Notes under the pieces: model-generated
The model's database searches: none
The model's input: only the letters and a program-made list of their open reading frames with translations
Told to the model about the DNA's origin: nothing
Shown here: in pieces, positions 1 through 64,000 of the stretch
Numbering within the stretch: the stretch's first letter is position 1
How the letters are laid out: the number at the start of each line of letters is the position of its first letter
Translations under genes and position numbers: made by a program
Origin: an uncultured Clostridia bacterium
GTDB taxonomy: Bacteria > Bacillota > Clostridia > Christensenellales > Borkfalkiaceae
DNA length: 64,000 nt
Assembly (NCBI GenBank): GCA_964594955.1
Contig: CAZQNK010000002.1
Location: 13,037 to 77,036 of the forward strand
Reading direction: 5' to 3'

Positions 1-358
1 CCATCTCGCATACGGAAAGATAGGCGAGCGTGGCCGCTATTTTAATAGCTTGCTCGTCCTTTTTTCCGTTTCCGTAGCCGACGGAGCGGCTGGCGTCGAT
101 ATAAATTCTGGTGTGAAGCTGGCGCTCGTCCAGATAGAGTTTAAGATACATCTTATCGAAACGGGCGTAAGCGTTCCAGTCGATCTTTTTGATCTCGTCG
201 CCGGCCATATAGTCGCGGTAGTCGGCAAATTCGCACGACGAACCGTAAGATTTGCTCTTGTGGTTGCCGCCGAAAAGCCCCGCGACGTTATTTTTTACAA
301 GGGTCTGCAACAGCTCCACCTGTTGCAAAAACGCCTCGTTTACGGGTAAATTGTTCAT
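1..358 (-). CDS. DUF58 domain protein, 5' part (gene runs off the left edge)
   Basis: Not in the ORF track because it is open at the window edge. Own translation from ATG at 358: MNNLPVNEAFLQQVELLQTLVKNNVAGLFGGNHKSKSYGSSCEFADYRDYMAGDEIKKIDWNAYARFDKMYLKLYLDERQ... This matches the DUF58 signature (S-x-x-x-G-x-x-x-EF-x-x-x-R-x-Y-x-x-GD-x-x-x-x-IDW-x-x-x-AR). There is a 6-nt gap after the MoxR stop, the usual MoxR-DUF58 pairing. Confidence 0.8.
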   Translation of the reverse strand, partial: MNNLPVNEAFLQQVELLQTLVKNNVAGLFGGNHKSKSYGSSCEFADYRDYMAGDEIKKIDWNAYARFDKMYLKLYLDERQLHTRIYIDASRSVGYGNGKKDEQAIKIAATLAYLSVCEM

Positions 359-364
359 CTTATG

Positions 365-1360
365 TTACTTGGATAATTTCCTGTTTTCGGCCACCAACTG
401 CGCGATAACGTCGTCCACCGTAAGTTTTTCGTTTATGGCGTTGTAATTTATCTTTATCCTGTGTCTTAAAACGGGGTAAGCAAGGGCGTCAATATCCTTG
501 TAAGCCACGTTATATCTGCCGTCCATGAGCGCACGTATTTTCGCACAGGTGATAAGCGCCTGCGCCGCACGGGGAGACGCGCCGTATTTGAGATATTTTT
601 TAGCCGTTTCAGAAGTTTTGGGCGTTTCGGGATGACTGTATGCGACAAGATTTACCGCATATTTGAGAACGTCCTCCGCAACGGGCACGGTTTTTGCGAG
701 TTCGCGCATCTGTAAAATGGTTTCGCCGTCGACCACCGCCGCAGCCGTCTCTTCCATAGTCGCCTGCGTCATGTTTACTATGTCGGCAAGTTCTTCCGCC
801 GTGGGGAAGCCCATGATGAGTTTGAACATGAAACGGTCCATCTGCGCTTCGGGCAGGGGATATGTGCCGTCCTGTTCAATGGGGTTTTCCGTAGCGAGGA
901 CGAAGAAAGGTTCAGCCATATTATACGTCTGTTTGGAAATCGTAACCTTGTGCTCCTGCATAACTTCAAGCATGGCCGACTGCGTTTTGGGGGTGGCGCG
1001 GTTGATTTCATCCGCAAGGATAAGGCTTGCGAAGATGGGACCCTTCTGGAATACGATGTTCATATTCCCGCTTACGTCCTTTTCTATTACGTTTGTACCC
1101 GTTACGTCCGACGGCATGAGGTCGGGCGTGAACTGTATACGGGCAAAGGGAAGGCGGAGAGTTTTACTCAAAGAACGGACGAGACGGGTTTTACCGACGC
1201 CGGGAACGCCTTCGAGAAGCACGTTGCCGCCCGCGATTATGGCGGTTATGACGTTGTCCACGACGTCATCCTGTCCGACGACGTCCTTACGGATTTGCTC
1301 CTTGACTTCCTCAATAGATTTGCTGAATCTTTCAACTTGTTTATCCATTTGATTTTCCAT
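365..1360 (-). CDS. MoxR-family AAA+ ATPase
   Basis: 331 aa. Walker A is LLEGVPGVGKT and Walker B is LILADEINRATPKTQSAMLEVMQE. Length and C-terminal lid are typical of MoxR, and DUF58 follows. Confidence 0.9.
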   Translation of the reverse strand: MENQMDKQVERFSKSIEEVKEQIRKDVVGQDDVVDNVITAIIAGGNVLLEGVPGVGKTRLVRSLSKTLRLPFARIQFTPDLMPSDVTGTNVIEKDVSGNMNIVFQKGPIFASLILADEINRATPKTQSAMLEVMQEHKVTISKQTYNMAEPFFVLATENPIEQDGTYPLPEAQMDRFMFKLIMGFPTAEELADIVNMTQATMEETAAAVVDGETILQMRELAKTVPVAEDVLKYAVNLVAYSHPETPKTSETAKKYLKYGASPRAAQALITCAKIRALMDGRYNVAYKDIDALAYPVLRHRIKINYNAINEKLTVDDVIAQLVAENRKLSK

Positions 1361-1456
1361 TTTTTATTCCTGCTGATTAATTTATTTTTCAACGACGCAA
1401 ACCCTAAGTCAACGCCTTAATTTTTGATTTGTCGGCGGATATGCCGCCGTTAACGC

Positions 1457-3274
1457 TCAGTCGGCGGCATCGGGAACGTTTATAAGGTAATTAAGATAAG
1501 CCCTGATATAGTTCTTCACTTCATCGGAAATTTCGTCGCTGTCAAGCAGCTCGTTCAACTTCTGACGGTATCCGCTGTCAAGCAATTCCGCATAGAAGGT
1601 ATATTCGCCCGTTTCGGGATTGTAGATGTAATCGTTGCCGGGATAAAGCGTTTCGCCCGTACCGTCGCCTCCGGGGCCGCTGATTTCGGGGTCGGTACTG
1701 CCTTCGCCCGATTCTGAGGAACCGTCGTTGACGGCGCGCCCGACCACGTCTACGCCGAATATACTGCCGAGAGTAGTTCTTATGTATGCGTCCGCCATGT
1801 AAGTATAGGCCTGCGTCTGCATTGCGGGAACGGAATTTGCTATAAAAGTATGGATAGCGCCGTCGTTTCCGCTTCCGTCGCCGGCTATTTCCGTTATAAC
1901 TTTGGAAAGCTGGTATTTAACGGCGCCCGTGCCGTTATAACGCGAATATGCCGTATAAGACGTGCTGTAAAGGTCGTAAACCGCGTCGTACAAAGCGTCG
2001 CCCGAAGCGATTTTTTCGCGCGAACCGCCGAACTTTACTCCGCCGTCAATGAGCGCGTCGTAATATTCTTTCAGCCCGTCGGATTTAAGCGCGGCCGCAA
2101 GCGCATTGACGAATGTCGACAAAACCCCGTCGGCGTCTTCATCGGTAAGCTTGTACACGACGCCGCCGAACTCGTCTCCCGCAGATTGGATGTAGCCGTC
2201 AATCTTGTTGAACAGCTTATCGTTTACTTCGGAAAGAACGCTGTATGACGTGAGCACGGTATTTATATCCTTATAAGCCGCGGCGCCGCTTCTTAAAGCG
2301 TCGGAAAAGTAAGTTTCCTTTCCCACGGTCAGGCTATAAGCTATATCGTCGTAGGTGTTTACATCTATCGTGGTTTCCGAAACGTCATACATCGACTCCT
2401 GCACATACTGCGTGACCGCCGGGGCGGTTATGCCCTCCGAAGTGAGATCCGATAGCAGCCCGTCAAGCGTTTCCGCATAGGACTCCGAGGCTGTTTCGAC
2501 GAGAATCGTATCCCCCTCCACGTCCTTTATAAGCGCACGAAGCCGCGCAAGCAGCTCCTCTTTTACTTCATAAGGAATTTCCGCCTGCACGGGAGCGCTG
2601 CGCAGGGGCAAGGCCACGCCTGCGACGAACAGCGCAACGGCAACTGCCGCCGCAGCCGCCTTTAAAACGATGTTTACAGCCGTCGGTTTGCGCGCGGGCA
2701 CCGCTTTAAGAGAGGTTTCCGTATCCTCCCTCTGCTTATCGAGCATTGCGCCCTGCTTGCCTTCGTACTCTATCATGGTCTGCGTCTTTTCGTCGAGCGC
2801 ATGTATTCTGTCCAGCTTTTTGGCAAGTTTTTTATCCGTGGGGCGCAAAGCGAAGAAAACGGTTGCTCCGCATACCGCCGCCGCGCATATTCCCGCCAGA
2901 AGATAATAATACCACGCCAATGCGACGGCGCAGGTTTTCAGCGCCAAAAGCAACGCGCCCGTAACGAGGAGCCCGCACAAAATTCCGCACGCCGCTCCGC
3001 AGACGACGGCGCGCCGCAGATATTTTCGTTTCAGTTTATCGAACTCGCCGTGCTCGGCAGGCACGACCACCGTTCCGCCGTCTGCACGTTTGTTTTTGCC
3101 CTTCCGCTTATTTTCGCTTTTCAGTATATTTTCGCTCTTCCGCTTTTTCCTGTGTTCCTGTATGATAAGAACCGCGTCGATCGCGCCCGAAACGACAGCC
3201 AGAACGGTAAAAACGATGAAACACGTCATAAGGGTACTCTTGGGAATACCTATTGCAAGCAAAATTTCAGCCAT
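1457..3274 (-). CDS. multi-pass membrane protein of unknown function carrying the shared N-terminal anchor module (copy A)
   Basis: 605 aa. N-terminus MAEILLAIGIPKSTLMTCFIVFTVLAVVSGAIDAVLIIQEHRKKRK, then a Lys-rich loop, further hydrophobic helices (about aa 90-150 and 205-225), and a roughly 380-aa acidic domain with no motif I recognise. GGAGGG SD before the ATG. The gene ends 96 nt upstream of the moxR start on the same strand. Confidence 0.75.
   Translation of the reverse strand: MAEILLAIGIPKSTLMTCFIVFTVLAVVSGAIDAVLIIQEHRKKRKSENILKSENKRKGKNKRADGGTVVVPAEHGEFDKLKRKYLRRAVVCGAACGILCGLLVTGALLLALKTCAVALAWYYYLLAGICAAAVCGATVFFALRPTDKKLAKKLDRIHALDEKTQTMIEYEGKQGAMLDKQREDTETSLKAVPARKPTAVNIVLKAAAAAVAVALFVAGVALPLRSAPVQAEIPYEVKEELLARLRALIKDVEGDTILVETASESYAETLDGLLSDLTSEGITAPAVTQYVQESMYDVSETTIDVNTYDDIAYSLTVGKETYFSDALRSGAAAYKDINTVLTSYSVLSEVNDKLFNKIDGYIQSAGDEFGGVVYKLTDEDADGVLSTFVNALAAALKSDGLKEYYDALIDGGVKFGGSREKIASGDALYDAVYDLYSTSYTAYSRYNGTGAVKYQLSKVITEIAGDGSGNDGAIHTFIANSVPAMQTQAYTYMADAYIRTTLGSIFGVDVVGRAVNDGSSESGEGSTDPEISGPGGDGTGETLYPGNDYIYNPETGEYTFYAELLDSGYRQKLNELLDSDEISDEVKNYIRAYLNYLINVPDAAD
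3125..3274 (-). repeat. shared 5' cassette, copy A (SD + ATG + about 50 codons)
   Basis: Hand alignment gives about 87% nucleotide identity to 8756-8905. Same reading frame and same peptide. Confidence 0.85.
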
Positions 3275-3413
3275 TTTCGCCCTCCTTCCGCGTTTTTCCG
3301 CAATATAACGCTTATATAAATATAACGTTTATATGATAGTTATATGATAAGTAAATGAATAAAAAAATAAATAAATAATAAATAAATGAATAAAAAAGAA
3401 TAACGATCGGCGC

Positions 3414-3471
3414 GGCGAGACGCGCCTGTAACGCCTGATATTGGCGAGGCGCGCCGATTACACCTGATATT
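3414..3471. repeat. 29-nt tandem direct repeat (2 units) in a divergent promoter region
   Basis: Unit 1 ggcgagacgcgcctgtaacgcctgatatt (3414-3442) is followed directly by unit 2 ggcgaggcgcgccgattacacctgatatt (3443-3471). The pair is flanked by the 9-bp inverted repeat atcggcgcg/cgcgccgat. A cttgcccattggcaag palindrome lies about 20 nt downstream. Confidence 0.7.
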
Positions 3472-3722
3472 ACAGTATTATAGCAAATTTCTTGCCCATT
3501 GGCAAGCAAATTATATGCACGCATTATGGCAATCCGAAATAAAAATTTATTTTACGGATAAAATTTTCTTATCGCGGGTATATAATCAGATTATATAAAT
3601 GTGAAATTTTGTATAAATAATAATTACATAAGTAAAATCAATTGCAAAAAAGGATATAAAGTGATAAAATAAGCCGTAAGCTGCAATGCTTTACTAAATA
3701 AAAAATTATAAGGACATTATTT

Positions 3723-6700
3723 ATGAACCCCGTTTTAAGAAAAGGTTTGATTGCCGTCCTTTCGTTGTGTTCGGCGGTATGCCTGGCGTTGGGCGTAGCC
3801 GCCTGCGGCGGCGGCCACAATTTCAGTGAGAAATGGTCGTCGGACGACGTTGCCCACTGGCACGCCTGCACAGACAAAGGCTGCAACGAAAAAAGCGACT
3901 ATGAGGAGCATACCCCCGCCGACGAAGGCACCAAAGTGGATGAATATATTTACTATACATGCGAAGTTTGCGGGAAGGAGTACCGTTCCGAATCGGCAAC
4001 TTATATAGTCAACGTCAAAAATATCGGCAAAGCGGGCATAAGGGGCGTATCCGTTTCACTGTACGACGAAAGCAATAATCTTCTCTCTACCGAAACGAGC
4101 GGCACGGGCGGCATAGTAAGGTTCCGTAACCTGAAGGCGGCAAACTACAAAGCCGTTGTCGACGCAACTACCATTCCCGACGGATATACTTGCGGCGAAG
4201 AAGCTCTTACGCTTGATTTTACTGCGGACGTAAGGGCAGAGACGGTGTACCTGACTCCCCATCTTATAACGGATAAGGAAATGCCCACCGGCACGAAATA
4301 CAGCCTCGGAAGCGTTGTATACGACTTTGAATACACCGCATACTACAACGACGGGGCAAGCAGCACGATAAAACTTTCCGAGTATCTTAAAAATTATAGT
4401 GCGGTAGTTCTGCAGTTCTTCTATACGGGATGCTCTCCCTGCAGGGAGGAATTCCCCTATATCAATAAGGTTTACAACTACACCGCCTCCACAACGGGCG
4501 AAAATTACTATGATAAAATCGGCTGGATAGAGTTTGACTCTCCCACGGCGGGCGATACTCTCGGCGTTATGCAGAATTTTATTACGAGCAGCTACGGATT
4601 TGACAATTTTGCATACGTCTACGATGAAGCGCGCTACGATACTAATTTCGGCGTTACAGCCTATCCCACCACGGTAGTTATCGACAGATACGGCGTCGTT
4701 GCATATTATGAGTCGGGTTCGCAGCCCTCGTATTCGCCCTGGATTAAACTGTTTGAGTACTATTCTTCGGACGATTATGCGCCCAATTACTCCTCTTCCG
4801 GCGGCAGCTCGGACAGCGATACGGACACTACGGTGATACCCAACGTAACTATGCCCGACAGCAGCGAGTTTGTCGAATCTATAGTCACAACAGACGACAA
4901 ATACACCTTTGCCGACACGTTCACCTTCTCGCCCTACTCCGATGAGGACGGCAATCTTGACATATACAGCTGGCCCTGGCTTGTAAGCGGCAAAGACGAC
5001 GACGAGATAGACAGCATAAGCGATTACATTTATACCTCTAACGCCCATGAGTTGGGCACCTATTCCATACTTGTAATAGACGTTCAGCTTGAAGAGGGTC
5101 AGGTGTTCATGTTCGATTACTTTACTTCGACCGAACCCGGCAACGACATACTTTACGTACAGGTAGATACCGTTCTGCAAGCGCAATTATCGGGCGAGGC
5201 GGAAGGTTGGAAAACCTTCTATTATGTCGCCGCACATACGGGCAGTTATCAAATTACCCTGACTTATAGCAAAGACTCATCGATTGACGTAGGCGACGAC
5301 AAGATTTACGTTTCCAACATGCGCCTCGGGCTTGCCGAAGAGATTAAGGATAAAAAACTTCCCACGCCCGACCTGCTTTACAATGCGGCGACCGCCTATA
5401 CGGCGGAAGAGGGCAACACATACGGTCCCGGCTACGGCTATTCAGATTATGTAAGCGTTTATCTTTCCTCGGACGGCTACTATCATGTCGACCTTTACAA
5501 CAAGGGTAAGAGCGACGGCGACAGCCCCGACGGCGATCCCTACCTGCTTGCAGACCTGACCCATACCACCCCTTGGAACGCCACGTACAGCGTCTGGCTT
5601 TACGCCTACGTCGTACTTCATTCGGAAGATACCGACGGTTCAGGCGACAAAGATGGCATTCTTTACAAAAACCGTGCCTATGCGGAAGCTTTGGAGGACT
5701 ATTCCTGGGTACAGAACAACTGCGATTGGAACTATGTGCCCGTAAACGAGGAGCTCGCCACGATAATCAAAGCCGTAGTTAACTCATACGGAACCGAACG
5801 GCAGAAGACCAACGAAAACCAGTGGCTGGAAGTTTGCCGTTACTTTATACACTACGGGGCGGCCCATTCCGACGGCGACAGCTGTTACGCGAACGACAAC
5901 CTCGCCCTGACGTACGGCAATAGGATGCCCCTGTATTCGGGAGAAGTGAGCGACGAGAACTCGGAAGGCAACGAGCGGATAATTCACGTAGAAGTTAAAG
6001 CTCCCGTCATACCGCGCGGCTTCTATTACAGCTTCACTGCGAAAACCGACGGCGTATACCTCGTTTACACCAATGAAAACGCCGACGAAACAACTGTGGA
6101 TCCCTACGTATGGGTGGCGAAAGCCGACGGAGAGTTTATCGCAGAAAACGACGACTTTGACCTTTCGGTAATCTATTCGGGATATATAAGCGCAAAAGAC
6201 TCCGAAAAATATGCGTACAACAGCTATATACGCGTTTATCTTAAAGCGGGCGAAATTTATATGATATGCGGAGCCGTTGCCGAAGACGATGGCAATTTCG
6301 ACGTTTACATCAGATATTTGGGCAAAGAACTTACCTATTTCACCCCCGTTTCGGACGATTACATCTACACCTACATCTACAACTACGACGAAGAAACCGA
6401 CGAAGAAACCTATGAAATTTACTATCCCACGTTCTTCTCCGACAGATACGGTGTGGACGACGAAGGTTTCTACGCGGTGAACGACGACGGAACAAAATCC
6501 CCTATTTATATAAATATGACGGGAACAACCTATTACCAGATAGGGTACGCCGGGATGACGTTAGCAGATATGATCGAGAATGACTACTGGACGGGAGCTA
6601 ACAACGTTAAGATGCGCGATTACCTGAATATGGCGAAAAACAACACCGACGTTACCGTCGACGGCATATCTTTGGCGGGCTTTGTACGCGCCGACGAAAC

Positions 6701-6848
6701 GATTGCCAAAATACTGAATGATGCAATCAACGGCGGAAGTTCAAGCGAGGTGGCCAACTATTGCTCCAACGCCTGGATGTTGACGGCGTTCTACGAGAGA
6801 ACCATAAACGCCTGGTCGGCAGCGCAAGACGAGGACGAAGACGAATGA
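3723..6848 (+). CDS. large surface lipoprotein with a Cys/His-rich module, Ig-like beta-sandwich, TlpA/ResA-like thioredoxin domain (CSPC) and a long acidic C-terminal region
   Basis: 1041 aa. Lipobox LGVAA|C (Cys28). HNFSEKWSSDDVAHWHACTDKGC...YYTCEVCG module at aa 31-88. VNVKNIGKAGIRGVSVSLYDESNNLL..GGIVRFRNL is CarboxypepD_reg-like. FFYTGCSPCREEFP (CSPC at nt 4431-4442) and AYPTTVVIDRYG form the thioredoxin fold. There is a PPC-like segment DPYVWVAKADGEFIAENDD. Confidence 0.85.
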   Translation: MNPVLRKGLIAVLSLCSAVCLALGVAACGGGHNFSEKWSSDDVAHWHACTDKGCNEKSDYEEHTPADEGTKVDEYIYYTCEVCGKEYRSESATYIVNVKNIGKAGIRGVSVSLYDESNNLLSTETSGTGGIVRFRNLKAANYKAVVDATTIPDGYTCGEEALTLDFTADVRAETVYLTPHLITDKEMPTGTKYSLGSVVYDFEYTAYYNDGASSTIKLSEYLKNYSAVVLQFFYTGCSPCREEFPYINKVYNYTASTTGENYYDKIGWIEFDSPTAGDTLGVMQNFITSSYGFDNFAYVYDEARYDTNFGVTAYPTTVVIDRYGVVAYYESGSQPSYSPWIKLFEYYSSDDYAPNYSSSGGSSDSDTDTTVIPNVTMPDSSEFVESIVTTDDKYTFADTFTFSPYSDEDGNLDIYSWPWLVSGKDDDEIDSISDYIYTSNAHELGTYSILVIDVQLEEGQVFMFDYFTSTEPGNDILYVQVDTVLQAQLSGEAEGWKTFYYVAAHTGSYQITLTYSKDSSIDVGDDKIYVSNMRLGLAEEIKDKKLPTPDLLYNAATAYTAEEGNTYGPGYGYSDYVSVYLSSDGYYHVDLYNKGKSDGDSPDGDPYLLADLTHTTPWNATYSVWLYAYVVLHSEDTDGSGDKDGILYKNRAYAEALEDYSWVQNNCDWNYVPVNEELATIIKAVVNSYGTERQKTNENQWLEVCRYFIHYGAAHSDGDSCYANDNLALTYGNRMPLYSGEVSDENSEGNERIIHVEVKAPVIPRGFYYSFTAKTDGVYLVYTNENADETTVDPYVWVAKADGEFIAENDDFDLSVIYSGYISAKDSEKYAYNSYIRVYLKAGEIYMICGAVAEDDGNFDVYIRYLGKELTYFTPVSDDYIYTYIYNYDEETDEETYEIYYPTFFSDRYGVDDEGFYAVNDDGTKSPIYINMTGTTYYQIGYAGMTLADMIENDYWTGANNVKMRDYLNMAKNNTDVTVDGISLAGFVRADETIAKILNDAINGGSSSEVANYCSNAWMLTAFYERTINAWSAAQDEDEDE

Positions 6849-6907
6849 CGGTATAAACGCGTTACGCTCTTGCATTATAGTATTCTATAACAACTCTATA
6901 ACGACTG

Positions 6908-6937
6908 CGCCGCGCGGCTTTCAAAAGCCGCGCGGCG
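6908..6937 (+). terminator. GC-rich hairpin downstream of the 1041-aa lipoprotein gene
   Basis: gccgcgcggctt-tcaa-aagccgcgcggc, a 12-bp perfect stem 60 nt after the stop. The T-tract after it is only partial. Confidence 0.5.
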
Positions 6938-6990
6938 TTACGTTTAATTATTTCAACCAACTTCTTTTCCCAAGCCAGCCGCCCCTCCTC

Positions 6991-7037
6991 TGTCATTCCG
7001 AGCGTAGGCGCGCGAGCGTAGCAAAGCTTTGCGCACC
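6991..7037. repeat. REP/MITE-like unit, forward orientation
   Basis: tgtcattccgagcgtaggcgcgcgagcgtagc... has the same GTCATTCCGAGCG head as the units at 12448, 12487 and 48542-48668. It is paired with the inverted unit at 7056-7150. Confidence 0.7.
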
Positions 7038-7055
7038 TTATTATAAAAGACTTCG

Positions 7056-7150
7056 ATTATATTGCGCAAAGAAATCCCCCAAGGTGGCGCGGCGTTTTTC
7101 AAGGAGATCTCTCCACGCCGTTCACTGCGTTCACTTTGGTCGAGATGACA
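7056..7150. repeat. REP/MITE-like unit, reverse orientation (about 95 nt, extended form)
   Basis: attatattgcgcaaagaaa...gagatctctccacgccgttcactgcgttcactttggtcgagatgaca. The 47-nt core 7104-7150 differs at 1 position from 12546-12592. The about 95-nt form recurs at 7815-7906. Confidence 0.8.
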
Positions 7151-7288
7151 GGGGTCGCGCCGCCTTTCCGAGCCGAATATACTTCATGACAATAAAGTGA
7201 AATTGAAAATTCCGCCCTGCATACGCTTGACCGTTTATGAAAAAAAAGGTATACTATATACAATAATTTAATAAAAAAGGAGCTTATT

Positions 7289-7777
7289 ATGAAATTTTTC
7301 AAAAAAATATTCCTGCCCGTTCTTGCGGCGGTCTGCGCATTTGCGGTTTGTCTTTCTTTCGCCGCCTGCACCGAAACTACGGAAACTCCCGTTACAGAGG
7401 AGCCGCTTGATAAATACAGCAAATACGCCGACGAAAACGACGATACCAACTGGGATTATACGACGTATGTTATCTATCTTGAACTGCCCGACGGCGCGTC
7501 AGCGGCAGACGTTTATGTGCAAATTTGCAGCGGATCAAATTGTTTACCAACTAGGACAAACGAAGACGGCAGAGCAAGCGTAACTTTCCCGTCTTCACAA
7601 CAAAATCAGAAAGTATATATCCATTTTAATGATAAGTATGATAGCAACTATGAAAACATAATTGGTTATGATATACCCGAATGTTGCGAAATCCCCAATG
7701 GCAGTACAGAACAAGACGGCAAAGCCGTTTGGTTTTTAAACGAGAAGGTTACGACGCTTAAGTTTGTAGCCGCATAA
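7289..7777 (+). CDS. small lipoprotein, unknown function
   Basis: 162 aa. MKFFKKIFLPVLAAVCAFAVCLSFAA|C lipobox (Cys27). AGGAG SD 7 nt upstream. Flanked on both sides by the same about 95-nt repeat. Confidence 0.75.
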   Translation: MKFFKKIFLPVLAAVCAFAVCLSFAACTETTETPVTEEPLDKYSKYADENDDTNWDYTTYVIYLELPDGASAADVYVQICSGSNCLPTRTNEDGRASVTFPSSQQNQKVYIHFNDKYDSNYENIIGYDIPECCEIPNGSTEQDGKAVWFLNEKVTTLKFVAA

Positions 7778-7814
7778 CCCGCTATTTCAGTTACATTACC
7801 GTAAAGACTTAAAA

Positions 7815-7906
7815 TTATATTGCGCAAAGAAAGCGCCAAGCATGGAACGGCGTTTTATAAGGGGATCTCTCCGCTCGTTCGTTACACTCCCTCGGTCGAG
7901 ATGACA
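7815..7906. repeat. REP/MITE-like unit, reverse orientation (second copy of the about 95-nt form)
   Basis: attatattgcgcaaagaaagcgccaag...gggatctctccgctcgttcgttacactccctcggtcgagatgaca. Direct repeat of 7056-7150. Confidence 0.75.
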
Positions 7907-7932
7907 AAAGGGGCGGTTTCGCTCCCCACCAC

Positions 7933-7979
7933 TGTCATCTTGAGCGGAGTGAGCGTAGCGAACGCAGTCGAAAGATCTC
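7933..7979. repeat. REP/MITE-like unit, forward orientation
   Basis: tgtcatcttgagcggagtgagcgtagcgaacgcagtcgaaagatctc is the imperfect reverse complement of 7862-7906. Together they can fold into a stem-loop of about 120 nt. Confidence 0.75.
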
Positions 7980-8019
7980 GTGAACGCGCTCAGCGGGAGG
8001 TTTCCTTTTTACAAAGAAT

Positions 8020-8047
8020 GCCGCGCGGCTTTTGAAAGCCGCGCGGC
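8020..8047. terminator. bidirectional GC-rich hairpin
   Basis: gccgcgcggctt-ttga-aagccgcgcggc, a 12-bp stem and near copy of 6908-6937. A T-rich run follows on the plus strand. It lies 34 nt past the stop of the minus-strand TlpA-like gene. Confidence 0.55.
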
Positions 8048-8080
8048 TGTTTCCTTTTATTTTATAAACAACTACAAAAC

Positions 8081-8905
8081 TCATTCGTCCAACAGGGATC
8101 TTACGTCCTGAAAGAAACTTTCCGAAACTTTATCCGGATATCTGAACCGCTCAACGCCATTTCTATCGAGAACGACCGTCATCGGATATGTGTTTTTACC
8201 GCCGAACGCGTAATACATGGAACCGTCGCCGCTGTTATCCCAGGTAAAGCTTACGTTATCGTAATACTGAAATTCCCACTTCATTCTTTTAGTAACATAA
8301 TTTTCAAGATCGTTATTATCATAACTCGTATCCACCGTACTTGAATGGATTACCACCAAGGAAATATCTTCGGGATATTCCGCGGCAAACGCGCCGAATT
8401 CGGGCAATTCTTCCTGACAGGGCTGACAGCCCATATACCAGAAGTTGAGTATCACTATCTTGCCCGCGTCCAGATCGTCCTGCAAGGTATAAGTTGCGTC
8501 CTCTTCTCCGAAATACTTCTTCATTGTAAAGCTTTCAACAGTATCGCCTATCTCGTAACTTGTGGACGCAACCGTTTCTTTATGGAAAACGTTATAGTAA
8601 ACCAAGACCGAAAGAAGAAATACCAACGCAACCGCCCAGGCAACCGCTTCCAAAATGAAATTGCGCTTTTTAACGTATTCCGCCGTGCCGCGGTAAGCCT
8701 TCCTCTCTGCGCGTTCCTGCGCTTTTATAAGCGCTTTTTCATCCGTCACGACTTCTTTTTTGACTTCGCCTTTTTTCCTGTTGTGTTCCTGAACGATAAA
8801 CACCGCGTCGATTGCACCCGTCACGACTGCGAGAACGGTAAAAACGATAAAACATGTTATAAGGGTACTCTTAGGAATACCTATTGCAAGCAAAATTTCA
8901 ATCAT
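8081..8905 (-). CDS. membrane-anchored TlpA/ResA-like thiol-disulfide oxidoreductase (CQPC) with the shared N-terminal module (copy B)
   Basis: 274 aa. MIEILLAIGIPKSTLITCFIVFTVLAVVTGAIDAVFIVQEHNRKKG, a charged loop, and a second TM helix (ILEAVAWAVALVFLLSVLVYY). The thioredoxin fold shows KIVILNFWYMGCQPCQEELPEF (CQPC at nt 8417-8428) and TYPMTVVLDRNG. The start overlaps the upstream stop by 8 nt (ATGATTGA). Confidence 0.85.
   Translation of the reverse strand: MIEILLAIGIPKSTLITCFIVFTVLAVVTGAIDAVFIVQEHNRKKGEVKKEVVTDEKALIKAQERAERKAYRGTAEYVKKRNFILEAVAWAVALVFLLSVLVYYNVFHKETVASTSYEIGDTVESFTMKKYFGEEDATYTLQDDLDAGKIVILNFWYMGCQPCQEELPEFGAFAAEYPEDISLVVIHSSTVDTSYDNNDLENYVTKRMKWEFQYYDNVSFTWDNSGDGSMYYAFGGKNTYPMTVVLDRNGVERFRYPDKVSESFFQDVRSLLDE
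8756..8905 (-). repeat. shared 5' cassette, copy B
   Basis: 10 mismatches in 151 nt against 14833-14982 by hand alignment (about 93%). Similarity ends right after the Lys-rich codons. Confidence 0.9.
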
Positions 8906-10049
8906 CTTTCGCTCCCTCCGCGCTTACGGACGAGTTGAATTCGCTCCCGCCGACCTCTGCACCGTCTAATCGGGCATCGCGCGTCGGTTCTTCCGAAAGG
9001 CATTGAGCAGACAGTACCTCTCCCGCCGCGCCCGTCTGCGCGCCTGCACAGGTTCCGCCCTGAGCGTTAAGGCTGAGTGTTCCGCCCTTTTCAGTACTGC
9101 TTGAAACAAGCGAGCTGAGCGCAACCTTTTCGCCTGCGGCGCTGTCTCCCCCTTCCTCTATGGCGTTCGCATGCAGGAAAATTTTACTTCCCTTCCAACT
9201 TATCGCCTTAGTGGGGCAAACTTTAAGGCAGTCGCCGCAATGTATGCACTCATGGTCGCCAACGTGGCGTATGTCCATTTTACAGGTCTGTATACACAGT
9301 CCGCAGTCAACGCATTTTTGCTTGTCCAACTTTATGCCCAGCATCGCAACGCGGCAGAAAAAGCCGTATATCGCGCCGAGCGGGCACAGGAACCTGCAAA
9401 AAATTCTGTAAATGAATATGCTGCCCACTATTATCAGCACCAATACGCAGAACTTCCAGGTGAAAAGCGGGCCGAGCATGGTATAAAAATCGTCGTTGTT
9501 GCCGTTCGCAAGCAGGGAAACCGAGCCGAGCAGCGTTCCCGAAGGACATATGTATTTGCAGAATGCGGGTATTGCGCTGCTTATGCCCGAATATGCCAGC
9601 GGAATTATTATTACAAGCACGGCAAGCAATACGTATTTGAAATACGAAAGAACCCGCGTGATCCTGTTCTTTTTGACCTTAGGGGTCTTTATTTTATACA
9701 ACAATTCCTGTATAAGCCCGATGGGGCACAAAAAGCCGCAAATCGTTCTGCCCAAAAGCAAGCCGAAAAGTATTATTATGCCGAAAACATAGAAGGGCGC
9801 CTTCGTGTTGGACGCCGCCAAAGCGTTCTGCAACGCGCCCAAAGGGCAAGCGCCTATCGCGCCGGGGCAGGAATAGCAATTAAGACCGGGAACGCACAAA
9901 TACTTTGTGTTGCCCGTATAAATCGAACCGGATACAAAGCCCTTTATGTTTGCGTTATATAAAAGCGCCGCATAAAGCTGGATAAGCCTCCTTTTGGAAG
10001 GTCTGTGGGCAACGAACCAATCTTTTATTCTAACGAAAAATTTTTTCAT
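8898..10049 (-). CDS. polyferredoxin-type 4Fe-4S membrane protein (COG0348 / NapH-YccM-like)
   Basis: 383 aa. Repeated membrane-flanking Cys motifs: CYSCPGAIGACPLG, CGFLCPIG, CKYICPSG, CRFLCPLG. Two ferredoxin motifs: CVDCGLCIQTC and CIHCGDCLKVCP. Ends with an A/G/S-rich tail of about 95 aa. Confidence 0.85.
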   Translation of the reverse strand: MKKFFVRIKDWFVAHRPSKRRLIQLYAALLYNANIKGFVSGSIYTGNTKYLCVPGLNCYSCPGAIGACPLGALQNALAASNTKAPFYVFGIIILFGLLLGRTICGFLCPIGLIQELLYKIKTPKVKKNRITRVLSYFKYVLLAVLVIIIPLAYSGISSAIPAFCKYICPSGTLLGSVSLLANGNNDDFYTMLGPLFTWKFCVLVLIIVGSIFIYRIFCRFLCPLGAIYGFFCRVAMLGIKLDKQKCVDCGLCIQTCKMDIRHVGDHECIHCGDCLKVCPTKAISWKGSKIFLHANAIEEGGDSAAGEKVALSSLVSSSTEKGGTLSLNAQGGTCAGAQTGAAGEVLSAQCLSEEPTRDARLDGAEVGGSEFNSSVSAEGAKDD

Positions 10050-10050
10050 A

Positions 10051-10869
10051 TCACCCCAGCCCTATACACTCCGTGCAAATATTCACGGCTTTTAACAGAA
10101 CGTCGCCCGCTCCGCCGTTCGATATTCCGAGTATAACGAACAAAACCCCGACGGCGAGCAAAACGCCGCGCATCGTCCATATGTATTTATCGCTTTCCAA
10201 TGCGACGACCGCCGAATAATACGCGCGCTGTAACCTGCCTAAACTTTTATCGTCCTTTTTGCCCAGCGCGACAAGTTTTTTGATATGGGGAAGCTCCTTC
10301 TTCGCGCCCCAACCTTCATATATAACCGCGCCTATGCACAGCGCAAACGCACAGATAACGTAGGGACAAATCTTTATGACCGCCGTTTTGATGTCCTCTG
10401 TAGGGTCGGGACCTCTGAAATGGCTGAAATCCAGCATATATACAAGCCCTGCGACGGCGAATATCGCGCAACCGACGGCGGCTACGCCCCAGACTATCTT
10501 TAAAATACGCTCGTACTTTGCGACCTGCGCCGCCTCTTCCTGCAACCCGCCTTCCGCCTTGACGGGCAGCTTTTTGCGCAATCTGTACAGGGAATACCTT
10601 ACGTCCTGCCCGAACTTTTTCTTGCCCTGTGGAGGAAAAACTTCCCATATAACCACGCCTATTATTATCATGGCTACCCAAATCCAGAAAGGCGCGGCGA
10701 TATATCCGAGGCGGTTATATACTATTTCACGGGTAAAGGGTTTGCCCCCGCCGCTACCGAAATAAATATCGCAGACTTCATAAATAAAAAGCGCCGCGAC
10801 TGTCGCAGTCATAAGGCTGAATATTATCGAATAGACAAGGCGGACCGCACGCGCTTCTTTTTCAGCCAT
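10051..10869 (-). CDS. 5-TM membrane protein with a C-terminal CXXC tail (CD1871A-like motif)
   Basis: 272 aa and hydrophobic throughout. It ends ...GISNGGAGDVLLKAVNICTECIGLG, which resembles the tail of small CXXC proteins annotated next to COG0348 proteins (from memory). The stop is 1 nt before the next ATG. Confidence 0.7.
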   Translation of the reverse strand: MAEKEARAVRLVYSIIFSLMTATVAALFIYEVCDIYFGSGGGKPFTREIVYNRLGYIAAPFWIWVAMIIIGVVIWEVFPPQGKKKFGQDVRYSLYRLRKKLPVKAEGGLQEEAAQVAKYERILKIVWGVAAVGCAIFAVAGLVYMLDFSHFRGPDPTEDIKTAVIKICPYVICAFALCIGAVIYEGWGAKKELPHIKKLVALGKKDDKSLGRLQRAYYSAVVALESDKYIWTMRGVLLAVGVLFVILGISNGGAGDVLLKAVNICTECIGLG

Positions 10870-11015
10870 TTTTAACCTCCGTTGAAATTTCTAATTAACC
10901 GATAGATAATATATAATAAAATAATTATACCAACAGGCGCGGAATTAGTCAACAAATTTAATGTAATCCGTGTTCACAGCCGATAAAGATATGCGCGTAA
11001 ATATCTGATTATCGC

Positions 11016-11044
11016 TTGACCTTTTGCATAAAAATGTATATTAT
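11016..11044 (+). promoter_or_regulatory. sigma-A-type promoter candidate for the cysteine desulfidase-family gene
   Basis: TTGACC (11016-11021), 17-nt spacer, TATTAT (11039-11044), about 30 nt before ATG 11077. Confidence 0.4.
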
Positions 11045-11076
11045 TAATGTACATAACATTTAAGGCAAGGGAAAAT

Positions 11077-12342
11077 ATGGAAAAGAACGTTTACGACAAA
11101 TATACGGGCATACTTAAAGCCGAGCTTTTGCCCGCTATGGGTTGCACGGAGCCGATAGCCGTCGCATATGCGGCGGCGCTTGCAAGGGCGACTCTCGGCT
11201 GTGTTCCCCAAAAAGTAGACGTGTGCGTCAGCGGCAACATTTTGAAGAACGTTAAAAGCGTAATCGTGCCCAACACGGGCGGCATGCGCGGAATTATTTC
11301 CGCTGCGGCGGCGGGAATAGTTGCGGGTGACGAAACCAAACGCCTGCAAGTTCTTTCAGAGGTGACGGCGGAGCAATACGGGAAAATTTCGGACTATATA
11401 GAAAGAACTCCGTTCAGCGTAACAAAATCGCACTCCGGCTGTGTGTTCGATATAGGAATAACCGTTTTTGCGGAAGGGCACAGCGCGTATGTGCGCATAG
11501 CCGAACGCCACACAAACGTTGTGTGCATTGAAAAGGACGGGCAGACGGTGGTTCACAACGACGAAACCCCGCAGGATGAAAAAAGCAAAGCCGTATTATC
11601 CGTTGAGGAGATAATAGAATTTGCCGACAGCGTAGAAATTGCCGATATCGAGGAGGTTTTATCGAGGCAGATAGCTTATAATTCCGCCATATCTGCCGAG
11701 GGATTGAAGAACGACTACGGCGCGAGAGTGGGCAAAATTCTGCTTGCAAGCTTCGGCAACGGAGTTAATAACCGCGCCAAGGCGGCGGCAGCTGCGGGAA
11801 GCGACGCGCGCATGAACGGCTGTTCGTTGCCCGTTGTAATAGTTTCGGGAAGCGGAAATCAGGGAATTACCGCCTCTTTACCCGTGATTGTATACGCCGA
11901 ACATTTAGGCGTGCCGAGGGAGACGCTTTTAAGAGCGTTGGCGGTTTCCGACCTTGTGACGGTTCATTTAAAATCGGGCATAGGCAGTCTTTCCGCATAC
12001 TGCGGGGCAGTAAGCGCGGGGTGCGGTGCCGCGGCGGGCATATGCTATTTGCACGGCGGCAGATATGAAGAAATTTCACGTACGCTTAAAAACGCATTGG
12101 CGATAGATTCGGGCGTAATTTGCGACGGAGCGAAATCGAGCTGTGCGGCCAAGATAGCTTCTGCGGTGGAAGCGGGGCTTTTGGGGTTTGAGATGTGCCG
12201 CAACGGCAGTGAATTTTGCGGCGGCGACGGAATACTTGAAAGAGGCGTTGAAAACACCATACATAACGTAGGGGATCTTGCAAGGATAGGCATGCGTGAA
12301 ACCGACGAAGAGATTATAAAAATAATGATTAAAAATATTTAA
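11077..12342 (+). CDS. L-cysteine desulfidase family protein (UPF0597 / YhaM-like, serine dehydratase alpha-like fold)
   Basis: N-terminus MEKNVYDKYTGILKAELLPAMGCTEPIAVAYAAALA...VSGNILKNVKSVIVPNTGG is typical of UPF0597. Length is about 421 aa. I moved the start from 11047 to 11077. Confidence 0.8.
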   Translation: MEKNVYDKYTGILKAELLPAMGCTEPIAVAYAAALARATLGCVPQKVDVCVSGNILKNVKSVIVPNTGGMRGIISAAAAGIVAGDETKRLQVLSEVTAEQYGKISDYIERTPFSVTKSHSGCVFDIGITVFAEGHSAYVRIAERHTNVVCIEKDGQTVVHNDETPQDEKSKAVLSVEEIIEFADSVEIADIEEVLSRQIAYNSAISAEGLKNDYGARVGKILLASFGNGVNNRAKAAAAAGSDARMNGCSLPVVIVSGSGNQGITASLPVIVYAEHLGVPRETLLRALAVSDLVTVHLKSGIGSLSAYCGAVSAGCGAAAGICYLHGGRYEEISRTLKNALAIDSGVICDGAKSSCAAKIASAVEAGLLGFEMCRNGSEFCGGDGILERGVENTIHNVGDLARIGMRETDEEIIKIMIKNI

Positions 12343-12393
12343 AAAAAATACTTGAAATGTGAATATGGCGTTTTAAAGTGTTTGATAAAAGAA

Positions 12394-12432
12394 GCAGCGG
12401 CACAGGGCAAAATTTTTGCCCTGTGCCGCTGC
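12394..12432 (+). terminator. 19-bp perfect palindrome downstream of the desulfidase-family gene
   Basis: gcagcggcacagggcaaaa-t-ttttgccctgtgccgctgc, 52 nt after the stop. Confidence 0.5.
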
Positions 12433-12447
12433 GTTACTTGCTCACAT

Positions 12448-12516
12448 TGTCATTCCGAGCGCAGTCGAGGGATCTCCACTCCCCACTGTCATTCCGAGCG
12501 TAGTCGAGGAATCTCC
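12448..12516. repeat. two tandem REP/MITE-like forward units
   Basis: tgtcattccgagcgcagtcgagggatctcc (12448-12477) and tgtcattccgagcgtagtcgaggaatctcc (12487-12516). Confidence 0.8.
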
Positions 12517-12545
12517 ATAAACAATACAATACGTTTTTAACAAGT

Positions 12546-12592
12546 GAGATCTCTCCACGCCGTTCACTGCGTTCTCTTTGGTCGAGATGACA
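12546..12592. repeat. REP/MITE-like reverse unit
   Basis: gagatctctccacgccgttcactgcgttctctttggtcgagatgaca. One mismatch against 7104-7150. Inverted relative to the units at 12448-12516. Confidence 0.85.
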
Positions 12593-12647
12593 TGATTGTG
12601 CTTGATTTACAGATTAATACATGCGCTATACTCAGTAGAAAGACACC

Positions 12648-12678
12648 AAAGCGCCGCGGGCAATGCCCGCGGCGCTTT
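12648..12678. terminator. 15-bp perfect palindrome between convergent genes
   Basis: aaagcgccgcgggca-a-tgcccgcggcgcttt. A/T runs on both sides, so it could terminate in either direction. Confidence 0.5.
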
Positions 12679-12741
12679 GATGTAAAAGGGTTTCACGCTT
12701 TCACAAAAATGATTAACAATTGTGTGTTCAGATAATTAAGT

Positions 12742-13245
12742 TTAGCTTTCGCTACTGCCCTCTGTGGCATCTTGTTTTTCATAAATCGTTACTTTGCTAT
12801 ATGCGCCGTCTTTTCCAAATTCGCTGTCGCTTTCAAACGGCCACTTTTTATATGTAGTATTGCTGTAGGTGACTGTACTGTTATCAGTACTGGTTGCAGT
12901 ATCGGTAGTATCGCTACTCTCTTCGGCATAAGCTACGGTTACAGCGGAAGTGTTAGCGGTATCGTTCACTGTTATAGTCTTACTTTTAAGCGAGCCGTTT
13001 TCTACTAAGAAATAATATGTATCATCATCCTCTACCTTTATAATAAGATCGGGGTTAGCTTTTTCGCCCGTTTCAACTATATATTCGGTATAGGCGTTCT
13101 TTGCCGCCGACAAAGCCGCACTTTCCTTTGCGTTATTGACAACGTTTGTAAACGTGGGAATGAGCACTGCCGCAAGAATTGCAATCACCGCAATTACGAT
13201 TACCAACTCTACTATAGTAAAGCCCTTTTTTGCCTTCTTTAACAT
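12742..13245 (-). CDS. type IV pilin / pseudopilin-like protein (prepilin-type N-terminal cleavage/methylation domain)
   Basis: 167 aa. MLKKAKKG|FTIVELVIVIAVIAILAAVLIP is a class III signal peptide with Glu+5. The C-terminal half is Thr/Ser-rich. Confidence 0.85.
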   Translation of the reverse strand: MLKKAKKGFTIVELVIVIAVIAILAAVLIPTFTNVVNNAKESAALSAAKNAYTEYIVETGEKANPDLIIKVEDDDTYYFLVENGSLKSKTITVNDTANTSAVTVAYAEESSDTTDTATSTDNSTVTYSNTTYKKWPFESDSEFGKDGAYSKVTIYEKQDATEGSSES

Positions 13246-13283
13246 CTTTTTTACTTCTTTTTTGTTTTTGCCGTTAAAAACCC

Positions 13284-13309
13284 TTTTGTTCGCGCATGCG
13301 CGAACAAAA
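13284..13309 (-). terminator. intrinsic-terminator-like hairpin in the pilin leader / opp 3' region
   Basis: Minus strand reads TTTTGTTCGCG-CATG-CGCGAACAAAA followed by GGGTTTTT. A second palindrome, AGAGCCTAGGCTCT, abuts it at 13309-13322. Confidence 0.5.
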
Positions 13310-13332
13310 GAGCCTAGGCTCTTAGCAGTTAA

Positions 13333-13362
13333 ATAATATCACACTTTTTTATATATTGTCAA
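13333..13362 (-). promoter_or_regulatory. sigma-A-type promoter candidate upstream of the pilin gene
   Basis: Minus strand: TTGACA (13362-13357), 18-nt spacer, TATTAT (13338-13333). Confidence 0.4.
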
Positions 13363-13409
13363 TAATTTAATGTAAATTTTTTATATTTAATTTACTCGGT
13401 TGAAATTAT

Positions 13410-13437
13410 GCCGCGGGCGGCAACTGCCGCCTGCGGC
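13410..13437 (-). terminator. GC-rich hairpin after the opp operon
   Basis: gccgcgggcggca-ac-tgccgcctgcggc (one mismatch), 27 nt past the stop at 13464. Same hairpin family as 35609-35638. Confidence 0.45.
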
Positions 13438-13463
13438 GCAATAATTTTATATAAATCTGCTTT

Positions 13464-13703
13464 TTATGCCTTCAACCACAGGTACGCCAAAATGTACATC
13501 AATAACCCTACTATGATAATTATGCCTATCACGGGGGCAAACGCCTCAAAAGCGCCGCGTATCATTTTGCGCTGTTCGCTTTTGCTTATCTTGGGTTTTT
13601 CTTTGCCGCCCTTTTTTTGCGGGTCATAGCCCCGCATACCCTCGACGTTCATATCGGCGAACGTCGTTTCGGTATCCAAATCGTCCTTACGCTTTTTGCG
13701 CAT
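13464..13703 (-). CDS. small tail-anchored membrane protein, unknown function
   Basis: 79 aa. Charged N-terminal part, then the single helix FAPVIGIIIIVGLLMYILAYLWL. Overlaps the upstream ABC ATPase gene by 17 nt. I recognise no homology. Confidence 0.5.
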   Translation of the reverse strand: MRKKRKDDLDTETTFADMNVEGMRGYDPQKKGGKEKPKISKSEQRKMIRGAFEAFAPVIGIIIIVGLLMYILAYLWLKA

Positions 13704-14982
13704 CGGATCTACCCGCCTTTTTGCCTTTCGCCGCCTCAGCTGCCGCTAATGCCGCAAGTTCGTCCTGCTCCTTGGCGAGGCGCAAATACTCCGCCGTCTC
13801 TTCCGCAGTGTTATAAAGGTGGCAGGCGCAGAAATGCCCTTCCTCTATCTCTTTATACGCGGGATTAAAACGCGAGCATACATCCATACAGCTTTCGCAC
13901 CTTGTGTGGAATTTACAGCCTTTGGGGGGATTTACGGGCGAAGGGATATCGCCCTTTAAAATAATCCTGTTCATTTTAACGTGCGGATTGGGCACGGGAA
14001 CAGCGGAAAAGAGCGCCTTGGTGTACGGGTGAAGAGTGTTTTCAAAAATTCTTTCTTTAGAACCGTATTCGACCATACTGCCCAAATACATGACGCACAC
14101 TTCGTCCGATATATGTTTTACAACGGATAAGTCGTGCGAAATGAACACATACGTCAACCCCAATTCACTTTGAAGTTCTTTCAGCATATTTATTATCTGT
14201 GCCTGTATTGAAACGTCCAAAGCGGAAACGGGTTCGTCGCAGATGACAAGTTCGGGTTTCAGCGCCAACGCGCGCGCAATACATATACGCTGTCTTTGTC
14301 CGCCCGAAAATTCGTGGGGATAGCGCCCGAAATAGTGGGACTGCAATCCGCACATTTTCATTATGCCGAGAACGTATTCCTGATAATTTTCTTTTGTACA
14401 GATTTTATGGTGAAGAGCGGCTTCGCCGATTATCGCGCCCACGGTAAGTCGGGGGGAAAGGCTTGCATAAGGATCCTGAAAGATCATCTGCATGTTGGGG
14501 CGGAGTTTATTAAAATCCCTCTCTTTAAGAGCGGAAACTTTTTGTCCCTTGAACCAAATGTCGCCGCCCGTTACGTCGTACAAACGGAGAATGGTTCTGC
14601 CCATGGTCGTTTTGCCGCAGCCGCTTTCGCCGACTATGCCCAAAGTTTTTCCCTTATTTATTTTAAACGAAACGCCGTCCACCGCCCTTAAATACGAAGT
14701 CGGCTTGCCCAAAATATTTTTGCCTGTGACGAAATATTTTTTAAGATCTACAACTTCAAGCAGGGGGTCGGTTTCGGGATTGTAGGGGCGCTCCTCATAG
14801 CCGATTTTTTCATGAGGCACCGCAACCGTCGCTTTTTTGACTTTGCCTTTCTTTCTGTTGTGTTCCTGAACGATAAACACCGCGTCTATTGCGCCCGTCA
14901 CGACTGCGAGAACGGTAAAAACGATAAAACACGTTATAAGGGTACTCTTGGGAATACCTACTGCAAGCAACAATTCAATCAT
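13687..14982 (-). CDS. oligopeptide/dipeptide-type ABC transporter ATP-binding protein (OppF-like) fused to the shared N-terminal TM module (copy C)
   Basis: 431 aa. MIELLLAVGIPKSTLITCFIVFTVLAVVTGAIDAVFIVQEHNRKKGKVKK plus a linker, then GESGCGKTT Walker A, the FSGGQRQRICIARAL signature and LVICDEPVSALD Walker B. The Opp C-terminal domain shows HPYTKALFSAVP and a CxxHxRC motif. Confidence 0.9.
   Translation of the reverse strand: MIELLLAVGIPKSTLITCFIVFTVLAVVTGAIDAVFIVQEHNRKKGKVKKATVAVPHEKIGYEERPYNPETDPLLEVVDLKKYFVTGKNILGKPTSYLRAVDGVSFKINKGKTLGIVGESGCGKTTMGRTILRLYDVTGGDIWFKGQKVSALKERDFNKLRPNMQMIFQDPYASLSPRLTVGAIIGEAALHHKICTKENYQEYVLGIMKMCGLQSHYFGRYPHEFSGGQRQRICIARALALKPELVICDEPVSALDVSIQAQIINMLKELQSELGLTYVFISHDLSVVKHISDEVCVMYLGSMVEYGSKERIFENTLHPYTKALFSAVPVPNPHVKMNRIILKGDIPSPVNPPKGCKFHTRCESCMDVCSRFNPAYKEIEEGHFCACHLYNTAEETAEYLRLAKEQDELAALAAAEAAKGKKAGRSDAQKA
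14833..14982 (-). repeat. shared 5' cassette, copy C
   Basis: About 93% nucleotide identity to 8756-8905. Same ATGATTGA junction, with the upstream gene's stop codon embedded. Confidence 0.9.
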
Positions 14983-16282
14983 TTTTGTCCTCCCCGCCTT
15001 GCCTGTAAAGATAACAGGAAACGCTGTGAGTATCGCTTACCTTGATAAGTTCGGGGTATTTGCCCGCACATTCGGGCTTACACATTTCGCATCTGTCGCG
15101 GAAATAGCAATAATCGGGCATATCCACGGGGTTAGGAACGAACCCCGGTATACAGTACAGCGAATCTACCTCGCCGTCTACGGTGGGTTTGCTCTTTTGC
15201 AGACCTATCGTATAGGGGTGCATGGGGCGGTCGTAAATATCTTCAGCCGTACCCATTTCTATAATTCTGCCCGCGTACATGACCACTACGTAATCGGCCA
15301 TCTCTGCAACAACGCCCAAATCGTGCGTTATAAGCATTATACTGCCGTTGATTTTACCTTTAATGTCGCGCAGAAGGTCGAGTATCTGCGCCTGAATAGT
15401 CACGTCAAGCGCCGTTGTAGGCTCGTCCGCGACGATAAGTTTGGGATTGCACAAAAGCGCCATGGCTATCATGACCCTTTGGCGCATACCGCCCGAAAGC
15501 TCGTGCGGGTACTTTTTGTACACGCCTTCGGGGTCGGCTATGCCGACGAGGTTAAGCATTTCTATACTGCGCTCCTTTACGCGCTGTTTGGAAATGCCCT
15601 CTATATGAAGCTTGCCGACCTCGTCAAGCTGGTTGCCTATCGTAAATACGGGATTGAGGGAGGTCATAGGCTCCTGAAAGATCATTGCGATCTCCCTGCC
15701 GCGGATGGAACGCATAATTTCCGTGGGCATCTTGGCGATATCGACCACCTTCGTTTCCATTTCGTAAAGATTGCCGCCAAGCTCGTTTTTCTTTATGATA
15801 GGTTTGCCTTTTTCGTTCAGCTTGCGCCTTTCGACGCCGTCATCGCCTATTTCCGTTTCATATACGGGAATCTTCCTGCCGCGCCCGTCGCGCTTGAACA
15901 TATTGGAGCGGAAACGTATGCTTCCGCTTACTATCTGCCCGCTGGGCGCCTGAACGAGCTGCATGAGGGAGAGCGACGTCACGCTTTTGCCGCAACCGCT
16001 TTCACCGACGACGCCCACAGTTGAGCCTGCGGGGATATTGAACGTAACCCCGTCCACCGCCTTAACTACGCCCGCGTCCGAAAAGAAGTAAGTGTGCAGA
16101 TCGTCGAATTCGATAATGTTATTATCGTCCTTCATCTGCGTGACGTACTCGCTTTCGTCTGCTTTACGCTTTTTGTATTTTTCAAACTTTTTTATCGCCG
16201 CGGAATTTTCCTTGGCAATGCGTTTGGACTCTGAGCGGGTTATATAATGCTTTTTGTTCTCTTGTTTAAGTTTATCCGCCAT
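14975..16282 (-). CDS. oligopeptide/dipeptide-type ABC transporter ATP-binding protein (OppD-like) with an N-terminal extension and an internal insertion
   Basis: 435 aa. GESGCGKSVTSLSLMQL, LSGGMRQRVMIAMAL, LIVADEPTTALD, HPYTIGL. Extra features are a Lys-rich N-terminal extension of about 55 aa and an insert of about 50 aa (RFRSNMFKRDGRGRKIPVYETEIGDDGVERRKLNEKGKPIIKKNELGG...) before the Q-loop. Confidence 0.9.
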   Translation of the reverse strand: MADKLKQENKKHYITRSESKRIAKENSAAIKKFEKYKKRKADESEYVTQMKDDNNIIEFDDLHTYFFSDAGVVKAVDGVTFNIPAGSTVGVVGESGCGKSVTSLSLMQLVQAPSGQIVSGSIRFRSNMFKRDGRGRKIPVYETEIGDDGVERRKLNEKGKPIIKKNELGGNLYEMETKVVDIAKMPTEIMRSIRGREIAMIFQEPMTSLNPVFTIGNQLDEVGKLHIEGISKQRVKERSIEMLNLVGIADPEGVYKKYPHELSGGMRQRVMIAMALLCNPKLIVADEPTTALDVTIQAQILDLLRDIKGKINGSIMLITHDLGVVAEMADYVVVMYAGRIIEMGTAEDIYDRPMHPYTIGLQKSKPTVDGEVDSLYCIPGFVPNPVDMPDYCYFRDRCEMCKPECAGKYPELIKVSDTHSVSCYLYRQGGEDKND

Positions 16283-16285
16283 GTT

Positions 16286-17371
16286 CTACCTCTTCATTTT
16301 GGGGTCGAAGGCGTCCCTGAGCCCGTCGCCTACGAAATTGAACGCCAATACCGCAAGCGTAATGCAAATGCCCGCGCCCAGCCAGAAGTTGGGATAATAC
16401 TGCAAATTAGTCATACTGTTGGCAGTTTCTATCATGGTGCCCCAGGTGGCGGTGCCCAAAGGCGCGCCGAGATTGAGGTAACCTAACGTTGCTTCCATTA
16501 AAATTACGCTGCCCAAGCCCAACGTCATCGTAACGATAAGTTGGGGAACTACGTTGGGAATGAGATGCCTGAATATTTTAGAGGACGTGGACAGCCCCGA
16601 ACACTTGGCGGCGAGCATGAAATCCTGCTCCCTCAGGGAAAGAATTTGCCCGCGGACAAGCCGTGCCGTGCCTCCCCATCCCATTATCGCCATGATAAGC
16701 ATCATGTAGTACAGCTTATCGATAGTGGTGATGTTGTCGAATATCAGCGACAGTATCAACAGGATAGGCAACGTCGGTATACAGGCGAGAATATCCACTA
16801 TTCTCATTATAAGGTTATCCACCCAACCGCCGAAATAGCCCGAAAGCCCGCCGAAAATTATGCCCAGAAGCGTTTCCACGAGCACTACGACGAAACCTAT
16901 GGTAAGCGAAACCCTGCCGCCGTACATAAGCCGCGTAAAGATATCGTAGCCGTTGGAATCCGTACCCATCCAATGGTCCCAACTTATGCCGTCGTTTGCG
17001 TTGACTGTGGGATAAGTGAACGATACGGCATACGAAACGTGTTCCACGCCGTCGGAATCTGTATATTTTTCTATTTCCGTCATCACGAAAGTAGGCGTGA
17101 TATTTTCGGGATTCTTATCCGATTCTTTTTCTCCCCAAGGGGAAATAAAGGGACCCACGAAGCTGAACAAAAAGAGGGCGAGCAAAATTAAAAGCCCTAT
17201 GACCGACAGTTTTGAACGGAAGAAACGCTTTGCCACCGTGCGGCCGGGGGAGAGAACTTTGACCCTGTCCGTAAGGTTTTCGCCGTGCAGACCTTCGTTG
17301 AAGTTGTCGGGCTGCCCCAAAGCGCCGTCCGCGCCCGTTTCAACCGTGTTTTGCGATATTTGATCTTGCAT
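16286..17371 (-). CDS. ABC transporter permease (OppC/DppC-like)
   Basis: 361 aa. BPD-transport core: SLTIGFVVVLVETLLGIIFGGLSGYFGGWVDNLIMRIVDILACIPTLPILLIL, and the EAA-loop region FMLAAKCSGLSTSKIFRHLIPN. Confidence 0.9.
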   Translation of the reverse strand: MQDQISQNTVETGADGALGQPDNFNEGLHGENLTDRVKVLSPGRTVAKRFFRSKLSVIGLLILLALFLFSFVGPFISPWGEKESDKNPENITPTFVMTEIEKYTDSDGVEHVSYAVSFTYPTVNANDGISWDHWMGTDSNGYDIFTRLMYGGRVSLTIGFVVVLVETLLGIIFGGLSGYFGGWVDNLIMRIVDILACIPTLPILLILSLIFDNITTIDKLYYMMLIMAIMGWGGTARLVRGQILSLREQDFMLAAKCSGLSTSSKIFRHLIPNVVPQLIVTMTLGLGSVILMEATLGYLNLGAPLGTATWGTMIETANSMTNLQYYPNFWLGAGICITLAVLAFNFVGDGLRDAFDPKMKR

Positions 17372-17378
17372 ATGTCAC

Positions 17379-18374
17379 CTACTTTGTCAGTTTGACGCGC
17401 GGGTCTACGAGCGCGTAAGCCAAATCCGAAAGAAGAACGCCAATCACCGTAAGAATGGCCAAAAACATGTTATAGCCCATTATAAAAGGTATGTCGCCGT
17501 CTATCAGCGCGTTGTACGCCGTGCTGCCTATGCCGGGGAGATTGAACACCGTTTCCGTTATCATGGCTCCGCCGAAAAGCCCGGGCAAAGTTCCCGCAAG
17601 CAAGGTAACGAGGGGAATCATGGTATTGCGGAAAACGTGTTTATATACGACTTTCCCTTCCGAAAGCCCCTTTGCGCGCGCGGTGCGGATGTAATCCGCG
17701 GAGAGCACTTCCAGCGTGTTGGTGCGCATATATCTTACGATACTGCCTATGTTGAGAATTACGAGCACGAACATCGGGAGTATGAGATGCAACATCATAT
17801 CCCCGAACTTTGCAAACGTCCAGGACGCGTCGGCATAGTCCGACGAAAAGAGATTGCCCGAAGGAAGCCAGCCCAAATCCAGCGAAAACCACTTTATTAC
17901 AAGGTTGCCGAGGAAGAACGTGGGGAAGGATATGCCTATCATGACGAGCACCGTGACGGCGTAGTCGAGCTTGCCGTACTGGTTGCACGCGCACTTGATG
18001 CCGAGGGGAATGGCTATTATAAGTTCGAGAATGAGCGAAACGAAAGCTATGCCGAAAGATACGCCCATGTTTTCGAATATTATGTCCTCAACGGGTTGAC
18101 CGTACTTCCAGCTTACGCCGAGGTCGCCCTTGAAAACGTTGCCCAGCCAGGTGAAATAACCTTTTATTATCCCCCAGAAGCTGTTGTCGTCCAGACCGTA
18201 AATGGCAAGCCAGCGCTGCAAATCTTCTTCGGATCCGCCGATGGCGTGGGTCGACCAATATTTGTTCTCGACGAAGTTTGTCGGCATACACCTGACGAGG
18301 GTATAAAGTATCACCGATACTCCCAAAAGGATCAATACCGCGAGCAATAATCTTTTTATTACATACTTTACCAT
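17379..18374 (-). CDS. ABC transporter permease (OppB/DppB-like)
   Basis: 331 aa. MVKYVIKRLLLAVLILLGVSVILYTLV... and the EAA loop DYIRTARAKGLSEGKVVYKHVFRN. Confidence 0.9.
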   Translation of the reverse strand: MVKYVIKRLLLAVLILLGVSVILYTLVRCMPTNFVENKYWSTHAIGGSEEDLQRWLAIYGLDDNSFWGIIKGYFTWLGNVFKGDLGVSWKYGQPVEDIIFENMGVSFGIAFVSLILELIIAIPLGIKCACNQYGKLDYAVTVLVMIGISFPTFFLGNLVIKWFSLDLGWLPSGNLFSSDYADASWTFAKFGDMMLHLILPMFVLVILNIGSIVRYMRTNTLEVLSADYIRTARAKGLSEGKVVYKHVFRNTMIPLVTLLAGTLPGLFGGAMITETVFNLPGIGSTAYNALIDGDIPFIMGYNMFLAILTVIGVLLSDLAYALVDPRVKLTK

Positions 18375-18423
18375 TGGTAATTAAAACTCCCGTCATTCGG
18401 GCAAAAGCCCGAAATCAGTTAAA

Positions 18424-21021
18424 TCAGTTATAATCTATCTCCCAAATCCTGTCTATCAAAGAAGAATAACAGTTGGGGTTTTGGTTGAGCGAGCTTGCCT
18501 TTATTATTTTGCTGTTATAAACTTCGCAGTCCTTCCTCTGGTAGGTGGGCAGTTCGACGGCCAATTCCATGACGAGGTCAAGACATTTCGCATAATAATC
18601 CTTACGCGTGGACTGATCGTTTGTTTCCCTTGCATTATCGATATACCCGCTGAGCTCGGTTATAATGGAATACTCCGCGCTCCATTTTGTGGGATTTGCG
18701 AGAATTTCGGGATAGTTCCAGTTTTTGACGCTGCTCGCCGTGCTGTTCATATGGTAAGTCTGATACATATCGGGATCTATGGTTGACGTCCAGGCTGCCG
18801 CCCATACCGCCAGATTGCCCGAAGCGAGGTCTTTAAGCGCAGTAGAGCTTGTCTGAACGGTTATATCGAAGCCCGCCTGATTGAGAATTTCCGCCGCCTC
18901 GGAGAACATCTGGTACGCGGGGTGGTCGGAGGAGCTGCCCGCTATCGTAAACGTGAATTTACATGTAAGAGAACCGTTTGAGTAAACTCCCGTACTGGGG
19001 TTCTTTACGTAGCCTGCCTCTTCCATCTTTTGCTCAATTTCGGTGACGCTTGAAGTGTATTGGTAATACGCTTTTGCTCCTGAGGGATAAGCCCAGGAAA
19101 CGGAGCTCATCGGGCGGTATATTACCTCGGAATATTCTTTGGAATAATAATTGCGCGTGGGACTCGCAGTGTCTATCGCGCTCATTATCACGCGCCTTAC
19201 CGCGATATCGGAAACGAACTTGGGATTGATGCCGACGTAGCCGTAGCCGTTCGTCTTATACGTTGTATAGGTAAGGCTTGAGCTGTCCTTCAACTGGTTG
19301 ATATTTTCTACGGTAGCGTTGGGCATGCCGTAATGGATTGCACCTGTGAGGAGATTTGTAAGAACCAAATTGTCGCCCATTTCATTCAGTTTAAGGTATT
19401 TGATTTTGGCGTTCTGGATATTATCGCCCATCGTTTCGAAGTATTCGTTGCGCTCGTAGTTTACGAACTTATTGGCATAGAAACTGTTTGAATCGCCCTG
19501 CGCCTTGTACGCGCCCGCGCCCACGGGGAAGCGGTTTTTGGAGGTATCGGAGAGCACCTCCGTAAAGAACGTGCTGTTGCCACACTCTACGCCGAACTCG
19601 GTTATCTGATAGTCGCCTTTGGCGGCTTCGTATTTTTTGTAATCTGCTTCCGCCGCAGCGATATAGTCCTTACCGCCGAACGAGCCGGAATAATAATGCA
19701 GAGGGCAGACGGAGAAAGCGAAGTTCCATATGGCTTTGGGGTCTATGCCGTTTACCCTTATCGTAAGAACGTCGTACTCTTCGCCCAAAGATTTTCCGTC
19801 AAATTCGGTAACACGCGACGTAGTGACGCCCGAAATCGTCTTGACCAAAAGCTCGCCGTTGTTTTGCTCCTTCAATTCTTCGTAATACTTGGTTCTTTCT
19901 TCGCCCGTGAACTGTTCCAGCGCGGTACTCGCGGTGTTCCAATATTGGCAAATATCGGGTATTCCCTCTTCCGTTTTGATGGTATTGTCTTCGCCGTAGC
20001 CGCCCGTCTTAGCTTCCCAAATGTAATTGATGCAATAATCGCGGATAACGTATTCCCTTGCGACTTCGTCCGTTGCGCCATTTTTGGTATAGGCTTCCAA
20101 CGCCTCCTCTGTTACGGCCTCCTCTATATCCGCGGCGTAGTCGTATCCGCCCTCTTTATCGAGATCGGTTAGATATTTTCCATTCTCATCTTTGAGCTGG
20201 ACGATAGCGCCATTGTCGTTCGTTTCCGTCTGGATGCTTATGACGCCCTCGTTGAGATAGAAAGCCTGCCATGTTTCGGTAAAGTTGTATTCGTACGTTT
20301 CGTCACGGCTTTCAAAAGAGGACTGTATAGTAGTCCAGTCTGTCTGCAATTCTTCAAGGAACAGTTTTTTGACGGTTTCTATATCGGCAAGTATGGTGGC
20401 GGTTTGAGGAGTTTCGCCGCTGCAATAATTAATTATATTGGTTATTCTTTGCATACCGTTCGTAGAGAACGATGTCTTGGCGGTATCGTCGTCGCCAAGG
20501 TCGGGATCCTGATAGCGGTAAGCGTTGAGCCCCTGTATATCGTTGGAATAGAGGGTCGCCGAACCCGTATACGCCAGATCTATGTTCACATACAGACTGA
20601 AAAGAACGTCCATTATGGTCAGATCTTCCCCGTCGCTGAACTTCATTCCGTTCTTAATGAGGAACTTATATTCGCTGTATGCGGTGTTGCCGTTGGTGGC
20701 GGAGCTTTCGGCAAGCTCCTTGCCCGAATTGTCGTAGTATTTCAACGTATACTGCTTTACGACGGTGGGATAGTCCTCCCCGCATGCGATTTCGCCTTTC
20801 GAATTGGAAGCGAGCATGCCCGCCTGCGTCATGGAAATTACTGTGCCGTCGTTGCCCGAAGTATAGAAAAAGGGATTAAAGTTGGCGTCCAGCGCGCCTA
20901 TACTCATGGTAAGAGGGCGGCTTTCAGGATCGTATTCATGAACTTCGTTGTCCGAACACGCGGGCAATACCAGCGAGCACAGCATCATCGCCAAAACTCC
21001 CGCTTTTATAAATTTTTTCAT
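18424..21021 (-). CDS. family-5 (OppA-like) substrate-binding lipoprotein, unusually large
   Basis: 865 aa against about 540 aa for typical OppA. Lipobox LVLPA|C (Cys22). First gene of the permease/ATPase set, with SBP-5-like segments at both ends and large internal insertions. Confidence 0.75.
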   Translation of the reverse strand: MKKFIKAGVLAMMLCSLVLPACSDNEVHEYDPESRPLTMSIGALDANFNPFFYTSGNDGTVISMTQAGMLASNSKGEIACGEDYPTVVKQYTLKYYDNSGKELAESSATNGNTAYSEYKFLIKNGMKFSDGEDLTIMDVLFSLYVNIDLAYTGSATLYSNDIQGLNAYRYQDPDLGDDDTAKTSFSTNGMQRITNIINYCSGETPQTATILADIETVKKLFLEELQTDWTTIQSSFESRDETYEYNFTETWQAFYLNEGVISIQTETNDNGAIVQLKDENGKYLTDLDKEGGYDYAADIEEAVTEEALEAYTKNGATDEVAREYVIRDYCINYIWEAKTGGYGEDNTIKTEEGIPDICQYWNTASTALEQFTGEERTKYYEELKEQNNGELLVKTISGVTTSRVTEFDGKSLGEEYDVLTIRVNGIDPKAIWNFAFSVCPLHYYSGSFGGKDYIAAAEADYKKYEAAKGDYQITEFGVECGNSTFFTEVLSDTSKNRFPVGAGAYKAQGDSNSFYANKFVNYERNEYFETMGDNIQNAKIKYLKLNEMGDNLVLTNLLTGAIHYGMPNATVENINQLKDSSSLTYTTYKTNGYGYVGINPKFVSDIAVRRVIMSAIDTASPTRNYYSKEYSEVIYRPMSSVSWAYPSGAKAYYQYTSSVTEIEQKMEEAGYVKNPSTGVYSNGSLTCKFTFTIAGSSSDHPAYQMFSEAAEILNQAGFDITVQTSSTALKDLASGNLAVWAAAWTSTIDPDMYQTYHMNSTASSVKNWNYPEILANPTKWSAEYSIITELSGYIDNARETNDQSTRKDYYAKCLDLVMELAVELPTYQRKDCEVYNSKIIKASSLNQNPNCYSSLIDRIWEIDYN

Positions 21022-21056
21022 TTAATTGTCCTCCGATTATATTTATTGCAGAAAAA

Positions 21057-22583
21057 TCAATCTGCGTCTTTATCTGTAATTACCGTTTCAAGCTTGTTGG
21101 CGGGACCTATGTTCACGGTATAGCCGCTTACAGTAAGTCCTTGAAGCCATTCTTCGTCATTGTAGGAAACGTCGTATATCCAGCCGCTGTCGTCATAGCC
21201 TTCGTCCGTCTGTATCAAATTCAATATCCGCGAACTGTCGGAAATGGTTATGCTTAATTCGACGTTTTCTATACTGAAATTATCGAAAACGGGTTTGCAA
21301 CCGTCGTTTACCGAACCGAACAGAAGATAAATGTATACGTCTGCGTTAGGTCTTACGGTATAAGAAACATTCATGTCGACGATGGCAAGGTCGTGTATTT
21401 CCGCGCCATTTCTCAGCGTTCCGAAAATCGACGTTGTCGATCCATTGACAAGATTTTCGCCCGGGTTTATCGAAATATTTTTGATTTCAAAGCCGTTGCC
21501 CTCTATCCTGCCGCTGAAATTGAACATGGGCGCAAACGCATAAGTATCCGAGCAATCTATATCGTTTATAAAGTAATAGTTGCCGTTTCGCGTATTGAAC
21601 AGGGTTCTGAGATCCGACACGCCGCGCACTATAGTCCACTTGCCGCAAAGATATTCAACATACAGCGTCAAGTCGGTTTCACCCCTTTCAAAGGTCATGC
21701 CGTCGGCGGATTCCGTACAGTCTTTATCCGTATAGAATTTAAGCGCGGTCGCGTCCGTAACGCTTACGGAAGGCAATCCGTTTGCGTCGTTTACCGTAAT
21801 TTTTCCGCTTGTGCCGAAGTATTGCTTATAAAGAATTTCGCCCTCTTTGACGGTGTAATCTTCTTCGTCGTCGCCCCCGCTTACCGTGACGTAATTTTGA
21901 CCCGTTTCGTCAAGATCTTTTATCACGAGAACGTAATTTACGGCGATTGAAGGCGTCCACAGCGCCGCGACGTACAGATTGCCGCCGTCAAGAATATCGC
22001 TGTCCGTAAATTGTCTGTCGGTGCAAACGAGCGGAGGAACGGTTACGGCGTCGTCGGAATATTGGTTTCTCAAAACGACGTAAGCGTCGTAATCTTCACG
22101 GCTTACAAGCCATTCGCCGTCCCGATTGATAAAGCCGATAGTAACCGTTTCTGCCGAAGAAACGTATGTGTAACCGTACGTCCCGTCAGACTGTTTGTAT
22201 GCGCTCATATAACCGTCGTCGACGTCAAGCGCAAAGTACAGCTTTTCTTCCCCGTCGGCGGTCAGGGTCGTCTGTTTCACTTCATACCAACCCAAAAGCT
22301 CGTAATTTTCGCGTGTGATCAGATGACCCGTCTGGCTGGGGCTTTCTTTTTTTTCGATCTCGTAGAATCTGGTACCCGAAGTGTACAACATATCCGAACT
22401 TACGACATAACTGCTGTTGAAATAGCCGCCGTTGCCGTAGTAAGTTACAATCGTCGATATATTTCTCGAAGCAAGCTCCTCGTCATAGCTCGGAAAGCCG
22501 ATGGAACAACCCGCGCACAGACAGGCAATCATACCTATCGCAAGGATAACTATTAATTTTAACCTTGTTTTAGTCTTAATCAT
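21057..22583 (-). CDS. lipoprotein with one GLUG-array-like head unit, unknown function
   Basis: 508 aa. Lipobox LCAG|C (Cys26). FSGRIEGNGFEIKNISINPGENLVNGSTTSIFGTLRNGAEIHDLAIVDMNV parallels the first unit of the GLUG array in the 1451-aa protein. 6-nt gap from the upstream gene. Confidence 0.7.
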   Translation of the reverse strand: MIKTKTRLKLIVILAIGMIACLCAGCSIGFPSYDEELASRNISTIVTYYGNGGYFNSSYVVSSDMLYTSGTRFYEIEKKESPSQTGHLITRENYELLGWYEVKQTTLTADGEEKLYFALDVDDGYMSAYKQSDGTYGYTYVSSAETVTIGFINRDGEWLVSREDYDAYVVLRNQYSDDAVTVPPLVCTDRQFTDSDILDGGNLYVAALWTPSIAVNYVLVIKDLDETGQNYVTVSGGDDEEDYTVKEGEILYKQYFGTSGKITVNDANGLPSVSVTDATALKFYTDKDCTESADGMTFERGETDLTLYVEYLCGKWTIVRGVSDLRTLFNTRNGNYYFINDIDCSDTYAFAPMFNFSGRIEGNGFEIKNISINPGENLVNGSTTSIFGTLRNGAEIHDLAIVDMNVSYTVRPNADVYIYLLFGSVNDGCKPVFDNFSIENVELSITISDSSRILNLIQTDEGYDDSGWIYDVSYNDEEWLQGLTVSGYTVNIGPANKLETVITDKDAD

Positions 22584-22589
22584 ATAAGT

Positions 22590-25500
22590 TTAATCTCCCG
22601 AATTGTCGGATTGGTTGCCGCGGCTGTCCGCTTTTTTTGCTTTTCTGTAACATCTGATAAAAATCATTGCTCCGACTATCAAGAGCGCCGCCGCTCCTAT
22701 AAGAAGCCCGCCGCTGCTGCCGCAACCCGCGCCGCAACCGCTTTCCCCGTTATCCTCAGGGGGATTTTCGGGAGTTACGTCCTCATCGGTTACGGTTATA
22801 CCTATAAGCACGGTTCTACCGAGGTCGGGTATGGAAACGCGCACGCTGTTATAGAGTTCCGACAAAGCTTCGTCGTAAGAAGAATCGAGTATTACCTGCC
22901 CTTTGTCGGCGTAATAGATAACTTCGGAATAGTCGTCATAGGTAACTACGATTTTAAGCCCCGTCATATCGAAGTGTTCGCCGACTTTGTAAACGGATTT
23001 ATAACTTGACGTATCTGCCTCAAGCTTGGATACGCTCACCTTTATGCCGAACCTCTCCTTGACCGACGAAAGCGCGCTTTCGGTTTCGCTCAAAAGGTCT
23101 ATGCTTACGCCGCTTGCGGAAAGCTTAGCCTTGAGCAAATCCATCTGGGTGGAATCATTCTTCATGTTGTTGTAATTGAGGTGGGTGGCTTTAACCAATT
23201 CGGAAAACGCAGTAACTTCTGCGGTCAATTCGGGGGTTACCTCCGCCGTAGCCCAGGAGTTGATTTCGGCTACGGAGTACCAGCCGTCGCTTGTAAGGTT
23301 TTTAGCTACCGCCGCAGACGAAACGCTGAGCACTACGTCCGTGGTTGACGCTTTTCCGAAGTATATGCCGTAAATATAGTTAGTATAGCCCGATCCGTTT
23401 TCGGGATAGGTCATCTCAAGAGTGGAAGAAACTGCCGATATCTGATAGGAGTCGCCCGTATAGGCGTTATAGTATACATAAACGATATCCGAAGCGTAAT
23501 CTATAACCGCGCTGTCGAAATTAGTGTTGTACAGTCCTCTGAAAATGCTGCCCGCCGTGTTCGACATATACGTCATATAATAATAGAAATAATAGTCGGA
23601 TTCGTTTGAGGTATCGTAACTGATTTCCGCTTCGAGCGTGGGAGCCGTATAGCTTGTGAAATTATATTTGGTAACGCCGCTTGAATAGAACGCGCCCGCG
23701 CCTACGTTTGTAAGCTCATAGGGGAACGTTACCTGTTTGAGCGTTCCCGCCGTAAGGTTTGCAAACGCGTATGCGTCAATTCTCACCGTTCCGTCAAGCA
23801 CGGTATAGTTTGAAAGATTGAGAGCCGAGGGGTAAGACATTAATTCGTACCCGCCGTTGGCAAGTTTGCGGTAGAGCACGCCGTTGTCGTCGGTGAAATA
23901 ATCTGCATTTCCGTCCGCAACCGTAAACTTTACGAGGTTGCTTGCGTTTGCAAACACGCCTACGCCCATCGGAGAATAGGTGTATTCATAGCTTGTTGTA
24001 ATGGGCCTTGCGTATTTGGAAGACTCTACCGTCACCACCGTCTGCACGGTTGAAGAACCGAGCGTTGCGGGGATCGTGATTTCGGAAGCCGCATTGCCGT
24101 AGAAGGCGAAGTCGCCTATCGCCGTTGCGCCTGAAATATCTATGTTTTCAAGCGAAGAGCAGCCGTAGAACGCGTATGCGCCTATATTTTCTACTTTTTC
24201 AAGTCCCTTCACATTTTTAAGCGACGTGTTGTACCAGAACGCGTTGCTGCCTATGGTTTTGATATTGCTTAAATCAATGGATTCAAGCACGGTGCAGTAG
24301 ATAAACGCCATATCTCCGATTGCCGTCGTCTTTTTACCGAGCGTTACCGAAGTAAGACTGCCGAAAGGTTGCGTTTCATAATATTCATCGTAGGAATAGA
24401 ACGTATAGTTGCCCGTGACGGTTGCGTCTTCGCCGTAAGTTACGCTTTCGAGATTTACACAGCGGAAGAACGTGAAGTTACCCAGCTCATCAACCGACGG
24501 CAGAGCGACCGTCGTAAGCTTGTCGCAGCCGTAGAACGTTCCGTCGCCCATAGTAGTTATGTTATCCGCCAGAGAGATTTTTTCAAGCTCCGTGCAATAA
24601 GCAAACACATAACCGCCGAACGCCGCAGTTTTTGCGGGAGCATAATCAAACGAAGTCAAGGACGTTTCCGCAAAAGCATAGCTGCCGACCTCGGTCACGG
24701 AGGAGGGCAACGTTATAGAAGTTATCGCCGAAGCTTCAAACGCGCCGTCGCCTATCGTTTTCAGCGAACTGCCCGCGAAAGTTACGCTTGCAAGTTTGGA
24801 ACATTTATGGAACGCGCCCTCGCCTATTGAGGTTACGCCTGCGGGGATAGTAACGGAGGTAAGCCCCGTATTATAGAATGAATAATCGCCTATCGTTGTT
24901 ACGCCTGCGGGGATAGTAACGGAGGTAAGCGCCTTTTTGTTTGCAAAGGCATAATTGCCGATTTCCGTTACGGTATCCGCTATATTATACTCGGTCGCGT
25001 TTGAAAGCGCAAGTATAACTTTCGTCTTGTCTTTATTATACAATATATTTCCATCGATGACAAGAGCTTCAAGCCCATCTTTGAGAGTTAAATCGGATAT
25101 ACTGTTAAATGTTGAGCCGTTGAACGTTACTTCCGACAGGTCGCAGGTGACTTCGAGCGATTTTAAATCGCCGCCCGCAAACAGGTCGTCGCCCAGATAG
25201 CTGAGACCTTCGGGAAGGGTAAAGCTACTCATGTAGTTATTAGCGAACGCGCAGTCGCCTATGCTCTTAATAGTGACGCCGTCGTTAAACGTTACGGAGC
25301 TTAAATTGCCGACCTCCTTAGAGGCAAAGGCGTAGTTTCCGATAGTTCCGTTGGTTACGCCGTCGAAAGTTATGTTATATAATCCGGCGCAATCGTAGAA
25401 CGCATAATCGCCGACGCTTGCCGTCTTAATCACCACGTTGTCGACGGAATCGCACCCGTTGAACATGCCCGCGCCTATCGACGTAAATTCGCCCATGGTT

Positions 25501-28500
25501 ACCGCCGTCAGATTGTCGCAGTCGGCGAACACATAATATCCGCTGACGTGCAGACCCGTGATATCGAGTGAAGTGACGTTTTTAAGCATTTCCCTGACGG
25601 TTTTTATGTTGAGCGTGCAAGCCGAAGCAGTTTGCGTGCTTGTCTCGCTTATTTCAATGCGAACCGTTCTCAAATCGGTGGCGCTTGTATTGGCCACGAG
25701 GGATTTAAGTCCTTCAAGCTCCGTAGGGTCCGTTCTGTCGTTATATATTATGGAATTTACAAGTTCGACGCCGCTGTCCGAAGAGAGCGAACCTTTAAGG
25801 CTTGTACACCCCGCAAACGCACGGTTATAAGCCGTGCTTATCTTTTCAATGCCCTTAATTATCTGCAACGAGGTACAGCCGTCGAAAGCGTTGCTTGCAA
25901 CCGTGAAAGTTTTGCAGTTGCTGAAATCGACGTATTCAAGCGACGTACAGCCCTTAAACGCTTCTTTGTTTATAAGAGTAAGGTCGCAGTCGGCGATGTC
26001 AAGCGCGGTAACGTCGTCAAAGAACACGTATTTAAGGTTTGTACAGCCGTAGAACGCTCTTTCACCGATAGTTGTTACCGTCTTGGGTATAACTACCGCC
26101 GTTATGTCGGTGTTGTACTTGAACGCCTCGTTCCCTATGGTCATTATGTTCATATCCGTGGGGATATATACCACGCCGCCCGCGCCCGCATAACCTGTAA
26201 GCGAATAGCTTGAAACGGTGAACGCTTCCTGCACGCTGAAAGTTACGGTAGCGGCATACGCCGTGCCGACTATGGTGGCTGAAATGCTTGCCGTACCCTT
26301 CTTTTTAAGGGTTACGTTGCCCGAACCGTCCACTTCCGCGACGGACTCGTCGGTCGACTTCCATTCAAGGGTAACTTCCTTCTTATCGGCGTCGGCTACA
26401 TATTCATAATACCAAGGGTCGTATTCGACGTTTAGCTTGATGTTCTGCTCTATATTTACGGAAACGTATCCGCTTGCAACGACGGGCACGTCGGCAGAGT
26501 TGTAAATAGTTCCGAAGCTTATCGCAGGCCATGCGGTTAACTTCTTGTCATTATCGGTAACGGTGACGTAAATATCGTGATATTTACCGTTTTTGCCGAC
26601 CACGTGCACGGTTGCGTTGCCCGCCTTTATTCCGACAATCTCGCCGTTTTTAACGGCTATGCAATCGCCGCCCTTCAAAACGTTCCAGGTAAAATTGGAA
26701 AGGTTAGCGGAAGGATATTCTTCCGTATCCCATTCGAGGGAAACCTTATATGTTTCAAGTTTGCCGATGGAAATTGAGAGTGAACCGTCGGCGTCGGCGC
26801 CCTTGACGGAGAAATCCGAGGGAAGAACGGAAGCGGTTGCCGTATTGATGTTGAGCGCGTATATGCTGTGGTTCATAGCATAGTCGTCAAGTTCGAGATA
26901 GAGCGTAAGTCCCTTTTCTATGAGTTCCATAATGTCGGTTATCTCTATCGTGACGGTATTAACTCCGTTCCTGACCGCATTTAATACGGGAGTTACGTAT
27001 TCGGTGGCAAGCACGGCTTCTTTTTCGCCCTCGGCGTTGTCCCTGTAATAGCAGAGCAGAGCCGCCATTGCGTAATGGTTGTCGTATATATCGAGGTCGA
27101 GGTATACTCTTTGCTTGTCTTTATCGTTCGCGTCCTTATAATCGACGTAGCGCACGGCGGCGTTTTCCAGAATGGGTGCGGAATAGTCCACATAGAAGCT
27201 GAAAGTGAACGTATTGTCCTCGGTAATCTCCTCATCCATTGAATGGAAGAAGAAATTGAATTCCATTGTGTAACGGCCGTTTTCAACAAGTCCCAATTCG
27301 TCGGGAGTGAGTTCGAGTTTTACGAACGCGGGCGTTACGCTGCCGCCGTCCGCGACGGCTTTGCCTGCTCGGTAGACGATTTTGGTATATATCTCTTCGC
27401 CCGTTGCGGCGTTCGTCATGGTAACGGTGACGTATTTTGCGTTTCTTAAAAGCCCCGCATACAGCCCTCTTATGGCATACGCGGTCATATAACTGTTCAC
27501 GGACGTGCTGTCGGCGGTTTCGTCGTTATAACACGAGATCGCCGTGTGCTCTTCGCTGACATACACTTGATCGGCGTCCTCGTCCTGCAAATACAGATAG
27601 CCGCCCATGGGTATGACGTAGGTGTTGTTCCAATAGGTCGCATAGGGTTGCGTCGCCCAGACCGTAGCCGAGGGTTTTTCTTCATCCTTTAAAGAAGTAT
27701 CAGCCTCTATTTCGGCTATTTCGTAAGCGTCGTAGTCGAGCATGGGCGCGGCTTCCCAATCGCCGTAGAATCCGAGGAAGGGAATGGACAAATCGCACTG
27801 TTCGGAAGAAGATATGAGTTGGAGAAAGCCTTCCACAAACATACCGTTCACAAAGCTTTCGTCCAGATACTTCTTTTCGTCGTCCGTCAGAGAAATCTTC
27901 ACGGATATCTTCGTGGTTCCCTCGCCGAAGGTAACTTTGGCGCCGTCGGAATAAGTTTTGCCGTTTATCGTCCACACGGCGTTGCCCGCAAGCATATAAG
28001 CCTGCTCGGCGACCGCAAGCCCGTCAAGCGAAAGACTTTCGGTGAAGAACAGCGATTTAAGCGTAAAGCTCATGTCGCCGCCGCTTATGTTGTTCAGATA
28101 ATATACCAACGTATATTCGCCTATCTTGTCCTCGTCCTCGCCGAGTTCAATCTTGGGGCGGTTGCCCGTATCCACCGTATAATAGGAATGGGCGCTTTTC
28201 ACCGTATCGCCGTCGACGGTGTAGAGATATGCTTTTGTACTTATTATATTATCGAGGCTGGCAAGTCCCGCGCCCTGTTTACGGGGCGAATAAGGCAGAC
28301 CGTCCGCGTCATAAACGGTTGTCGCCGTGCTCATCATCAGTTGATAGGCAAGCGTCGTAGCCTTTTCCTGATCGTACTCGCCGTCAAAGAACTTGGCGTA
28401 ATTCTGTTTGATATAGCTTAAAATATTTGCCATAAGACCCGAAACGTTGGGCGTTGCCATGGAGGTACCGCTCATTTCGCTGTAACCGCCGGGGACGGCA

Positions 28501-30590
28501 GAAGTTATTTCTCCGCCGTGCGCGGTGATTTCGGGTTTAAGTTTAAGATCGGACGTGACTCCCCAGCTTGAGAAATCGCTCATGAAGGGGCCCGCGGAAT
28601 AATTCAAAGATATCGAAAGCGTGCCCGTATAGTTTTTGGCGGAGCCAGCCGCGTCCGCAAGCGCCTGACCCATTACCTGCGTCGTGGATATGGCGGGTAT
28701 AGGGTTGTCTATATCGCCTATGGTCATTTTAATTTCGCCCGCGACGTTGTTGTAGACAATTACCGCGTCCGCACCCGCCGCCATGGCATTTTCGACCTTA
28801 TTCTGGAAGGTGTTGGTTCCGCGCTGTACAAGCGCCACAGCCAGATAGCCTTCATCCTGTGCCGAAGTTATTGCCTTTTTAATGGTGGGCGTATAATTGG
28901 TTGAAGAACCGACGCCCGGTATTACGATATATTTGACCGTTAAAACGCCCGCGGACGAATCGTAATATTTACTGTCTTTGCCGAGTTCGAGCATTTGCGC
29001 AATGAAGTCGTAATCTACGTTGTTTTCATCCGAAGATTCACGGAAGTAAACGGACGTCTGGCTGTCGGTACCCGCATTTGCAATGAGGTAAGGGCTCTTT
29101 TTGCCGCTTATACTTGCAACGGATATGGCGCCCGAATAAGTGGAGGGCGAACCTACCGTACCCGAATCGGGGTTGGACGCAAGGTTGGTACCGAACGTAG
29201 AGCCGTAGCCCGAAGAATATTCGTTGCTCGCCGCGCAGACGAGGCTTATGCCCGCATTTTCGACGGAGGTGTAAACATCGTTCATGTAATCGCCTTCGTC
29301 GTCGCCGTCGTTGGTGGACGAGAAGCCGTTTGTGGTGCCGAGGGACATATTGATTACGTCGACGCCGAGCGTTACGCAATCTTCAAGCGCCGCAAGAATA
29401 TCTTCCGTAGTAGCGCCGCCGATGTCTTTGCTGTCAAGATTATCGGTGAATACTTTACAGATAACAAGCTGCGCATAGGGAGCAACGCCTATGAATTCCT
29501 GCGTGGCAAGCTTCGTGTAAGCTTCGTCCGCGAAGATATAATCGTAACCGTCTTTCGTATAAGTCTTGCTCGTTTCGTCATACCCTTCGGCATAGACGAG
29601 TTTTCCGTCTTTGTCGGTGTAACTTGCCGCCCTGCCGCCGATAATGCCCGCAACGTGCGTGCCGTGGTTGGAATAGGAAGGATATACGTCCGCGTCGTTG
29701 TCCGCATAGTCAAAGCCGAAGGGAATTCTGTCGCTGACGTAAACGTCGCCCTTTGCGTTGAGACCGCCCTCCGCCATCTTTTGGGCTATGTCCGATTCAG
29801 ACCACTTCATGTTTTTGCGGAATTCCTGCGAATAGTTGTAATAATAATCTTCGGAATCGTCCGTAAGTCTGAAAGCGTCGTGCGTGTAATCAATACCCGT
29901 ATCGAGTATAGCTACCGTCATGCCCTTGCCGCCGTATTCTTCAACATATTTTGAAGAATCGTATACGCCCGTAGCGTACACGTTGGTTGCGTTTACCGTG
30001 CCCGCCGAGGAGGAATCCTCTTCCACCGTCTGCGGTGCGGCGTAGCTGTCGCACACAATAACGCTTTCAACCCCTTCCATAGCCTTTATATCGGAAACGA
30101 ACGAAGTATCTATCTTTATAGCCACCGCATTGTCTATGTACTTATAGTTATATACCTTTTCAAAGGCTATACCTTCCCTTGAAAGCGTATTATAGAACTG
30201 CTTATGCGTATTTTCAATGGCAAGCTCCTTCACCTGCCCCGTGAAGGTGTTCCGGTAAGCTTCAAGACCCGCGCTGCCCGCGCTGTCAATAAGGGAGTTC
30301 TCCGAAAAACTTACTATAACGGTGCGGGTTTCATAATAAGAACCGCCTGCCGCCTCCGTACTGCTTAAAACGCCTGAACTGAAATTGGAAACCTGCAGGT
30401 CATGGAAATTCATGCTTCCCGTAACGTCCGTATAGGAAACGGACGCGGACGACGAATCGGAGTCCGCCAAAGCCTGTCCCGCAGAATTCTTATCAGAATA
30501 ATCGCCCGCAATGAACGAGAAACAGAGCAGCGACGCAAGGATCAGCCCCGAGAATTTTTTTAATTCGTTCCGAATGAATCTGGATTTCAT
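22590..30590 (-). CDS. giant cell-envelope subtilisin-like (S8) protease fused to PA, Fn3-like and Big_2 domains, a long BspA-type leucine-rich-repeat array and a C-terminal TM anchor
   Basis: 2666 aa with a signal peptide. I9-like propeptide. Catalytic motifs VAILDTGID (Asp230), HGTHVAGIIGG and GTSMATPNVSG. PA insert (AVALVQRGTNTFQNKVENAMAAGADAVIVYN). Two Big_2 units. About 800 aa of IGxxAFxxCxxLxSVxIP repeats. C-terminal LLIGAAALLIVGAMIFIRCYRKAKK. Confidence 0.9.
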   Translation of the reverse strand: MKSRFIRNELKKFSGLILASLLCFSFIAGDYSDKNSAGQALADSDSSSASVSYTDVTGSMNFHDLQVSNFSSGVLSSTEAAGGSYYETRTVIVSFSENSLIDSAGSAGLEAYRNTFTGQVKELAIENTHKQFYNTLSREGIAFEKVYNYKYIDNAVAIKIDTSFVSDIKAMEGVESVIVCDSYAAPQTVEEDSSSAGTVNATNVYATGVYDSSKYVEEYGGKGMTVAILDTGIDYTHDAFRLTDDSEDYYYNYSQEFRKNMKWSESDIAQKMAEGGLNAKGDVYVSDRIPFGFDYADNDADVYPSYSNHGTHVAGIIGGRAASYTDKDGKLVYAEGYDETSKTYTKDGYDYIFADEAYTKLATQEFIGVAPYAQLVICKVFTDNLDSKDIGGATTEDILAALEDCVTLGVDVINMSLGTTNGFSSTNDGDDEGDYMNDVYTSVENAGISLVCAASNEYSSGYGSTFGTNLASNPDSGTVGSPSTYSGAISVASISGKKSPYLIANAGTDSQTSVYFRESSDENNVDYDFIAQMLELGKDSKYYDSSAGVLTVKYIVIPGVGSSTNYTPTIKKAITSAQDEGYLAVALVQRGTNTFQNKVENAMAAGADAVIVYNNVAGEIKMTIGDIDNPIPAISTTQVMGQALADAAGSAKNYTGTLSISLNYSAGPFMSDFSSWGVTSDLKLKPEITAHGGEITSAVPGGYSEMSGTSMATPNVSGLMANILSYIKQNYAKFFDGEYDQEKATTLAYQLMMSTATTVYDADGLPYSPRKQGAGLASLDNIISTKAYLYTVDGDTVKSAHSYYTVDTGNRPKIELGEDEDKIGEYTLVYYLNNISGGDMSFTLKSLFFTESLSLDGLAVAEQAYMLAGNAVWTINGKTYSDGAKVTFGEGTTKISVKISLTDDEKKYLDESFVNGMFVEGFLQLISSSEQCDLSIPFLGFYGDWEAAPMLDYDAYEIAEIEADTSLKDEEKPSATVWATQPYATYWNNTYVIPMGGYLYLQDEDADQVYVSEEHTAISCYNDETADSTSVNSYMTAYAIRGLYAGLLRNAKYVTVTMTNAATGEEIYTKIVYRAGKAVADGGSVTPAFVKLELTPDELGLVENGRYTMEFNFFFHSMDEEITEDNTFTFSFYVDYSAPILENAAVRYVDYKDANDKDKQRVYLDLDIYDNHYAMAALLCYYRDNAEGEKEAVLATEYVTPVLNAVRNGVNTVTIEITDIMELIEKGLTLYLELDDYAMNHSIYALNINTATASVLPSDFSVKGADADGSLSISIGKLETYKVSLEWDTEEYPSANLSNFTWNVLKGGDCIAVKNGEIVGIKAGNATVHVVGKNGKYHDIYVTVTDNDKKLTAWPAISFGTIYNSADVPVVASGYVSVNIEQNIKLNVEYDPWYYEYVADADKKEVTLEWKSTDESVAEVDGSGNVTLKKKGTASISATIVGTAYAATVTFSVQEAFTVSSYSLTGYAGAGGVVYIPTDMNIMTIGNEAFKYNTDITAVVIPKTVTTIGERAFYGCTNLKYVFFDDVTALDIADCDLTLINKEAFKGCTSLEYVDFSNCKTFTVASNAFDGCTSLQIIKGIEKISTAYNRAFAGCTSLKGSLSSDSGVELVNSIIYNDRTDPTELEGLKSLVANTSATDLRTVRIEISETSTQTASACTLNIKTVREMLKNVTSLDITGLHVSGYYVFADCDNLTAVTMGEFTSIGAGMFNGCDSVDNVVIKTASVGDYAFYDCAGLYNITFDGVTNGTIGNYAFASKEVGNLSSVTFNDGVTIKSIGDCAFANNYMSSFTLPEGLSYLGDDLFAGGDLKSLEVTCDLSEVTFNGSTFNSISDLTLKDGLEALVIDGNILYNKDKTKVILALSNATEYNIADTVTEIGNYAFANKKALTSVTIPAGVTTIGDYSFYNTGLTSVTIPAGVTSIGEGAFHKCSKLASVTFAGSSLKTIGDGAFEASAITSITLPSSVTEVGSYAFAETSLTSFDYAPAKTAAFGGYVFAYCTELEKISLADNITTMGDGTFYGCDKLTTVALPSVDELGNFTFFRCVNLESVTYGEDATVTGNYTFYSYDEYYETQPFGSLTSVTLGKKTTAIGDMAFIYCTVLESIDLSNIKTIGSNAFWYNTSLKNVKGLEKVENIGAYAFYGCSSLENIDISGATAIGDFAFYGNAASEITIPATLGSSTVQTVVTVESSKYARPITTSYEYTYSPMGVGVFANASNLVKFTVADGNADYFTDDNGVLYRKLANGGYELMSYPSALNLSNYTVLDGTVRIDAYAFANLTAGTLKQVTFPYELTNVGAGAFYSSGVTKYNFTSYTAPTLEAEISYDTSNESDYYFYYYMTYMSNTAGSIFRGLYNTNFDSAVIDYASDIVYVYYNAYTGDSYQISAVSSTLEMTYPENGSGYTNYIYGIYFGKASTTDVVLSVSSAAVAKNLTSDGWYSVAEINSWATAEVTPELTAEVTAFSELVKATHLNYNNMKNDSTQMDLLKAKLSASGVSIDLLSETESALSSVKERFGIKVSVSKLEADTSSYKSVYKVGEHFDMTGLKIVVTYDDYSEVIYYADKGQVILDSSYDEALSELYNSVRVSIPDLGRTVLIGITVTDEDVTPENPPEDNGESGCGAGCGSSGGLLIGAAALLIVGAMIFIRCYRKAKKADSRGNQSDNSGD

Positions 30591-30646
30591 ATATAATGCC
30601 CCTTTTGCCCGAATTAATGCAAAATTTTATATTTTTATAAAACGCC

Positions 30647-30677
30647 GCAGAAAGGGCGTTAATTACACCCTTTCTGC
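30647..30677 (-). terminator. hairpin between the GLUG lipoprotein gene and the S8 gene
   Basis: gcagaaaggg / ccctttctgc, a 10-bp stem with an 11-nt loop. On the minus strand GGCGTTTTAT follows. Confidence 0.5.
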
Positions 30678-30689
30678 AATCGAATAAAT

Positions 30690-33600
30690 CTACTCTTCGA
30701 TAGGAATAAGATAATAACTGCCGTTGGTATACACTCCGTCGGCGTCGGACTTCTCTTCGCTTAAAACGTAAGTATACACCTCAGTAATCTTCTTAGTATC
30801 CTCCTCGTAAACGAACGTACACGTACACGTAACGATACCGTCCGAGGATATTTTCTTAGAATATTTGCCGCTTTTGACGTTATCGCCCGACGAAAGTTCG
30901 ACTTTGCCGTAAGTCACGTACGCGCTGCCAGCCGTTCCGTCGAATTTCAAAACGTCGTCGCCGCTATTCCATACGCCGAAAAGCGCGTCGGGAGCGGAAA
31001 GATGAATATAATCTGCGTCCCCGTCGGACAGTGCAAGTCCGTCTGTAAAAGCGGATACGCAATAATTTTTGCCGTCGTAAACAAAACTCATCTGCGCGCC
31101 GTCGTAGTAAAGGATTATCGCCTTGCCGAAGAACGTTCCCGCTATTTCAGCTTTTTCGCCCTCCGACGGGATATATCTTACGTCCCCGATAACCAACTTC
31201 GTATACATGCCGTATACAGCCCATGCGCCCGTAAACGGATTTTGAACGTAAAGATCGGTACTCGCTCCGTTTCCGTCGGTTATGATATAGCCGCTTTCGC
31301 CTACGCTTATCGTCTTTGTTGCGCCGTTTGACGTTATTATTATATTGCCGTCCGCAATTTCATATTTTGCCGTAACGGAGGATTCGCCCGTTATCGTAAC
31401 CACGCCCGCTCCGAGGCGTCCCCTGCCGTCGAACGAATAGGTAACCCCGTTCACGTCTGCGAATACCACGTCTTTAAATTTGTCATATTTCCCGAGCAAC
31501 GCCGTGCCGTCCGCGTAAGTTACCGAAACGGTATTCGTATATTCGTTATATTCGAGGGTATACTGTACGTTGTTATAGATAAACGTCGCCTTGCCCGTCG
31601 TGCGGTCGACCGTGTAGGGAACGGTAGTCTTGTCTATCGTGACGGTTCCCGAAACATCTCTCATGCCCGAAGCCGCCGGAGCCTCTACGTCGTACATGCC
31701 GAACCCGTTGAAAGACAACGAGGAAAGTTCGTCGGTTGAACCCCCCCACGTTCCGTAATAAACGTCGTACTGGTAGAAGGTATATTCCTTTGCCGAGGCG
31801 GTTGCGGAATCATAGAATGTTCCGGTTAAGGCGCCTTCGTCAGAGTCATATGTAAAGTAGGTATATATCTGGTCGCCGTAATAAATGTACCAACATTCAT
31901 CGGTTTCGGAATAGCAATACCTTAAACCTTCCTCGCCGTCATACGAGGCTTCGCCCCAACCCTTGGCATTGATGCCGCCGAGAATGAGCGTATGGCGGTT
32001 TTGCGCGTTTGCGTAAGTATACCACACGCCCGCCAAAGAATTTTCGGCAAAATATCCGACCGAGTGCGTTCCCGCGCTTTGCTTAACGTCCAAAGTTCCG
32101 TCCTCGGCAACCGTCACGGTGACACGCGTTCCGTCTTTTAACTCAAACTCCGCCTCGCCGCCGCTCACGGTATAGGTTCCGCTTTCGGTGACAGCGCCGC
32201 CGATAGTATACGTCCAAGTGCCTTTGCCGTCGAAAGTGTAAATTTTACTTACTATGCCCGCCTGTTCCCAGACGCCTTCGAATTGGTCGTATGATAACAG
32301 GTATATCATCGTTTCATTTTCTCCGACAAGGGCAGTAAGTTTTCCGTCCTCGCCCACAACGCCCCTGTAAGTACGGCTGCCGACTTTTACGGTTATGCCG
32401 TCGCCGTCGACGGTATAGGTAAGAGAGCCTGAAACGCCGTTCTGTACATAGGTGCCCGTATAATCTTTATTTAAAACGTATACGTTGCCGTTTTCCGCAT
32501 AATACTTGCCGCTTATCGTTATGTTGGCGCCCAACACCGCAACGAGGGGATCTCCTTGGGCGAAGAACCTTGCAAGAGAATCATAAGAGGATTCTGAACT
32601 GCCCGGAATATAAACTTCCTGACAGTCGTAAATATTGAGGTTGCCGTCCTCGGAACGGGCTGCAAAGAATGTGTATTTGGTTTGCTTTTGGGTGTCCGTG
32701 GCTTGGCTGCTCAGACGGGAGAAACAACCGTTTTTGATGGTTATGAGCTGACCGTCAAACTCGTATTCGCCCGTGAGATATATAGCGCCCTCCTCATATT
32801 CGTATGTGCCGTCCGAAAAGAAGGTGATTTCCGCCGACGAACCGCCCGTTAAGTAATACACCTTATCGGTGATGGCGGAAGTATCGGCATAATTTGCATA
32901 TAACGTTACACCAGTCATGGGGACGTAGCATGTGGGCACGCGCTGCGTACAATCCGCATCGAAATAATAACCGTATGTGCGCAAATTTACGTCATTCGCG
33001 CTGTTTTCATATTGAATTATACCGCCGTCTTCGCCGTATTCGTAAAGCAAATAGCGGTAAGACATGGGAACATAGACGTTTGAGGTTTTAGTAGAGTCTA
33101 TTTCTATGCTGTAAGTTCTGCCGCCCAAGGAAGTCTGGTTTATAATTATAGTAATGGTAAAGCTATGCGTGCTTTCATTCTGGTTAATAGTGGGCAATAT
33201 ATCGCTGAAATCCCAATCGGCGTCCGACCACCCCCTTCCTTTAAGGTTGCCTTCTCCGAGGTCGTACACAGTTATCGTTTTATCGTTGTCGTGAAGATTT
33301 CCCTTTATCCTGGCTTCGAGCGCATAGCAGTCGGAATAGCCCGCCGCGCTTAAACCGCCGTATATATAGCCCTTTTTCGCATAGGATGTGCCCGCAGAAG
33401 AGTTTGCGGAAAGTGTGCCCATAAAGAAACTTGAGCCGATGAACGTATCGTTTTCGGCATAGCCGACTATACCGCCCGCATAGGCATATCTTGCGTCGAG
33501 AATAGTTCCTTCAAATCCCGTAAGATAGGAAGTGGAAGAAGACGCAGCGTTCAGGTTACCCGTTGCATAAGTGTTTTGCACGGTAGTGTATCTGTCTATT

Positions 33601-35045
33601 ATACCCGCGACGCCGCCCGTGTGAACGCCGCCCGTTACGCTTACGTCCGCAGCGTAGTTATTTATGATATATACGGGAGCGGATTCGGCATAAGGAATGA
33701 CGTAGCCGACCAAGCCGCCCGCCCCGTACAGGGCGCCCGTTCCGTACATTTCCGTATTCTTGACGGCGCTGTACTGCAAAGAAGAATAATAAGCGTACCC
33801 GTTCTCTTCGTCAAGGTAGGATTGAAGAATACCCGCAATGCCGCCGAGATAAGAATAGTAATCTGAACTGCCGTTGACGGTAATTTCACCGTTCACCACC
33901 TGACAGTTGGAAATATTGAAGCCTATGCCGTAGCCGACCAAGCCGCCGACCACGCAGGCGCCGTCGGAAGGGGTTGTAGCTTCTACCTTGAAATCTTTTA
34001 CGGTAAGATTGCAGATGACCGCGGGCACGCCCGAATAAGCGTTCGCCATGCCGAACAATCCCGCATAGCCGCCGATATTAAGTTCGTCGAACACGTTGGA
34101 TACGACGAAGTTGCTCATCGTTTTGCCATTGCCGTCGAAATATCCCATGAACGCGGAATAATCGGAAGAATATCCGTCGCCCGCCATGTATACCTGTTCG
34201 CCTTCGAAATCAAGGTCGCATTCCAACTCCCAATAGGCAGTGTTGTAAGATAAATCTATGTAATATTCTTTATCGTTAACGTAATCTGTAAAGTAGAGCC
34301 AGTCGGTTACGCTGTTAATCGTATAGGGGTCGCTCTCCGTGCCCGTGCCCTTTATACCGACAGCGGGCGTCTGCACATTGCTTACCCATATTATAATAAC
34401 GCCCGAATTCGTTACCATATCGGACGTAACGGTGAAAGAGTAAACTCCGTTACCGTCGGGGGTAATCGCATCGTTATTGGCATTGACGAGGGGGTAACCT
34501 TTATCATCAGTATATTTGCAATAGACGCTCTTTTTGACCGTGAAAGAGATATAATCTCCCGCCGCAACGGTTTCGCCGTTCTGAATACTGTCCGAAGTAA
34601 GAACGCCGTTAGGCGTTTCCACCGCGGTATAAGTGACGCCTACAACGATATAATTGCTGTTTTCATCCGTTTCTATCTCGCCGTCTTCATTATATCTATA
34701 ATATGAAAACTGCAATTCATAGGTAGCGTCGGCAAGGGCGGAATAACCGCAGACGGAGCACACGCCGTCATCCAAAACATGCTCGCTGAATGACTTTTTC
34801 GCCTCGCTATGGCCGCAGGTCGCCGCATACCAATGCCCCGTGCCGTCCTTTGAGTATTCGTTTGAAAAAGTATGTTCATGGGTTTCCCCGCATACGGAAC
34901 AAACGTAAACGGGATTGCCGTCTTTGTCCGTTTCACCGTTTTCCACCCAATCGTGCTCGGTATGCCCGTTATCGGCGCATCCGTAAGCGGCTGCGATACA
35001 GCACACGCTTATTACCGAAAGCATAAATATCAAAAATTTCTTCAT
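30690..35045 (-). CDS. large surface lipoprotein with an N-terminal Cys/His-rich module and a GLUG-motif repeat array
   Basis: Start moved to MKKFLIF (35045; GGAGC SD), giving 1451 aa. Lipobox AAYG|C (Cys23). HEHTFSNEYSKDGTGHWYAATCGH...GVCSVCG module. FDGNGKTMSNF..GLFG..GGLVG..GGIAG..GGLVG..GGVAG..GGIVG is GLUG-like. The rest is beta-rich with no motif I recognise. Confidence 0.85.
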   Translation of the reverse strand: MKKFLIFMLSVISVCCIAAAYGCADNGHTEHDWVENGETDKDGNPVYVCSVCGETHEHTFSNEYSKDGTGHWYAATCGHSEAKKSFSEHVLDDGVCSVCGYSALADATYELQFSYYRYNEDGEIETDENSNYIVVGVTYTAVETPNGVLTSDSIQNGETVAAGDYISFTVKKSVYCKYTDDKGYPLVNANNDAITPDGNGVYSFTVTSDMVTNSGVIIIWVSNVQTPAVGIKGTGTESDPYTINSVTDWLYFTDYVNDKEYYIDLSYNTAYWELECDLDFEGEQVYMAGDGYSSDYSAFMGYFDGNGKTMSNFVVSNVFDELNIGGYAGLFGMANAYSGVPAVICNLTVKDFKVEATTPSDGACVVGGLVGYGIGFNISNCQVVNGEITVNGSSDYYSYLGGIAGILQSYLDEENGYAYYSSLQYSAVKNTEMYGTGALYGAGGLVGYVIPYAESAPVYIINNYAADVSVTGGVHTGGVAGIIDRYTTVQNTYATGNLNAASSSTSYLTGFEGTILDARYAYAGGIVGYAENDTFIGSSFFMGTLSANSSAGTSYAKKGYIYGGLSAAGYSDCYALEARIKGNLHDNDKTITVYDLGEGNLKGRGWSDADWDFSDILPTINQNESTHSFTITIIINQTSLGGRTYSIEIDSTKTSNVYVPMSYRYLLYEYGEDGGIIQYENSANDVNLRTYGYYFDADCTQRVPTCYVPMTGVTLYANYADTSAITDKVYYLTGGSSAEITFFSDGTYEYEEGAIYLTGEYEFDGQLITIKNGCFSRLSSQATDTQKQTKYTFFAARSEDGNLNIYDCQEVYIPGSSESSYDSLARFFAQGDPLVAVLGANITISGKYYAENGNVYVLNKDYTGTYVQNGVSGSLTYTVDGDGITVKVGSRTYRGVVGEDGKLTALVGENETMIYLLSYDQFEGVWEQAGIVSKIYTFDGKGTWTYTIGGAVTESGTYTVSGGEAEFELKDGTRVTVTVAEDGTLDVKQSAGTHSVGYFAENSLAGVWYTYANAQNRHTLILGGINAKGWGEASYDGEEGLRYCYSETDECWYIYYGDQIYTYFTYDSDEGALTGTFYDSATASAKEYTFYQYDVYYGTWGGSTDELSSLSFNGFGMYDVEAPAASGMRDVSGTVTIDKTTVPYTVDRTTGKATFIYNNVQYTLEYNEYTNTVSVTYADGTALLGKYDKFKDVVFADVNGVTYSFDGRGRLGAGVVTITGESSVTAKYEIADGNIIITSNGATKTISVGESGYIITDGNGASTDLYVQNPFTGAWAVYGMYTKLVIGDVRYIPSEGEKAEIAGTFFGKAIILYYDGAQMSFVYDGKNYCVSAFTDGLALSDGDADYIHLSAPDALFGVWNSGDDVLKFDGTAGSAYVTYGKVELSSGDNVKSGKYSKKISSDGIVTCTCTFVYEEDTKKITEVYTYVLSEEKSDADGVYTNGSYYLIPIEE

Positions 35046-35156
35046 TTTTTGCTCCGAAAAGAAATACCTCGCCGTCCGCAATTGAGCGGCGAAACTTTAT
35101 GCAACAGCCGTTTTTTGGCGACAATCCTCAGCATTGCACAAAAACGATTATACTAT

Positions 35157-35186
35157 ATTATAAAACAAAATTCAAGTTATTTGCAA
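35157..35186 (-). promoter_or_regulatory. sigma-A-type promoter candidate for the GLUG lipoprotein gene
   Basis: Minus strand: TTGCAA (35186-35181), 18-nt spacer, TATAAT (35162-35157). Predicted leader of about 105 nt. Confidence 0.4.
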
Positions 35187-35531
35187 TGATTTTTAAAAAG
35201 AAAAGTAACGGGCAAAATTATACCGATAATAAAATTTTCTTATATTTTTAACCGCGCAAATAAGGCAAAATCGGTTAAAAAAGCGGCTTAATCCGACAGT
35301 TTTCACCCCATTATCACCTGATCGGAAACAAATTTTCGGTGCAAAGAAGCCAAAATTTTTTATGAAATTTTTGTGAACGCGCCCGACCGACGGCTGAAAA
35401 ACGGGCATAAATAAGCCGATCTTATATTTATTAAAACCTCAAAAATGAATAAAAATTTGAGTTAATGTATAAATCCGACGGGAAATTTTCCGTACAGGGC
35501 AGGCGAACCCGCAACAGACGCGTAACCGCGC

Positions 35532-35579
35532 AAGGCGCATACTTATATTAATTTTAAGGCGCATACTTATATTAATTTT
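35532..35579. repeat. perfect 24-nt tandem duplication
   Basis: aaggcgcatacttatattaatttt occurs twice (35532-35555 and 35556-35579), followed by a partial third attaatttta. Confidence 0.9.
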
Positions 35580-35608
35580 AAATTATTAATTTTAAATGCA
35601 AAACCGGC

Positions 35609-35638
35609 GCCGCGGGCGGCAATTCTGCCGCCCGCGGC
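35609..35638. terminator. GC-rich 12-bp hairpin (same family as 13410-13437)
   Basis: gccgcgggcggc-aattct-gccgcccgcggc. Confidence 0.4.
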
Positions 35639-35715
35639 GTGCTCACAGTACAGGCTTACAATATACGCTTATTTGCGGGACGCGAAAAACGCGGACTATA
35701 ATAAGGCGAAAACAT

Positions 35716-35759
35716 AAGGCGCGCACGCGCGGGGCGTTTGTCCCGCGCGTGCGCGCCTT
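35716..35759 (-). terminator. 18-bp perfect-stem hairpin after the M42 peptidase gene
   Basis: aaggcgcgcacgcgcggg-gcgtttgt-cccgcgcgtgcgcgcctt, 25 nt past the stop at 35784. On the minus strand TATGTTTTCG follows. Confidence 0.6.
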
Positions 35760-35783
35760 TGACAACGTTAATATTAAATTTAC

Positions 35784-36842
35784 TTAAAAGCTTTTTATAA
35801 TATCTCCGTTAAGCGCTTTTGCAAGTTCCAGACCGAGATCGACGGCCGAATTGAAATCGTCTATCGCCGCAAGACAGTTGAAAGTGTGGATATATCTTAC
35901 GGGAATACCCGCGACTATGACGGGAGTGCCGCCGTTCGCCGATATGATGTAAGCGCCGTTGTTTCCGCCGCCCGAACGCACCGCCATCTGCACCTTTATG
36001 CCCTTTTCAGCCGCGATTTTCTGCGCGAAAGAGGTGAACCTCGGCGTACAGATGACCGTTTTGTCCATATGACGGAGCATAACGCCGCCGTGAAGCTTAT
36101 CCTGCACCATATATGCGGGCGCAACCGTATCGTCTGCCGGACAGCCCTCGAAACATACGGCGACATCGGGCTTTACCCTGCACATAGCCGCCGCTATGCC
36201 CCTTTCACCGACCTCCTCCTGGGAGGAAACGACGCCTATAACGTCCACGTTCAATCGTTCGTCCTGCAAAAGTTTCAGGCATTTAAGCATTGCCGCAACG
36301 CCCATTCTGTCGTCGAATGCCTTGCCGTGAAGTATGCCGTGGCCGTCATATCCGAAAAGCGACAAAGGCACGACGGGCGCGCCGACCTCAACGCCGTATC
36401 CGCGCGCCTGAATATCGTCCGAAGCGCCGATATCGATAGTAAGATTGTCGTAAGATACGGGCGCGTTGCGCTGCTCGGCGTTCATAAGATGGGGCGGGGT
36501 TGCGGCGATAACGCCGCTTATATAACCCTCTTTCGTGTAGATCTGAACCTTGGAAGAAGGCAGACATTTTTCATTCCAAACGCCTACGGGTATAAACCTC
36601 AAAGCGCCGTCCGGACGGATTGCCTGTACCATGAAGCCGACTTCGTCCGAGTGCGCGTCCAACATAAGAAGGGGGCGGTTGCCCCTGTTGTACTTGGGAT
36701 ATATGAAGAGGTTGCGCATGCTGTCCTCTTCAAAGGTTGCAAAATCCTTGCAGTAGTCGCGCACGGCGAGGAGCACCTCGTCCTCGAAACCCGACATGCC
36801 GCGGCACTGCGAAAGTTTTTCGATTAGTTCGATGTCATTCAT
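35784..36842 (-). CDS. M42 family metallopeptidase (glutamyl aminopeptidase / FrvX-YsdC-like)
   Basis: 352 aa. N-terminus MNDIELIEKLSQCRGMSGFEDEV, then LMLDAHSDEVGF, GKAFDDRMG, SQEEVGERG. The length and metal-ligand pattern fit M42. Confidence 0.85.
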   Translation of the reverse strand: MNDIELIEKLSQCRGMSGFEDEVLLAVRDYCKDFATFEEDSMRNLFIYPKYNRGNRPLLMLDAHSDEVGFMVQAIRPDGALRFIPVGVWNEKCLPSSKVQIYTKEGYISGVIAATPPHLMNAEQRNAPVSYDNLTIDIGASDDIQARGYGVEVGAPVVPLSLFGYDGHGILHGKAFDDRMGVAAMLKCLKLLQDERLNVDVIGVVSSQEEVGERGIAAAMCRVKPDVAVCFEGCPADDTVAPAYMVQDKLHGGVMLRHMDKTVICTPRFTSFAQKIAAEKGIKVQMAVRSGGGNNGAYIISANGGTPVIVAGIPVRYIHTFNCLAAIDDFNSAVDLGLELAKALNGDIIKSF

Positions 36843-36900
36843 TATTTTGCCTCTCTCAAAAGATAATAAATAAAAGATAATAAATAATATATCGTCGGCT

Positions 36901-37938
36901 TTAAGCCGTTTTGCGTAACTTCAATTCCCGCTCTATATTATCGCAGGTTTCTTTAAGCTCTTCCTCGGTTTCGGCTATTTCCACACCGTCTAAAATTTCC
37001 TGCAACCTGTATTCGTCGTTCAGATATTTTATCGTCTGATAGCCCATCACCGCCGTAAGAACGCCGTTCGTAAGACCCTGTACTGAAGAATCGACGATGG
37101 CGGATATCGCCGTGCCCAAAAGGGGTATACCCTTGACCGCGTCGCCCATCGTCTTTACAATGCTGTTGCCGAGTTTCATTCCGCCCAGACCGTACGCCAC
37201 AAGTGAATTTTGCAATACCCTTGCAAAGATTTTTGCAAGCTTTGCGTCCGACGGACGGAACCCGTACAAAAACACGACGTCCTTCACAAGCTGTAAATTT
37301 ATGAACGCGACTAAAAGGGCGTCCACATTGCTCGTCTGCGAAACGGCGGAATACATTGCGGACTTCATAGAGCTTTTCAAAATAAGATCCTTTGCCGAAG
37401 CTTTAACCGAACCCGTATAAAGAACGGTTAAATTGCGCATTATGCCCCGTTCGTCGCCCGTCTTTACGGCGATTGCAAGGCTGCCAACAACGGCGCTGTC
37501 GTACCAACCCGCGCCTTCCACCTTGGAAGTGAGGTCGATTATCTTATCGGCAATGTTTTTGCGCACCTTTTTATTGTGGCGCTGCGCCGCGCGGGCGGTG
37601 TAAGCGTTTACGTTTACTTCGAAATAGTCGGTTTTGAAGATTTTTACAAGGGGAACTATAAAAAGAAATATGTATAAAAGAACGCTGACCGCTATCATTG
37701 CATAGCCTGCGTATTCGTTCATTTCCCACACCTTTACGGTGACGGAAAACAGGCAGAAGAATATAAACACGCCTATCGCGGCGGCGACAAGTTTTAATAT
37801 CAGTTTTGCCCCGCGCACGTTCTGCCGCTTTACATATTTCTGCTCATATTCGTAAATGGTCATCTTATGCGGAAGATCTTCCGACGGCACTATTTCCCGC
37901 GTGACCGCCGCTTCCGCCTTTTTATCTTTATTTTTCAT
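36901..37938 (-). CDS. membrane protein, unknown function (possibly DUF697/YcjF-like)
   Basis: 345 aa. Two adjacent TM helices at aa 50-105, then a soluble domain with further amphipathic or hydrophobic segments near the C-terminus. The family assignment is only an impression. Confidence 0.55.
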   Translation of the reverse strand: MKNKDKKAEAAVTREIVPSEDLPHKMTIYEYEQKYVKRQNVRGAKLILKLVAAAIGVFIFFCLFSVTVKVWEMNEYAGYAMIAVSVLLYIFLFIVPLVKIFKTDYFEVNVNAYTARAAQRHNKKVRKNIADKIIDLTSKVEGAGWYDSAVVGSLAIAVKTGDERGIMRNLTVLYTGSVKASAKDLILKSSMKSAMYSAVSQTSNVDALLVAFINLQLVKDVVFLYGFRPSDAKLAKIFARVLQNSLVAYGLGGMKLGNSIVKTMGDAVKGIPLLGTAISAIVDSSVQGLTNGVLTAVMGYQTIKYLNDEYRLQEILDGVEIAETEEELKETCDNIERELKLRKTA

Positions 37939-37988
37939 GTTTTTCCGTCCTCACGGTTATATATCGATAGCGCTTTTGCATGATATTT

Positions 37989-38795
37989 TTATTGCAAATC
38001 GATAGTGAATTTATACAGCTCGGATTTGGCTACGCCCCTGTCCTTTGCGGCGCGTTTTACCGCTTCCTTTTTATCCAACCCCTGCGCCATGTAATGGAGT
38101 ATATGCTCCCGCTCGGTCAGGGCGTTCAGCGGATTGGCTTGCGCCGAGGCGCCTTCCACAACCACGACGTATTCGCCGCGCTTTTCCCCCGCGAGCCCCG
38201 CGGATAAAGTGAAGGGCAGAGCCTCTTCATGCAGTTTGGTAATTTCCCGCACGGCGCAGGCTTTTCTGTCCCCGAAAACCTCGTACATGGCGCATATATC
38301 GCGGTCTATATCTTGCGGCGCCACGTGAAACACAAGCGACATATCGAGGTTTTTATACCTTTCAAGCACCGCGCGCTTTTCCCCCGCCTTATCGGGAAGA
38401 AAACCTATGAACGCGAACCTGTCCGCAGGCAAACCCGACAGTATAAGCGCAGAAAGCGCCGCGTTTGCGCCCGGAACCACAGTGTACGCCACGCCCGCGT
38501 CTTTCAACGCGCGGCACACCAGATTGCCGGGATCCGAAATGACGGGCATGCCCGCGTCCGATATGACGGCGACTTCTTCGCCCGATTGCGCGGCGCCGAT
38601 TATGCGTTCCGCAGCCTCGCGCTCGTTGAACTTATGGCAGCTTTTCAGGGGCTTTTTTATATCGTATGCGTTTAAAAGCTTTACGGAGTGCCTTGTATCC
38701 TCGCAGAATATTACGTCTGCCGCGCGCAGAACTTCAAGCGCACGGAGGGAGATATCTTTTAAATTGCCTATGGGAGTTGCTATGAAATAGACCAT
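37989..38795 (-). CDS. rsmI: 16S rRNA (cytidine1402-2'-O)-methyltransferase
   Basis: 268 aa. MVYFIATPIGNLKDISLRALEVLRAADVIFCEDTRHSVKLL is the RsmI N-terminal signature. Position next to the yabB-like gene as in Bacillus. Confidence 0.92.
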   Translation of the reverse strand: MVYFIATPIGNLKDISLRALEVLRAADVIFCEDTRHSVKLLNAYDIKKPLKSCHKFNEREAAERIIGAAQSGEEVAVISDAGMPVISDPGNLVCRALKDAGVAYTVVPGANAALSALILSGLPADRFAFIGFLPDKAGEKRAVLERYKNLDMSLVFHVAPQDIDRDICAMYEVFGDRKACAVREITKLHEEALPFTLSAGLAGEKRGEYVVVVEGASAQANPLNALTEREHILHYMAQGLDKKEAVKRAAKDRGVAKSELYKFTIDLQ

Positions 38796-38818
38796 GTTTT
38801 AAGCCTGTCCTCCTGCGC

Positions 38819-39481
38819 TCAATTGAACGTAACGGGCAATATTTCCACGCCCTCGCGCCCGCCCTTGACGGCTTCCGCCATGATGAGATAGGGCTTTGCG
38901 TCTGCCGTGCCCGAAACAAACTGTATGCGTTTGGGTTCCAATCCGCGTTTTTTCAATAAATAAATCAGCTCGGCGGCTCGGTCCGCACGGTTCAATATGG
39001 CAAGCCTGCCCCCGAATTTCAGCTTTCGGTATGCGACTTCGACTATTTCGGGCAAAGTCAAAGTCAATTCTTTGCGGCAAACGGCTTTTTCATAGGAAAT
39101 ATTTTCAAACCCCGAACGTTCGTAAGGGGGATTGCAGAGAATGAGCGAAAATTTATCGTCGTATTCCCTGCCGATATCCTGTAATTTGCAACAGACGGTT
39201 TGGCAGTCGAAGCCGTTCAATATAGCCGTCCGACGCGACATATCCGCAAGGCTTTCCTGCATTTCAAACAGCGTAAGACGGGATATATGCGGGTTTAAAC
39301 ACAAAAAATGAAAGCCGACGACGCCGCTGCCCGAACAAAAGTCCGCAACGTTATCGCCTGCTTTTGCACGCGCGAAACGCGACAGCAGAATACTGTCCGA
39401 AGTGAAACGGTATAAATTGACGTTTTGTATTATTTTTTTGTCTTGATAAAATTCTTCGAGAACTTCGCCCTCTTTAAGCAT
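38819..39481 (-). CDS. SAM-dependent N6-adenine methyltransferase, YabB/YfiC (tRNA m6A37)-like
   Basis: 220 aa. SAM motif ADFCSGSGVVG and catalytic LCNPPYE (NPPY). Conserved synteny upstream of rsmI. Confidence 0.7.
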   Translation of the reverse strand: MLKEGEVLEEFYQDKKIIQNVNLYRFTSDSILLSRFARAKAGDNVADFCSGSGVVGFHFLCLNPHISRLTLFEMQESLADMSRRTAILNGFDCQTVCCKLQDIGREYDDKFSLILCNPPYERSGFENISYEKAVCRKELTLTLPEIVEVAYRKLKFGGRLAILNRADRAAELIYLLKKRGLEPKRIQFVSGTADAKPYLIMAEAVKGGREGVEILPVTFN

Positions 39482-39577
39482 ATATACCTTTTTACGGAAC
39501 CCGCCGCGTACAAAAACGGCGCTTTAACCGATAAACGTTTTTTAAAGGATCGCGCCGCAAACGGCGGAGAATCCAAC

Positions 39578-39606
39578 GAAAAAGCGGAGGAAACCGACCC
39601 TCCGCT
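39578..39606 (-). terminator. intrinsic terminator after the ferredoxin gene
   Basis: Minus strand: AGCGGAGG-gtcggttt-CCTCCGCT followed by TTTTT. Confidence 0.65.
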
Positions 39607-39624
39607 TTCTCACTGTTTTAAAAA

Positions 39625-39795
39625 TTACTCAGCGTGGATAGCACCGGTAGGGCAAACATCCTCGCACGCGCCGCAGTCGATGCAAACATCGGGATCAACC
39701 ACATATTTGTCAGCGCCTTCGGAAATAGCTTCTACGGGGCATGTGCCTGCGCACGCGCCACAGCTTACGCATTCGTCAGATACAGAGTGTGCCAT
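39625..39795 (-). CDS. 2x[4Fe-4S] clostridial-type ferredoxin (56 aa; below the ORF-track cutoff)
   Basis: Own translation: MAHSVSDECVSCGACAGTCPVEAISEGADKYVVDPDVCIDCGACEDVCPTGAIHAE*. It has two CxxCxxCxxxCP motifs and a GGAGG SD 7 nt upstream. Confidence 0.9.
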   Translation of the reverse strand: MAHSVSDECVSCGACAGTCPVEAISEGADKYVVDPDVCIDCGACEDVCPTGAIHAE

Positions 39796-39893
39796 AATTA
39801 TCCTCCATTTTTTAATACATTTCTACGTATTGTACGTTGATTATATCACACAATTTTACAACTGTAAAGAGTTCGGCGAAAAAAATTTTTACT

Positions 39894-41042
39894 TTAATCC
39901 TGAATTCCTTCCCGCGGTTGCCTCTTGCGGAAATTTTTACCGCTCCTTTGGCGTGCGGGGCGCTTGTCCCTATCGCGCGGTTCGCGTATGTCGCGGGGTT
40001 CCGCCGCGGAAACGTTATCTCTACGTTGTTTGTTTCCTTTGGGGTTCCTATTATTATTTTTATTATTGTTATTGTTATTATTATTGTTGTTATTGTTTTT
40101 GCCGTTTTTATTATTCTTGCTCTTTTTATCCGTTTTTACGTCATTCTTTTCGGGCTGTTCAAGAATAATTTCGTCAAGATCGTCGTCATCGTCCTGTTCG
40201 TTCCCGCCGTCGTCATTCTTTTCCCGGGAATTTGAATTGAGTAAATCAACGGGGTAATCCTTATAGGTAAAAATATCCTTTTCCTTATCCTCTATTTTTA
40301 CGCGGACTTCCATTTTAAGCATATTTGCGTTGACGACCATACCCTTGCCGTCGGGCGTATCGATTTCGCTCCCGATCTTGGGCATCTGCTTGCAGGCTTC
40401 CGAATAATAGTCGTTTTCGTAGGCAAGACAGCACATCAGTCTGCCGCAAAGACCCGATATTTTCCCCGGATTGAGCGAAAGCCCCTGATTTTTTGCCATT
40501 TTTATGGAAACTTTTTTTATATCGGGCATGCAGCTTGCACAGCAGCACTCCCTGCCGCAGGGCGCAAGCCCCCCGAACATCTTTATTTCGTCGCGTATGC
40601 CCACCTGACGAAGCTCTATGCGCATGCGGAAGACGGAGGAAAGATCCTTTACGAGTTCGCGGAAATCCACGCGCTGGGGCGCGGAATAGTAGAACACCGC
40701 TTTCGTGCCGTCGAACGTAAATTCACAGTCGATAAGCTTCATTTCAAGGTTGAACTTTGCTATCCGCTCGCGGACGGTCTGCATGGCGTCGTCCTTGCGG
40801 TCAAGATTCTTTTTATACGTTTCGTCGTCGCGCGGGGTTGCCGCACGGATCACGGGTTTTAACGGCGTAACTATCTTTTCGTCGTCGACCTGAGCGTAAG
40901 GAATAACGACGATGCCGTATTCCACGCCGCGCGCCGTTTCAACTATGACGCCCTTCCCTTTTTCGTATTTGCAGCCGTTTTCGGGGGCGAAATAGTAAAC
41001 TTTGCCGCCCTCTTTAAAGGCTACGCCTGTTATCTCTGCCAT
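39894..41042 (-). CDS. ricT: PSP1-domain protein YaaT/RicT with a long low-complexity C-terminal tail
   Basis: Start moved to MAEITGVAFKEGGKVYYF (41042; GGAGAA SD). PSP1 core with the GGLAPCGRECCCASCM and GLCGRLMCCLAYE Cys clusters. The last 112 aa or so are acidic, then poly-Asn (12 N in a row), then Arg/Lys-rich. Confidence 0.88.
   Translation of the reverse strand: MAEITGVAFKEGGKVYYFAPENGCKYEKGKGVIVETARGVEYGIVVIPYAQVDDEKIVTPLKPVIRAATPRDDETYKKNLDRKDDAMQTVRERIAKFNLEMKLIDCEFTFDGTKAVFYYSAPQRVDFRELVKDLSSVFRMRIELRQVGIRDEIKMFGGLAPCGRECCCASCMPDIKKVSIKMAKNQGLSLNPGKISGLCGRLMCCLAYENDYYSEACKQMPKIGSEIDTPDGKGMVVNANMLKMEVRVKIEDKEKDIFTYKDYPVDLLNSNSREKNDDGGNEQDDDDDLDEIILEQPEKNDVKTDKKSKNNKNGKNNNNNNNNNNNNKNNNRNPKGNKQRRDNVSAAEPRDIREPRDRDKRPARQRSGKNFRKRQPREGIQD
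40045..40125 (-). repeat. AAT/AAC trinucleotide-repeat tract encoding poly-Asn
   Basis: Plus strand reads attattatttttattattgttattgttattattattgttgttattg..., in frame within the yaaT tail. Confidence 0.85.
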
Positions 41043-41139
41043 ATTAATTCTCCTGTCGCGGAACCGACAAAAGTTCCGTGTTGTAAAGGCTATGTACCGT
41101 AAACCAACGTAACGATAGCCGCCGCAAATGCCGTATATA

Positions 41140-42042
41140 TCAGTGCGAACGCTTTTCAAACACAATTATTTTAAGCATAAAATCGTATAAAAGCCCCTGA
41201 AAATATGCGTTGAATTTTATATCCGCATTTGCCCTGTCAATACATTCAAGCGCGTAAACGAGGGTGGCGGGCGACCATAATTTTGCAAGCCTGCCGCCGC
41301 AGGTCAAAGCCTTATAATAAAGCCTTTGCATTTCCGCCAACAGTTCGCGCTTATACTTGGCGTCGCCGTATTTTGCCGCAACTTCGGCAATCCTGCCCGT
41401 AGTCGTTACGGAGCATATCTCTTGCGCGCCTTCAACCACGCCTTCAAACCAGCCGCCGCGCACAATGTTTTGCGCCGCGCCGAGGCTGCCGCCCGAACTT
41501 TCCGCCGCCGCTTCGTTCAGCTCGTTTTTTTCCATGCGCTCCAAAGCGGAAAATATCTCGGCTTCGGTGAAGGGGGGGATTTCAAGAAGTTTCACGCGGG
41601 AAAGGACGGTATCTAAAACGGGAGCAGTGGAAGTTACGCCCAGCAGGAAGTGTATGCCTTCAAGCGGTTCTTCCAACGTCTTTAAAAGTTTGTTCTGTAC
41701 GAGCGCAGAGGCAGATTCGAACCCGCAGATAACGTAAAGTTTTTTGTTGCCTTCAACGGGGCGCATGGCGCTGTCCGAAATAATTTCCGCAACTCCGTCC
41801 GCGGTTATCTTTTTATCTTCCTGCGGATAGAAAGAGAGGTCGGTAAAGTTATCCGACATAATTCTGCGGAAAGCGGCCGAACCTTCCTTTGCGCCGAAAA
41901 ATTCGGCGGCGAATATTTTTAGAACGGCGCGGAGGTTGCTTTCATCCGAAAAGTGCAGCATATAGGCGTGCGAAAGCTTGCCGCTTATTCTGTCGCCCGA
42001 AAAAATGGCGTATGCCGTTGTGCCCTTTATCAGTTTTTCCAC
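41140..42042 (-). CDS. holB: DNA polymerase III delta' subunit
   Basis: 300 aa. LSHAYMLHF, the clamp-loader motif NKLLKTLEEP and SRV(K) sensor region. tmk-holB-yaaT synteny as in Bacillus. Confidence 0.75.
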   Translation of the reverse strand: MEKLIKGTTAYAIFSGDRISGKLSHAYMLHFSDESNLRAVLKIFAAEFFGAKEGSAAFRRIMSDNFTDLSFYPQEDKKITADGVAEIISDSAMRPVEGNKKLYVICGFESASALVQNKLLKTLEEPLEGIHFLLGVTSTAPVLDTVLSRVKLLEIPPFTEAEIFSALERMEKNELNEAAAESSGGSLGAAQNIVRGGWFEGVVEGAQEICSVTTTGRIAEVAAKYGDAKYKRELLAEMQRLYYKALTCGGRLAKLWSPATLVYALECIDRANADIKFNAYFQGLLYDFMLKIIVFEKRSH

Positions 42043-42077
42043 TGCCGTCCACCGCCGCGGATCACCGCGGATTTCAA

Positions 42078-42698
42078 TTATATAATGTTTTTATCTTTTA
42101 AAAGTTTTTTAATACCCGCCGCGGTTTCAAACTTGGTTCCTCCGCAGTAAACGGGACATATTCTGGGGTATTTGCCGATAAGCGCCTTGTAGCCCTCATA
42201 AACTTTTTCATGAAACGACAGACCGAGCTGTTCCATTCTGTCGTTTTCGTCCGCGCCGTGTTTTCTTTCAAACGCTTCGCGCGGGGGAATATCGAGAAAA
42301 ATAGTCAGATCGGGAGGAAAATTTTCCAGAGCATAGGAATTTATCTTTTCAATAAAATCCGAGCCCAGCCCTCTTGCCGCTCCCTGATAGGCAAACGAAG
42401 AATCCACATACCTGTCGCATATCACAAGCTTGCCCTGCGACAGGGCGGGCGCTATTGTCTGTTTAAGATGCTGTATGCGCGCGGCGGCGTACAAAAGCGC
42501 CTCGCACTCGCCGCACATATCGGTATATGCGCCGTTTAAAATTATTTTTCTTATTTCTTCCGAGATAACGCTGCCGCCGGGTTCGCGGGTAATTATAAAA
42601 TCCACGCCCTCTTGCTTCAAATTTTCCGAAAGCAACCTCAGCTGCGTGCTTTTGCCCGAACCCTCGCAGCCCTCTATGGTAACGAATTTTCCTTTCAC
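42078..42698 (-). CDS. tmk: thymidylate kinase
   Basis: 206 aa. MKGKFVTIEGCEGSGKSTQ P-loop, TREPGG, DRYVDSSFAYQG. Confidence 0.93.
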   Translation of the reverse strand: MKGKFVTIEGCEGSGKSTQLRLLSENLKQEGVDFIITREPGGSVISEEIRKIILNGAYTDMCGECEALLYAAARIQHLKQTIAPALSQGKLVICDRYVDSSFAYQGAARGLGSDFIEKINSYALENFPPDLTIFLDIPPREAFERKHGADENDRMEQLGLSFHEKVYEGYKALIGKYPRICPVYCGGTKFETAAGIKKLLKDKNII

Positions 42699-44041
42699 GG
42701 TTTTTTCACCACACGTATTTCACCGTCGTTCAGACCGAACGTTTTGCGCGCCGCCGCAACAGTACGAATCTGCGCCTCGGTAATAATTTCACCCGCGATA
42801 ATAACGGGTATGCAGGGGGGAGTTATTCCCACGTTTCTGGCCGCCATTCTGCCCACAGCCTTCAACAGAGGGAGGAATTCCCAATCGTTTTTGAAGGCGT
42901 AAAGATAGCTGTACGTTCTGTCGCCCGCGGGAATGGCGGGACGGGGAATATAGGTTCCCCTCAATTTTTTATCCCCGACGGTCTTTACAAGCGTGTTTTT
43001 CAGGGTGTTCATGTCGCTTGCGGCGACCATGGGAGAGATGTAGAAAAGCAGGTATCTTCCGTCCGAAAGCTCGGCATATATGCCCTTTTTTTCAAGCGCC
43101 GCCGCCAATTCATCGGAGGAAATGCCCAAGGGCTTGCAATCAAGCGCAATCTTTGTCCAATCGTCCGACGGATAGAAAGTGAAGTCGGGCAGGCCGTTTA
43201 TAAAATTCTTTGCGGCGATTTTTGCCTGCTCAACCAATTTAAGATTGTTCTTTAAAAATTTAACGCCGTATTCCACGGAAGCCATCACGGGATAGCTCGG
43301 CGAGGTTGTGCGGAAGATGTTCAGCCCTTCCTCTGCGTCGGGAATAAGCCGTTCGTCGTTCACGCAAAGTATCGCGCCCTGCGTAAGGGCGGGAAGGCTT
43401 TTATGCGCTCCGTCCACCCAAATATCGGCGTACACACCCGCATATCCCCTTCTTTCCGCTTCAAAAGCGAGGTGCGCGCCGTGCGCGCCGTCAACTATTA
43501 AAAGCCTGCCGTGTTTTTTCAGAACCTCGGCATACTCGGCAAGGGGGGCGAAATTGCCATAGTAATCGGGGTGGGTGACCACCATGCCCGCAATATTCAC
43601 GTCGTTGACGAGCAACCTGTCAAGCAGAGCGGGGTCGGGCGGCATAAGTATGCCGTGCCTTGTTTCGCCCTGCACCACAACGGGTTCGAGCCCCAGAATT
43701 CTGCACGAATTCCACACGCTTTGGTGGCAATTGCGCGGAACTATAAGTTTGTTCCCGCGCCGCGCCGCCGCAAAAAGCATGGTCATCACCCCCGACGAAG
43801 AACCGTCCGTGAGAAAATAACTTTTTTTAGCGCCGAGAATTTCGGCAACGTCGCGCTGGGCTTCGTAAATTACGCCCGTGGGACATTGAAGATTATCCGA
43901 ATAGGAAAGCTCCGTCACGTCCAATTGGGCCACGGGGAATTTTTTTAAAAACTCGCCCCGCCCCTTATGACCGGGAACGTGGAAAGTTTTTTCCGCGTCG
44001 GAATAGTTTTTAAGTTGTGAATATATTAAATAATCGTACAT
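42695..44041 (-). CDS. Orn/Lys/Arg decarboxylase-family PLP enzyme (YaaO-like)
   Basis: FHVPGHKG motif near the N-terminus, and a PLP-Lys region GAHKSLPALTQG. 4-nt overlap with tmk. I prefer the start at MYDYLIY (44041) because the upstream 111 nt contains a duplicate of the lysS 3' region. The alternative start is 44152. Confidence 0.8.
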   Translation of the reverse strand: MYDYLIYSQLKNYSDAEKTFHVPGHKGRGEFLKKFPVAQLDVTELSYSDNLQCPTGVIYEAQRDVAEILGAKKSYFLTDGSSSGVMTMLFAAARRGNKLIVPRNCHQSVWNSCRILGLEPVVVQGETRHGILMPPDPALLDRLLVNDVNIAGMVVTHPDYYGNFAPLAEYAEVLKKHGRLLIVDGAHGAHLAFEAERRGYAGVYADIWVDGAHKSLPALTQGAILCVNDERLIPDAEEGLNIFRTTSPSYPVMASVEYGVKFLKNNLKLVEQAKIAAKNFINGLPDFTFYPSDDWTKIALDCKPLGISSDELAAALEKKGIYAELSDGRYLLFYISPMVAASDMNTLKNTLVKTVGDKKLRGTYIPRPAIPAGDRTYSYLYAFKNDWEFLPLLKAVGRMAARNVGITPPCIPVIIAGEIITEAQIRTVAAARKTFGLNDGEIRVVKKP

Positions 44042-44060
44042 ATTCGATTTAATTCCCCGT

Positions 44061-44111
44061 CCGAAAAAAGCGCGCGGCGCGACAATGTATTTGCGCAGTT
44101 TTTCAGCCGCG
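44061..44111. repeat. 50-nt direct repeat, copy 1
   Basis: ccgaaaaaagcgcgcggcgcgacaatgtatttgcgcagtttttcagccgcg. Compare copy 2 at 44205-44254. Confidence 0.85.
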
Positions 44112-44204
44112 GCCGTTTGGTTTTTAACGCCCTTCGCGCGGGTCAAAAACAAGCAAGACGAGGAGCGCGAGCACTTTTGAGGGAGTGTACACCGACGTAC
44201 ATGA

Positions 44205-44254
44205 CCGAAAAAAGCGCGCGGCGCGACGATGTATTGCGCAGTTTTTCAGCCGCG
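44205..44254. repeat. 50-nt direct repeat, copy 2 (overlaps the lysS stop codon)
   Basis: ccgaaaaaagcgcgcggcgcgacgatgtattgcgcagtttttcagccgcg. It differs from copy 1 by one substitution and one 1-nt indel. Confidence 0.85.
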
Positions 44255-45769
44255 CGACTTAGGTTTCATCGTGGGGAACAATATTACATCCCTAATCGTC
44301 GCGCTGTCGGTTAAAAGCATGACGAGCCTGTCCACGCCGAAGCCAAGCCCGCCCGTGGGGGGCATACCGTATTCGAGAGCGGTAATAAATTCTTCGTCGA
44401 CCTGCGCGTTGCAATCCTTTTCCTGCGCGCGCTTTTCCTGAACCTGCTTCACGAAACGCTGTTTCTGGTCGATAGGGTCGTTGAGCTCGGAAAAGGCGTT
44501 GCCGTGCTCGTGACCGCAAATAAAGTATTCGAAACGCTGCGTAAACAAGGGATCGTCCTCCTTGCGCTTTGCAAGGGGAGAATTTTCTACGGGATAATCG
44601 TAAATGAAAGTGGGCTGTACAAGCTTCTCTTCGCAGAATTCGTCAAAGAGCGCAATAAGAACGTGCCCCTTGGTGGCTTCTTCGCCTTCGGGAACGTTGA
44701 CGCCGAGCTTCTTTGCGCACTCGCGCGCGGCTGCGTCGTCCGCCCAGCCGTCATAATCCGCGCCCGAAAACTTTTTAACCGCCTCTTTCATGGTCATTCT
44801 TGCCCAAGGCGCGCCTAAGTGCAGCTGCGTTCCCTGATAGGTAATATCCGTAGTGCCGCACACGTTTTTTGCGACGGTAGTATACAAATCTTCGACAAGC
44901 TGCATCATGGCATGGTAGTCGCAGTACGCCTGATAGACCTCCACCGAGGTAAATTCGGGGTTATGATAGGCGTCCATGCCCTCGTTGCGGAAAATTCTTC
45001 CGACCTCGTAAACGCGTTCCAGACCCCCTACTATGAGGCGTTTTAAGTACAATTCCGTCTCTATTCTGAGGTACATGTCGATAGAAAGCGCGTTGTGTTT
45101 AGTTTTGAACGGGCGCGCCGACGCGCCTATTTCAATAGAGTTGAGAACGGGGGTATCCACTTCCAAAAAGTTTCTGCCGTCCAAAAAGGCGCGGATCTCT
45201 TTGAGTATCTGCGAGCGCTTTATAAACGTGTTTTTAACTTCGGGATTGACTATTAAATCGAGATCGCGCTGGCGGTAACGGATATCCGTATTTGTCAGCC
45301 CGTGCTGTTTTTCGGGAAGGGGCAGAAGGCACTTCGTCAACATTTCTATATGGGTGCAGTGCACGGAAATTTCACCCGTCTGCGTCTTGAAAACATAGCC
45401 GCGTACGCCAATAATGTCGCCGAGGTCGTAATCCTTTTTAAATGCGGCGTAATCGTCCTCTCCGACGTCGTCGCGGCGGACGTAAATCTGAATTTGTCCT
45501 TCCCTGTCCTGCAAGTGCGAAAACGAAGCCTTGCCCATTATTCTTCTGGACATAAGCCTGCCCGCAAGCGAAACTTCCTTGCCTTCAAGCCCGTCAAAAT
45601 TGCCTTTGACGTCCGCCGAGCTATGCGTCTGCACGTAGGAAGTTTTGACGAAAGGGTTATTGCCCTCCGCCGTAAGTTTATTCAGTTTTTCGCGCCTTAT
45701 TTGCGCCTGTTCGGCAAGACGTTCGGCTTCCTCCGCCTCGGTAAGGGGTGTGGTGGTATTCTGTTCCAT
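44246..45769 (-). CDS. lysS: lysine--tRNA ligase (class II)
   Basis: 507 aa. OB-fold N-domain, motif 2 region FRNEGMDAYHNPEFTSVE, motif 3 GGLGFGVDRLVMLL. Confidence 0.95.
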   Translation of the reverse strand: MEQNTTTPLTEAEEAERLAEQAQIRREKLNKLTAEGNNPFVKTSYVQTHSSADVKGNFDGLEGKEVSLAGRLMSRRIMGKASFSHLQDREGQIQIYVRRDDVGEDDYAAFKKDYDLGDIIGVRGYVFKTQTGEISVHCTHIEMLTKCLLPLPEKQHGLTNTDIRYRQRDLDLIVNPEVKNTFIKRSQILKEIRAFLDGRNFLEVDTPVLNSIEIGASARPFKTKHNALSIDMYLRIETELYLKRLIVGGLERVYEVGRIFRNEGMDAYHNPEFTSVEVYQAYCDYHAMMQLVEDLYTTVAKNVCGTTDITYQGTQLHLGAPWARMTMKEAVKKFSGADYDGWADDAAARECAKKLGVNVPEGEEATKGHVLIALFDEFCEEKLVQPTFIYDYPVENSPLAKRKEDDPLFTQRFEYFICGHEHGNAFSELNDPIDQKQRFVKQVQEKRAQEKDCNAQVDEEFITALEYGMPPTGGLGFGVDRLVMLLTDSATIRDVILFPTMKPKSRG

Positions 45770-45777
45770 AAAATTCC

Positions 45778-46248
45778 TTAATTAATTTTTAAAATTTTGA
45801 GCTCATATTCCGAACCGTCGGGGCATTTCACGGTTACGACGTCGCCTACGCGCTTTCTTAAAAGAGCCGCGCCCGCGGGCGATTCAACGGAAATTTTTCC
45901 GTTCATGACGTCAACGTCGGTTACCGAAGTAACGGTATACGTGGCTTCTTCGCCCATTTCTTCGTCGTAAACGGTGACAACGCTGTTGAGATGGACATAG
46001 CTGTTATCCGTAACTTCCGAACGGATATCCGCGTTTTTGATTTTGTATTCTATTTCTGCAATCTTGCCCTCGTTAGAGCGTTGCTCTTCTCGCGCGGCGT
46101 CATATTCTGCGTTTTCCGAAAGGTCGCCGTGACTGCGCGCCTCGGCAATGCGCTCTATAATTTCGGGACGTTTGACTTTTACGAGATAATCCAACTCCTT
46201 TTTCAGATCGTCGTAATTCTTTTGCGTCATTACAATGAGTTCTGCCAT
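45778..46248 (-). CDS. greA: transcription elongation factor GreA
   Basis: 156 aa. ARSHGDLSENAEYDAAREEQ coiled-coil tip motif. 8 nt upstream of lysS. Confidence 0.93.
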   Translation of the reverse strand: MAELIVMTQKNYDDLKKELDYLVKVKRPEIIERIAEARSHGDLSENAEYDAAREEQRSNEGKIAEIEYKIKNADIRSEVTDNSYVHLNSVVTVYDEEMGEEATYTVTSVTDVDVMNGKISVESPAGAALLRKRVGDVVTVKCPDGSEYELKILKIN

Positions 46249-46310
46249 AATAACCTCTTTTATATTTATTGCGGCTGTCCGCCGAAAATTATTTCCCGTT
46301 AACGGAAAAT

Positions 46311-46336
46311 AAACAAAAGCGCGAACGCTTTTGTTT
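46311..46336 (-). terminator. hairpin after the aminotransferase gene
   Basis: aaacaaaagcg-cgaa-cgcttttgttt, an 11-bp stem. A T-rich run follows on the minus strand. Confidence 0.45.
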
Positions 46337-46411
46337 GCTCAGCCAGCTTACACTTGGCTTTAAAGCCCGTTTGATTTACATTATTATATATAATAAATTG
46401 CGGTTTGTCAA

Positions 46412-47584
46412 TTAAACTGACAAACCGTGCAAAAATTTCTCTATTCTGTCCGCCGCCTCGGCAAGCTGTTGCATGGAAGTGGCGTAAGAGCACCTTACAA
46501 AATACTTGCCCGCCGAACCGAAAGCGTCGCCGGGGACGACCGCAACCTTTTCCCGTTCAAGAAGCAGATTTGCAAACTGTTCGCCGTCCAACCCCGTGGA
46601 TTGGACCGAAGCGAATATATAAAACGCGCCCTTTGGCATGAAACACTTCAATCCGAGGCCGTTGAAAGCGCCCGCAAGAAATTTTCCCCGCCTTTCGTAT
46701 TCCTCGCGCATGTCCTCCACCGTGGAAAAGCCGTCCGTAAAGCCCTCTTTAAGGGCGCAGACGGCGGCGCGCTGACTCATTTGCGGCGCGCACAAAATGG
46801 TGTATTGATGTATTTTGAACATTGCGTTGTCAATTTCCGCAGGGGCGCACACAAAGCCCACGCGCCAGCCCGTCATGGCGAACGCCTTGGAAAAGCCCCC
46901 TATATATACCGTTCTTTCCGCCATATCGCCTATTGAGGCGATTGAAGCGTGCCGGCCCGTGTAGGTTAATTCGCAATAAATTTCGTCGGATATGACAAGC
47001 AGATCATGCTTTTTAATCACGGGAATAATAGCTTCAAGCTGTCCGCGCGTCATAATTGCGCCCGTGGGGTTGTTGGGATAGGGCAAAATAAGCGACTTCG
47101 TCCTTTCCGTTATTGCGCTTTCAAGTATTTCGGGCGTGAGAATGAAGTCGTTGTCCGCCGTACATTTTACGGGCACGGGCGTGCCGCCCGCAAGCGTGAC
47201 CGTGGGGGAATAGGAAACGTAGGAGGGCTCGGGCACAAGCACTTCGTCGCCCTCTTCGCAGGTGGCGCGGAGGGCAAGATCTATCGCCTCGCTTGCGCCC
47301 ACGGTGATAATGGTGCGGTCGGCGGGATAATTCACCCCGAACCGCTCCGAAAGATAGCGGGAGATAAGCTCTCTCAGTTCGGGCAGACCGCGGTTGCCCG
47401 TATACTGCGTATACCCCTTGCGGATACTGCGAATGGCGGCGTCGCGGACGTTCCAGGGCGTGACGAAATCGGGCTCGCCCACGCCGAGGGAAATGGCGCC
47501 CTCCATACGCTGGACAATATCAAAAAATTTTCTTATGCCGCTGGGCTGTAAAGCCGCGGCTTTTTTGCTTACGAAATTTCTCAT
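46412..47584 (-). CDS. class I/II pyridoxal-phosphate aminotransferase (AspB/PatA-like)
   Basis: 390 aa. LGVGEPDF, NNPTG, and the PLP-Lys motif GGFSKAFAMTGWRVG. Confidence 0.88.
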   Translation of the reverse strand: MRNFVSKKAAALQPSGIRKFFDIVQRMEGAISLGVGEPDFVTPWNVRDAAIRSIRKGYTQYTGNRGLPELRELISRYLSERFGVNYPADRTIITVGASEAIDLALRATCEEGDEVLVPEPSYVSYSPTVTLAGGTPVPVKCTADNDFILTPEILESAITERTKSLILPYPNNPTGAIMTRGQLEAIIPVIKKHDLLVISDEIYCELTYTGRHASIASIGDMAERTVYIGGFSKAFAMTGWRVGFVCAPAEIDNAMFKIHQYTILCAPQMSQRAAVCALKEGFTDGFSTVEDMREEYERRGKFLAGAFNGLGLKCFMPKGAFYIFASVQSTGLDGEQFANLLLEREKVAVVPGDAFGSAGKYFVRCSYATSMQQLAEAADRIEKFLHGLSV

Positions 47585-47641
47585 AATATACGGTTAAATG
47601 CGGCATATTGCCGCGCCTTTCGTTTTTAAACGCCCGACTTT

Positions 47642-48133
47642 TCAGGCCTGAATACTCAAGCGGTTTTCGCCGTCGTCCCTGACCATGCGCGCGCCCTCTA
47701 CCTTGTATTTTTTGAGTATGAAGTGGGTTGCGGTGGACAGAACGCTGTCAAACGTGGAAATTTTTTCCGAGACGAAGCGCGAGACTTCGCGCAGGGATTT
47801 GCACTCTACTATAACGGCGAGGTCGTACGCGCCGCTCATGAGGTAGAGGTTCTTTACCTCGTCGTGAGAGGCAACCTCCTCCGCAATGGCGTCGAAGCCC
47901 GCTCCGCGTTGGGGAGTAACTTTAACTTCGATAAGCGCTTCAACCGTTTCCTCGTCAAAGAAATCCGCGTTTACGATTGCCGTATATTTGACGATAGCGC
48001 CCTTATCTTCCAGCGCGCGGACGCGTTTTTCAATCGCATTTTCGTCCTTGCCGAGCGCCGCCGCCAACTTTTTGGGCGTTAAGCGCGAATCTTCCGACAG
48101 CAATGCAAGTATGTCTTTATCAAGTTTATCCAT
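47642..48133 (-). CDS. Lrp/AsnC family transcriptional regulator
   Basis: 163 aa. N-terminal HTH MDKLDKDILALLSEDSRLTPKKLAAALG plus a RAM/ACT-like C-domain. Commonly paired with an aminotransferase. Confidence 0.88.
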   Translation of the reverse strand: MDKLDKDILALLSEDSRLTPKKLAAALGKDENAIEKRVRALEDKGAIVKYTAIVNADFFDEETVEALIEVKVTPQRGAGFDAIAEEVASHDEVKNLYLMSGAYDLAVIVECKSLREVSRFVSEKISTFDSVLSTATHFILKKYKVEGARMVRDDGENRLSIQA

Positions 48134-48224
48134 AAAAGCCTCCGCAATATAACCTGTTTATTAATTAATTTTAACTTTTTTTACTGCGTTTGTCAATACA
48201 AATTTAAAAACGTTTGCATATGGC

Positions 48225-48509
48225 TTGGAATTTTATTATAATTATTCTATGTTCAGAATTTGGGCGAAAGTGATTCGCGACGGAAAAATAATCAAACAAG
48301 TAAACTATGAACGCGCGGAAAAGTTTGCGTATTCGGAATTTTTTCACTATCTTGCGGACATCTGCGAGGAGCTTGATATAGCCACGCCCATACTTTTGAA
48401 GACGCATATTTTCAATTATGCGAAGTTTAACGCGGTGCGTTTTTTGCCGCGTGATTTTGCGGAACCGCCCGAATTTGACAAACTTGTGCTTGAAAACGTC
48501 GTCGTTTAG
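48225..48509 (+). CDS. hypothetical small protein
   Basis: 94 aa with coding-like composition (the start may be MFRIWAKV at 48249). A good terminator follows at 48672-48706. I recognise no family. Confidence 0.5.
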   Translation: MEFYYNYSMFRIWAKVIRDGKIIKQVNYERAEKFAYSEFFHYLADICEELDIATPILLKTHIFNYAKFNAVRFLPRDFAEPPEFDKLVLENVVV

Positions 48510-48541
48510 AATAATTAAAAATTAGCGCCCTCCCGCAATAT

Positions 48542-48671
48542 TGTCATTCAGGGCTTGCCGAGAAATCCCCCGTACCGTCATTACGTGCGGAGCGCGTAGC
48601 TGTGCCCCTTCTGTCATTCCGAACAAAGCGCGGAGCCGAGGAATCCCCGTACCGTCATTCCAAACGTGCGC
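48542..48671. repeat. array of four degenerate REP/MITE-like forward units
   Basis: tgtcattcagggc.., gtcattacgtgcgg.., tgtcattccgaacaaagcgcggagccgaggaatcccc, gtcattccaaacg... Confidence 0.7.
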
Positions 48672-48706
48672 AAAGCGCGGACTTTTTTGAAAAGTCCGCG
48701 CTTTTT
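48672..48706 (+). terminator. intrinsic terminator
   Basis: aaagcgcggactttt-ttg-aaaagtccgcgcttt followed by TT (the stem's own T-run plus a T-tract). Confidence 0.6.
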
Positions 48707-48779
48707 CAATTTGAAAATAAATATAATTAATCTACTACTATAATGTCCTGCGCATTATTCGCTATTTTAATAATTAAGG

Positions 48780-49202
48780 TTATTGATGTATTATTATAAC
48801 TAAAAGAAGTACCGCCTGTATATCCGCAGACTCGTTTGCCTTGTTTACGATGTTCACAAAAGTAGGTATCAGTACCGCCGCAAGTATCGCTATTACCGCA
48901 ATCACTATTACAAGCTCTACTATCGTGAAGCCTTTCCTTTTGGGAAAAATAAATATTTCATTAAAAAAATCCCATACTGACTGTATGAGATTTTCCTGTA
49001 ATTTATGCACGTTTTTGTTGATTGTTTTGGGGATATTCGGGGGTGTATACGCTCTTTTTGATTTTAACCTTCTTTCGTTTTTATGTTTCGGATCGCCTGT
49101 CGCGTACCGAAGTTTTCTTGCCGTTTGCGGCGCGGCGGCGCTGTTCGATTTATATTCTTTGCTGGTTTTCAGACCGTACAGGGGACTGAAATAACTATTC
49201 AA
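48780..49202 (-). CDS. atypical prepilin-motif ORF (possibly a degenerate or truncated pilin gene)
   Basis: 140-aa ORF. KRKG|FTIVELVIVIAVIAILAAVLIPTFVNIVNKANESA begins only at aa 87, and the ORF stops about 15 aa later. There is no ATG/GTG/TTG just before the motif. The ORF's ATG overlaps the upstream stop (ATGAATAG). Confidence 0.35.
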   Translation of the reverse strand: MNSYFSPLYGLKTSKEYKSNSAAAPQTARKLRYATGDPKHKNERRLKSKRAYTPPNIPKTINKNVHKLQENLIQSVWDFFNEIFIFPKRKGFTIVELVIVIAVIAILAAVLIPTFVNIVNKANESADIQAVLLLVIIIHQ

Positions 49203-50166
49203 AGGAAATATGCAGGCTTGCGCCCGTAGCGGCGTCCTGATACATCACCCAATAACCGCCGCCCGTCCCGTCGGGTGAAGCGGGAATATACCCTGCCATG
49301 CCCGCCATGCTTTCGGGAGGACGGCCGCTTGTCTTTGCGGGCACGCCGTAACAAATATATTGCGGTTTACCCCCTGAATATATCACGCCGAACACATAAA
49401 AGGCGTCCCCGCCGTAGCTTATGCGCACCCAGCGTGAATTTTCAACCGTGCGGCACAGCGCTTCCTCCGCAGGATAGGAGGAAAGCAACCCCTCTATTTC
49501 GTCCTTCATTTTTTCGTAGAACCCTCCGCGCGCCAACACATCTGACTGAACGCCGCCCTGCGGCTTTGCTCCCTGCCCCGAACCTTCCGCGTCCGCGCTT
49601 TCTACACCGCTTTGCCCTTCTTCGAAAGAGCCAGCAGTCTGCGCATCCTCAAAAGCCGTGCGCCCGACCTCTTCTTTTTCTTTATCTTCGCATACAGCCC
49701 CACCGTTTTTATCAGTTTCTGCGTATTCATAATAATTTTCCTCCGCTATCGCCTCGTCCTCGTATTCGCCCTCGGCGGGCCGTCCGCGCTTTAAAACGCC
49801 TTCCTCACGCTCCACAAACTCCTTTAACCCCGCTGCGGCGGCGTGGAAACTGCCGCATATTGCCGAGGCAACGGGAAAAACTCCGCCGTTCACATAAAAA
49901 ATGCAGGCGGCGAACCCGCAGGATGGATTTACCTTGCTTTCGCCCTCGAAAAAGCAATTTTCCACGAGAACGCAGTCCGTACCGTCCGACAGCGCGGCGA
50001 CGTACCTGCCCTCGGACAACGGCGCGAAATTTATGAGGGAAACTTCTATTTTCAAAGCCGAACCGTACTTTTCCGCGCGGACAAGCCCCGAAAGATTGCC
50101 GCCGTCTGCCGAAAAGCCGTCCTTCAAACCCCTTATAACCGCTATATTTTTAGTGTAACCGCCCAT
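49195..50166 (-). CDS. hypothetical protein with a central acidic low-complexity linker
   Basis: 323 aa. The N-terminal domain (about 110 aa) and the C-terminal domain (FYVFGVIYSGGKPQYICYGVPA...GGYWVMYQDAATG) look globular. The opposite-strand ORF is Arg/Pro-rich junk. Confidence 0.65.
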   Translation of the reverse strand: MGGYTKNIAVIRGLKDGFSADGGNLSGLVRAEKYGSALKIEVSLINFAPLSEGRYVAALSDGTDCVLVENCFFEGESKVNPSCGFAACIFYVNGGVFPVASAICGSFHAAAAGLKEFVEREEGVLKRGRPAEGEYEDEAIAEENYYEYAETDKNGGAVCEDKEKEEVGRTAFEDAQTAGSFEEGQSGVESADAEGSGQGAKPQGGVQSDVLARGGFYEKMKDEIEGLLSSYPAEEALCRTVENSRWVRISYGGDAFYVFGVIYSGGKPQYICYGVPAKTSGRPPESMAGMAGYIPASPDGTGGGYWVMYQDAATGASLHISFE

Positions 50167-50324
50167 AACCCGCCTTTTTGCGGCGCGTTAAGCCCCGCCG
50201 CGATAATCTTTACATTATTATATTGCCTTACGGACGGGGAAATTATAAAACATTCTGTAAAAAAATAAATTTTTTTGGTGTATTGTTTCAGAGAATTATT
50301 TCGGTAAATTTTTACTTTATTCGC

Positions 50325-50353
50325 TTGATTTTTAAGCAAATTACATATATAAT
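50325..50353 (+). promoter_or_regulatory. sigma-A-type promoter candidate for the PEPCK gene
   Basis: TTGATT (50325-50330), 17-nt spacer, TATAAT (50348-50353). AAGGAG SD at 50381-50386. Confidence 0.5.
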
Positions 50354-50391
50354 GATATGCGTAAAAATTTTGATTTTTTTAAGGAGTTACT

Positions 50392-52206
50392 ATGGCAGTG
50401 ACAAAAAACAAGAAAATTCTTGACTTCGTCCAGGAGAGCGCAGATCTCGCACAACCCGATAAAATCGTATGGATAGACGGCGGCGAAGAACAGCTTAACG
50501 CGCTCAAAGCCGAGGCGGTAAAGAGCGGAGAACTCATTAAGCTCAATGAAAACCTTCTGCCCGACTGTTATCTTCACCGCACGAAGGTAAACGACGTTGC
50601 ACGCGTTGAGGACAGAACTTTCATATGCACCAAAAATAAGGAGGACGCCGGCCCCATCAACTATTGGATGGATCCCAAAATGGCTTACGAACTTTGCAAC
50701 GAGATTGCCCGCGGCAGCATGAAGGGCAGAACGATGTACGTTATTCCCTATTCCATGGGCGTCGTCGGCAGCGACTTTGCCAAATACGGCATCGAAGTTA
50801 CCGATTCTATATACGTCGTACTCAACATGAACATCATGACGCGCGTAGGCAAGCGGGTTCTCGACGAACTCGGCAAAGACGGCGACTTTATCAAGGGCTT
50901 CCACGCCAAATGCGACGTTGACGCCGAAAAGAGATACATTATGCACTTCCCCGAGGACAATACGATTATTTCCGTAAACTCGGCTTACGGCGGAAACGTG
51001 CTTTTAGGCAAAAAGTGCTTTGCGTTGCGCATTGCTTCATACCTCGGCAAGAACGAAGGCTGGATGGCGGAACACATGCTTATCCTCGGCGTAACTTTCC
51101 CCAACGGCGAAAAGAAGTACGTTGCGGCGGCGTTCCCTTCGGCATGCGGCAAGACCAACCTTGCAATGCTTATTCCCCCCAAACACTATCTTGACAGGGG
51201 ATATAAAATCGAAACCGTCGGAGACGATATTGCCTGGATAAGAGTGGGCGAGGACGGCAGACTTTGGGCGGTTAACCCCGAAAACGGATTCTTCGGCGTT
51301 GCCCCCGGCACAAACGAACATTCCAACTACAATGCGCTTGAATCCACAAAGCGCGGAACGATATTCACAAACGTGGCTTTGAACACCGACGACATGACCG
51401 TTTGGTGGGAAGGACTTTCGAAAGATCTGCCCCAAAACTGCATCGATTGGACGGGCAAGCCCTGGAACCCCGCAAAATTCGACAAAAAGGATAAATCCAC
51501 CTGCGCGGCACATCCCAATTCACGTTTCACCGCACCCGCAGTAAACTGCCCCTGCGTTTCGCCCGAATTCAACTCCAAAAAGGGCGTACCCCTTTCGGCG
51601 ATTATCTTCGGCGGCAGACGCGCTTCCACAACTCCGCTTGTATACGAAGCAAGGGATTGGAACCACGGCGTGTTTATCGGCTCGGCAATGTCGTCCGAAA
51701 CGACTGCCGCGGCGGCGGGCGCAGTAGGCGTGCTCCGTCACGACCCCATGGCAATGAAGCCTTTTGCGGGTTATCATATGGGCGATTACTTTGCGCATTG
51801 GATTGAAATGGGCACCAAGATTGCCCATCCCCCCAAGATTTTCAATGTAAACTGGTTCCGCACCGACGCGGACGGAAACTTCATGTGGCCCGGCTTCGGC
51901 GACAACATGCGCGTTCTTGAATGGATTTTGAAGCGTTGCGACGAAAACCCTGTCGAAGCCGAAGAAACGGCTATCGGCTACGTTCCCAAGGCCGAGGATA
52001 TCGATATTTCCGAACTCGACTATGAAATCAGCAAGGGTAGGAAGTTCGATATCGAAGCTTTGAAAGAGATACTTTCCGTCGATAAAGAGAAGTGGGCAAA
52101 GGAAGCGGAAGAGATTGAAAACTACTACAACGGCACGATAAAGACCCGTATACCCAAGGAACTTTGGGATAATCTTGAAACTTTGAAAAAGAATTGCTCA
52201 AAATAA
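50392..52206 (+). CDS. pckG: phosphoenolpyruvate carboxykinase (GTP)
   Basis: 604 aa. FPSACGKTNLAML kinase-1a P-loop, and the length and N-terminal pattern of GTP-type PEPCK. Confidence 0.93.
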   Translation: MAVTKNKKILDFVQESADLAQPDKIVWIDGGEEQLNALKAEAVKSGELIKLNENLLPDCYLHRTKVNDVARVEDRTFICTKNKEDAGPINYWMDPKMAYELCNEIARGSMKGRTMYVIPYSMGVVGSDFAKYGIEVTDSIYVVLNMNIMTRVGKRVLDELGKDGDFIKGFHAKCDVDAEKRYIMHFPEDNTIISVNSAYGGNVLLGKKCFALRIASYLGKNEGWMAEHMLILGVTFPNGEKKYVAAAFPSACGKTNLAMLIPPKHYLDRGYKIETVGDDIAWIRVGEDGRLWAVNPENGFFGVAPGTNEHSNYNALESTKRGTIFTNVALNTDDMTVWWEGLSKDLPQNCIDWTGKPWNPAKFDKKDKSTCAAHPNSRFTAPAVNCPCVSPEFNSKKGVPLSAIIFGGRRASTTPLVYEARDWNHGVFIGSAMSSETTAAAAGAVGVLRHDPMAMKPFAGYHMGDYFAHWIEMGTKIAHPPKIFNVNWFRTDADGNFMWPGFGDNMRVLEWILKRCDENPVEAEETAIGYVPKAEDIDISELDYEISKGRKFDIEALKEILSVDKEKWAKEAEEIENYYNGTIKTRIPKELWDNLETLKKNCSK

Positions 52207-52368
52207 GCGTTCCATAAGCGTTCCGCTTAATCAAAGTATCTTTATTGCGTGCGCTCTTGTTTGGGTTTCGCTCCAATCAATAAGCGTTCCGCTTAATCAA
52301 AATATCTTTTTAGCGTAATTAGCAGTCTCGGTCTAACGCACGTCAAACAAAGGCGTTCCGCTTAAACC
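52203..52368. repeat. 30-nt direct repeats with 36-40-nt spacers (2 full copies and 2 partial)
   Basis: ataagcgttccgcttaatcaaagtatcttt (52214-52243) and ataagcgttccgcttaatcaaaatatcttt (52280-52309). Partial copies at 52203-52213 and 52350-52368. Confidence 0.8.
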
Positions 52369-52566
52369 GTACTTCCATAGGAAAATTTACCGCAGAAAAG
52401 AATATAAATACAGCGCGCTATACCTGCAAATAAGGTAAGCGCGCTTTTGGTTGTTCCCATAGGAAAATTTTTTACGGTAACATAAGTGCGTCTAATATTT
52501 GATTTATTCATTTGATTATCGTATAATAACGGAACGATAAACAGTAATTTAGCGGAGGATTGTAGT

Positions 52567-53019
52567 ATGAAAAAGAAATTATCTATATTTGTGTCTTTTT
52601 TATTCCTAATAATATTATCATTGATATTGACGGCGTGCGGCTCTACCAAAGCAAAAACATACGGCATAGTTGCAAGCATTGGTTTGCCAGAAGATAATGA
52701 CGTTTACGGCGTTTACAATTCAATTCATTCCGACACAACGACGCTTGAAGAAAACGATTATGTTTTGGAAGAAAGTAAAACTTACCATATCTTGGTTGGC
52801 TATTCTGCCGGCGGCGGTAGTCAATACCCCGTAATTAATAATCCCGAAAGCGTTGTCTTCAAATATGATACCGACGCTTTGGAAATTCAATCTGTAACTC
52901 CAAACGACGGAGAAATAAAGCATTATGCTTTGGTTTGTAAAAAAGCAATACGGTATTCGGCTATTTTAATAGAACTTGATGAATATTCTTATACTATAAT
53001 CGTAAGTACAAATCAGTAA
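52567..53019 (+). CDS. small lipoprotein, unknown function
   Basis: 150 aa. MKKKLSIFVSFLFLIILSLILTA|C lipobox (Cys24). GGAGG SD. The gene looks clearly more AT-rich than neighbouring genes. Confidence 0.7.
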   Translation: MKKKLSIFVSFLFLIILSLILTACGSTKAKTYGIVASIGLPEDNDVYGVYNSIHSDTTTLEENDYVLEESKTYHILVGYSAGGGSQYPVINNPESVVFKYDTDALEIQSVTPNDGEIKHYALVCKKAIRYSAILIELDEYSYTIIVSTNQ

Positions 53020-53168
53020 TATAAATTTCGGTTTATCGGGCAATTATAAAAAGAGAAGATTTGATATGCACCCCAAAAGTATTTAACTTATGGAGTGCAT
53101 ATCAAAATTTATCACTTTATTGCGCGTTTTTTTCGGCGCGCCTTATTACGTCCGTCGGGAGCGCGCCG

Positions 53169-53753
53169 TTATGCCTGCGTCTCCGACGGGTTTTCCTCTT
53201 TCTCTTTCGGTCTGCCGTCAATAAATGCCGAAACGCCTTTCTTCTGCAAGCGCAAAACGGCAAAGTACAGCAATGAGCCGAGCGCATAAATCCACAGCCC
53301 TTCGGTTGCGCACATGGAGCCGAAATAGAACCAATAGGCGACGGCGGCGCTTTCATAACCGTCTGCCCCGCCGCATAGGAAAACTATTACAAGCGGAATT
53401 ATAAAGGCGTTTATTATTATGGGAAAAAATCCGCCTGCTATGACCTTTGCCGCATGGTTTTTAATAAGTCTGCCCGCGCCGTAAGTGCACAGCGCGGCAA
53501 CCAAAGTCGCCAATCCGCCGACGGGAACGTCGTACATGACGAACGGCGAAGCGACGTTTGCAAGCATGCAGCCTATCCAAAGTCCTGGAACGGCTTCGGG
53601 AAAGAAAAGCGGCAATATGCACAGCGCTTCGGCGGGGCGTATCTCGGGTATTCCTTCATACGCTATCGCGCCGAAAGCGTAGGTGAGTGCGACGTACAGC
53701 GCGGCGATTATGCCTGCGCGGCAAAGTCTTTTGGTTGTGAAAATGTTTTTCAT
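53169..53753 (-). CDS. queT: queuosine-precursor transporter QueT (ECF S-component-like)
   Basis: 194 aa from MKNIFTTKRL. IIAALYVALTYAFGAIAY...EALCILPLFFPEAVPGLWIGCMLANV...GGLATLVAALCTY matches my memory of QueT. The longer track ORF (to 53888) would run through the leader RNA structures. Confidence 0.8.
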   Translation of the reverse strand: MKNIFTTKRLCRAGIIAALYVALTYAFGAIAYEGIPEIRPAEALCILPLFFPEAVPGLWIGCMLANVASPFVMYDVPVGGLATLVAALCTYGAGRLIKNHAAKVIAGGFFPIIINAFIIPLVIVFLCGGADGYESAAVAYWFYFGSMCATEGLWIYALGSLLYFAVLRLQKKGVSAFIDGRPKEKEENPSETQA

Positions 53754-53778
53754 GATTTTTTTCGCAGATCCGCGGCTT

Positions 53779-53811
53779 AAAAAAGCGGACGGCAAATTAA
53801 AAACCGTCCGC
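53779..53811 (-). terminator. intrinsic terminator inside the queT leader (candidate riboswitch expression platform)
   Basis: Minus strand: GCGGACGG-tttttaatttg-CCGTCCGC followed by TTTTTT. It ends about 25 nt before the queT ATG. Confidence 0.65.
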
Positions 53812-53847
53812 GTTAATCGGGGCATATGTGCCCCCGAATCTGCATTT

Positions 53848-53890
53848 CTCCTCGGTTTTTTTAATAGATGTGTTGAGCCGAAAACCATCT
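53848..53890 (-). promoter_or_regulatory. preQ1-I-like riboswitch aptamer candidate
   Basis: Minus strand: AGAUG-GUUUUCGGCUCAACA-CAUCU-AUUAAAAAAA-CCGAGGAG. It has a 5-bp P1, an A-rich tail, and a possible P2 (loop UCGG with tail CCGA). This parallels the B. subtilis queC aptamer AGAGGUUCUAGCUACACCCUCUAUAAAAAACUAAGG (from memory), and it sits upstream of queT. Confidence 0.5.
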
Positions 53891-53968
53891 TGCGGGGCGT
53901 ACCCCGTTAACGGGCGCCTGTTTTGCGCCCGCTTTATTTAATTTTAAATTAAGCCCGTTAAGGCAAAA

Positions 53969-54871
53969 TTATTCCTTGTCTTCTCCCTGCTCTTCGCTCT
54001 TTTTGGAGTTGCTGTTGCCGAGATAAGTGCCGAAATAAATTTCTTTTTTGCCGCGTTTTGCGCCGCCCGAAGGACGCCCGCCCTGACGTCTGTCGTCGCG
54101 TCTGTCACGGTTTCCCCTTTCGTTTTTGCCGCTGCGGTCGCGCTTATCGAAGCGTCTTTCGCCTTTTTCATAACGTTCGCCGCGGTCGCGCCCGTCGCGG
54201 GGATATCTTTCGCCCCTTTCGCGGCGTTCGCCGTAGCGCAAACCCTTATCGTAAGGTTTTGCGTTGTTGGGGATAACCACGACATACCTTGCGGGTTCTT
54301 TGCCTTCCGAAACTGTCTTTACGTCGGTATTATCGACAAGGGCGGCGTGTATTATGCGCCTTTCATAGGGGTTCATGGGTTCGAGCATAAGCTTTCTGCC
54401 CGTTTCAACCGCGCGTTTTGCAAGTTTATCGGCAAGTTTTTTTAAAGTTTCCTCGCGCTGTTCGCGGTAATTTTCGCAATCGACAACCACTTTTTTATAT
54501 TCTTCCCTGCCGATATTCGCAGCCGCGCCCGCCATGCACTGTATTGCGTCCAACACGTCGCCGCGCTTTCCTATTACGCGAGCCGAATTGGGAGTTTCTA
54601 TATTGATTTTTATGCTGTCTTCATCGGAAACGATGACTCCTTTGCCCGGAATTCCGAGAATGGACAAAAGCCCGTCTATAAATTCCGCGGCGCGTTCCGC
54701 GTCCGTCTGTTTGCGCGTGATTTTTACTTTTGCCTTTACAGAACCGAAAAGTTTCTTTTTCCCCTCTTCCAGAACTTCGATTTCTGCGTCCACGAGGGTT
54801 ATTCCAAGCGTTTTAAGACCCTCTTCAATAGCTTCGTCCACGGTCTTTGCCGTAAAGATATTTTCTTGCAT
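53969..54871 (-). CDS. khpB: Jag/KhpB RNA-binding protein (Jag_N, KH, R3H) with an Arg/Gly/Glu/Asp-rich tail
   Basis: 300 aa. The KH region is VIGKRGDVLDAIQ and the R3H region is MNPYERRIIHAAL. The last 98 aa or so are GERRERGERYPRDGRDRGERYEKGERRFDKRDRSGKNERGNRDRRDDRRQGGR... Confidence 0.9.
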   Translation of the reverse strand: MQENIFTAKTVDEAIEEGLKTLGITLVDAEIEVLEEGKKKLFGSVKAKVKITRKQTDAERAAEFIDGLLSILGIPGKGVIVSDEDSIKINIETPNSARVIGKRGDVLDAIQCMAGAAANIGREEYKKVVVDCENYREQREETLKKLADKLAKRAVETGRKLMLEPMNPYERRIIHAALVDNTDVKTVSEGKEPARYVVVIPNNAKPYDKGLRYGERRERGERYPRDGRDRGERYEKGERRFDKRDRSGKNERGNRDRRDDRRQGGRPSGGAKRGKKEIYFGTYLGNSNSKKSEEQGEDKE

Positions 54872-56103
54872 TACTTTAACCTCTTTCTATTCGACGTGCG
54901 CGGATCATCCAATCCTTTTTTTTCGAAACGCACGGATACTACCTTATTTATAATCAGCGTTGAAATTAAGCTGTACGTTGTATTTACTATCATGTACATT
55001 GAGAACGCCGCGCTGTAAAAGAACGAGAATAAACCGAAAATTATCGGCATTATAATCATCATCCATTTGTTTGTGCTTGCTGCCGAACCGTCTACCGAGC
55101 TCAATTCGTTTGTAGCCTTTTGGGAACGCATCGTAACGAACTGTTGAAGGAACATCATGCCTATCGCAAGCACGATGAGAACGAAATAGCCGTTATAAGT
55201 ATCCTTTTCGGTTGAAAGGTTGTAAGTTACTTCGTTATAGCTTTCCTCATAAGTGTCGGGTATACTGGAACCCACAGCAGCACGCGCAACTGCCGAAGAG
55301 AAATCCGAGAAAGAGGGGACTTCTTTATTCATCATAGAGTCGGGATACCATACGTTGCCTATCCAGAAGAACGAGGTTACGTCCTTATTGGCGTCGTACG
55401 CTTCTTTTGCCGCCTCGCGCGCGTTCAATTGTATATATTTTACAACTACTTCGTTTTTATCCGCCTCGGTTGTACACTCATCGAAGGGCGAACTTCCGTT
55501 TTCTTTTTCATAATATGCTTCGAACCTGTCGTAATCCACAAAGTATGCGTCTTTATAATTATCGTCCGCAACGAGGAAATGGTTTTCCTGCGAATCGTCC
55601 TTTCCCGATATGACGTAATCGAGCACGCTTTCATTGTAAGCCGCTACGAGATTGTTATATGTGGTCAAATTTGCATAATTGGAGTACGTCGAAAAGGACG
55701 AAAACACGACCATGAATATCACAAGCGAAATCAGCATGGGAAGACAGGCGCCGAACGGCGAATAGCCGTTTTGCTTTTGCAATTCCATATACTTCTGGTT
55801 GTACATATTTTTATCGTTGGCGTACTGCTTTTGCAATTTTTCCATCTGGGGGCGCATTTTTTCCATTAAAAGCGCCTGCTTTTTTGTCTTTACCCTTGAA
55901 AAAACATCCAGAGGGAGAACTATCGTCTTTAAAATAAGAGTAAAGCAAATTGCGCCTATCGCCACGCCCGCATAGTTGTCGGCAAACAGGTCGAAAAGCC
56001 AGCTTATAAGCTTTGCTATCCAGTTAAGATCTATTGATGGTATCTCTTCGACGCCCGCCTGAATGGCCTCCTGCGAAGTTGCAAGCAAATTAAATATATT
56101 CAT
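54871..56103 (-). CDS. yidC: YidC/Oxa1-family membrane protein insertase
   Basis: 410 aa. PLDVFSRVKTKKQALLMEKMRPQMEKLQKQY and the NGYSPFGACLPMLISL core. Longer than typical Bacillota YidC because of an insert of about 130 aa. Position is between jag and yidD/rnpA. Confidence 0.9.
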   Translation of the reverse strand: MNIFNLLATSQEAIQAGVEEIPSIDLNWIAKLISWLFDLFADNYAGVAIGAICFTLILKTIVLPLDVFSRVKTKKQALLMEKMRPQMEKLQKQYANDKNMYNQKYMELQKQNGYSPFGACLPMLISLVIFMVVFSSFSTYSNYANLTTYNNLVAAYNESVLDYVISGKDDSQENHFLVADDNYKDAYFVDYDRFEAYYEKENGSSPFDECTTEADKNEVVVKYIQLNAREAAKEAYDANKDVTSFFWIGNVWYPDSMMNKEVPSFSDFSSAVARAAVGSSIPDTYEESYNEVTYNLSTEKDTYNGYFVLIVLAIGMMFLQQFVTMRSQKATNELSSVDGSAASTNKWMMIIMPIIFGLFSFFYSAAFSMYMIVNTTYSLISTLIINKVVSVRFEKKGLDDPRTSNRKRLK

Positions 56104-56107
56104 TATA

Positions 56108-56398
56108 TCACATGACCCATTTCAATTTTAAATAGTTTTCAGGCGCGGGGTCGTAGCCGCCTTTGGAAAAAGGATTGCATCTGAGTATACGCCACATTCC
56201 CGCAATTATTCCCGATATCACGCCTAAATTATTTATGGAACGCAGGGTATATTCCGAGCAGGTAGGTTCATACAGACAGGTATGGCGGGAGAGGCGCTTC
56301 TGGTAAAATATTATAAGCCTCATACAGCCCGCCTTGATAAAGGGTTTAAAAACTCTTTTTCTGAGTATTTTCCATACCTTTTTCAGCCTTTTCCGCAT
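56108..56398 (-). CDS. yidD: membrane protein insertion efficiency factor YidD
   Basis: Core LIIFYQKRLSRHTCLYEPTCSEYTLRSINNLGVISGIIAGMWRILRCNPFSKGGYDP. The real start may be the internal Met at 56323 (71 aa). Confidence 0.88.
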   Translation of the reverse strand: MRKRLKKVWKILRKRVFKPFIKAGCMRLIIFYQKRLSRHTCLYEPTCSEYTLRSINNLGVISGIIAGMWRILRCNPFSKGGYDPAPENYLKLKWVM

Positions 56399-56712
56399 GA
56401 ATTTATCCTTTTAAAACAGGAAACAAGGCTTTTTTTATAGCCTTCGTATGAATAATCTTCACATATCTTAGGAATTATTATAACCGAATAGGGCTTGTCC
56501 AACATATCGCAGCTGTCGTTAAAAGCCGCTTTGGCAAGTCTTTTTATCCTGTTTCTTTTAACCGCCTTGCCGTGTTTTTTCGATACGGCAACCGCCATTG
56601 AAAGTGTTTCGGAGGGAAAATATAATAACGTTATATAAGGGGAAAATACCCTTTTTCCCCTCTTAAACAGTTTCTGAAAATCGGTGTTTTTTTTGATTTT
56701 TAGGTACTTCAC
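56383..56712 (-). CDS. rnpA: ribonuclease P protein component
   Basis: 109 aa. KNTDFQKLFKRGKRV...VSKKHGKAVKRNRIKRLAKAAF (RNR motif). Directly downstream of rpmH. Confidence 0.92.
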   Translation of the reverse strand: MKYLKIKKNTDFQKLFKRGKRVFSPYITLLYFPSETLSMAVAVSKKHGKAVKRNRIKRLAKAAFNDSCDMLDKPYSVIIIPKICEDYSYEGYKKSLVSCFKRINSCGKG

Positions 56713-56723
56713 CTTTTATGCCG

Positions 56724-56858
56724 TTAAGCCGAGATGCGTTTTCTGCCCTTGTTTCTTCTTCTTTTCAATACCTTTCTGCCGGCAGTGGAGGACATTCTCT
56801 TTCTGAATCCGTGTACCTTGCTTCTCTGTCTTTTTTTTGGTTGATAAGTTCTTTTCAT
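56724..56858 (-). CDS. rpmH: 50S ribosomal protein L34 (44 aa; below the ORF-track cutoff)
   Basis: Own translation: [44 protein letters not shown]. Confidence 0.95.
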
Positions 56859-56955
56859 TTTCTTTTTCCTTTTTATTTATTATATTGGTGAACCGACAGG
56901 CATAATCGGTTTATTTGAATCGGCTAATTAATAATAAAGCAAAAAATGCTTACTG

Positions 56956-58062
56956 TCAAGCGTTATTGGACATTCTGACAGGCAAAATAAGGTACAATAC
57001 GTCCTTATTTTCAATATTTTGGCAGATAAAGGGATCTACTTGCCTGTTCAGCGATATAACTATTTCATCTTCCGTAAGCGCGTTTACCGCCTCTATAATG
57101 AATTTAGAATTCATTGCTATACATACGTCCTTACCCTCGGTGGTTGCTTTCACGCTTTCCTGAACGTTTCCTATTTCTGAAGCGGAAGAAATTTCTATTT
57201 TATCTGTGGTAATATCGAAGATTATGAGGTTGTTTTTATCTCCCCTCACCAAAATTGCGGCACGCTCTATGCTCGCTTTCAATTCCTCTTTGTTTACCCT
57301 TGTCGTAGTTATAAAAGTTTTGGGTATTATATTGTCCTTTTTTATAAAGTCGCCGCCGTACAGTCTTGAAGTGAGAACGGTGCTATCGGAAGAAACAAGT
57401 ATCATTCCGCGCTGGATGAAAATTTCCGTCTCTTCAGCGTCGTCGGGTATCATTTTTTCTATTTCATTCAGCGTTCTTGCAGGGCAGACGATATCTATAT
57501 TGCCCGTAGAAGAAGAAACTTTTCCGTTTACGGTGGCAAGCCGGAACCCGTCAAGGGAGGTAACGCAAATATTTCCGTCGTTTATAATAAATTGGCAGCC
57601 CTTTAAGATAGGTCTTGAATCGTCCGTCGCGCAGCAGAAAGAAGTGGATCTTATAAATTTTTTAAGATCCTCCGTCTTTAATTTAAAGCTGTTTTCGTTT
57701 ATCTGCGTATCGATTTTGGGAAAATCGTCCGCGGAGAGCACTTGCATGCTCGTCTGGCTGTCCGCATAGAAAATATCCATGCGCCTGCCGTCGGACGACA
57801 AAGTAAGCTGTACGCCTTCAAGTTTTTTAATGAAGTCCGAAAAATATTTGCCGGGAACGCATATTTCGCCTTCCTCGCAAATCTCTGCCTTTATTGTTTT
57901 TATAATTGATATTTCACCGTCCGTGGCGGAGAGGGTAAGCGTATCGTTTTTGGCTGAAAGTTTTATACATTCGTATATCGGCACAGTAGTTTTTGAAGCA
58001 CAAGCTTTAACAACCTTCAACACAGCGTCCGACAGATCTATGCCTTCACAATATAATTTCAT
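56956..58062 (-). CDS. dnaN: DNA polymerase III beta subunit (sliding clamp)
   Basis: 368 aa with three-domain clamp length. MKLYCEGIDLSDAVLKVVKACASKTTVPIYECIKLSA..., ...RPILKGCQF..., C-terminal LYLILPVRM. AGGAGG SD. Confidence 0.92.
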   Translation of the reverse strand: MKLYCEGIDLSDAVLKVVKACASKTTVPIYECIKLSAKNDTLTLSATDGEISIIKTIKAEICEEGEICVPGKYFSDFIKKLEGVQLTLSSDGRRMDIFYADSQTSMQVLSADDFPKIDTQINENSFKLKTEDLKKFIRSTSFCCATDDSRPILKGCQFIINDGNICVTSLDGFRLATVNGKVSSSTGNIDIVCPARTLNEIEKMIPDDAEETEIFIQRGMILVSSDSTVLTSRLYGGDFIKKDNIIPKTFITTTRVNKEELKASIERAAILVRGDKNNLIIFDITTDKIEISSASEIGNVQESVKATTEGKDVCIAMNSKFIIEAVNALTEDEIVISLNRQVDPFICQNIENKDVLYLILPVRMSNNA

Positions 58063-58127
58063 AGTTTATCCTCCTTGATGAATGTATTATATTAAAAGAA
58101 ATAAATGGTAGATTTATTAGTAAGCGG

Positions 58128-58369
58128 CGTGGAAATGTTGATAAAAAAATTTTTTTGTACGCCGACAGACATATAATACCAAAAATCAGGCGAAAAAGCA
58201 AATAAATAAGGAATATTTATGGTGTGGAAAAGAAGAAATTTTTTTGTTGAAAATTTGTTTATTATTTGTTGATGAGTGGAAGAATAAAAAGGAATAAAAT
58301 TTTATGATCGGATAAAAAAAAGATAAATTTTATTTAAAAAGGAGATTTCCACATAAAAATTGTGGAATG
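58128..58369. other. DnaA-box-like cluster in an AT-rich gap (candidate oriC segment)
   Basis: Five GTGGAA/TTCCAC cores in 240 bp: cGTGGAAat 58128, TGTGGAAAA 58223 (1 mismatch from TGTGGATAA), aGTGGAAga 58275, aTTTCCACA 58345, TGTGGAAtg 58361. The last two form an inverted pair. Long A/T runs lie between them. Confidence 0.55.
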
Positions 58370-58384
58370 TAAATAAACCATTTG

Positions 58385-58413
58385 TTGAAATTGTTGAAAA
58401 ATGCTGTTATAAT
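58385..58413 (+). promoter_or_regulatory. near-consensus sigma-A promoter for rsmG (extended -10)
   Basis: TTGAAA (58385-58390), 17-nt spacer, TGtTATAAT (58405-58413). The predicted start site falls on or within 2 nt of ATG 58421. Confidence 0.55.
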
Positions 58414-58420
58414 ATTATTT

Positions 58421-59101
58421 ATGAATGAAAAAGTTTGCCTTGAAATGATTGAAAAAATATATGCGGAAAAATTTTCGGCGTTTGAAAATTTACTGCTGGA
58501 ATACAATAAAAAGTTCAATCTGACTGCCGTTTGCGACCATGAAGGGGTAAAAATAAAGCATTTTTTGGACAGTATTCTGCCTTTGGAATATTTTACGGAG
58601 GGCGCCGACGTTGCAGAGATAGGTTCGGGAGGGGGATTTCCCTCAATTCCGTTAAAGATTGTGAGGGACGATTTAAGCTTTACTTTGATAGAAAGCACGG
58701 GTAAAAAATGCGGGTTTTTAAGGGAAGCTGTGGATAAACTTTCCTTAAAATGTGTAAAAGTGCTGAATATCCGCGCCGAGGACGGGGCAAGGGACTTTAA
58801 TTACAGGGAAAAATTCGATATTTGCTGTGCAAGAGCGGTTGCAAGATTGAATACTTTGTGCGAATATTGCCTTCCTTATGTAAAACCGGGAGGAAGTTTT
58901 ATAGCTTACAAGGGAGATTGCGAAGAGGAAATCGCCGAAAGTCTCAATTGCATAAAAATACTCGGAGGAGAGATTGACCGCGTTGAAAAATATAATTTAC
59001 CCGACGGCGGCGCAAGAACGGTTATACAAATTAAAAAAACAGCCCTGACTCCCGCAAAATATCCGCGCGGACAGGGCAAGGAAAGAAAAAATCCCCTTTG
59101 A
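58421..59101 (+). CDS. rsmG: 16S rRNA (guanine527-N7)-methyltransferase
   Basis: About 226 aa from MNEKVCLEMIEKIY. YNKKFNLTAV...KHFLDSI, and the SAM motif AEIGSGGGFPSIPLKI. The track start at 58382 would overlap the promoter. Confidence 0.9.
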   Translation: MNEKVCLEMIEKIYAEKFSAFENLLLEYNKKFNLTAVCDHEGVKIKHFLDSILPLEYFTEGADVAEIGSGGGFPSIPLKIVRDDLSFTLIESTGKKCGFLREAVDKLSLKCVKVLNIRAEDGARDFNYREKFDICCARAVARLNTLCEYCLPYVKPGGSFIAYKGDCEEEIAESLNCIKILGGEIDRVEKYNLPDGGARTVIQIKKTALTPAKYPRGQGKERKNPL

Positions 59102-59129
59102 TTGATTAAAATTTGTGGTGTGATTTGAA

Positions 59130-59582
59130 ATGGCAAATAAAGCGTGTGCGTTCACGGGGCACAGGATAATTCCGAGAAATTTTGACTGTAACTTGTTGGA
59201 CAGGGTCATTTATAACTTAATAATAAACGGTTACGGCCGCTTTTTGTGCGGCATGGCGAAGGGATTCGACCAGCTTGCGGCGGAGAGCGTTATAAATTAT
59301 AAGCGCAAATTCGATATAGAGCTTGTTGCCTGTATTCCCTGTGAGAGCCAAAGCGGAAATTTTTCTGCCTATACGCTTGCAAAATATGAAAATATTCTTA
59401 AATTTTGCGATGAAAAAGTCGTTCTTTCTGAGGAATATTTCAGCGGCTGCATGCAGAACCGCGACAGATATCTTGTAGACAACTGCGACGTGCTTGTCAG
59501 TTTGTTGAGAAGAAACAGCGGAGGAACCTTTTATACGGTAAATTACGCGCGTTCCAAGGGAATAAAAATAATAGAACTTTAA
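59130..59582 (+). CDS. SLOG-family protein (DUF1273 / YpsA-like)
   Basis: 150 aa. N-terminal CAFTGHR, GMAKGFDQLAAESV, and C-terminal NSGGTFYTVNYARSKG. This pattern is typical of DUF1273. Confidence 0.6.
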   Translation: MANKACAFTGHRIIPRNFDCNLLDRVIYNLIINGYGRFLCGMAKGFDQLAAESVINYKRKFDIELVACIPCESQSGNFSAYTLAKYENILKFCDEKVVLSEEYFSGCMQNRDRYLVDNCDVLVSLLRRNSGGTFYTVNYARSKGIKIIEL

Positions 59583-59630
59583 AAATTATTTCAGATTGTA
59601 TTAAAACTAAACCGCATGCTTTAAAAAATT

Positions 59631-60017
59631 ATGAAAATATTGAAAAAATTGCTCCGCAGAAACAGAGAAAAAAGTAAGATCGATAGCGGTGAGGCCGTTT
59701 TAAAATCCCGAAGCGGGATAATTGACGAAATGTACGGCAAAGACGAAGATTGCGTTAACGGCGAAGTTCTGAAAGTCGTTTACAGCAGAGATAAATGCAA
59801 GAGATTTATAGTTTTTTCATCGGATAAGGGATATGTAAGTTATATTTTTGAAAAACTGCATATATCCGATGAAGAGGAAATATTATATTTCGGCAGGGCT
59901 TGCTATTGGGAGCCGACGGGTTGTAACGGGTCCGTTTATACTGATTTTGACGAGGCGATGGAACAGCTTGTCTTTGAGCCGGAATACAAGAAATATTTTT
60001 CCGAAGAAGGAGAGTGA
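59631..60017 (+). CDS. hypothetical protein
   Basis: 128 aa. Soluble, no recognisable motif, same strand as the neighbouring genes. Confidence 0.5.
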   Translation: MKILKKLLRRNREKSKIDSGEAVLKSRSGIIDEMYGKDEDCVNGEVLKVVYSRDKCKRFIVFSSDKGYVSYIFEKLHISDEEEILYFGRACYWEPTGCNGSVYTDFDEAMEQLVFEPEYKKYFSEEGE

Positions 60018-60481
60018 TTTTTAAGCGGCTTGCTTTTGAAATTTTATATGATAGTTTGGCGCGTTTTTTGGCGGACGAATTATGTTTTTTTGTTTTTAAT
60101 TATTCGTAAAATATTTTTAAGCAATTTGTTCGGCGCACAAAAAATTATTTTGCGCTGCGACGGTTATATTAATTTTGCGCCTTGAATTCTGCGCTTTTAA
60201 AATATCCGATTGAATATTATAAAAAGACGTCCGTCGTTTAAATTTTTAAACGGCGGGCGTTATGTAATTACGTTTTGGCGCTTATTTCGCACGGCGTGCC
60301 CGAGAGCAAATATAAAATCAGGATAAAAAAAAGATAATTATCCCCTTTATCGTTTCTGCACGGACGGTCTGCTTCTCTTGCGCCCGAAGAAAAGACCGTA
60401 CATTCAGGATCGCTGCGCGGTTCATGGAGATATACTGCTGTATTTGGGGTTGGGGATATATCGGAAAAACTCATCTATATA

Positions 60482-61066
60482 TTATATTACATTGCCGTTA
60501 AATTTGACACATCTTTCGTTTTTGGCGGAACCGCTGAGATTTTCAAGAATATAATTACATATACCTTCTGAAATTATATCCGACATTTTATATATTATGT
60601 TCAGTCTGGTGGAAGAAAAAAGCGAATAGTTGAAAACTGATTTTTCCGCCACGATACCCATTATGGAAACGTCTCCGACCTTTGAAAGCTTTTTATTTGC
60701 CCCGCTGCCGGGTTTTAAACCGCGCGGAGCAATTTTGATAAGACCGATGTCGCCTGCAAGTCCTACGGCTGCGTCCACCGCTATTATAGCGCTATCCGGA
60801 TGTGTGGCGCGCAGAAATTCATTCATATATTTTACTTCATGCGCTGTAATTGGCTTTGCAAGCGTTCCGTAAACATAGCAATTCAGGCCGCTTAATTTTT
60901 CTTTTAGTTTTGTGCCCGTAACAGGACCGAGACTGTCGCCTACGGACAAATCGCTGCCGATACACAGAATGACGGGCATATTTTGTTTTTCGGGAACGAC
61001 CTTTTTTAATGAAAGACAAACGCCTTCGGAAGCCATACCGTTATATAAATTGAAAGAATAGTCCAT
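60482..61066 (-). CDS. yyaC: spore-protease-like protein YyaC (DUF1256)
   Basis: 194 aa. PVILCIGSDLSVGDSLGPVTG...VDAAVG...GLIKI matches the YyaC family. Origin-proximal as in Bacillus. Confidence 0.8.
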   Translation of the reverse strand: MDYSFNLYNGMASEGVCLSLKKVVPEKQNMPVILCIGSDLSVGDSLGPVTGTKLKEKLSGLNCYVYGTLAKPITAHEVKYMNEFLRATHPDSAIIAVDAAVGLAGDIGLIKIAPRGLKPGSGANKKLSKVGDVSIMGIVAEKSVFNYSLFSSTRLNIIYKMSDIISEGICNYILENLSGSAKNERCVKFNGNVI

Positions 61067-61182
61067 AAAAACCTCTGGAAAGTTATTGCCATTTATTTTA
61101 ATTATAATACGTTGGCATTAAAAACAGTGAATTTCTGTCGGGAGCGGGATTTGAAAGCCCTTTATATAGTTGATAGCATATT

Positions 61183-61347
61183 TTATCAACATTTTTCCAC
61201 AATTAAACAACTTATTGCCCTTTGAAGTCGGCATTTTAACCGTGAAATTACGCAAAATACGGTTATACGGTAATCAGTTCGTTTTTTAAGACGCAGTTTT
61301 TCTTTTTCGCCGTTAAAAATTTATTAAACAGCGGATTTTTATCCACA
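61183..61347. other. second DnaA-box cluster, including one perfect TTATCCACA
   Basis: TTATCAACA 61183-61191 and TTTTCCACA 61193-61201 are adjacent, 1 mismatch each. TTATCCACA 61339-61347 is perfect. Further GTGAAA/TTTCAC half-matches lie at 61241, 61372, 61406 and 61527. All sit in a 587-bp AT-rich gap. Confidence 0.55.
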
Positions 61348-61580
61348 TTTCCAAAATTTACCGCGTTATGTGTTTCACATGAAACAATTTTTTAGCCGAA
61401 AAATTTGGTTGAAAGTTTCACGTTAAACATTTTTTTGATAAAAAATCATGCAGGCGCAAGGTGAATTTTTTCTAAAAATTCAATATTTTCGGTTAAAATT
61501 TTGCCTATGTAACCGTGTTGAATAACGGTGAAAATATCATAAAATTTTAGTGATAATGGTAAATTTTAAGCGCGAAACGC

Positions 61581-61609
61581 TTGAAATACTTTATTATATA
61601 TGTTAAAAT
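61581..61609 (+). promoter_or_regulatory. sigma-A promoter candidate for ftsH (extended -10)
   Basis: TTGAAA (61581-61586), 17-nt spacer, TGtTAAAAT (61601-61609). AAGGAG SD at 61641. Confidence 0.45.
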
Positions 61610-61653
61610 AATTATCAGTCGATCAATATAATACGATTTTAAGGAGTTGTGTT

Positions 61654-63642
61654 TTGAATAAAAAAGGCAAATTAATAATGTGGCTTATTATAGCTGTGCT
61701 TATCGTCGCCGTGGTTGTAATTCTTGTTACAAACACACTGAGAGGGGGCGCAACTGAAATAAGTAAAACAGAATTCATACAGTACGTTGAGAATGCGCAA
61801 TATTATGATTCTGAGACGAAAACAGTTAAAGACGAAGCCGAACTTCCCGAAGGATATTCCGTTAAAGACGGTAAAGCGGTGGACGCAGAGGATAAAGAGC
61901 TTGTAATAATATGGAAAATAGCGGTAGATTCTTATAAATACAGCGGCTATAACGCCGACGGAAAGATAGTTTATTACGCCTACGGACCCTCTTTGTATAG
62001 CGCCGATAGTCTTGATTCTGCGACGATTAAGAGTTGGGAAAGTTATGGAGTTATAATAGTTCTGTCCAATCCCAATTCGGGAAGTTATTGGTCAACGATA
62101 TTTACAATTGTCTCCCTTGTTCTTATTTGCGTCGTGTTCTTCCTCTTGATACGCTCTACCATGGGCGGCAACAAGGTTATGAGCTTTGCCAAAACGAAGG
62201 CGAGAGTTTCAACTAACATTAAAGTGCGCTTTTCCGACGTGGCGGGCGCAGAGGAAGAAAAGGTTGAACTTGCCGAGATTGTAGAGTTCTTGCGCCAACC
62301 TAAAAAGTTCTCGGATTTAGGGGCGCGCATACCGAGGGGCGTGCTGCTTGTCGGCCCTCCCGGAACAGGTAAAACGTTGTTTGCCAAAGCGGTTGCAGGT
62401 GAAGCCGGCGTTCCTTTCTTCTCCGTTTCAGGTTCTGATTTCGTTGAAATGTATGTCGGCGTCGGTGCTTCGCGTGTGCGCGACCTATTTGATATGGCAA
62501 AGAAAAATCAGCCCTGCATCATCTTTATCGATGAAATCGACGCAGTCGGTCGTCACCGCGGCGCAGGTCTTGGCGGCGGAAACGATGAAAGGGAACAGAC
62601 TTTAAACCAGATTCTTGTCCAGATGGACGGTTTTGAATCGAATGAAGGCGTAATAGTTATGGCGGCGACCAACCGTGCGGATATTCTTGACCCCGCTCTT
62701 ATGAGACCCGGCAGATTTGACAGACAGGTTTACGTCAATCTTCCCGACGTAAAGGGCAGGGAGCAGATATTAAAGGTGCACGCGCGCAATAAACCTTTGG
62801 CACCGGAAGTTAATTTCAAGGCGGTTGCCCGTCTTACCGCAGGTTTTTCGGGCGCGGATCTTGCTAACCTTTTAAATGAAGCGGCGATTCTGGCGGCGAG
62901 GGCGAATAAGAAGTTTATAACCAATGCAGAGCTTTATGAAGCGTTTGATAAGGTTTCCATAGGCCCCGCAAAGAAGAGCAAGGTGGTTACCGAACCCGAA
63001 AAGAGAATTACCGCCTTCCATGAGTCGGGACATTGTATTCTTGCAAGGCTTTGCCCCAACTGCGATCCCGTTCATGAAGTGACAATTATTCCCCGCGGCC
63101 CCGCGGGCGGTTACACAATGACCCGCCCCGAATCAGACCGCATGTACTATTCCAAAAATTATATGCTTGACGACATTTGCATGACGCTTGGCGGCAGAGT
63201 TGCGGAAGAAATAGTTATTCAGGATATTTCTTCGGGAGCGTCAAACGATATCAAGCAGGCTACAAAGTTTGCCCGTGCAATGGTGACGGAATTCGGCATG
63301 AGCAGTAAGCTTGGACTTATAAGTTACAGCGACGATTCGCAGCCCGTGTTCCTTGGGAAGGATATGGCTACGCAGAACCATTATTCCGAAGAAACTGCTA
63401 AAATGATCGACGACGAAGTCCGTGAGATAATGTCTGAACAGCATGAACGCGCAAGGAAGTTGTTGGCGGAAAACCGTTCTATTCTCGACAACATGGCACG
63501 CGTACTGATCGAAAGGGAAACCATTTATATGGAAGAGGTTGACCTTCTCATGGAAGGAAAATCTTATGCCGAAGTAATTAAATTTATGGATGAACAGGAT
63601 CAGAAAAGTGCGGAAAATCACTTCAAGAGGTTTGAAGGCTGA
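61654..63642 (+). CDS. ftsH: ATP-dependent zinc metalloprotease FtsH
   Basis: 662 aa. TTG start 7 nt after AAGGAG (alternative ATG at 61678). Two TM helices, [16 protein letters not shown], an SRH region, and the HESGH zinc site. Confidence 0.95.
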
Positions 63643-63676
63643 CGGGAATGTTTCCCGTGAAACCTAAAAGAGAATT

Positions 63677-64000
63677 ATGGGGAAAATTATATCTTTTACG
63701 AACAAAAAAGGCGGCGTGGGCAAAACGACGACAGCCGTTAACATGGCTGCATACTGTGCGGATTTCGGTAAAAAAGTGTTGCTTGTCGACATAGATTCGC
63801 AGGGCAACGCAACGACGGGTTTGGGATTTTCTAAAAGCGCCCTCAAAAAATCAATCTATAACGTTCTGATTGAGGACGAAAAGGTGGAAGCAAACATCCT
63901 TCCCACGCAGGTCAAGCTTTTGGATATTCTTCCCGCAAACGTTGATTTGACCAGCGCCGAAGTCGATCTGGTTTATAAGCGCAACAGAGAGCGCGTCCTT
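63677..64000 (+). CDS. soj: ParA/Soj chromosome-partitioning ATPase, 5' part (runs off the right edge)
   Basis: Own translation: MGKIISFTNKKGGVGKTTTAVNMAAYCADFGKKVLLVDIDSQGNATTGLGF... This is the deviant Walker A KGGVGKT. Confidence 0.9.
   Translation, partial: MGKIISFTNKKGGVGKTTTAVNMAAYCADFGKKVLLVDIDSQGNATTGLGFSKSALKKSIYNVLIEDEKVEANILPTQVKLLDILPANVDLTSAEVDLVYKRNRERVL

Follow-up and report, generated by a model that had tools for sequence, protein, structure and literature searches.

A segment of about 160 nt spanning the junction between oppD and oppF was most probably duplicated ectopically twice within the window (the whole 64-kb stretch of DNA analysed). The copied segment comprises the last ~19–24 nt of oppD, with a ribosome-binding site and a stop codon inside ATGnnTGA, followed by the oppF start and codons 1 to ~48. 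The two duplicates would have landed in co-oriented sites 6 and 12 kb away from the source. At the first site (copy B), the outcome was a gene fission, and at the second (copy A), a predicted N-terminal extension of a gene coding for a 605-aa membrane protein.

Three copies of the module were present, all on the minus strand, with ATG codons at 3274 (copy A), 8905 (copy B) and 14982 (copy C), where the initial annotation had located them. The copy count that it had proposed to check was performed by tblastn within the 64 kb and gave three, no fourth copy being found in the window. A 50-nt degenerate pattern matched three sites, exactly copies A, B and C, and no site in 100 shuffles. Copies B and C were 92.9% identical over 155 nt in an ungapped blastn alignment (11 mismatches), close to the 10 mismatches in 151 nt (about 93%) estimated by hand. 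The similarity of copies A and B had also been recognized and put at about 87%; with blastn, the figure was 84.6% over 156 nt. Copies A and C were 84.6% identical over 143 nt (blastn). Private substitutions were present in each of the three copies. The similarity begins ~19–24 nt 5' of the ATG, so that the GGAGG ribosome-binding site previously seen ahead of all three ATGs lies inside the shared upstream segment. It stops abruptly, as had been described, past the RKK(G)(K/E)VKK codons. The three host genes agreed with those already named (605-aa membrane protein, TlpA-like and OppF-type).

Copy C (14833..15001, minus strand) consists of the last ~19 nt of oppD, the overlap and oppF codons 1–50. 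The GGAGG is inside the oppD segment, and the oppF codons encode a membrane helix and a basic stretch. The oppF start (14982–14980, minus strand) and the oppD stop (14977–14975) overlap as ATGATTGA. Both the leader of the copied unit and its stop codon derive from the 3' end of oppD (14975..16282, minus strand, 435 aa). Using Pfam and NCBIfam, oppF (13687..14982, minus strand, 431 aa) was identified as OppF-type, with ABC_tran (PF00005, 4e-31) and oligo_HPY (PF08352, 6e-19). It follows oppD in the oppABCDF operon order, as expected for the ATPase of an OppF/DppF-type ABC importer, and scored 401 bits with NF008453 (cut-off 408) and 395 bits with NF011659. The protein is made of the module (residues 1–45), a disordered linker (46–72), the ABC ATPase and oligo_HPY domains and a C-terminal helix.

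The module was also found at oppF in the relative L007 (protein P0015, locus at 10001-), in 10 contigs from several samples. A diverged version (33–34% aa identity; ungapped BLASTP E = 1e-9 from residue 1) was found at oppF in L013 (P0025). The OppF proteins of the two other module-bearing lineages are 88% and 69% identical to that of the window, the latter being the one with the diverged helix. In the module-bearing loci of the relative (L007 to L012), a single copy was present in each, always at oppF, and the other relatives' loci had none. The oppF ATG also overlaps the oppD stop in L013 and L014 (ATGGCTGA) and in L007 (ATGA). The close OppF relatives P0016 and P0017 have no helix. Since the oppF position is orthologous in three lineages, including the 33%-identical version, the unit evolves vertically with oppF, and these comparisons point to oppF (copy C) as the ancestral host and the source of the module. 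Of the portable module put forward in the initial annotation, the copying was retained but the free-floating character was not: the cassette would be a copy of the resident oppD–oppF junction.

Copy B is a 163-nt insertion (8762..8924, minus strand, position ambiguous by about 4 nt) relative to an orthologous fused gene. This fused polyferredoxin–thioredoxin gene (Fer4_5 + AhpC-TSA) persists in two relatives (L007, 602 aa; L016, 569 aa), and the thioredoxin-gene orthologues of both lineages are devoid of the module. Global alignment of the window with L007 gave one 163-nt gap at 8924–8762 and no other indel, and the blastn break points fell at the same place. The cassette was previously thought to head a gene at this site; the gap indicates an insertion within a gene and not an addition to an existing start. 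The insert is 92.9% identical to copy C and 89.8% identical to the oppF module of L007 itself. It holds the oppD-tail-derived leader with its ribosome-binding site, ATGATTGA and module codons 1 to ~48. The upstream fission product is a NapH/MauN-like membrane polyferredoxin (8898..10049, minus strand, 383 aa), whose last ~7 codons and TGA stop are the inserted oppD tail. The downstream product is the thioredoxin-like (ResA/TlpA-like) gene (8081..8905, minus strand, 274 aa). From residue ~51 onward, its protein aligns with the C-terminal portion of the fused protein of L007 (602 aa; 79% aa identity). It matched AhpC-TSA (1e-9) and Redoxin (5e-7), and the ResA subfamily below its cut-off; the host of copy B would then be, at the superfamily level only, a ResA/TlpA-like membrane-anchored thiol-disulfide oxidoreductase. 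The protein is organized as the module helix, a cytoplasmic basic linker, a native signal-anchor helix (84–102) and an extracytoplasmic thioredoxin domain with a CQPC motif.

The length of the insertion (163 = 3 × 54 + 1) implies a +1 frame shift, which matches the oppD/oppF frame offset. Copy B would have landed in the cytoplasmic inter-domain linker of the single ancestral gene. The upstream half now ends at the imported oppD stop and the downstream half is in frame with the imported oppF start. With both an imported stop and an imported in-frame start, one gene became two overlapping, presumably coupled, cistrons. The alignments thus indicate that the insertion of copy B caused the fission. 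Both products evolve under constraint relative to L007 (pN/pS 0.12 and 0.27). As had been pointed out, ATGATTGA contains the stop codon of the upstream gene in both copies B and C (polyferredoxin ending in KDD, OppD ending in KND). With GGAGG upstream at both sites, it has the form of a start/stop-overlap coupling junction, and the two fission genes are probably translationally coupled. Programmed +1 frameshifting that would restore the fused polyferredoxin–thioredoxin was considered and rejected: GAT-TGA is not slippery, and an inner extra helix would invert the thioredoxin topology. At the copy B flanks, the overlap amounts to only 4 ambiguous nt (GTAA/GTCA), together with a 10-nt microhomology, itself imperfect, that belongs to the donor sequence. 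Illegitimate, microhomology-assisted recombination or template switching would be the most likely route, rather than transposition; this mechanism is put forward tentatively, since only short, imperfect microhomology is present at the junctions (GTCAAAAAAG versus GTAAACAAAG).

Copy A and the new N-terminal extension of the 605-aa gene cover 3056..3295 (minus strand). In the direction of transcription, they comprise a leader with a ribosome-binding site (3295–3275), ATGGCTGA and module codons 1 to ~44 (3274 to ~3144), a Lys-rich in-frame linker of 18-nt repeats (~3143 to 3087) and a former 5' UTR which now forms codons 63–73 (3086–3056). Gene A (1457..3274, minus strand) encodes a multi-pass membrane protein of no known family and is located upstream of MoxR-DUF58-BatA/VWA. 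Five orthologues (58–29% identity, 506–534 aa) are devoid of the module. They start with MRxEFD(KLK), at residue ~74–77 of the window protein, which has been extended by 73 codons. The ancestral start maps to 3055–3053 and is now GAG. The L002 orthologue has ATGCGCATGGAATTCGAT where the window has GAGCACGGCGAGTTCGAT, and its UTR aligns with codons 69–73 of the window gene. Because the ancestral ATGs were lost, the protein is predicted to start at the module ATG. Copy A would have landed upstream of the gene, turning the former 5' UTR, together with an 18-nt repeat that has expanded, into an in-frame linker. Three units of the repeat are present in the window and four in strain L017, in frame in both cases; this expansion hides the copy A junctions. 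A 73-aa ORF upstream of the L002 orthologue, examined as a free-standing module, was discarded as spurious (AT-rich promoter region).

Copy A has the same leader as copies B and C, but no upstream gene; this leader differs from the oppD tail of L007 at 3 of 19 positions. Copy A retains the outgroup-like ATGGCTGA and carries 13 substitutions of its own; copies C, B and L007 share ATGATTG. This suggests, as the origin of copy A, an allele that predates the window/L007 split. L002, which apparently belongs to the L007 lineage, is without copy A, which is at odds with such a pre-split allele. The earlier proposal that the module was copied between unrelated genes, and is not a trace of old paralogy, was borne out by the distribution in relatives: it is missing from the orthologues of the 605-aa gene (five) and of the thioredoxin gene (two lineages) and present in the oppF orthologues of two lineages.

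The module peptide begins with a short helix and a Gly-Ile-Pro kink; a hydrophobic helix of ~24 residues, in which one Asp is invariant, and then a Lys/Arg-rich stretch follow. Hydropathy (Kyte–Doolittle, 19-mer) peaked at 2.5–2.6 at residues 20–38. One K/R was found in residues 1–14, versus 8–12 in residues 39–70. The AlphaFold2 model of the OppF N-terminus contains a helix at 2–7, a kink at G9-I-P11, a helix at 12–45 (pLDDT 82–91) and a linker at 46–59 (pLDDT <50). A helix followed by a basic stretch is predicted to give the N-out/C-in orientation required by all three hosts, and the Lys/Arg-rich stretch should keep the C-terminal side cytoplasmic. The N-out/C-in topology anticipated in the initial annotation was consistent with these features in all three hosts. 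Since the segment after the helix must be cytoplasmic in all of them, the extra helix would leave their topology unchanged. According to these predictions, the module anchors OppF in the membrane by its N-terminus in a small lineage of uncultured Clostridia.

A cleavable Sec or lipoprotein signal peptide was not recognized in the module: residues 1–11 (MIEILLAIGIP) have no net positive charge. As to a lipobox, the only Cys is found in an L-I-T-C or L-M-T-C context, with Thr at –1, and 20 hydrophobic residues come after it. The module did not match the type IV pilin-like class III signal PF07963; a gene located near the module copies (12742–13245) does match PF07963. Pfam and NCBIfam searches with the module gave nothing above noise, in line with the earlier statement that no described family or sorting signal has this sequence. 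Of 1.84 billion cluster representatives, each standing for a whole cluster at 50% identity, only the window's own protein was retrieved. Pattern and profile scans for the module gave no hit in GTDB genomes, JGI metagenomes, IMG/VR, plasmids and phages; the lineage is simply absent from these genome, metagenome, virus, plasmid and phage collections. Look-ups for contigs encoding the exact OppF or thioredoxin protein returned none, Rfam had no match in the window and the literature search found no paper on an OppF with a membrane anchor, nor on gene fission through the copying of a junction.

The dN/dS ratio was about 0.19–0.36 in all six module pairs; the module peptide is under purifying selection. 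Synonymous differences (pS) in the module were 0.13 between copies B and C and 0.27–0.34 between copy A and the others (0.27 for A–C), compared with 0.51–0.70 for nine orthologous genes between the two lineages. From the B–C and A–C values, copies A and B have existed long enough for many changes, most of them synonymous, to build up. Recent copying or gene conversion had been suggested. The copying was kept, 'recent' holds only in a relative sense (pS 0.13 and 0.27) and gene conversion is not needed to account for the identity. Between species, the synonymous divergence of the module was the lowest of 72 windows (pS 0.233 versus a mean of 0.617), its raw identity being unexceptional (88.7% versus 82–92% in neighbouring oppD/oppF windows). 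The claim that nucleotide identity exceeds what a helix needs is partly supported by these between-species synonymous sites and not by the comparison on which it was made. Plain neutral copying does not explain this low between-species divergence.

A selected portable cassette, combining a dimerising or docking TM helix and an SD-sequestering hairpin that enforces coupling, would explain conservation at the nucleotide level through its hairpin. We regard it as rather unlikely. An SD/AUG-pairing fold was predicted for all copies and for L013 and was absent from the module-less L014 and L016. The RNA fold z-scores were weak (–0.2 to –1.8; –0.20 for the 159-nt core of the copy B insert, 8923–8765) and the covariation test for a conserved structure was not above controls. 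Such a cassette would fit the purifying selection that acts on the peptide in each of the three hosts, a synonymous divergence below that of every other window among the 72, and the invariance of D33, C18, G9 and other residues even in the 33%-identical L013 version. However, selection on an inserted hydrophobic helix is expected even without a specific partner, and P0016 and P0017 manage without the helix. In detail, the invariant intramembrane Asp33 and A26-x3-G30-x3-A34 would bring the thiol reductase and the membrane protein of the Bat operon to the Opp permease, or the proteins to each other, a proposal that we find similarly doubtful. The RNA fold, with its predicted anti-SD at codons 20–26, would mask the ribosome-binding site and leave the downstream protein to be made only by ribosomes arriving from the upstream gene, and the helix, with its buried Asp and small-xxx-small face, would dock the protein on a common membrane partner. 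There is little likelihood, on our estimate, that the oppD–oppF junction and helix form a reusable, selected 'plug-in' coupling expression and co-localising unrelated proteins.

It is improbable that the module is missing from the mature A and/or B proteins, translation starting downstream (e.g. at a GTG of the linker) and the copies being in decay or leader-peptide-like. The linker of copy A contains GTG codons (GTGGTCGTG at codons 69–71) and is a low-complexity repeat that varies between strains. Nevertheless, each host gene is joined to its module ATG by an uninterrupted reading frame; between strains, the indel preserves this frame and the three module differences are synonymous. The dN/dS values and the mutated ancestral ATGs of gene A also argue for starts at the module ATGs, and at copy B, the imported ATG and ribosome-binding site are the sole canonical start placed after the imported stop.

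We consider it very unlikely that the unit is a small non-autonomous mobile element (MITE- or RPE-like) inserting in frame, oppF being merely one of its targets. Three copies within 12 kb, in a view limited to the 64-kb window, could suggest mobility. The size of ~160 nt and the in-frame peptide in unrelated genes recall the Rickettsia palindromic elements (RPEs), in which a ~150-bp unit is found in frame within unrelated protein genes and its conserved peptide is tolerated (PMC10969869). Like RPEs and intragenic MITEs, the module is a ~150-bp in-frame unit that adds a tolerated peptide. But RPEs are palindromic, multi-copy and selfish, with no gene of origin, whereas the module has no inverted repeats and is known in three copies. 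Unlike RPEs, it would be a copy of a gene junction, bringing its own stop, ribosome-binding site and start. No terminal inverted repeats bound any copy, no palindromic fold was detected and there was no clear target-site duplication. At its 5' end, the unit consists of coding sequence from the 3' end of oppD. The orthologous oppF position in three lineages, the single oppF copies of the relative and the lack of matches in the public collections scanned do not fit an element of this kind. With regard to cassette-based gene conversion or a diversity-generating retroelement, no reverse transcriptase, integrase or transposase was found among the 30 window proteins scanned (genes at 22–53 kb covered in part), and the substitutions among copies are not adenine-specific.

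The genome is metagenome-assembled and copy B was seen in one NCBI assembly only. Copy A and the junction between oppD and module C were reproduced at 100% identity in Logan contigs from SRR10165007, i.e. with a different assembler. The contig L018, which gave the oppD–module C linkage, stops after 81 nt of the module, at the point from which B and C are identical. In a second strain (L017, SRR10165005), copy A was recovered with three substitutions, all synonymous. Both flanks of copy B are collinear with one orthologous gene in a relative, which makes it unlike a chimeric join. That the repeat is an artefact of assembly, formed by chimeric joining at a repeated k-mer, or reflects an ordinary ancient paralogy of the three N-termini is hardly credible given the private substitutions of each copy, this second assembler and strain and the two halves of one orthologous gene flanking copy B, and paralogy is excluded by the module-less orthologues of the A and B hosts.

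Duplication of the junction is related to the origin of chimeric genes by partial duplication or illegitimate recombination, a concept reviewed in PMC3449122 and documented in Drosophila (PMC1463047). In both cases, a gene fragment (here from the oppF 5' end) is copied to an ectopic site and joined to other genes, which creates a new N-terminus. The documented cases are mostly eukaryotic and involve kilobase duplications, whereas here ~160 nt of an intercistronic junction would have been reused twice within 12 kb. Gene fission in prokaryotes has reportedly been compared by Snel, Bork and Huynen in 2000 and by Kummerfeld and Teichmann in 2005. The usual account of fission is that a nonsense or frameshift mutation was combined with a fortuitous internal start. 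Here too a composite gene was split in two, but a single insertion brought the stop, the ribosome-binding site, the start and a helix. Translational coupling uses overlapping stop and start codons (ATGA, ATGnnTGA). The oppD/oppF and polyferredoxin/thioredoxin pairs overlap in this way by ATGATTGA, with the ribosome-binding site in the 3' end of the upstream gene; unlike in the usual systems, the junction itself was duplicated as a cassette, and its coupling is predicted. In mycoplasma lipoprotein families, near-identical 5' signal-peptide cassettes head variable surface-protein genes. Those hosts are paralogues kept by recombination, in contrast to the unrelated hosts described here, whose orthologues have no cassette.

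The locus would provide a datable example of a change in bacterial protein architecture without mobile elements. One short ectopic copy of a junction would, in one step, split a fused gene, donate a start and add a TM helix. Fission is usually inferred from end states; here, the insert, the donor and an unsplit, ancestor-like state are all visible. For annotation, three 'unrelated' proteins share an orphan N-terminus that family databases leave unexplained. Should an RNA-level coupling element underlie the low synonymous divergence, the cassette would also be a compact natural part for coupled expression. Were the less likely plug-in to be true, it would be the counterpart in bacteria of the exon shuffling of a targeting and assembly module, shared by an importer ATPase, a thiol reductase and a Bat-operon protein. 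The three hosts also suggest a rule of tolerance, according to which an N-out/C-in helix followed by a basic stretch may be placed before any cytoplasmic segment, and which could be used in the study of membrane-protein evolution and in engineering.

Three minus-strand copies of the module, a piece of about 160 nt comprising an oppD tail with its ribosome-binding site, the stop, the oppF ATG and about 48 codons for a helix and a basic stretch, were located where the initial annotation had placed them, with ATGs at 3274 (copy A), 8905 (B) and 14982 (C). By blastn, B and C were 92.9% identical over 155 nt (11 mismatches, ungapped), A and B 84.6% over 156 nt, and A and C 84.6% over 143 nt. Only these three sites matched a degenerate 50-nt pattern, which had no match in 100 shuffles, and no fourth copy was found in the 64-kb window by tblastn with each of the peptides. 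The similarity starts about 19–24 nt before the ATG, so that the GGAGG ribosome-binding site is included, and stops just past the RKK(G)(K/E)VKK codons. The host proteins, taken from the 79-kb NCBI contig, were those previously named: a 605-aa membrane protein of no family preceding a MoxR-DUF58-BatA/VWA operon (A), an AhpC-TSA/Redoxin protein of 274 aa that has the motif CQPC (B) and a 431-aa OppF (C). The TGA embedded in ATGATTGA is indeed the stop of the upstream gene in B and C (polyferredoxin ...KDD* and OppD ...KND*).

The closest OppF relatives were then compared. P0015 (88% identity; 10 contigs from several samples) begins with MIGILLAIGIPKSTLITCFIIFTVLAVVTGAIDAVLIVQEYNRKKGKVKK and P0025 (69%) with MADNVLALGMSHNALIICFLVFLSLTVIIAIADVLLIIDASEKK; P0016, P0017, P0024 and most others have acidic, non-membrane N-terminal tails. 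The P0025 helix aligned with that of the window OppF ungapped from residue 1 at 34% identity (pairwise E=1e-9), against 77% for the ATPase body, so the helix has been on OppF long enough to outpace ATPase divergence. The module-bearing loci of the relative (L007–L012) have one copy each, at oppF, and none was found in the loci of other relatives. The oppF ATG also overlaps the oppD stop in the relatives' loci L013 and L014 (ATGGCTGA) and in L007 (ATGA), an arrangement that supports the module ATG being the genuine start of oppF. The ancestral host of the module is oppF, and the donor is the oppD-oppF junction. In these Clostridia, the OppF N-terminus is an accretion hot spot (relatives P0016–P0133): acidic tails of 10–50 aa, an N-domain resembling M29 peptidases (in P0128 and P0129, probably also in P0100, P0118 and P0119), an S4-like domain (P0063), a CxxC..CxxC tail like a zinc ribbon (P0112) and an unrelated membrane helix (P0094) were observed. 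The window OppD has a Lys-rich N-terminal extension of 57 aa.

L007 and the window share the gene order oppABCDF, small gene, SDH_alpha, 272-aa gene. Next in L007 comes one ORF of 602 aa, in which Fer4_5 polyferredoxin and AhpC-TSA/Redoxin domains are joined; the same fusion (569 aa) is present in the more distant relative L016. By blastn, L007 11699-15135 matched window 12342-8924 and L007 15132-15810 matched window 8764-8083, and global alignment gave a single 163-nt gap (window 8924-8762) with no further indels. The insert is 92.9% identical to copy C and 89.8% to the oppF module of L007. Its 5' end resembles the oppD tail, and the imported TGA now ends the polyferredoxin in ...AEGAKDD*. 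Since 163 = 3x54+1, the thioredoxin half is in frame with the imported ATG and out of frame with the polyferredoxin; oppD and oppF have the same frame offset. One insertion thus brought a stop, a ribosome-binding site, a start and a helix and gave two overlapping cistrons: copy B is the insertion that caused fission of the fused gene. The pN/pS values of the fission products against L007 (0.073/0.606 and 0.126/0.468) show that both halves are still under purifying selection. At the 3' junction, donor GTCAAAAAAG is similar to target GTAAACAAAG, which fits, but does not prove, microhomology-assisted template switching. CGGCGGGAGCGAA (8940-8952) in the polyferredoxin 3' region and CGGAGGGAGCGAA (8908-8920) in the 5' end of the insert are nearly identical and 32 nt apart, the former being upstream; the relative carries GTTGAGAGCGAA at that site. 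This likeness could be fortuitous or could record how the insert was captured.

The five orthologues of the host A protein (605 aa in the window; orthologues 506–534 aa, 58–29% identity) each start with MRxEFDKLK, equivalent to residues 74-80 of host A, and the MoxR operon and the divergent 1041-aa gene remain syntenic. Comparison of ATGCGCATGGAATTCGAT in L002, a relative's locus, with GAGCACGGCGAGTTCGAT in the window shows that the ancestral starts of gene A were lost, and the L002 5' UTR GTGGTTACGGGTGCTGGCT aligns to gene A codons 69-73. Module A is separated from the old UTR by a Lys-rich linker of 18-nt units, three in the window and one more, four, in a second strain (L017). Copy A is an N-terminal extension that replaced a start. 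The linker repeat (about 3087-3140, minus strand) is in frame, with six codons per unit, and constitutes a length-variable coding minisatellite. An upstream ORF of 73 aa predicted in L002 was discarded as spurious, as it lies in an AT-rich promoter region. Directly upstream of the module A leader (3302-3334), two 15-nt palindromes with a 17-nt period, ATATAAACGTTATAT and ATATAAGCGTTATAT, look like operators, and a strong promoter-like site (TTGCCA-17-TATAAT with TG) is present at 3505-3477 on the minus strand. The 1041-aa protein (3723-6848, plus strand) has an SdrD_B-like surface domain and an AhpC-TSA/Redoxin domain, which makes it a second thiol-redox protein near the Bat-like operon; it is kept in L002 and, as a 1121-aa SdrD_B protein, in L006.

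dN/dS was 0.19–0.36 across six module pairs (Nei-Gojobori), and G9, C18, F19, F22 and the intramembrane D33, among others, were unchanged in all five module versions. The hydrophobic peak spans residues 20-38 (Kyte-Doolittle 2.5–2.6), with one K/R in residues 1-14 and 8–12 in residues 39-70. AlphaFold2 (34-sequence alignment) modelled OppF as a helix (2-7), a break (G9-I-P11), a helix (12-45, pLDDT 82–91), a disordered linker and the ATPase. N-out/C-in would be the topology needed by all three hosts: in OppF because the ATPase is cytoplasmic; in host B because the linker must be cytoplasmic for the native anchor (residues 84-102) to keep the thioredoxin domain outside; in host A because the ancestral N-terminus is basic and ahead of an in-to-out helix. 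In the fused ancestor, the site of insertion B falls within the cytoplasmic linker.

For nine orthologous genes, pS between the window and L007/L002 was 0.51–0.70. Module pS was 0.13 for B-C, 0.27–0.34 for A against the other copies and 0.23 for C against L007. The cross-species module value was the lowest among 72 non-overlapping windows of 48 codons (mean 0.617, sd 0.137; binomial P ~5e-5); pS was at baseline in the oppD 3' end directly upstream, and the raw cross-species identity of the module was not exceptional. This low pS reflects either constrained synonymous sites or inter-lineage exchange of the oppF 5' end. In the predicted fold, the ribosome-binding site and AUG pair with codons ~20-25 around an apical stem in all copies and L013, a pairing not predicted in module-less relatives; fold z-scores were −0.2 to −1.8 and the covariation test was not above controls. 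Copy A retains ATGGCTGA, as do the outgroups, and ATGATTG is common to C, B and L007. The oppD-tail leader of copy A differs from L007 at 3 of 19 positions, and copy A has 13 private changes. This suggests that copy A came from an older oppF allele, though L002, which lacks copy A, comes from the same sample series as L007, has a similar pS and appears to be a member of that lineage. A later inter-lineage exchange of the oppF 5' end or a second, unseen donor would reconcile copy A with L002.

An assembly artefact was rejected, since Logan contigs from SRR10165007 repeated the copy A region (L001, 100% over 6,238 nt) and the oppD-module C junction (L018, 100% over 9,566 nt), and copy B, found in the NCBI assembly only, has substitutions of its own and collinear flanks, the two halves of one orthologous gene, which a chimeric join would not give. 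L018 ends 81 nt inside the module, where B and C turn identical; this is how a unitig is expected to end at a repeat. In L017 (SRR10165005, 97.8% identical), copy A has three substitutions, all synonymous.

Several neighbouring features were recorded. A minus-strand gene at 12742-13245 (region 12343-13473), between the oppF-tail gene and SDH_alpha, encodes a 167-aa type IV pilin-like protein (MLKKAKKGFTIVELV..., PF07963 N_methyl) and is preceded by an AT-rich region of its own. The corresponding stretch of L007 is only 192 nt long, so this is another lineage-specific insertion in the area. A conserved tail-anchored small membrane protein of 79–83 aa overlaps the oppF 3' end (window 13464-13703, minus strand; L007 11262-11513). 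In L013, L014 and L016, whether or not oppF has the helix, a gene of 80–90 aa is found at the equivalent position, and the protein may be an unannotated accessory of the Opp system. In 53000-62000, the genes jag-yidC-yidD-rnpA (53969-56712, minus), dnaN (56956-58062, minus) and gidB (58382-59101, plus), a GC content of 37–40% and a GC-skew switch near 58 kb point to the region of the chromosomal replication origin, although dnaN has no dnaA beside it. The module copies lie 43–55 kb to one side of it, co-oriented with nearly all genes there.

When a three-peptide profile was run against 1.84 billion cluster representatives, the only hits were the thioredoxin protein of the window itself and one low-complexity false match. 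The module had no match in GTDB species genomes, JGI metagenomes, IMG/VR, plasmids or phages, and Pfam and NCBIfam gave nothing above threshold, only transmembrane noise. The nearest analogues by outcome are the Rickettsia palindromic elements of about 150 bp, which insert in frame into unrelated genes (PMC10969869). Unlike these, the module has neither inverted repeats nor a stable fold, its resident donor is identifiable and only three copies are known. No membrane-anchored OppF or fission of this type was described in the literature searched. The proposal that a portable 5' module had been copied, as opposed to old paralogy, is supported, with the oppD-oppF junction as donor, B as a fission and A as a start replacement: orthologues of A and B start or fuse without the module, and the oppF orthologues P0015 and P0025 carry the helix. 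The event fits better under ectopic duplication of part of a gene, producing chimeric genes (PMC3449122, PMC1463047), together with a fission. Its unusual aspects are that a whole prokaryotic coupling junction was duplicated and that this junction was reused twice.

Follow-up and report, generated by a model that had tools for sequence, protein, structure and literature searches.

The locus lies in a stretch of 64,000 nucleotides from an uncultured Clostridia bacterium (hereafter the window) and comprises three genes, g1, g2 and g3 (Table 1), whose tight packing, already pointed out in the initial annotation, is confirmed by the junction sequences: g1 and g2 are separated by a 1-nt gap (GGG TGA t ATG), and g2 and g3 share an 8-nt overlap (AAAG ATG ATT GA). 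A strong promoter-like site precedes the g1 start by about 55 nt, and the hairpin beyond g3 is likely a bidirectional terminator closing the operon. No electron-donor gene is present within the operon itself.

Table 1. Coordinates of the genes, motifs and other features of the locus (positions in the window).
Feature	Position	Strand	Description
Promoter-like site (strong)	10924..10952	minus	TTGACT-17 nt-TATAAT, extended TG, 11/12 matches
g1	10869..10051	minus	272-aa membrane protein
CD1871A-type module of g1	10054..10164	minus	last TM helix + tail NGGAGDVLLKAVNICTECIGLG
CTEC of g1 tail	10066..10077	minus	inside the CD1871A-type module
g2	10049..8898	minus	383-aa NapH-like polyferredoxin
g2 loop A, Cys motif C52VPGLNC58YSC61PGAIGAC68PLG	9837..9896	minus	predicted outer
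g2 motif C104GFLC108PIG	9717..9740	minus	inner face, cytoplasmic end of TM2
g2 loop C, motif C164KYIC168PSG	9537..9560	minus	predicted outer
g2 motif C218RFLC222PLG	9375..9398	minus	inner face, cytoplasmic end of TM4
g2 cytoplasmic ferredoxin domain	9213..9314	minus	two CxxCxxCxxxC motifs; Fer4/Fer4_7
Inserted cassette, copy of oppF 5' end	8756..8921	minus	~160 bp
g3	8905..8081	minus	274-aa membrane-anchored TlpA/ResA-like thiol-disulfide oxidoreductase
g3 thioredoxin-fold domain	8126..8551	minus	AhpC-TSA and Redoxin above cut-off
g3 CQPC (residues 160-163)	8417..8428	minus	active site in FWYMGCQPC
g3 cis-Pro loop GKNTYPMTV	8174..8200	minus	TlpA/ResA-type YPMT
Hairpin	8020..8047	no strand	12-bp, G+C-rich, T tracts on both strands
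ResA-domain lipoprotein ORF	3723..6848	plus	1041 aa, lipobox LGVAAC, Ig-like + ResA-like domains
Lipoprotein CSPC (residues 237-240)	4431..4442	plus	in ORF 3723..6848

The assignment of g2 to the COG0348-type membrane polyferredoxins with two CxxCxxCxxxC motifs holds. Indeed, the protein matches the Pfam family Fer4_5 (PF12801) with 64.2 bits in two stretches (gathering cut-off 22), as well as the ferredoxin families Fer4/Fer4_7, and exhibits the NapH-type architecture, i.e., four TM helices, two CX3CP motifs at the inner face and a C-terminal domain predicted to bind 2x[4Fe-4S]. Its scores against the NapH/MauN (TIGR02163, 67 bits, cut-off 213) and NapH (NF007013, 49.4 bits, cut-off 234) models fall far short of the respective cut-offs, and the same is true for NosR. 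The four CxxxCP(x)G motifs originally read in the sequence are in fact three canonical ones (C104GFLCPIG, C164KYICPSG and C218RFLCPLG), whereas the fourth, N-terminal one is a different, composite motif (C52-x5-C58YSC61PGAIGAC68PLG). Every one of the 18 g2 cysteines is retained in 86/86 sequences, and the relatives of g2 form at least 7924 clusters. Sequence matches in the PDB are confined to the ferredoxin domain, the AlphaFold model of the protein is poor (pLDDT 58.5), and the final ~90 residues represent a low-complexity remnant of a linker.

The domain carried by g3 scores above the cut-offs of both AhpC-TSA (PF00578, 38.8 bits, cut-off 26) and Redoxin (PF08534, 30.1 bits, cut-off 26.6) and possesses a WxxCxxC-type active site together with the cis-Pro loop (TYPMT); it remains under the equivalog cut-offs of ResA (36.6 vs 170 bits), StoA (28.9 vs 210), TlpA (25.7 vs 230) and DsbE (21.9 vs 123). 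Its nearest solved relatives are 3hdc, StoA, YkuV, ResA and Etrx. The description of g3 as a two-TM protein with a CQPC thioredoxin domain is thus correct as far as the domain is concerned, whereas the two-TM form is a peculiarity of this lineage. In the closest relative (P0122, 87% identity) g2 and g3 constitute one protein, in the order polyferredoxin, linker, one TM helix and thioredoxin domain. The cassette listed in Table 1 is 93% identical at the DNA level to 14986..14832 and brings in a ribosome-binding site and a start codon together with 50 codons for a TM helix, and another relative (L172) is contiguous across the insertion point. Judging from this comparison, the split of g2 and g3 is the product of a recent insertion of the cassette into the linker of a fused gene, and the separate two-TM g3, with its 8-nt overlap, is specific to this lineage.

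The distribution of the three components was analysed in 80 species-representative genomes, one locus each, retrieved with g2 as seed. The CXXC-tail gene lies directly upstream of the polyferredoxin gene in 79/80 loci (the 80th being an ORF-calling artefact), often overlapping it by 8 nt, and the thioredoxin domain is fused to the polyferredoxin in 73 of the 80 and adjacent to it in six. The same picture emerged when the tail by itself served as seed: it was paired with a polyferredoxin in 76/76 loci, with the thioredoxin fused or next to it in 28/29. Since the arrangement recurs across 80 species-level loci, it is more than a chance association. Thus, the three genes are co-conserved, g2 and g3 usually as a single polypeptide, a Rosetta-stone fusion of polyferredoxin and thioredoxin. 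The module was found in at least 598 species genomes, its hosts being metagenome-assembled genomes (MAGs) of gut Clostridia, including the abundant lineages Christensenellales and Oscillospirales. The earlier idea that a reductase has been added at this particular locus does not stand, the thioredoxin being a constant part of the module, present alike with short, middle and long forms of the CXXC protein. On the other hand, the pairing of a CXXC protein with a COG0348 protein, described as conserved yet uncharacterised, is real in the related loci, and we found no paper on the g1-g2-g3 system.

As for g1, the 272-aa protein with five TM helices (or five hydrophobic helices plus a tail helix) and a CXXC tail was recovered as annotated; it ends in AVNICTECIGLG, i.e., ...ICTECIGLG-COOH. 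Residues 236-272 match the NCBIfam model NF040920 ("CD1871A family CXXC motif-containing protein") over positions 2-38 of 38, with 39.8 bits (E=3e-10) against a curated cut-off of 32 bits. g1 shares with this family a TM helix followed by a CxxC at the very C-terminus; with 272 aa and four extra TM helices it is not a small stand-alone protein of ~40-60 aa, but its length is no bar to membership because the model type of NF040920 is "domain". No published function was found for the family. The module occurs in 1285 representative clusters, and homologues of g1 itself form 146 clusters. The CXXC protein comes in three sizes, short forms having 46-69 aa, middle ones ~150 aa and long ones ~270 aa. 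The fusion of the CXXC motif to a larger membrane protein, which had been presented as a feature of this locus, is true of g1, but the long form is also the most frequent one among its relatives. C265 and C268 are the only invariant residues in 76/76 sequences, the rest of g1 being 26-45% identical in distant homologues.

The topology was predicted from hydropathy and from charge bias across the family, according to the positive-inside rule. On this basis, the K+R counts place the N-terminus of g1 inside and its C-terminal tail outside, and the same orientation of the tail follows in the single-TM short forms from their K/R-rich N-terminal flanks. In g2, loops A and C are predicted to be outside (loop A has a mean of 2.5 K+R per 40 aa vs 6-7 in the inner loops). 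As exactly one TM helix separates the ferredoxin and thioredoxin domains in the fused proteins, the two should lie on opposite sides of the membrane; this separation and the TM helix preceding the domain are what predict an extracytoplasmic placing of g3. Hence, the g1 tail, the two Cys loops of g2 and the thioredoxin domain would all be outside, and the ferredoxin domain inside.

The initial annotation had read the operon as a trans-membrane disulfide-reducing relay. This reading is partly supported, and none of the findings that it had named as speaking against it was encountered: tail and CQPC domain are predicted on the same side, the genes are co-conserved and, as described below, no CcdA/DsbD gene turned up among the ORFs scanned in the window and in the flanks of related loci. 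We suggest, with a probability of roughly 0.6, that the operon encodes an Fe-S-driven, DsbD-independent transmembrane disulfide reductase, a mechanism that we infer from the order of the genes, their invariant motifs, their fusion and co-occurrence, and the predicted topology. Low-potential electrons, probably from reduced ferredoxin, would enter the 2x[4Fe-4S] domain of g2 in the cytoplasm and would cross the membrane by way of the four Cys motifs that are invariant in its NapH-like 4-TM module, passing the inner-face pairs C104/C108 and C218/C222 and the outer loops (C52/C58/C61/C68 and C164/C168). These motifs may either be redox-active dithiols or hold extra clusters as ligands. The electrons would then arrive at the CxxC of g3, the tethered TlpA/ResA-like domain that is normally part of the g2 protein, and reduce it; this domain in turn would reduce extracytoplasmic clients. 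The cofactors and the donor of this relay, the direction in which the electrons move and the identity of the clients are all deduced rather than observed. NapH-like modules are already viewed as modular transmembrane electron conduits (PMC8238504), and the role of their CX3CP motifs has been open since the 2000s, disulfide chemistry being considered likely (PMC5928378). A point against the relay is that the outer Cys motifs might need Fe-S clusters; in the absence of Tat export, it would be unusual for these to be assembled outside the cell.

The CTEC tail of g1, predicted on the outer face, would be an obligate partner of such a relay, as shuttle, resolving dithiol or cluster ligand. It is possible, though somewhat doubtful in our opinion, that the relay exists and g1 is not a redox intermediate at all, its tail being a structural plug, or a ligand completing a cofactor site of g2, with electrons going directly from g2 to the thioredoxin domain. 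Indeed, the tail (C-x2-C-I-G-L-G) resembles the C-x2/3-C-P-x-G motifs of g2 and forms the C-terminal end in all but one or two of the best 150 of the 1285 clusters; moreover, the short forms do without the N-terminal part of g1, and the tail end shows a low pLDDT when modelled by itself, as expected for a segment docking onto a partner. However, the invariant cysteines and the obligate co-occurrence are predicted equally well by a shuttle.

An outward-facing thioredoxin fold coupled to a Cys-rich membrane protein has no inherent direction, and DsbB is missing from many Gram-positive bacteria. The flow might be reversed, with the thioredoxin domain acting as a DsbA-like oxidase of exported proteins and g2 plus g1 as a DsbB/VKOR-like unit passing electrons inward to the Fe-S domain and then to a cytoplasmic or membrane acceptor. 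The active sites do not favour this idea, which we consider very improbable: the thioredoxin CxxC, found in 79/80 related loci (the 80th is truncated by a contig end), reads CGPC in 29, CTPC in 27, CDPC in six and CQPC in two, which is of the reductant type, as the nearest solved relatives (ResA, StoA, YkuV and Etrx) also suggest, and the domain belongs to the TlpA/ResA/AhpC-TSA class rather than to the CPHC type. Furthermore, according to established redox potentials, transfer from a thiol/disulfide couple to a low-potential [4Fe-4S] cluster is uphill, and the hosts are presumably strict anaerobes.

The outward relay also agrees with the distribution of DsbD/CcdA (PF02683). Neither g1 nor g2 matches this family, and no match exists among the scanned multi-TM ORFs of the window outside the operon (the ORFs at the OppB/OppC positions, 16286..17371 and 17379..18374, being left out), so that the statement that no ccdA/dsbD is visible in the window is borne out for the ORFs scanned; likewise, none occurs among the 50 multi-TM ORFs in the +/-8 kb flanks of the 80 related loci. 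This search covered the window and the flanks, and a canonical CcdA/DsbD encoded elsewhere might feed the thioredoxin domain, which would then only maintain exposed cysteines, leaving polyferredoxin and g1 with another output, e.g., extracellular electron transfer to a non-thiol acceptor; indeed, the usual recipients of electrons from NapH-like modules are FMN domains or respiratory reductases (PMC8238504). We regard this as unlikely, since, besides the lack of PF02683 genes in the 80 flanks, no extracytoplasmic domain other than the thioredoxin is recognised in fusions with g2 (73/80 loci, a few larger fusions being considered without their long linkers), and no FMN-binding or reductase match appears in the Pfam lists of the module proteins and neighbours shown. 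Nor is napA/napG or any other respiratory reductase found among the annotated ORFs of the window or of the related loci.

The second redoxin lipoprotein reported 1.2 kb away is indeed present, its ORF lying 1.23 kb from g3. In 41/80 species loci a homologue lies no further than 8 kb from the module, and a CxxC is kept in 39 of 44 homologues. This 1041-aa protein is likely a downstream client or partner of the relay, and such large ResA-domain lipoproteins would be the leading candidates for its clients. No Msr gene was detected among the window ORFs scanned with Pfam. Genes for a surface protease and for Opp peptide uptake neighbour the operon. The ResA-domain surface proteins, as the co-conserved neighbours, also speak against a role in metal handling, in which g2 would be a CcoG-like reductase of metals (e.g., cupric ions) and the metal, bound or reduced by the CXXC tail and a TlpA/Sco-like domain, would be passed on to surface proteins. 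g2 does match CcoG/RdxA/FixG (TIGR02745) weakly (E=5e-4), and other bacteria use CXXC tails and TlpA-like proteins in the trafficking of copper; however, the score is far under the cut-off (19 vs 317 bits), and genes for a cytochrome oxidase, Sco, CopZ or a P-type ATPase were found neither among the Pfam-scanned window ORFs nor, by phmmer markers, at the related loci, where a minority of the flanking ORFs is annotated. Such a role thus seems to us most unlikely.

To our knowledge, every established route to extracytoplasmic thioredoxin-fold proteins belongs to the thiol-only DsbD/CcdA/ScsB family. We tentatively suggest, with rather less confidence than for the relay itself, that the operon might represent the first Fe-S-cluster transmembrane disulfide reductase working without DsbD/CcdA, in which CX3CP-type motifs and a CXXC tail would form a wire carrying ferredoxin-level electrons to the surface. 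If this were true, this compact system of two or three genes would probably be the main route by which hundreds of gut Clostridia species export reducing power, and the existence of another widespread solution, based on a NapH-like Fe-S membrane protein, would change the view of envelope redox homeostasis in strict anaerobes. It might also serve as a ferredoxin-oxidising electron sink reducing extracellular disulfides of dietary or host proteins, a step that would precede the action of the neighbouring surface protease and Opp peptide uptake. Lastly, it would explain the function of the CX3CP motifs in NapH, NosR and RdhC, the natural thioredoxin fusion being the clearest available hint that these motifs perform or gate thiol-disulfide chemistry.

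Among known systems, g2 shares with NapH, NosR and RdhC (PceC; PF12801, COG0348) the four TM helices and the CX3CP motifs at the cytoplasmic ends of two of them, and with NapH and NosR also the C-terminal cytoplasmic 2x[4Fe-4S] domain. It differs from all three in two extra invariant Cys motifs in predicted outer loops (we know of none of this kind in NapH) and in its obligate CD1871A-type partner. Moreover, its output would be a thioredoxin domain instead of the FMN-binding domain or NapG of NapH-like modules, and, unlike in NapH-type systems, no respiratory reductase gene stands among the annotated window ORFs of its gut Clostridia host. The CD1871A family, in turn, is modelled as a 38-position domain, whereas here the module ends a 272-aa, 5-TM protein.

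The concept of one-electron Fe-S chemistry on a disulfide is common to the proposed relay, ferredoxin:thioredoxin reductase and heterodisulfide reductase (HdrB/HdrD); however, the latter two show no detected sequence similarity to it and are soluble or cytoplasm-facing, with no transmembrane electron transfer. The CcdA-Etrx-MsrAB2 system of Streptococcus pneumoniae (PMC3914529) likewise feeds surface thioredoxin-family lipoproteins from across the membrane of a Gram-positive bacterium, and solved structures of Etrx belong to the closest relatives of g3, but its electrons come through CcdA and it serves a methionine sulfoxide reductase.

DsbD, CcdA and ScsB, like the proposed relay, export reducing power to extracytoplasmic thioredoxin folds of the TlpA/ResA/CcmG/Etrx type, and their membrane parts have, as that of g2 does, conserved Cys residues beside Pro. 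DsbD, moreover, has a thioredoxin-fold domain tethered to its membrane domain, as in the fused g2-thioredoxin proteins. The membrane domain of g2 (Fer4_5 + 2x[4Fe-4S], no PF02683) is nonetheless unrelated to that of DsbD/CcdA, the likely donor would be a low-potential Fe-S protein instead of cytoplasmic thioredoxin, and the relay, unlike DsbD/CcdA/ScsB, would need a separate CXXC-tail subunit.

The three genes encoding g1 (a membrane protein with a C-terminal CXXC tail, CTEC), g2 (a NapH-like polyferredoxin), and g3 (a TlpA/ResA-like thioredoxin protein) were recovered as packed ORFs on the minus strand, separated by a gap of 1 nt at the g1-g2 junction (GGG TGA t ATG) and overlapping by 8 nt at the g2-g3 junction (AAAG ATG ATT GA), the positions, the gap, and the overlap being exactly those described at first. 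On the basis of these junctions, and of the promoter-like site and the hairpin that flank the genes, g1, g2, and g3 look like a single transcription unit. The Rfam scan of the whole window gave no match, and therefore no riboswitch was recognized upstream of the operon.

Features of the window that are referred to in the text
Feature	Coordinates	Strand	Description
g1	10869..10051	minus	272-aa ORF
g2	10049..8898	minus	383-aa ORF
g3	8905..8081	minus	274-aa ORF
Promoter-like site	10952..10924	minus	near consensus: TTGACT, 17 nt, TATAAT, extended TG; ~55 nt upstream of g1
Hairpin	8020..8047		12 bp, G+C-rich; 3' of g3
Cassette, ~155 bp	8756..8921, 14832..14986, 3144..3295	minus (all)	RBS, start codon, ~50 codons for an N-terminal TM helix, MIEILLAIGIPKSTLITCFIVFTVLAVVTGAIDAVFIVQEH...; 85-93% DNA identity
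MoxR-type AAA ATPase	365..1360	minus	adjoins the 605-aa membrane protein
605-aa membrane protein	1457..3274	minus	carries the third cassette copy
ResA-domain lipoprotein	3723..6848		1041 aa; lipobox LGVAAC; Ig-like and ResA-like domain with CSPC
Small lipoprotein	7289..7777	plus	162 aa; 7 Cys including a CC pair; between ResA-domain lipoprotein and operon terminator
SDH_alpha/UPF0597-type gene	11047..12342	plus	431 aa; 13 Cys; divergent from g1
Opp-type peptide ABC transporter operon	13687..21021	minus	solute-binding protein unusually large (865 aa)
Surface protein	22590..30590	minus	2666 aa; subtilase S8, PA, Ig-like, BspA-type leucine-rich-repeat, C-terminal TM anchor
Adjoining protein	30690..35081	minus	1463 aa; 23 Cys; N-terminal hydrophobic segment; no Pfam match
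jag, yidC, yidD, rnpA	53969..56712	minus	
dnaN	56956..58062	minus	
gidB	58382..59101	plus	

In the first neighbourhoods, polyferredoxin and thioredoxin form a single protein (585 and 615 aa) in relatives of 42% and 36% identity, and they are split, likewise with an 8-nt overlap, in an Anaeroplasma MAG. The search with g2 returned at least 7924 related clusters, and the best 120 of these are mostly fusions of 500-600 aa embedding Fer4_5, Fer4, and Redoxin; the closest relative among the matches listed (P0122, 602 aa, 87% identity) is itself a fusion. The scan of one genome per species revealed at least 598 genomes with a match, the best 80 of which bear MAG labels that are overwhelmingly clostridial (Borkfalkiaceae, Christensenellaceae, Oscillospiraceae, Candidatus Scatosoma, and others), together with a few oddly labelled bins. 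Once ORFs had been called in these 80 species loci and scored with phmmer, the CXXC-tail gene was found directly upstream of the polyferredoxin in 79 of them, the 80th (L060) being an ORF-calling artefact, and g1 and g2 most often overlap by 8 nt. The thioredoxin domain is fused to the polyferredoxin in 73 loci and encoded by the next gene in six, the last locus being cut by a contig end. In the reciprocal test, carried out on metagenome contigs with the tail peptide alone as seed, the polyferredoxin lies directly downstream in all of the 76 loci with room for it, so that the pairing of a CXXC protein with a polyferredoxin, described at first as conserved, holds from both directions. Of the 29 tail-seeded loci in which 1.9 kb or more was available, 28 have the thioredoxin domain fused or next, and in the remaining one g2 is fragmented. 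The pairing spans all the sizes of the CXXC protein, as in L145 (46, 312, and 174 aa) and L141 (65, 295, and 173 aa), and since the thioredoxin accompanies every one of these sizes, the idea that a reductase had been added in this genome was wrong: the triad is the unit. Its output end appears to be evolutionarily plastic, because some relatives possess far longer fusions (725-838 aa; L012, L014, L035, and L081) and P0153 (666 aa) contains a pair of thioredoxin-type regions, with the CxxC lost from the first.

Over its first ~50 codons, g3 duplicates at the DNA level (93% identity) the 5' end of an oppF-like gene, and a third copy of the same cassette (85% identity) heads an unrelated membrane protein of 605 aa; thus, three unrelated genes, coding for g3, an OppF-like ABC ATPase, and a membrane protein without a Pfam match, share their beginning. 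The syntenic contig L172, from the relative with 87% identity, has the cassette on oppF only. Positions 10966..8924 of the window align to 7084..9132 of L172 and positions 8764..8083 to 9129..9807; these two matches adjoin, so L172 is contiguous across the split point, and the ~160 bp that are extra in the window (8921..8756) are a 90% copy of the RBS and first 50 codons of the L172 oppF. Taken together, these alignments show that a fused g2-g3 gene was split when a portable cassette, which provides an RBS and start codon along with a TM helix, was inserted into it. This insertion explains why g3 has a "two-TM" architecture, why the two genes overlap by 8 nt, and why g2 ends in a low-complexity C-terminus. 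The split form of g2 was also retrieved in a separate Logan contig record (P0121, 383 aa, 99% identity). The cassette, whose source is the OppF with an N-terminal TM anchor, behaves like a portable signal-anchor module. The possibility that the ORF 3274..1457 codes for an ABC ATPase was rejected, as it shares the N-terminal cassette alone and has no Pfam match.

Concerning g2, it matches the Pfam family Fer4_5 (64.2 bits) and ferredoxin families and falls far under the cut-off of the NapH/MauN, NapH, and NosR models. Four CxxxCP(x)G motifs had been described; three are indeed canonical CxxxCPxG motifs, and the fourth is a composite N-terminal one, C52-x5-C58YSC61PGAIGAC68PLG. All 18 motif cysteines are invariant across 86 sequences, in which the three remaining cysteines of the conserved core of the window protein (residues 1-300) are not conserved. 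Hydropathy and AlphaFold secondary structure placed the TM helices at residues 19-40, 85-107, 129-153, and 195-221, and each "CP" begins a helix. The AlphaFold2 model (85 sequences) was poor (pLDDT 58.5, pTM 0.42) and its secondary structure alone was used; a Foldseek comparison of this model with the PDB gave no match (best E=3.5), and the PDB sequence search with g2 returned generic 2x[4Fe-4S] domains only; for the membrane module it retrieved no solved structure. The CX3CP-type motifs might act as dithiols with redox activity or, alternatively, as ligands that bind extra clusters. This question also applies to NapH, NosR, and RdhC, for which the iron content of NosR (8 Fe) has been read as an argument for disulfides (PMC5928378).

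The last 37 residues of g1 match NCBIfam NF040920 (CD1871A family CXXC motif-containing protein) with 39.8 bits (cut-off 32 bits), and the tail can be assigned by sequence to this family, for which no published function was found in the literature. The homologues of g1 fall into 146 clusters, the named ones all belonging to uncultured Clostridia or Anaeroplasma; in 76 sequences, only C265 and C268 are invariant, the remaining identity being as low as 26-45%, and the tail consensus is NGG(A/M)xDVLxKA(I/V)NICTECIGLG-COOH. The exhaustive representative search revealed 1285 clusters carrying the tail; among the best 150 of these, the tail ends the protein with one or two exceptions, and the protein lengths group near 46-70, 145-160, and 250-300 aa. 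The long form is the commonest. This strict placement suggests a flexible redox arm or, alternatively, a plug completing a site in g2, and a specific role of the tail as a redox shuttle is a tentative reading, to which we give less than even odds. Hydropathy and the secondary structure of the AlphaFold model (pLDDT 73.6) revealed five TM helices plus the tail helix, and the comparison of the model with the PDB gave no meaningful match.

The topology of the module was predicted from hydropathy, AlphaFold secondary structure, and family-wide K+R counts, which clearly separate inner and outer loops. In g1, the mean K+R is 2.8 in the 10 aa of the N-terminus, 10.9 in loop 2, and 8.7 in loop 4, all predicted inside, and 2.5 in loop 1, 1.1 in loop 3, and 1.6 in the tail, predicted outside; in g2, the inside values are 6.7 (N-terminus), 6.4 (loop B), and 4.4 (after TM4), and the outside ones 2.5 in the 40 aa of loop A and 1.9 in the 42 aa of loop C. 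The single-TM short forms of the CXXC protein have K/R-rich N-terminal flanks, so their tails are placed outside, and the fusions have exactly one TM helix between the ferredoxin and thioredoxin domains, so that these should lie on opposite sides of the membrane. The inner face is thus predicted to expose the ferredoxin domain and the motifs C104/C108 and C218/C222, and the outer face the thioredoxin domain and the g1 tail along with the other two Cys motifs of g2 (C52/58/61/68 and C164/168). An export of the ferredoxin domain via Tat (as in PMC5449189) was also considered and rejected, given that no twin-arginine motif precedes TM4 and that the fusions put one more TM helix between the two domains.

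As for g3, it scores above the cut-off for both AhpC-TSA and Redoxin. The former match might denote a peroxiredoxin; this reading was rejected on account of the WxxCxPC thioredoxin-type site (FWYMGCQPC, with TYPMT as cis-Pro loop) and of the nearest solved relatives, which are 3hdc, StoA, YkuV, ResA, and Etrx. The active sites in the 80 species loci include CGPC (29), CTPC (27), CDPC (6), and CQPC (2). Membership in this TlpA/ResA-like class with such sites and the identity of the solved relatives favour a reductive direction, as does the fact that electron flow from a ferredoxin-type cluster to a disulfide is downhill according to established redox potentials. We consider it fairly probable (about 0.6) that the module is a transmembrane reductive relay, which is also the simplest reading. 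In such a relay, a low-potential cytoplasmic donor would give electrons to the 2x[4Fe-4S] domain of g2, from which they would pass to the inner Cys motifs, then to the outer Cys motifs and, along with them, the g1 tail, then to the thioredoxin CxxC, and finally to extracytoplasmic clients.

Large ResA-domain lipoproteins are likely clients of the relay. The "second redoxin lipoprotein" reported near the operon was identified as the 1041-aa protein with a lipobox and a ResA-like domain, and 41 of the 80 species loci carry homologues of it at most 8 kb away from the module. Of 44 homologues, 39 have kept a CxxC and 36 have a hydrophobic N-terminus. The small lipoprotein of 162 aa, with a sub-threshold DUF6520 match only, could be another extracytoplasmic thiol client.

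In the sub-lineage of the window, the neighbours of the module are the SDH_alpha gene, the Opp peptide transporter, and the 2666-aa surface subtilase. The SDH_alpha/UPF0597-type product, which we take to be cysteine-desulfidase-like, has no match in NCBIfam; its divergent arrangement recurs in L001, L008, L014, L017, L021, L023, L032, L074, L081, and L172, but among the 80 species loci it is confined to 8. In this sub-lineage, it may connect the module with the breakdown of cysteine or cystine. In the close relatives L001, L003, L014, and L172, the Opp operon keeps its synteny with the module. Together with Opp, the 2666-aa and 1463-aa proteins suggest an island for extracellular proteolysis and peptide uptake beside the redox module. 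The setting is compatible with the speculation that disulfides of extracellular proteins and peptides are reduced before uptake; the link of the module to this protease/Opp/SDH_alpha setting is lineage-specific (8/80 and 7/80 loci). Elsewhere, the region ~53900..59100, which harbors jag, yidC, yidD, rnpA, dnaN, and gidB, shows a G+C content falling to 0.37-0.40 and a GC skew that is negative at first and changes sign near 58 kb, reaching +0.23. This is probably where the chromosomal origin of replication lies; an ORF of the size of dnaA was not seen beside dnaN.

In its proposed working, including the tethered thioredoxin domain, the module resembles DsbD/CcdA/ScsB, but it is not a member of that group: PF02683 was found neither in g1 and g2 nor in the scanned multi-TM ORFs of the window, in agreement with the lack of ccdA/dsbD noted at first, nor in 50 multi-TM ORFs flanking the 80 related loci. 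The membrane part of g2 belongs instead to the superfamily of NapH-like (Fer4_5) proteins, which have been described as modular conduits for electrons across the membrane, in most cases coupled to FMN domains (PMC8238504). The module stays under the model cut-offs for NapH, MauN, and NosR, and differs from the NapH-like family in two extra outer Cys motifs and in its output domain; neither the fusion of a polyferredoxin to a thioredoxin domain nor the CXXC protein that accompanies it was found described in the literature. On these grounds, we rate the module as a widespread, uncharacterised NapH-like conduit with a probable thiol-disulfide output.
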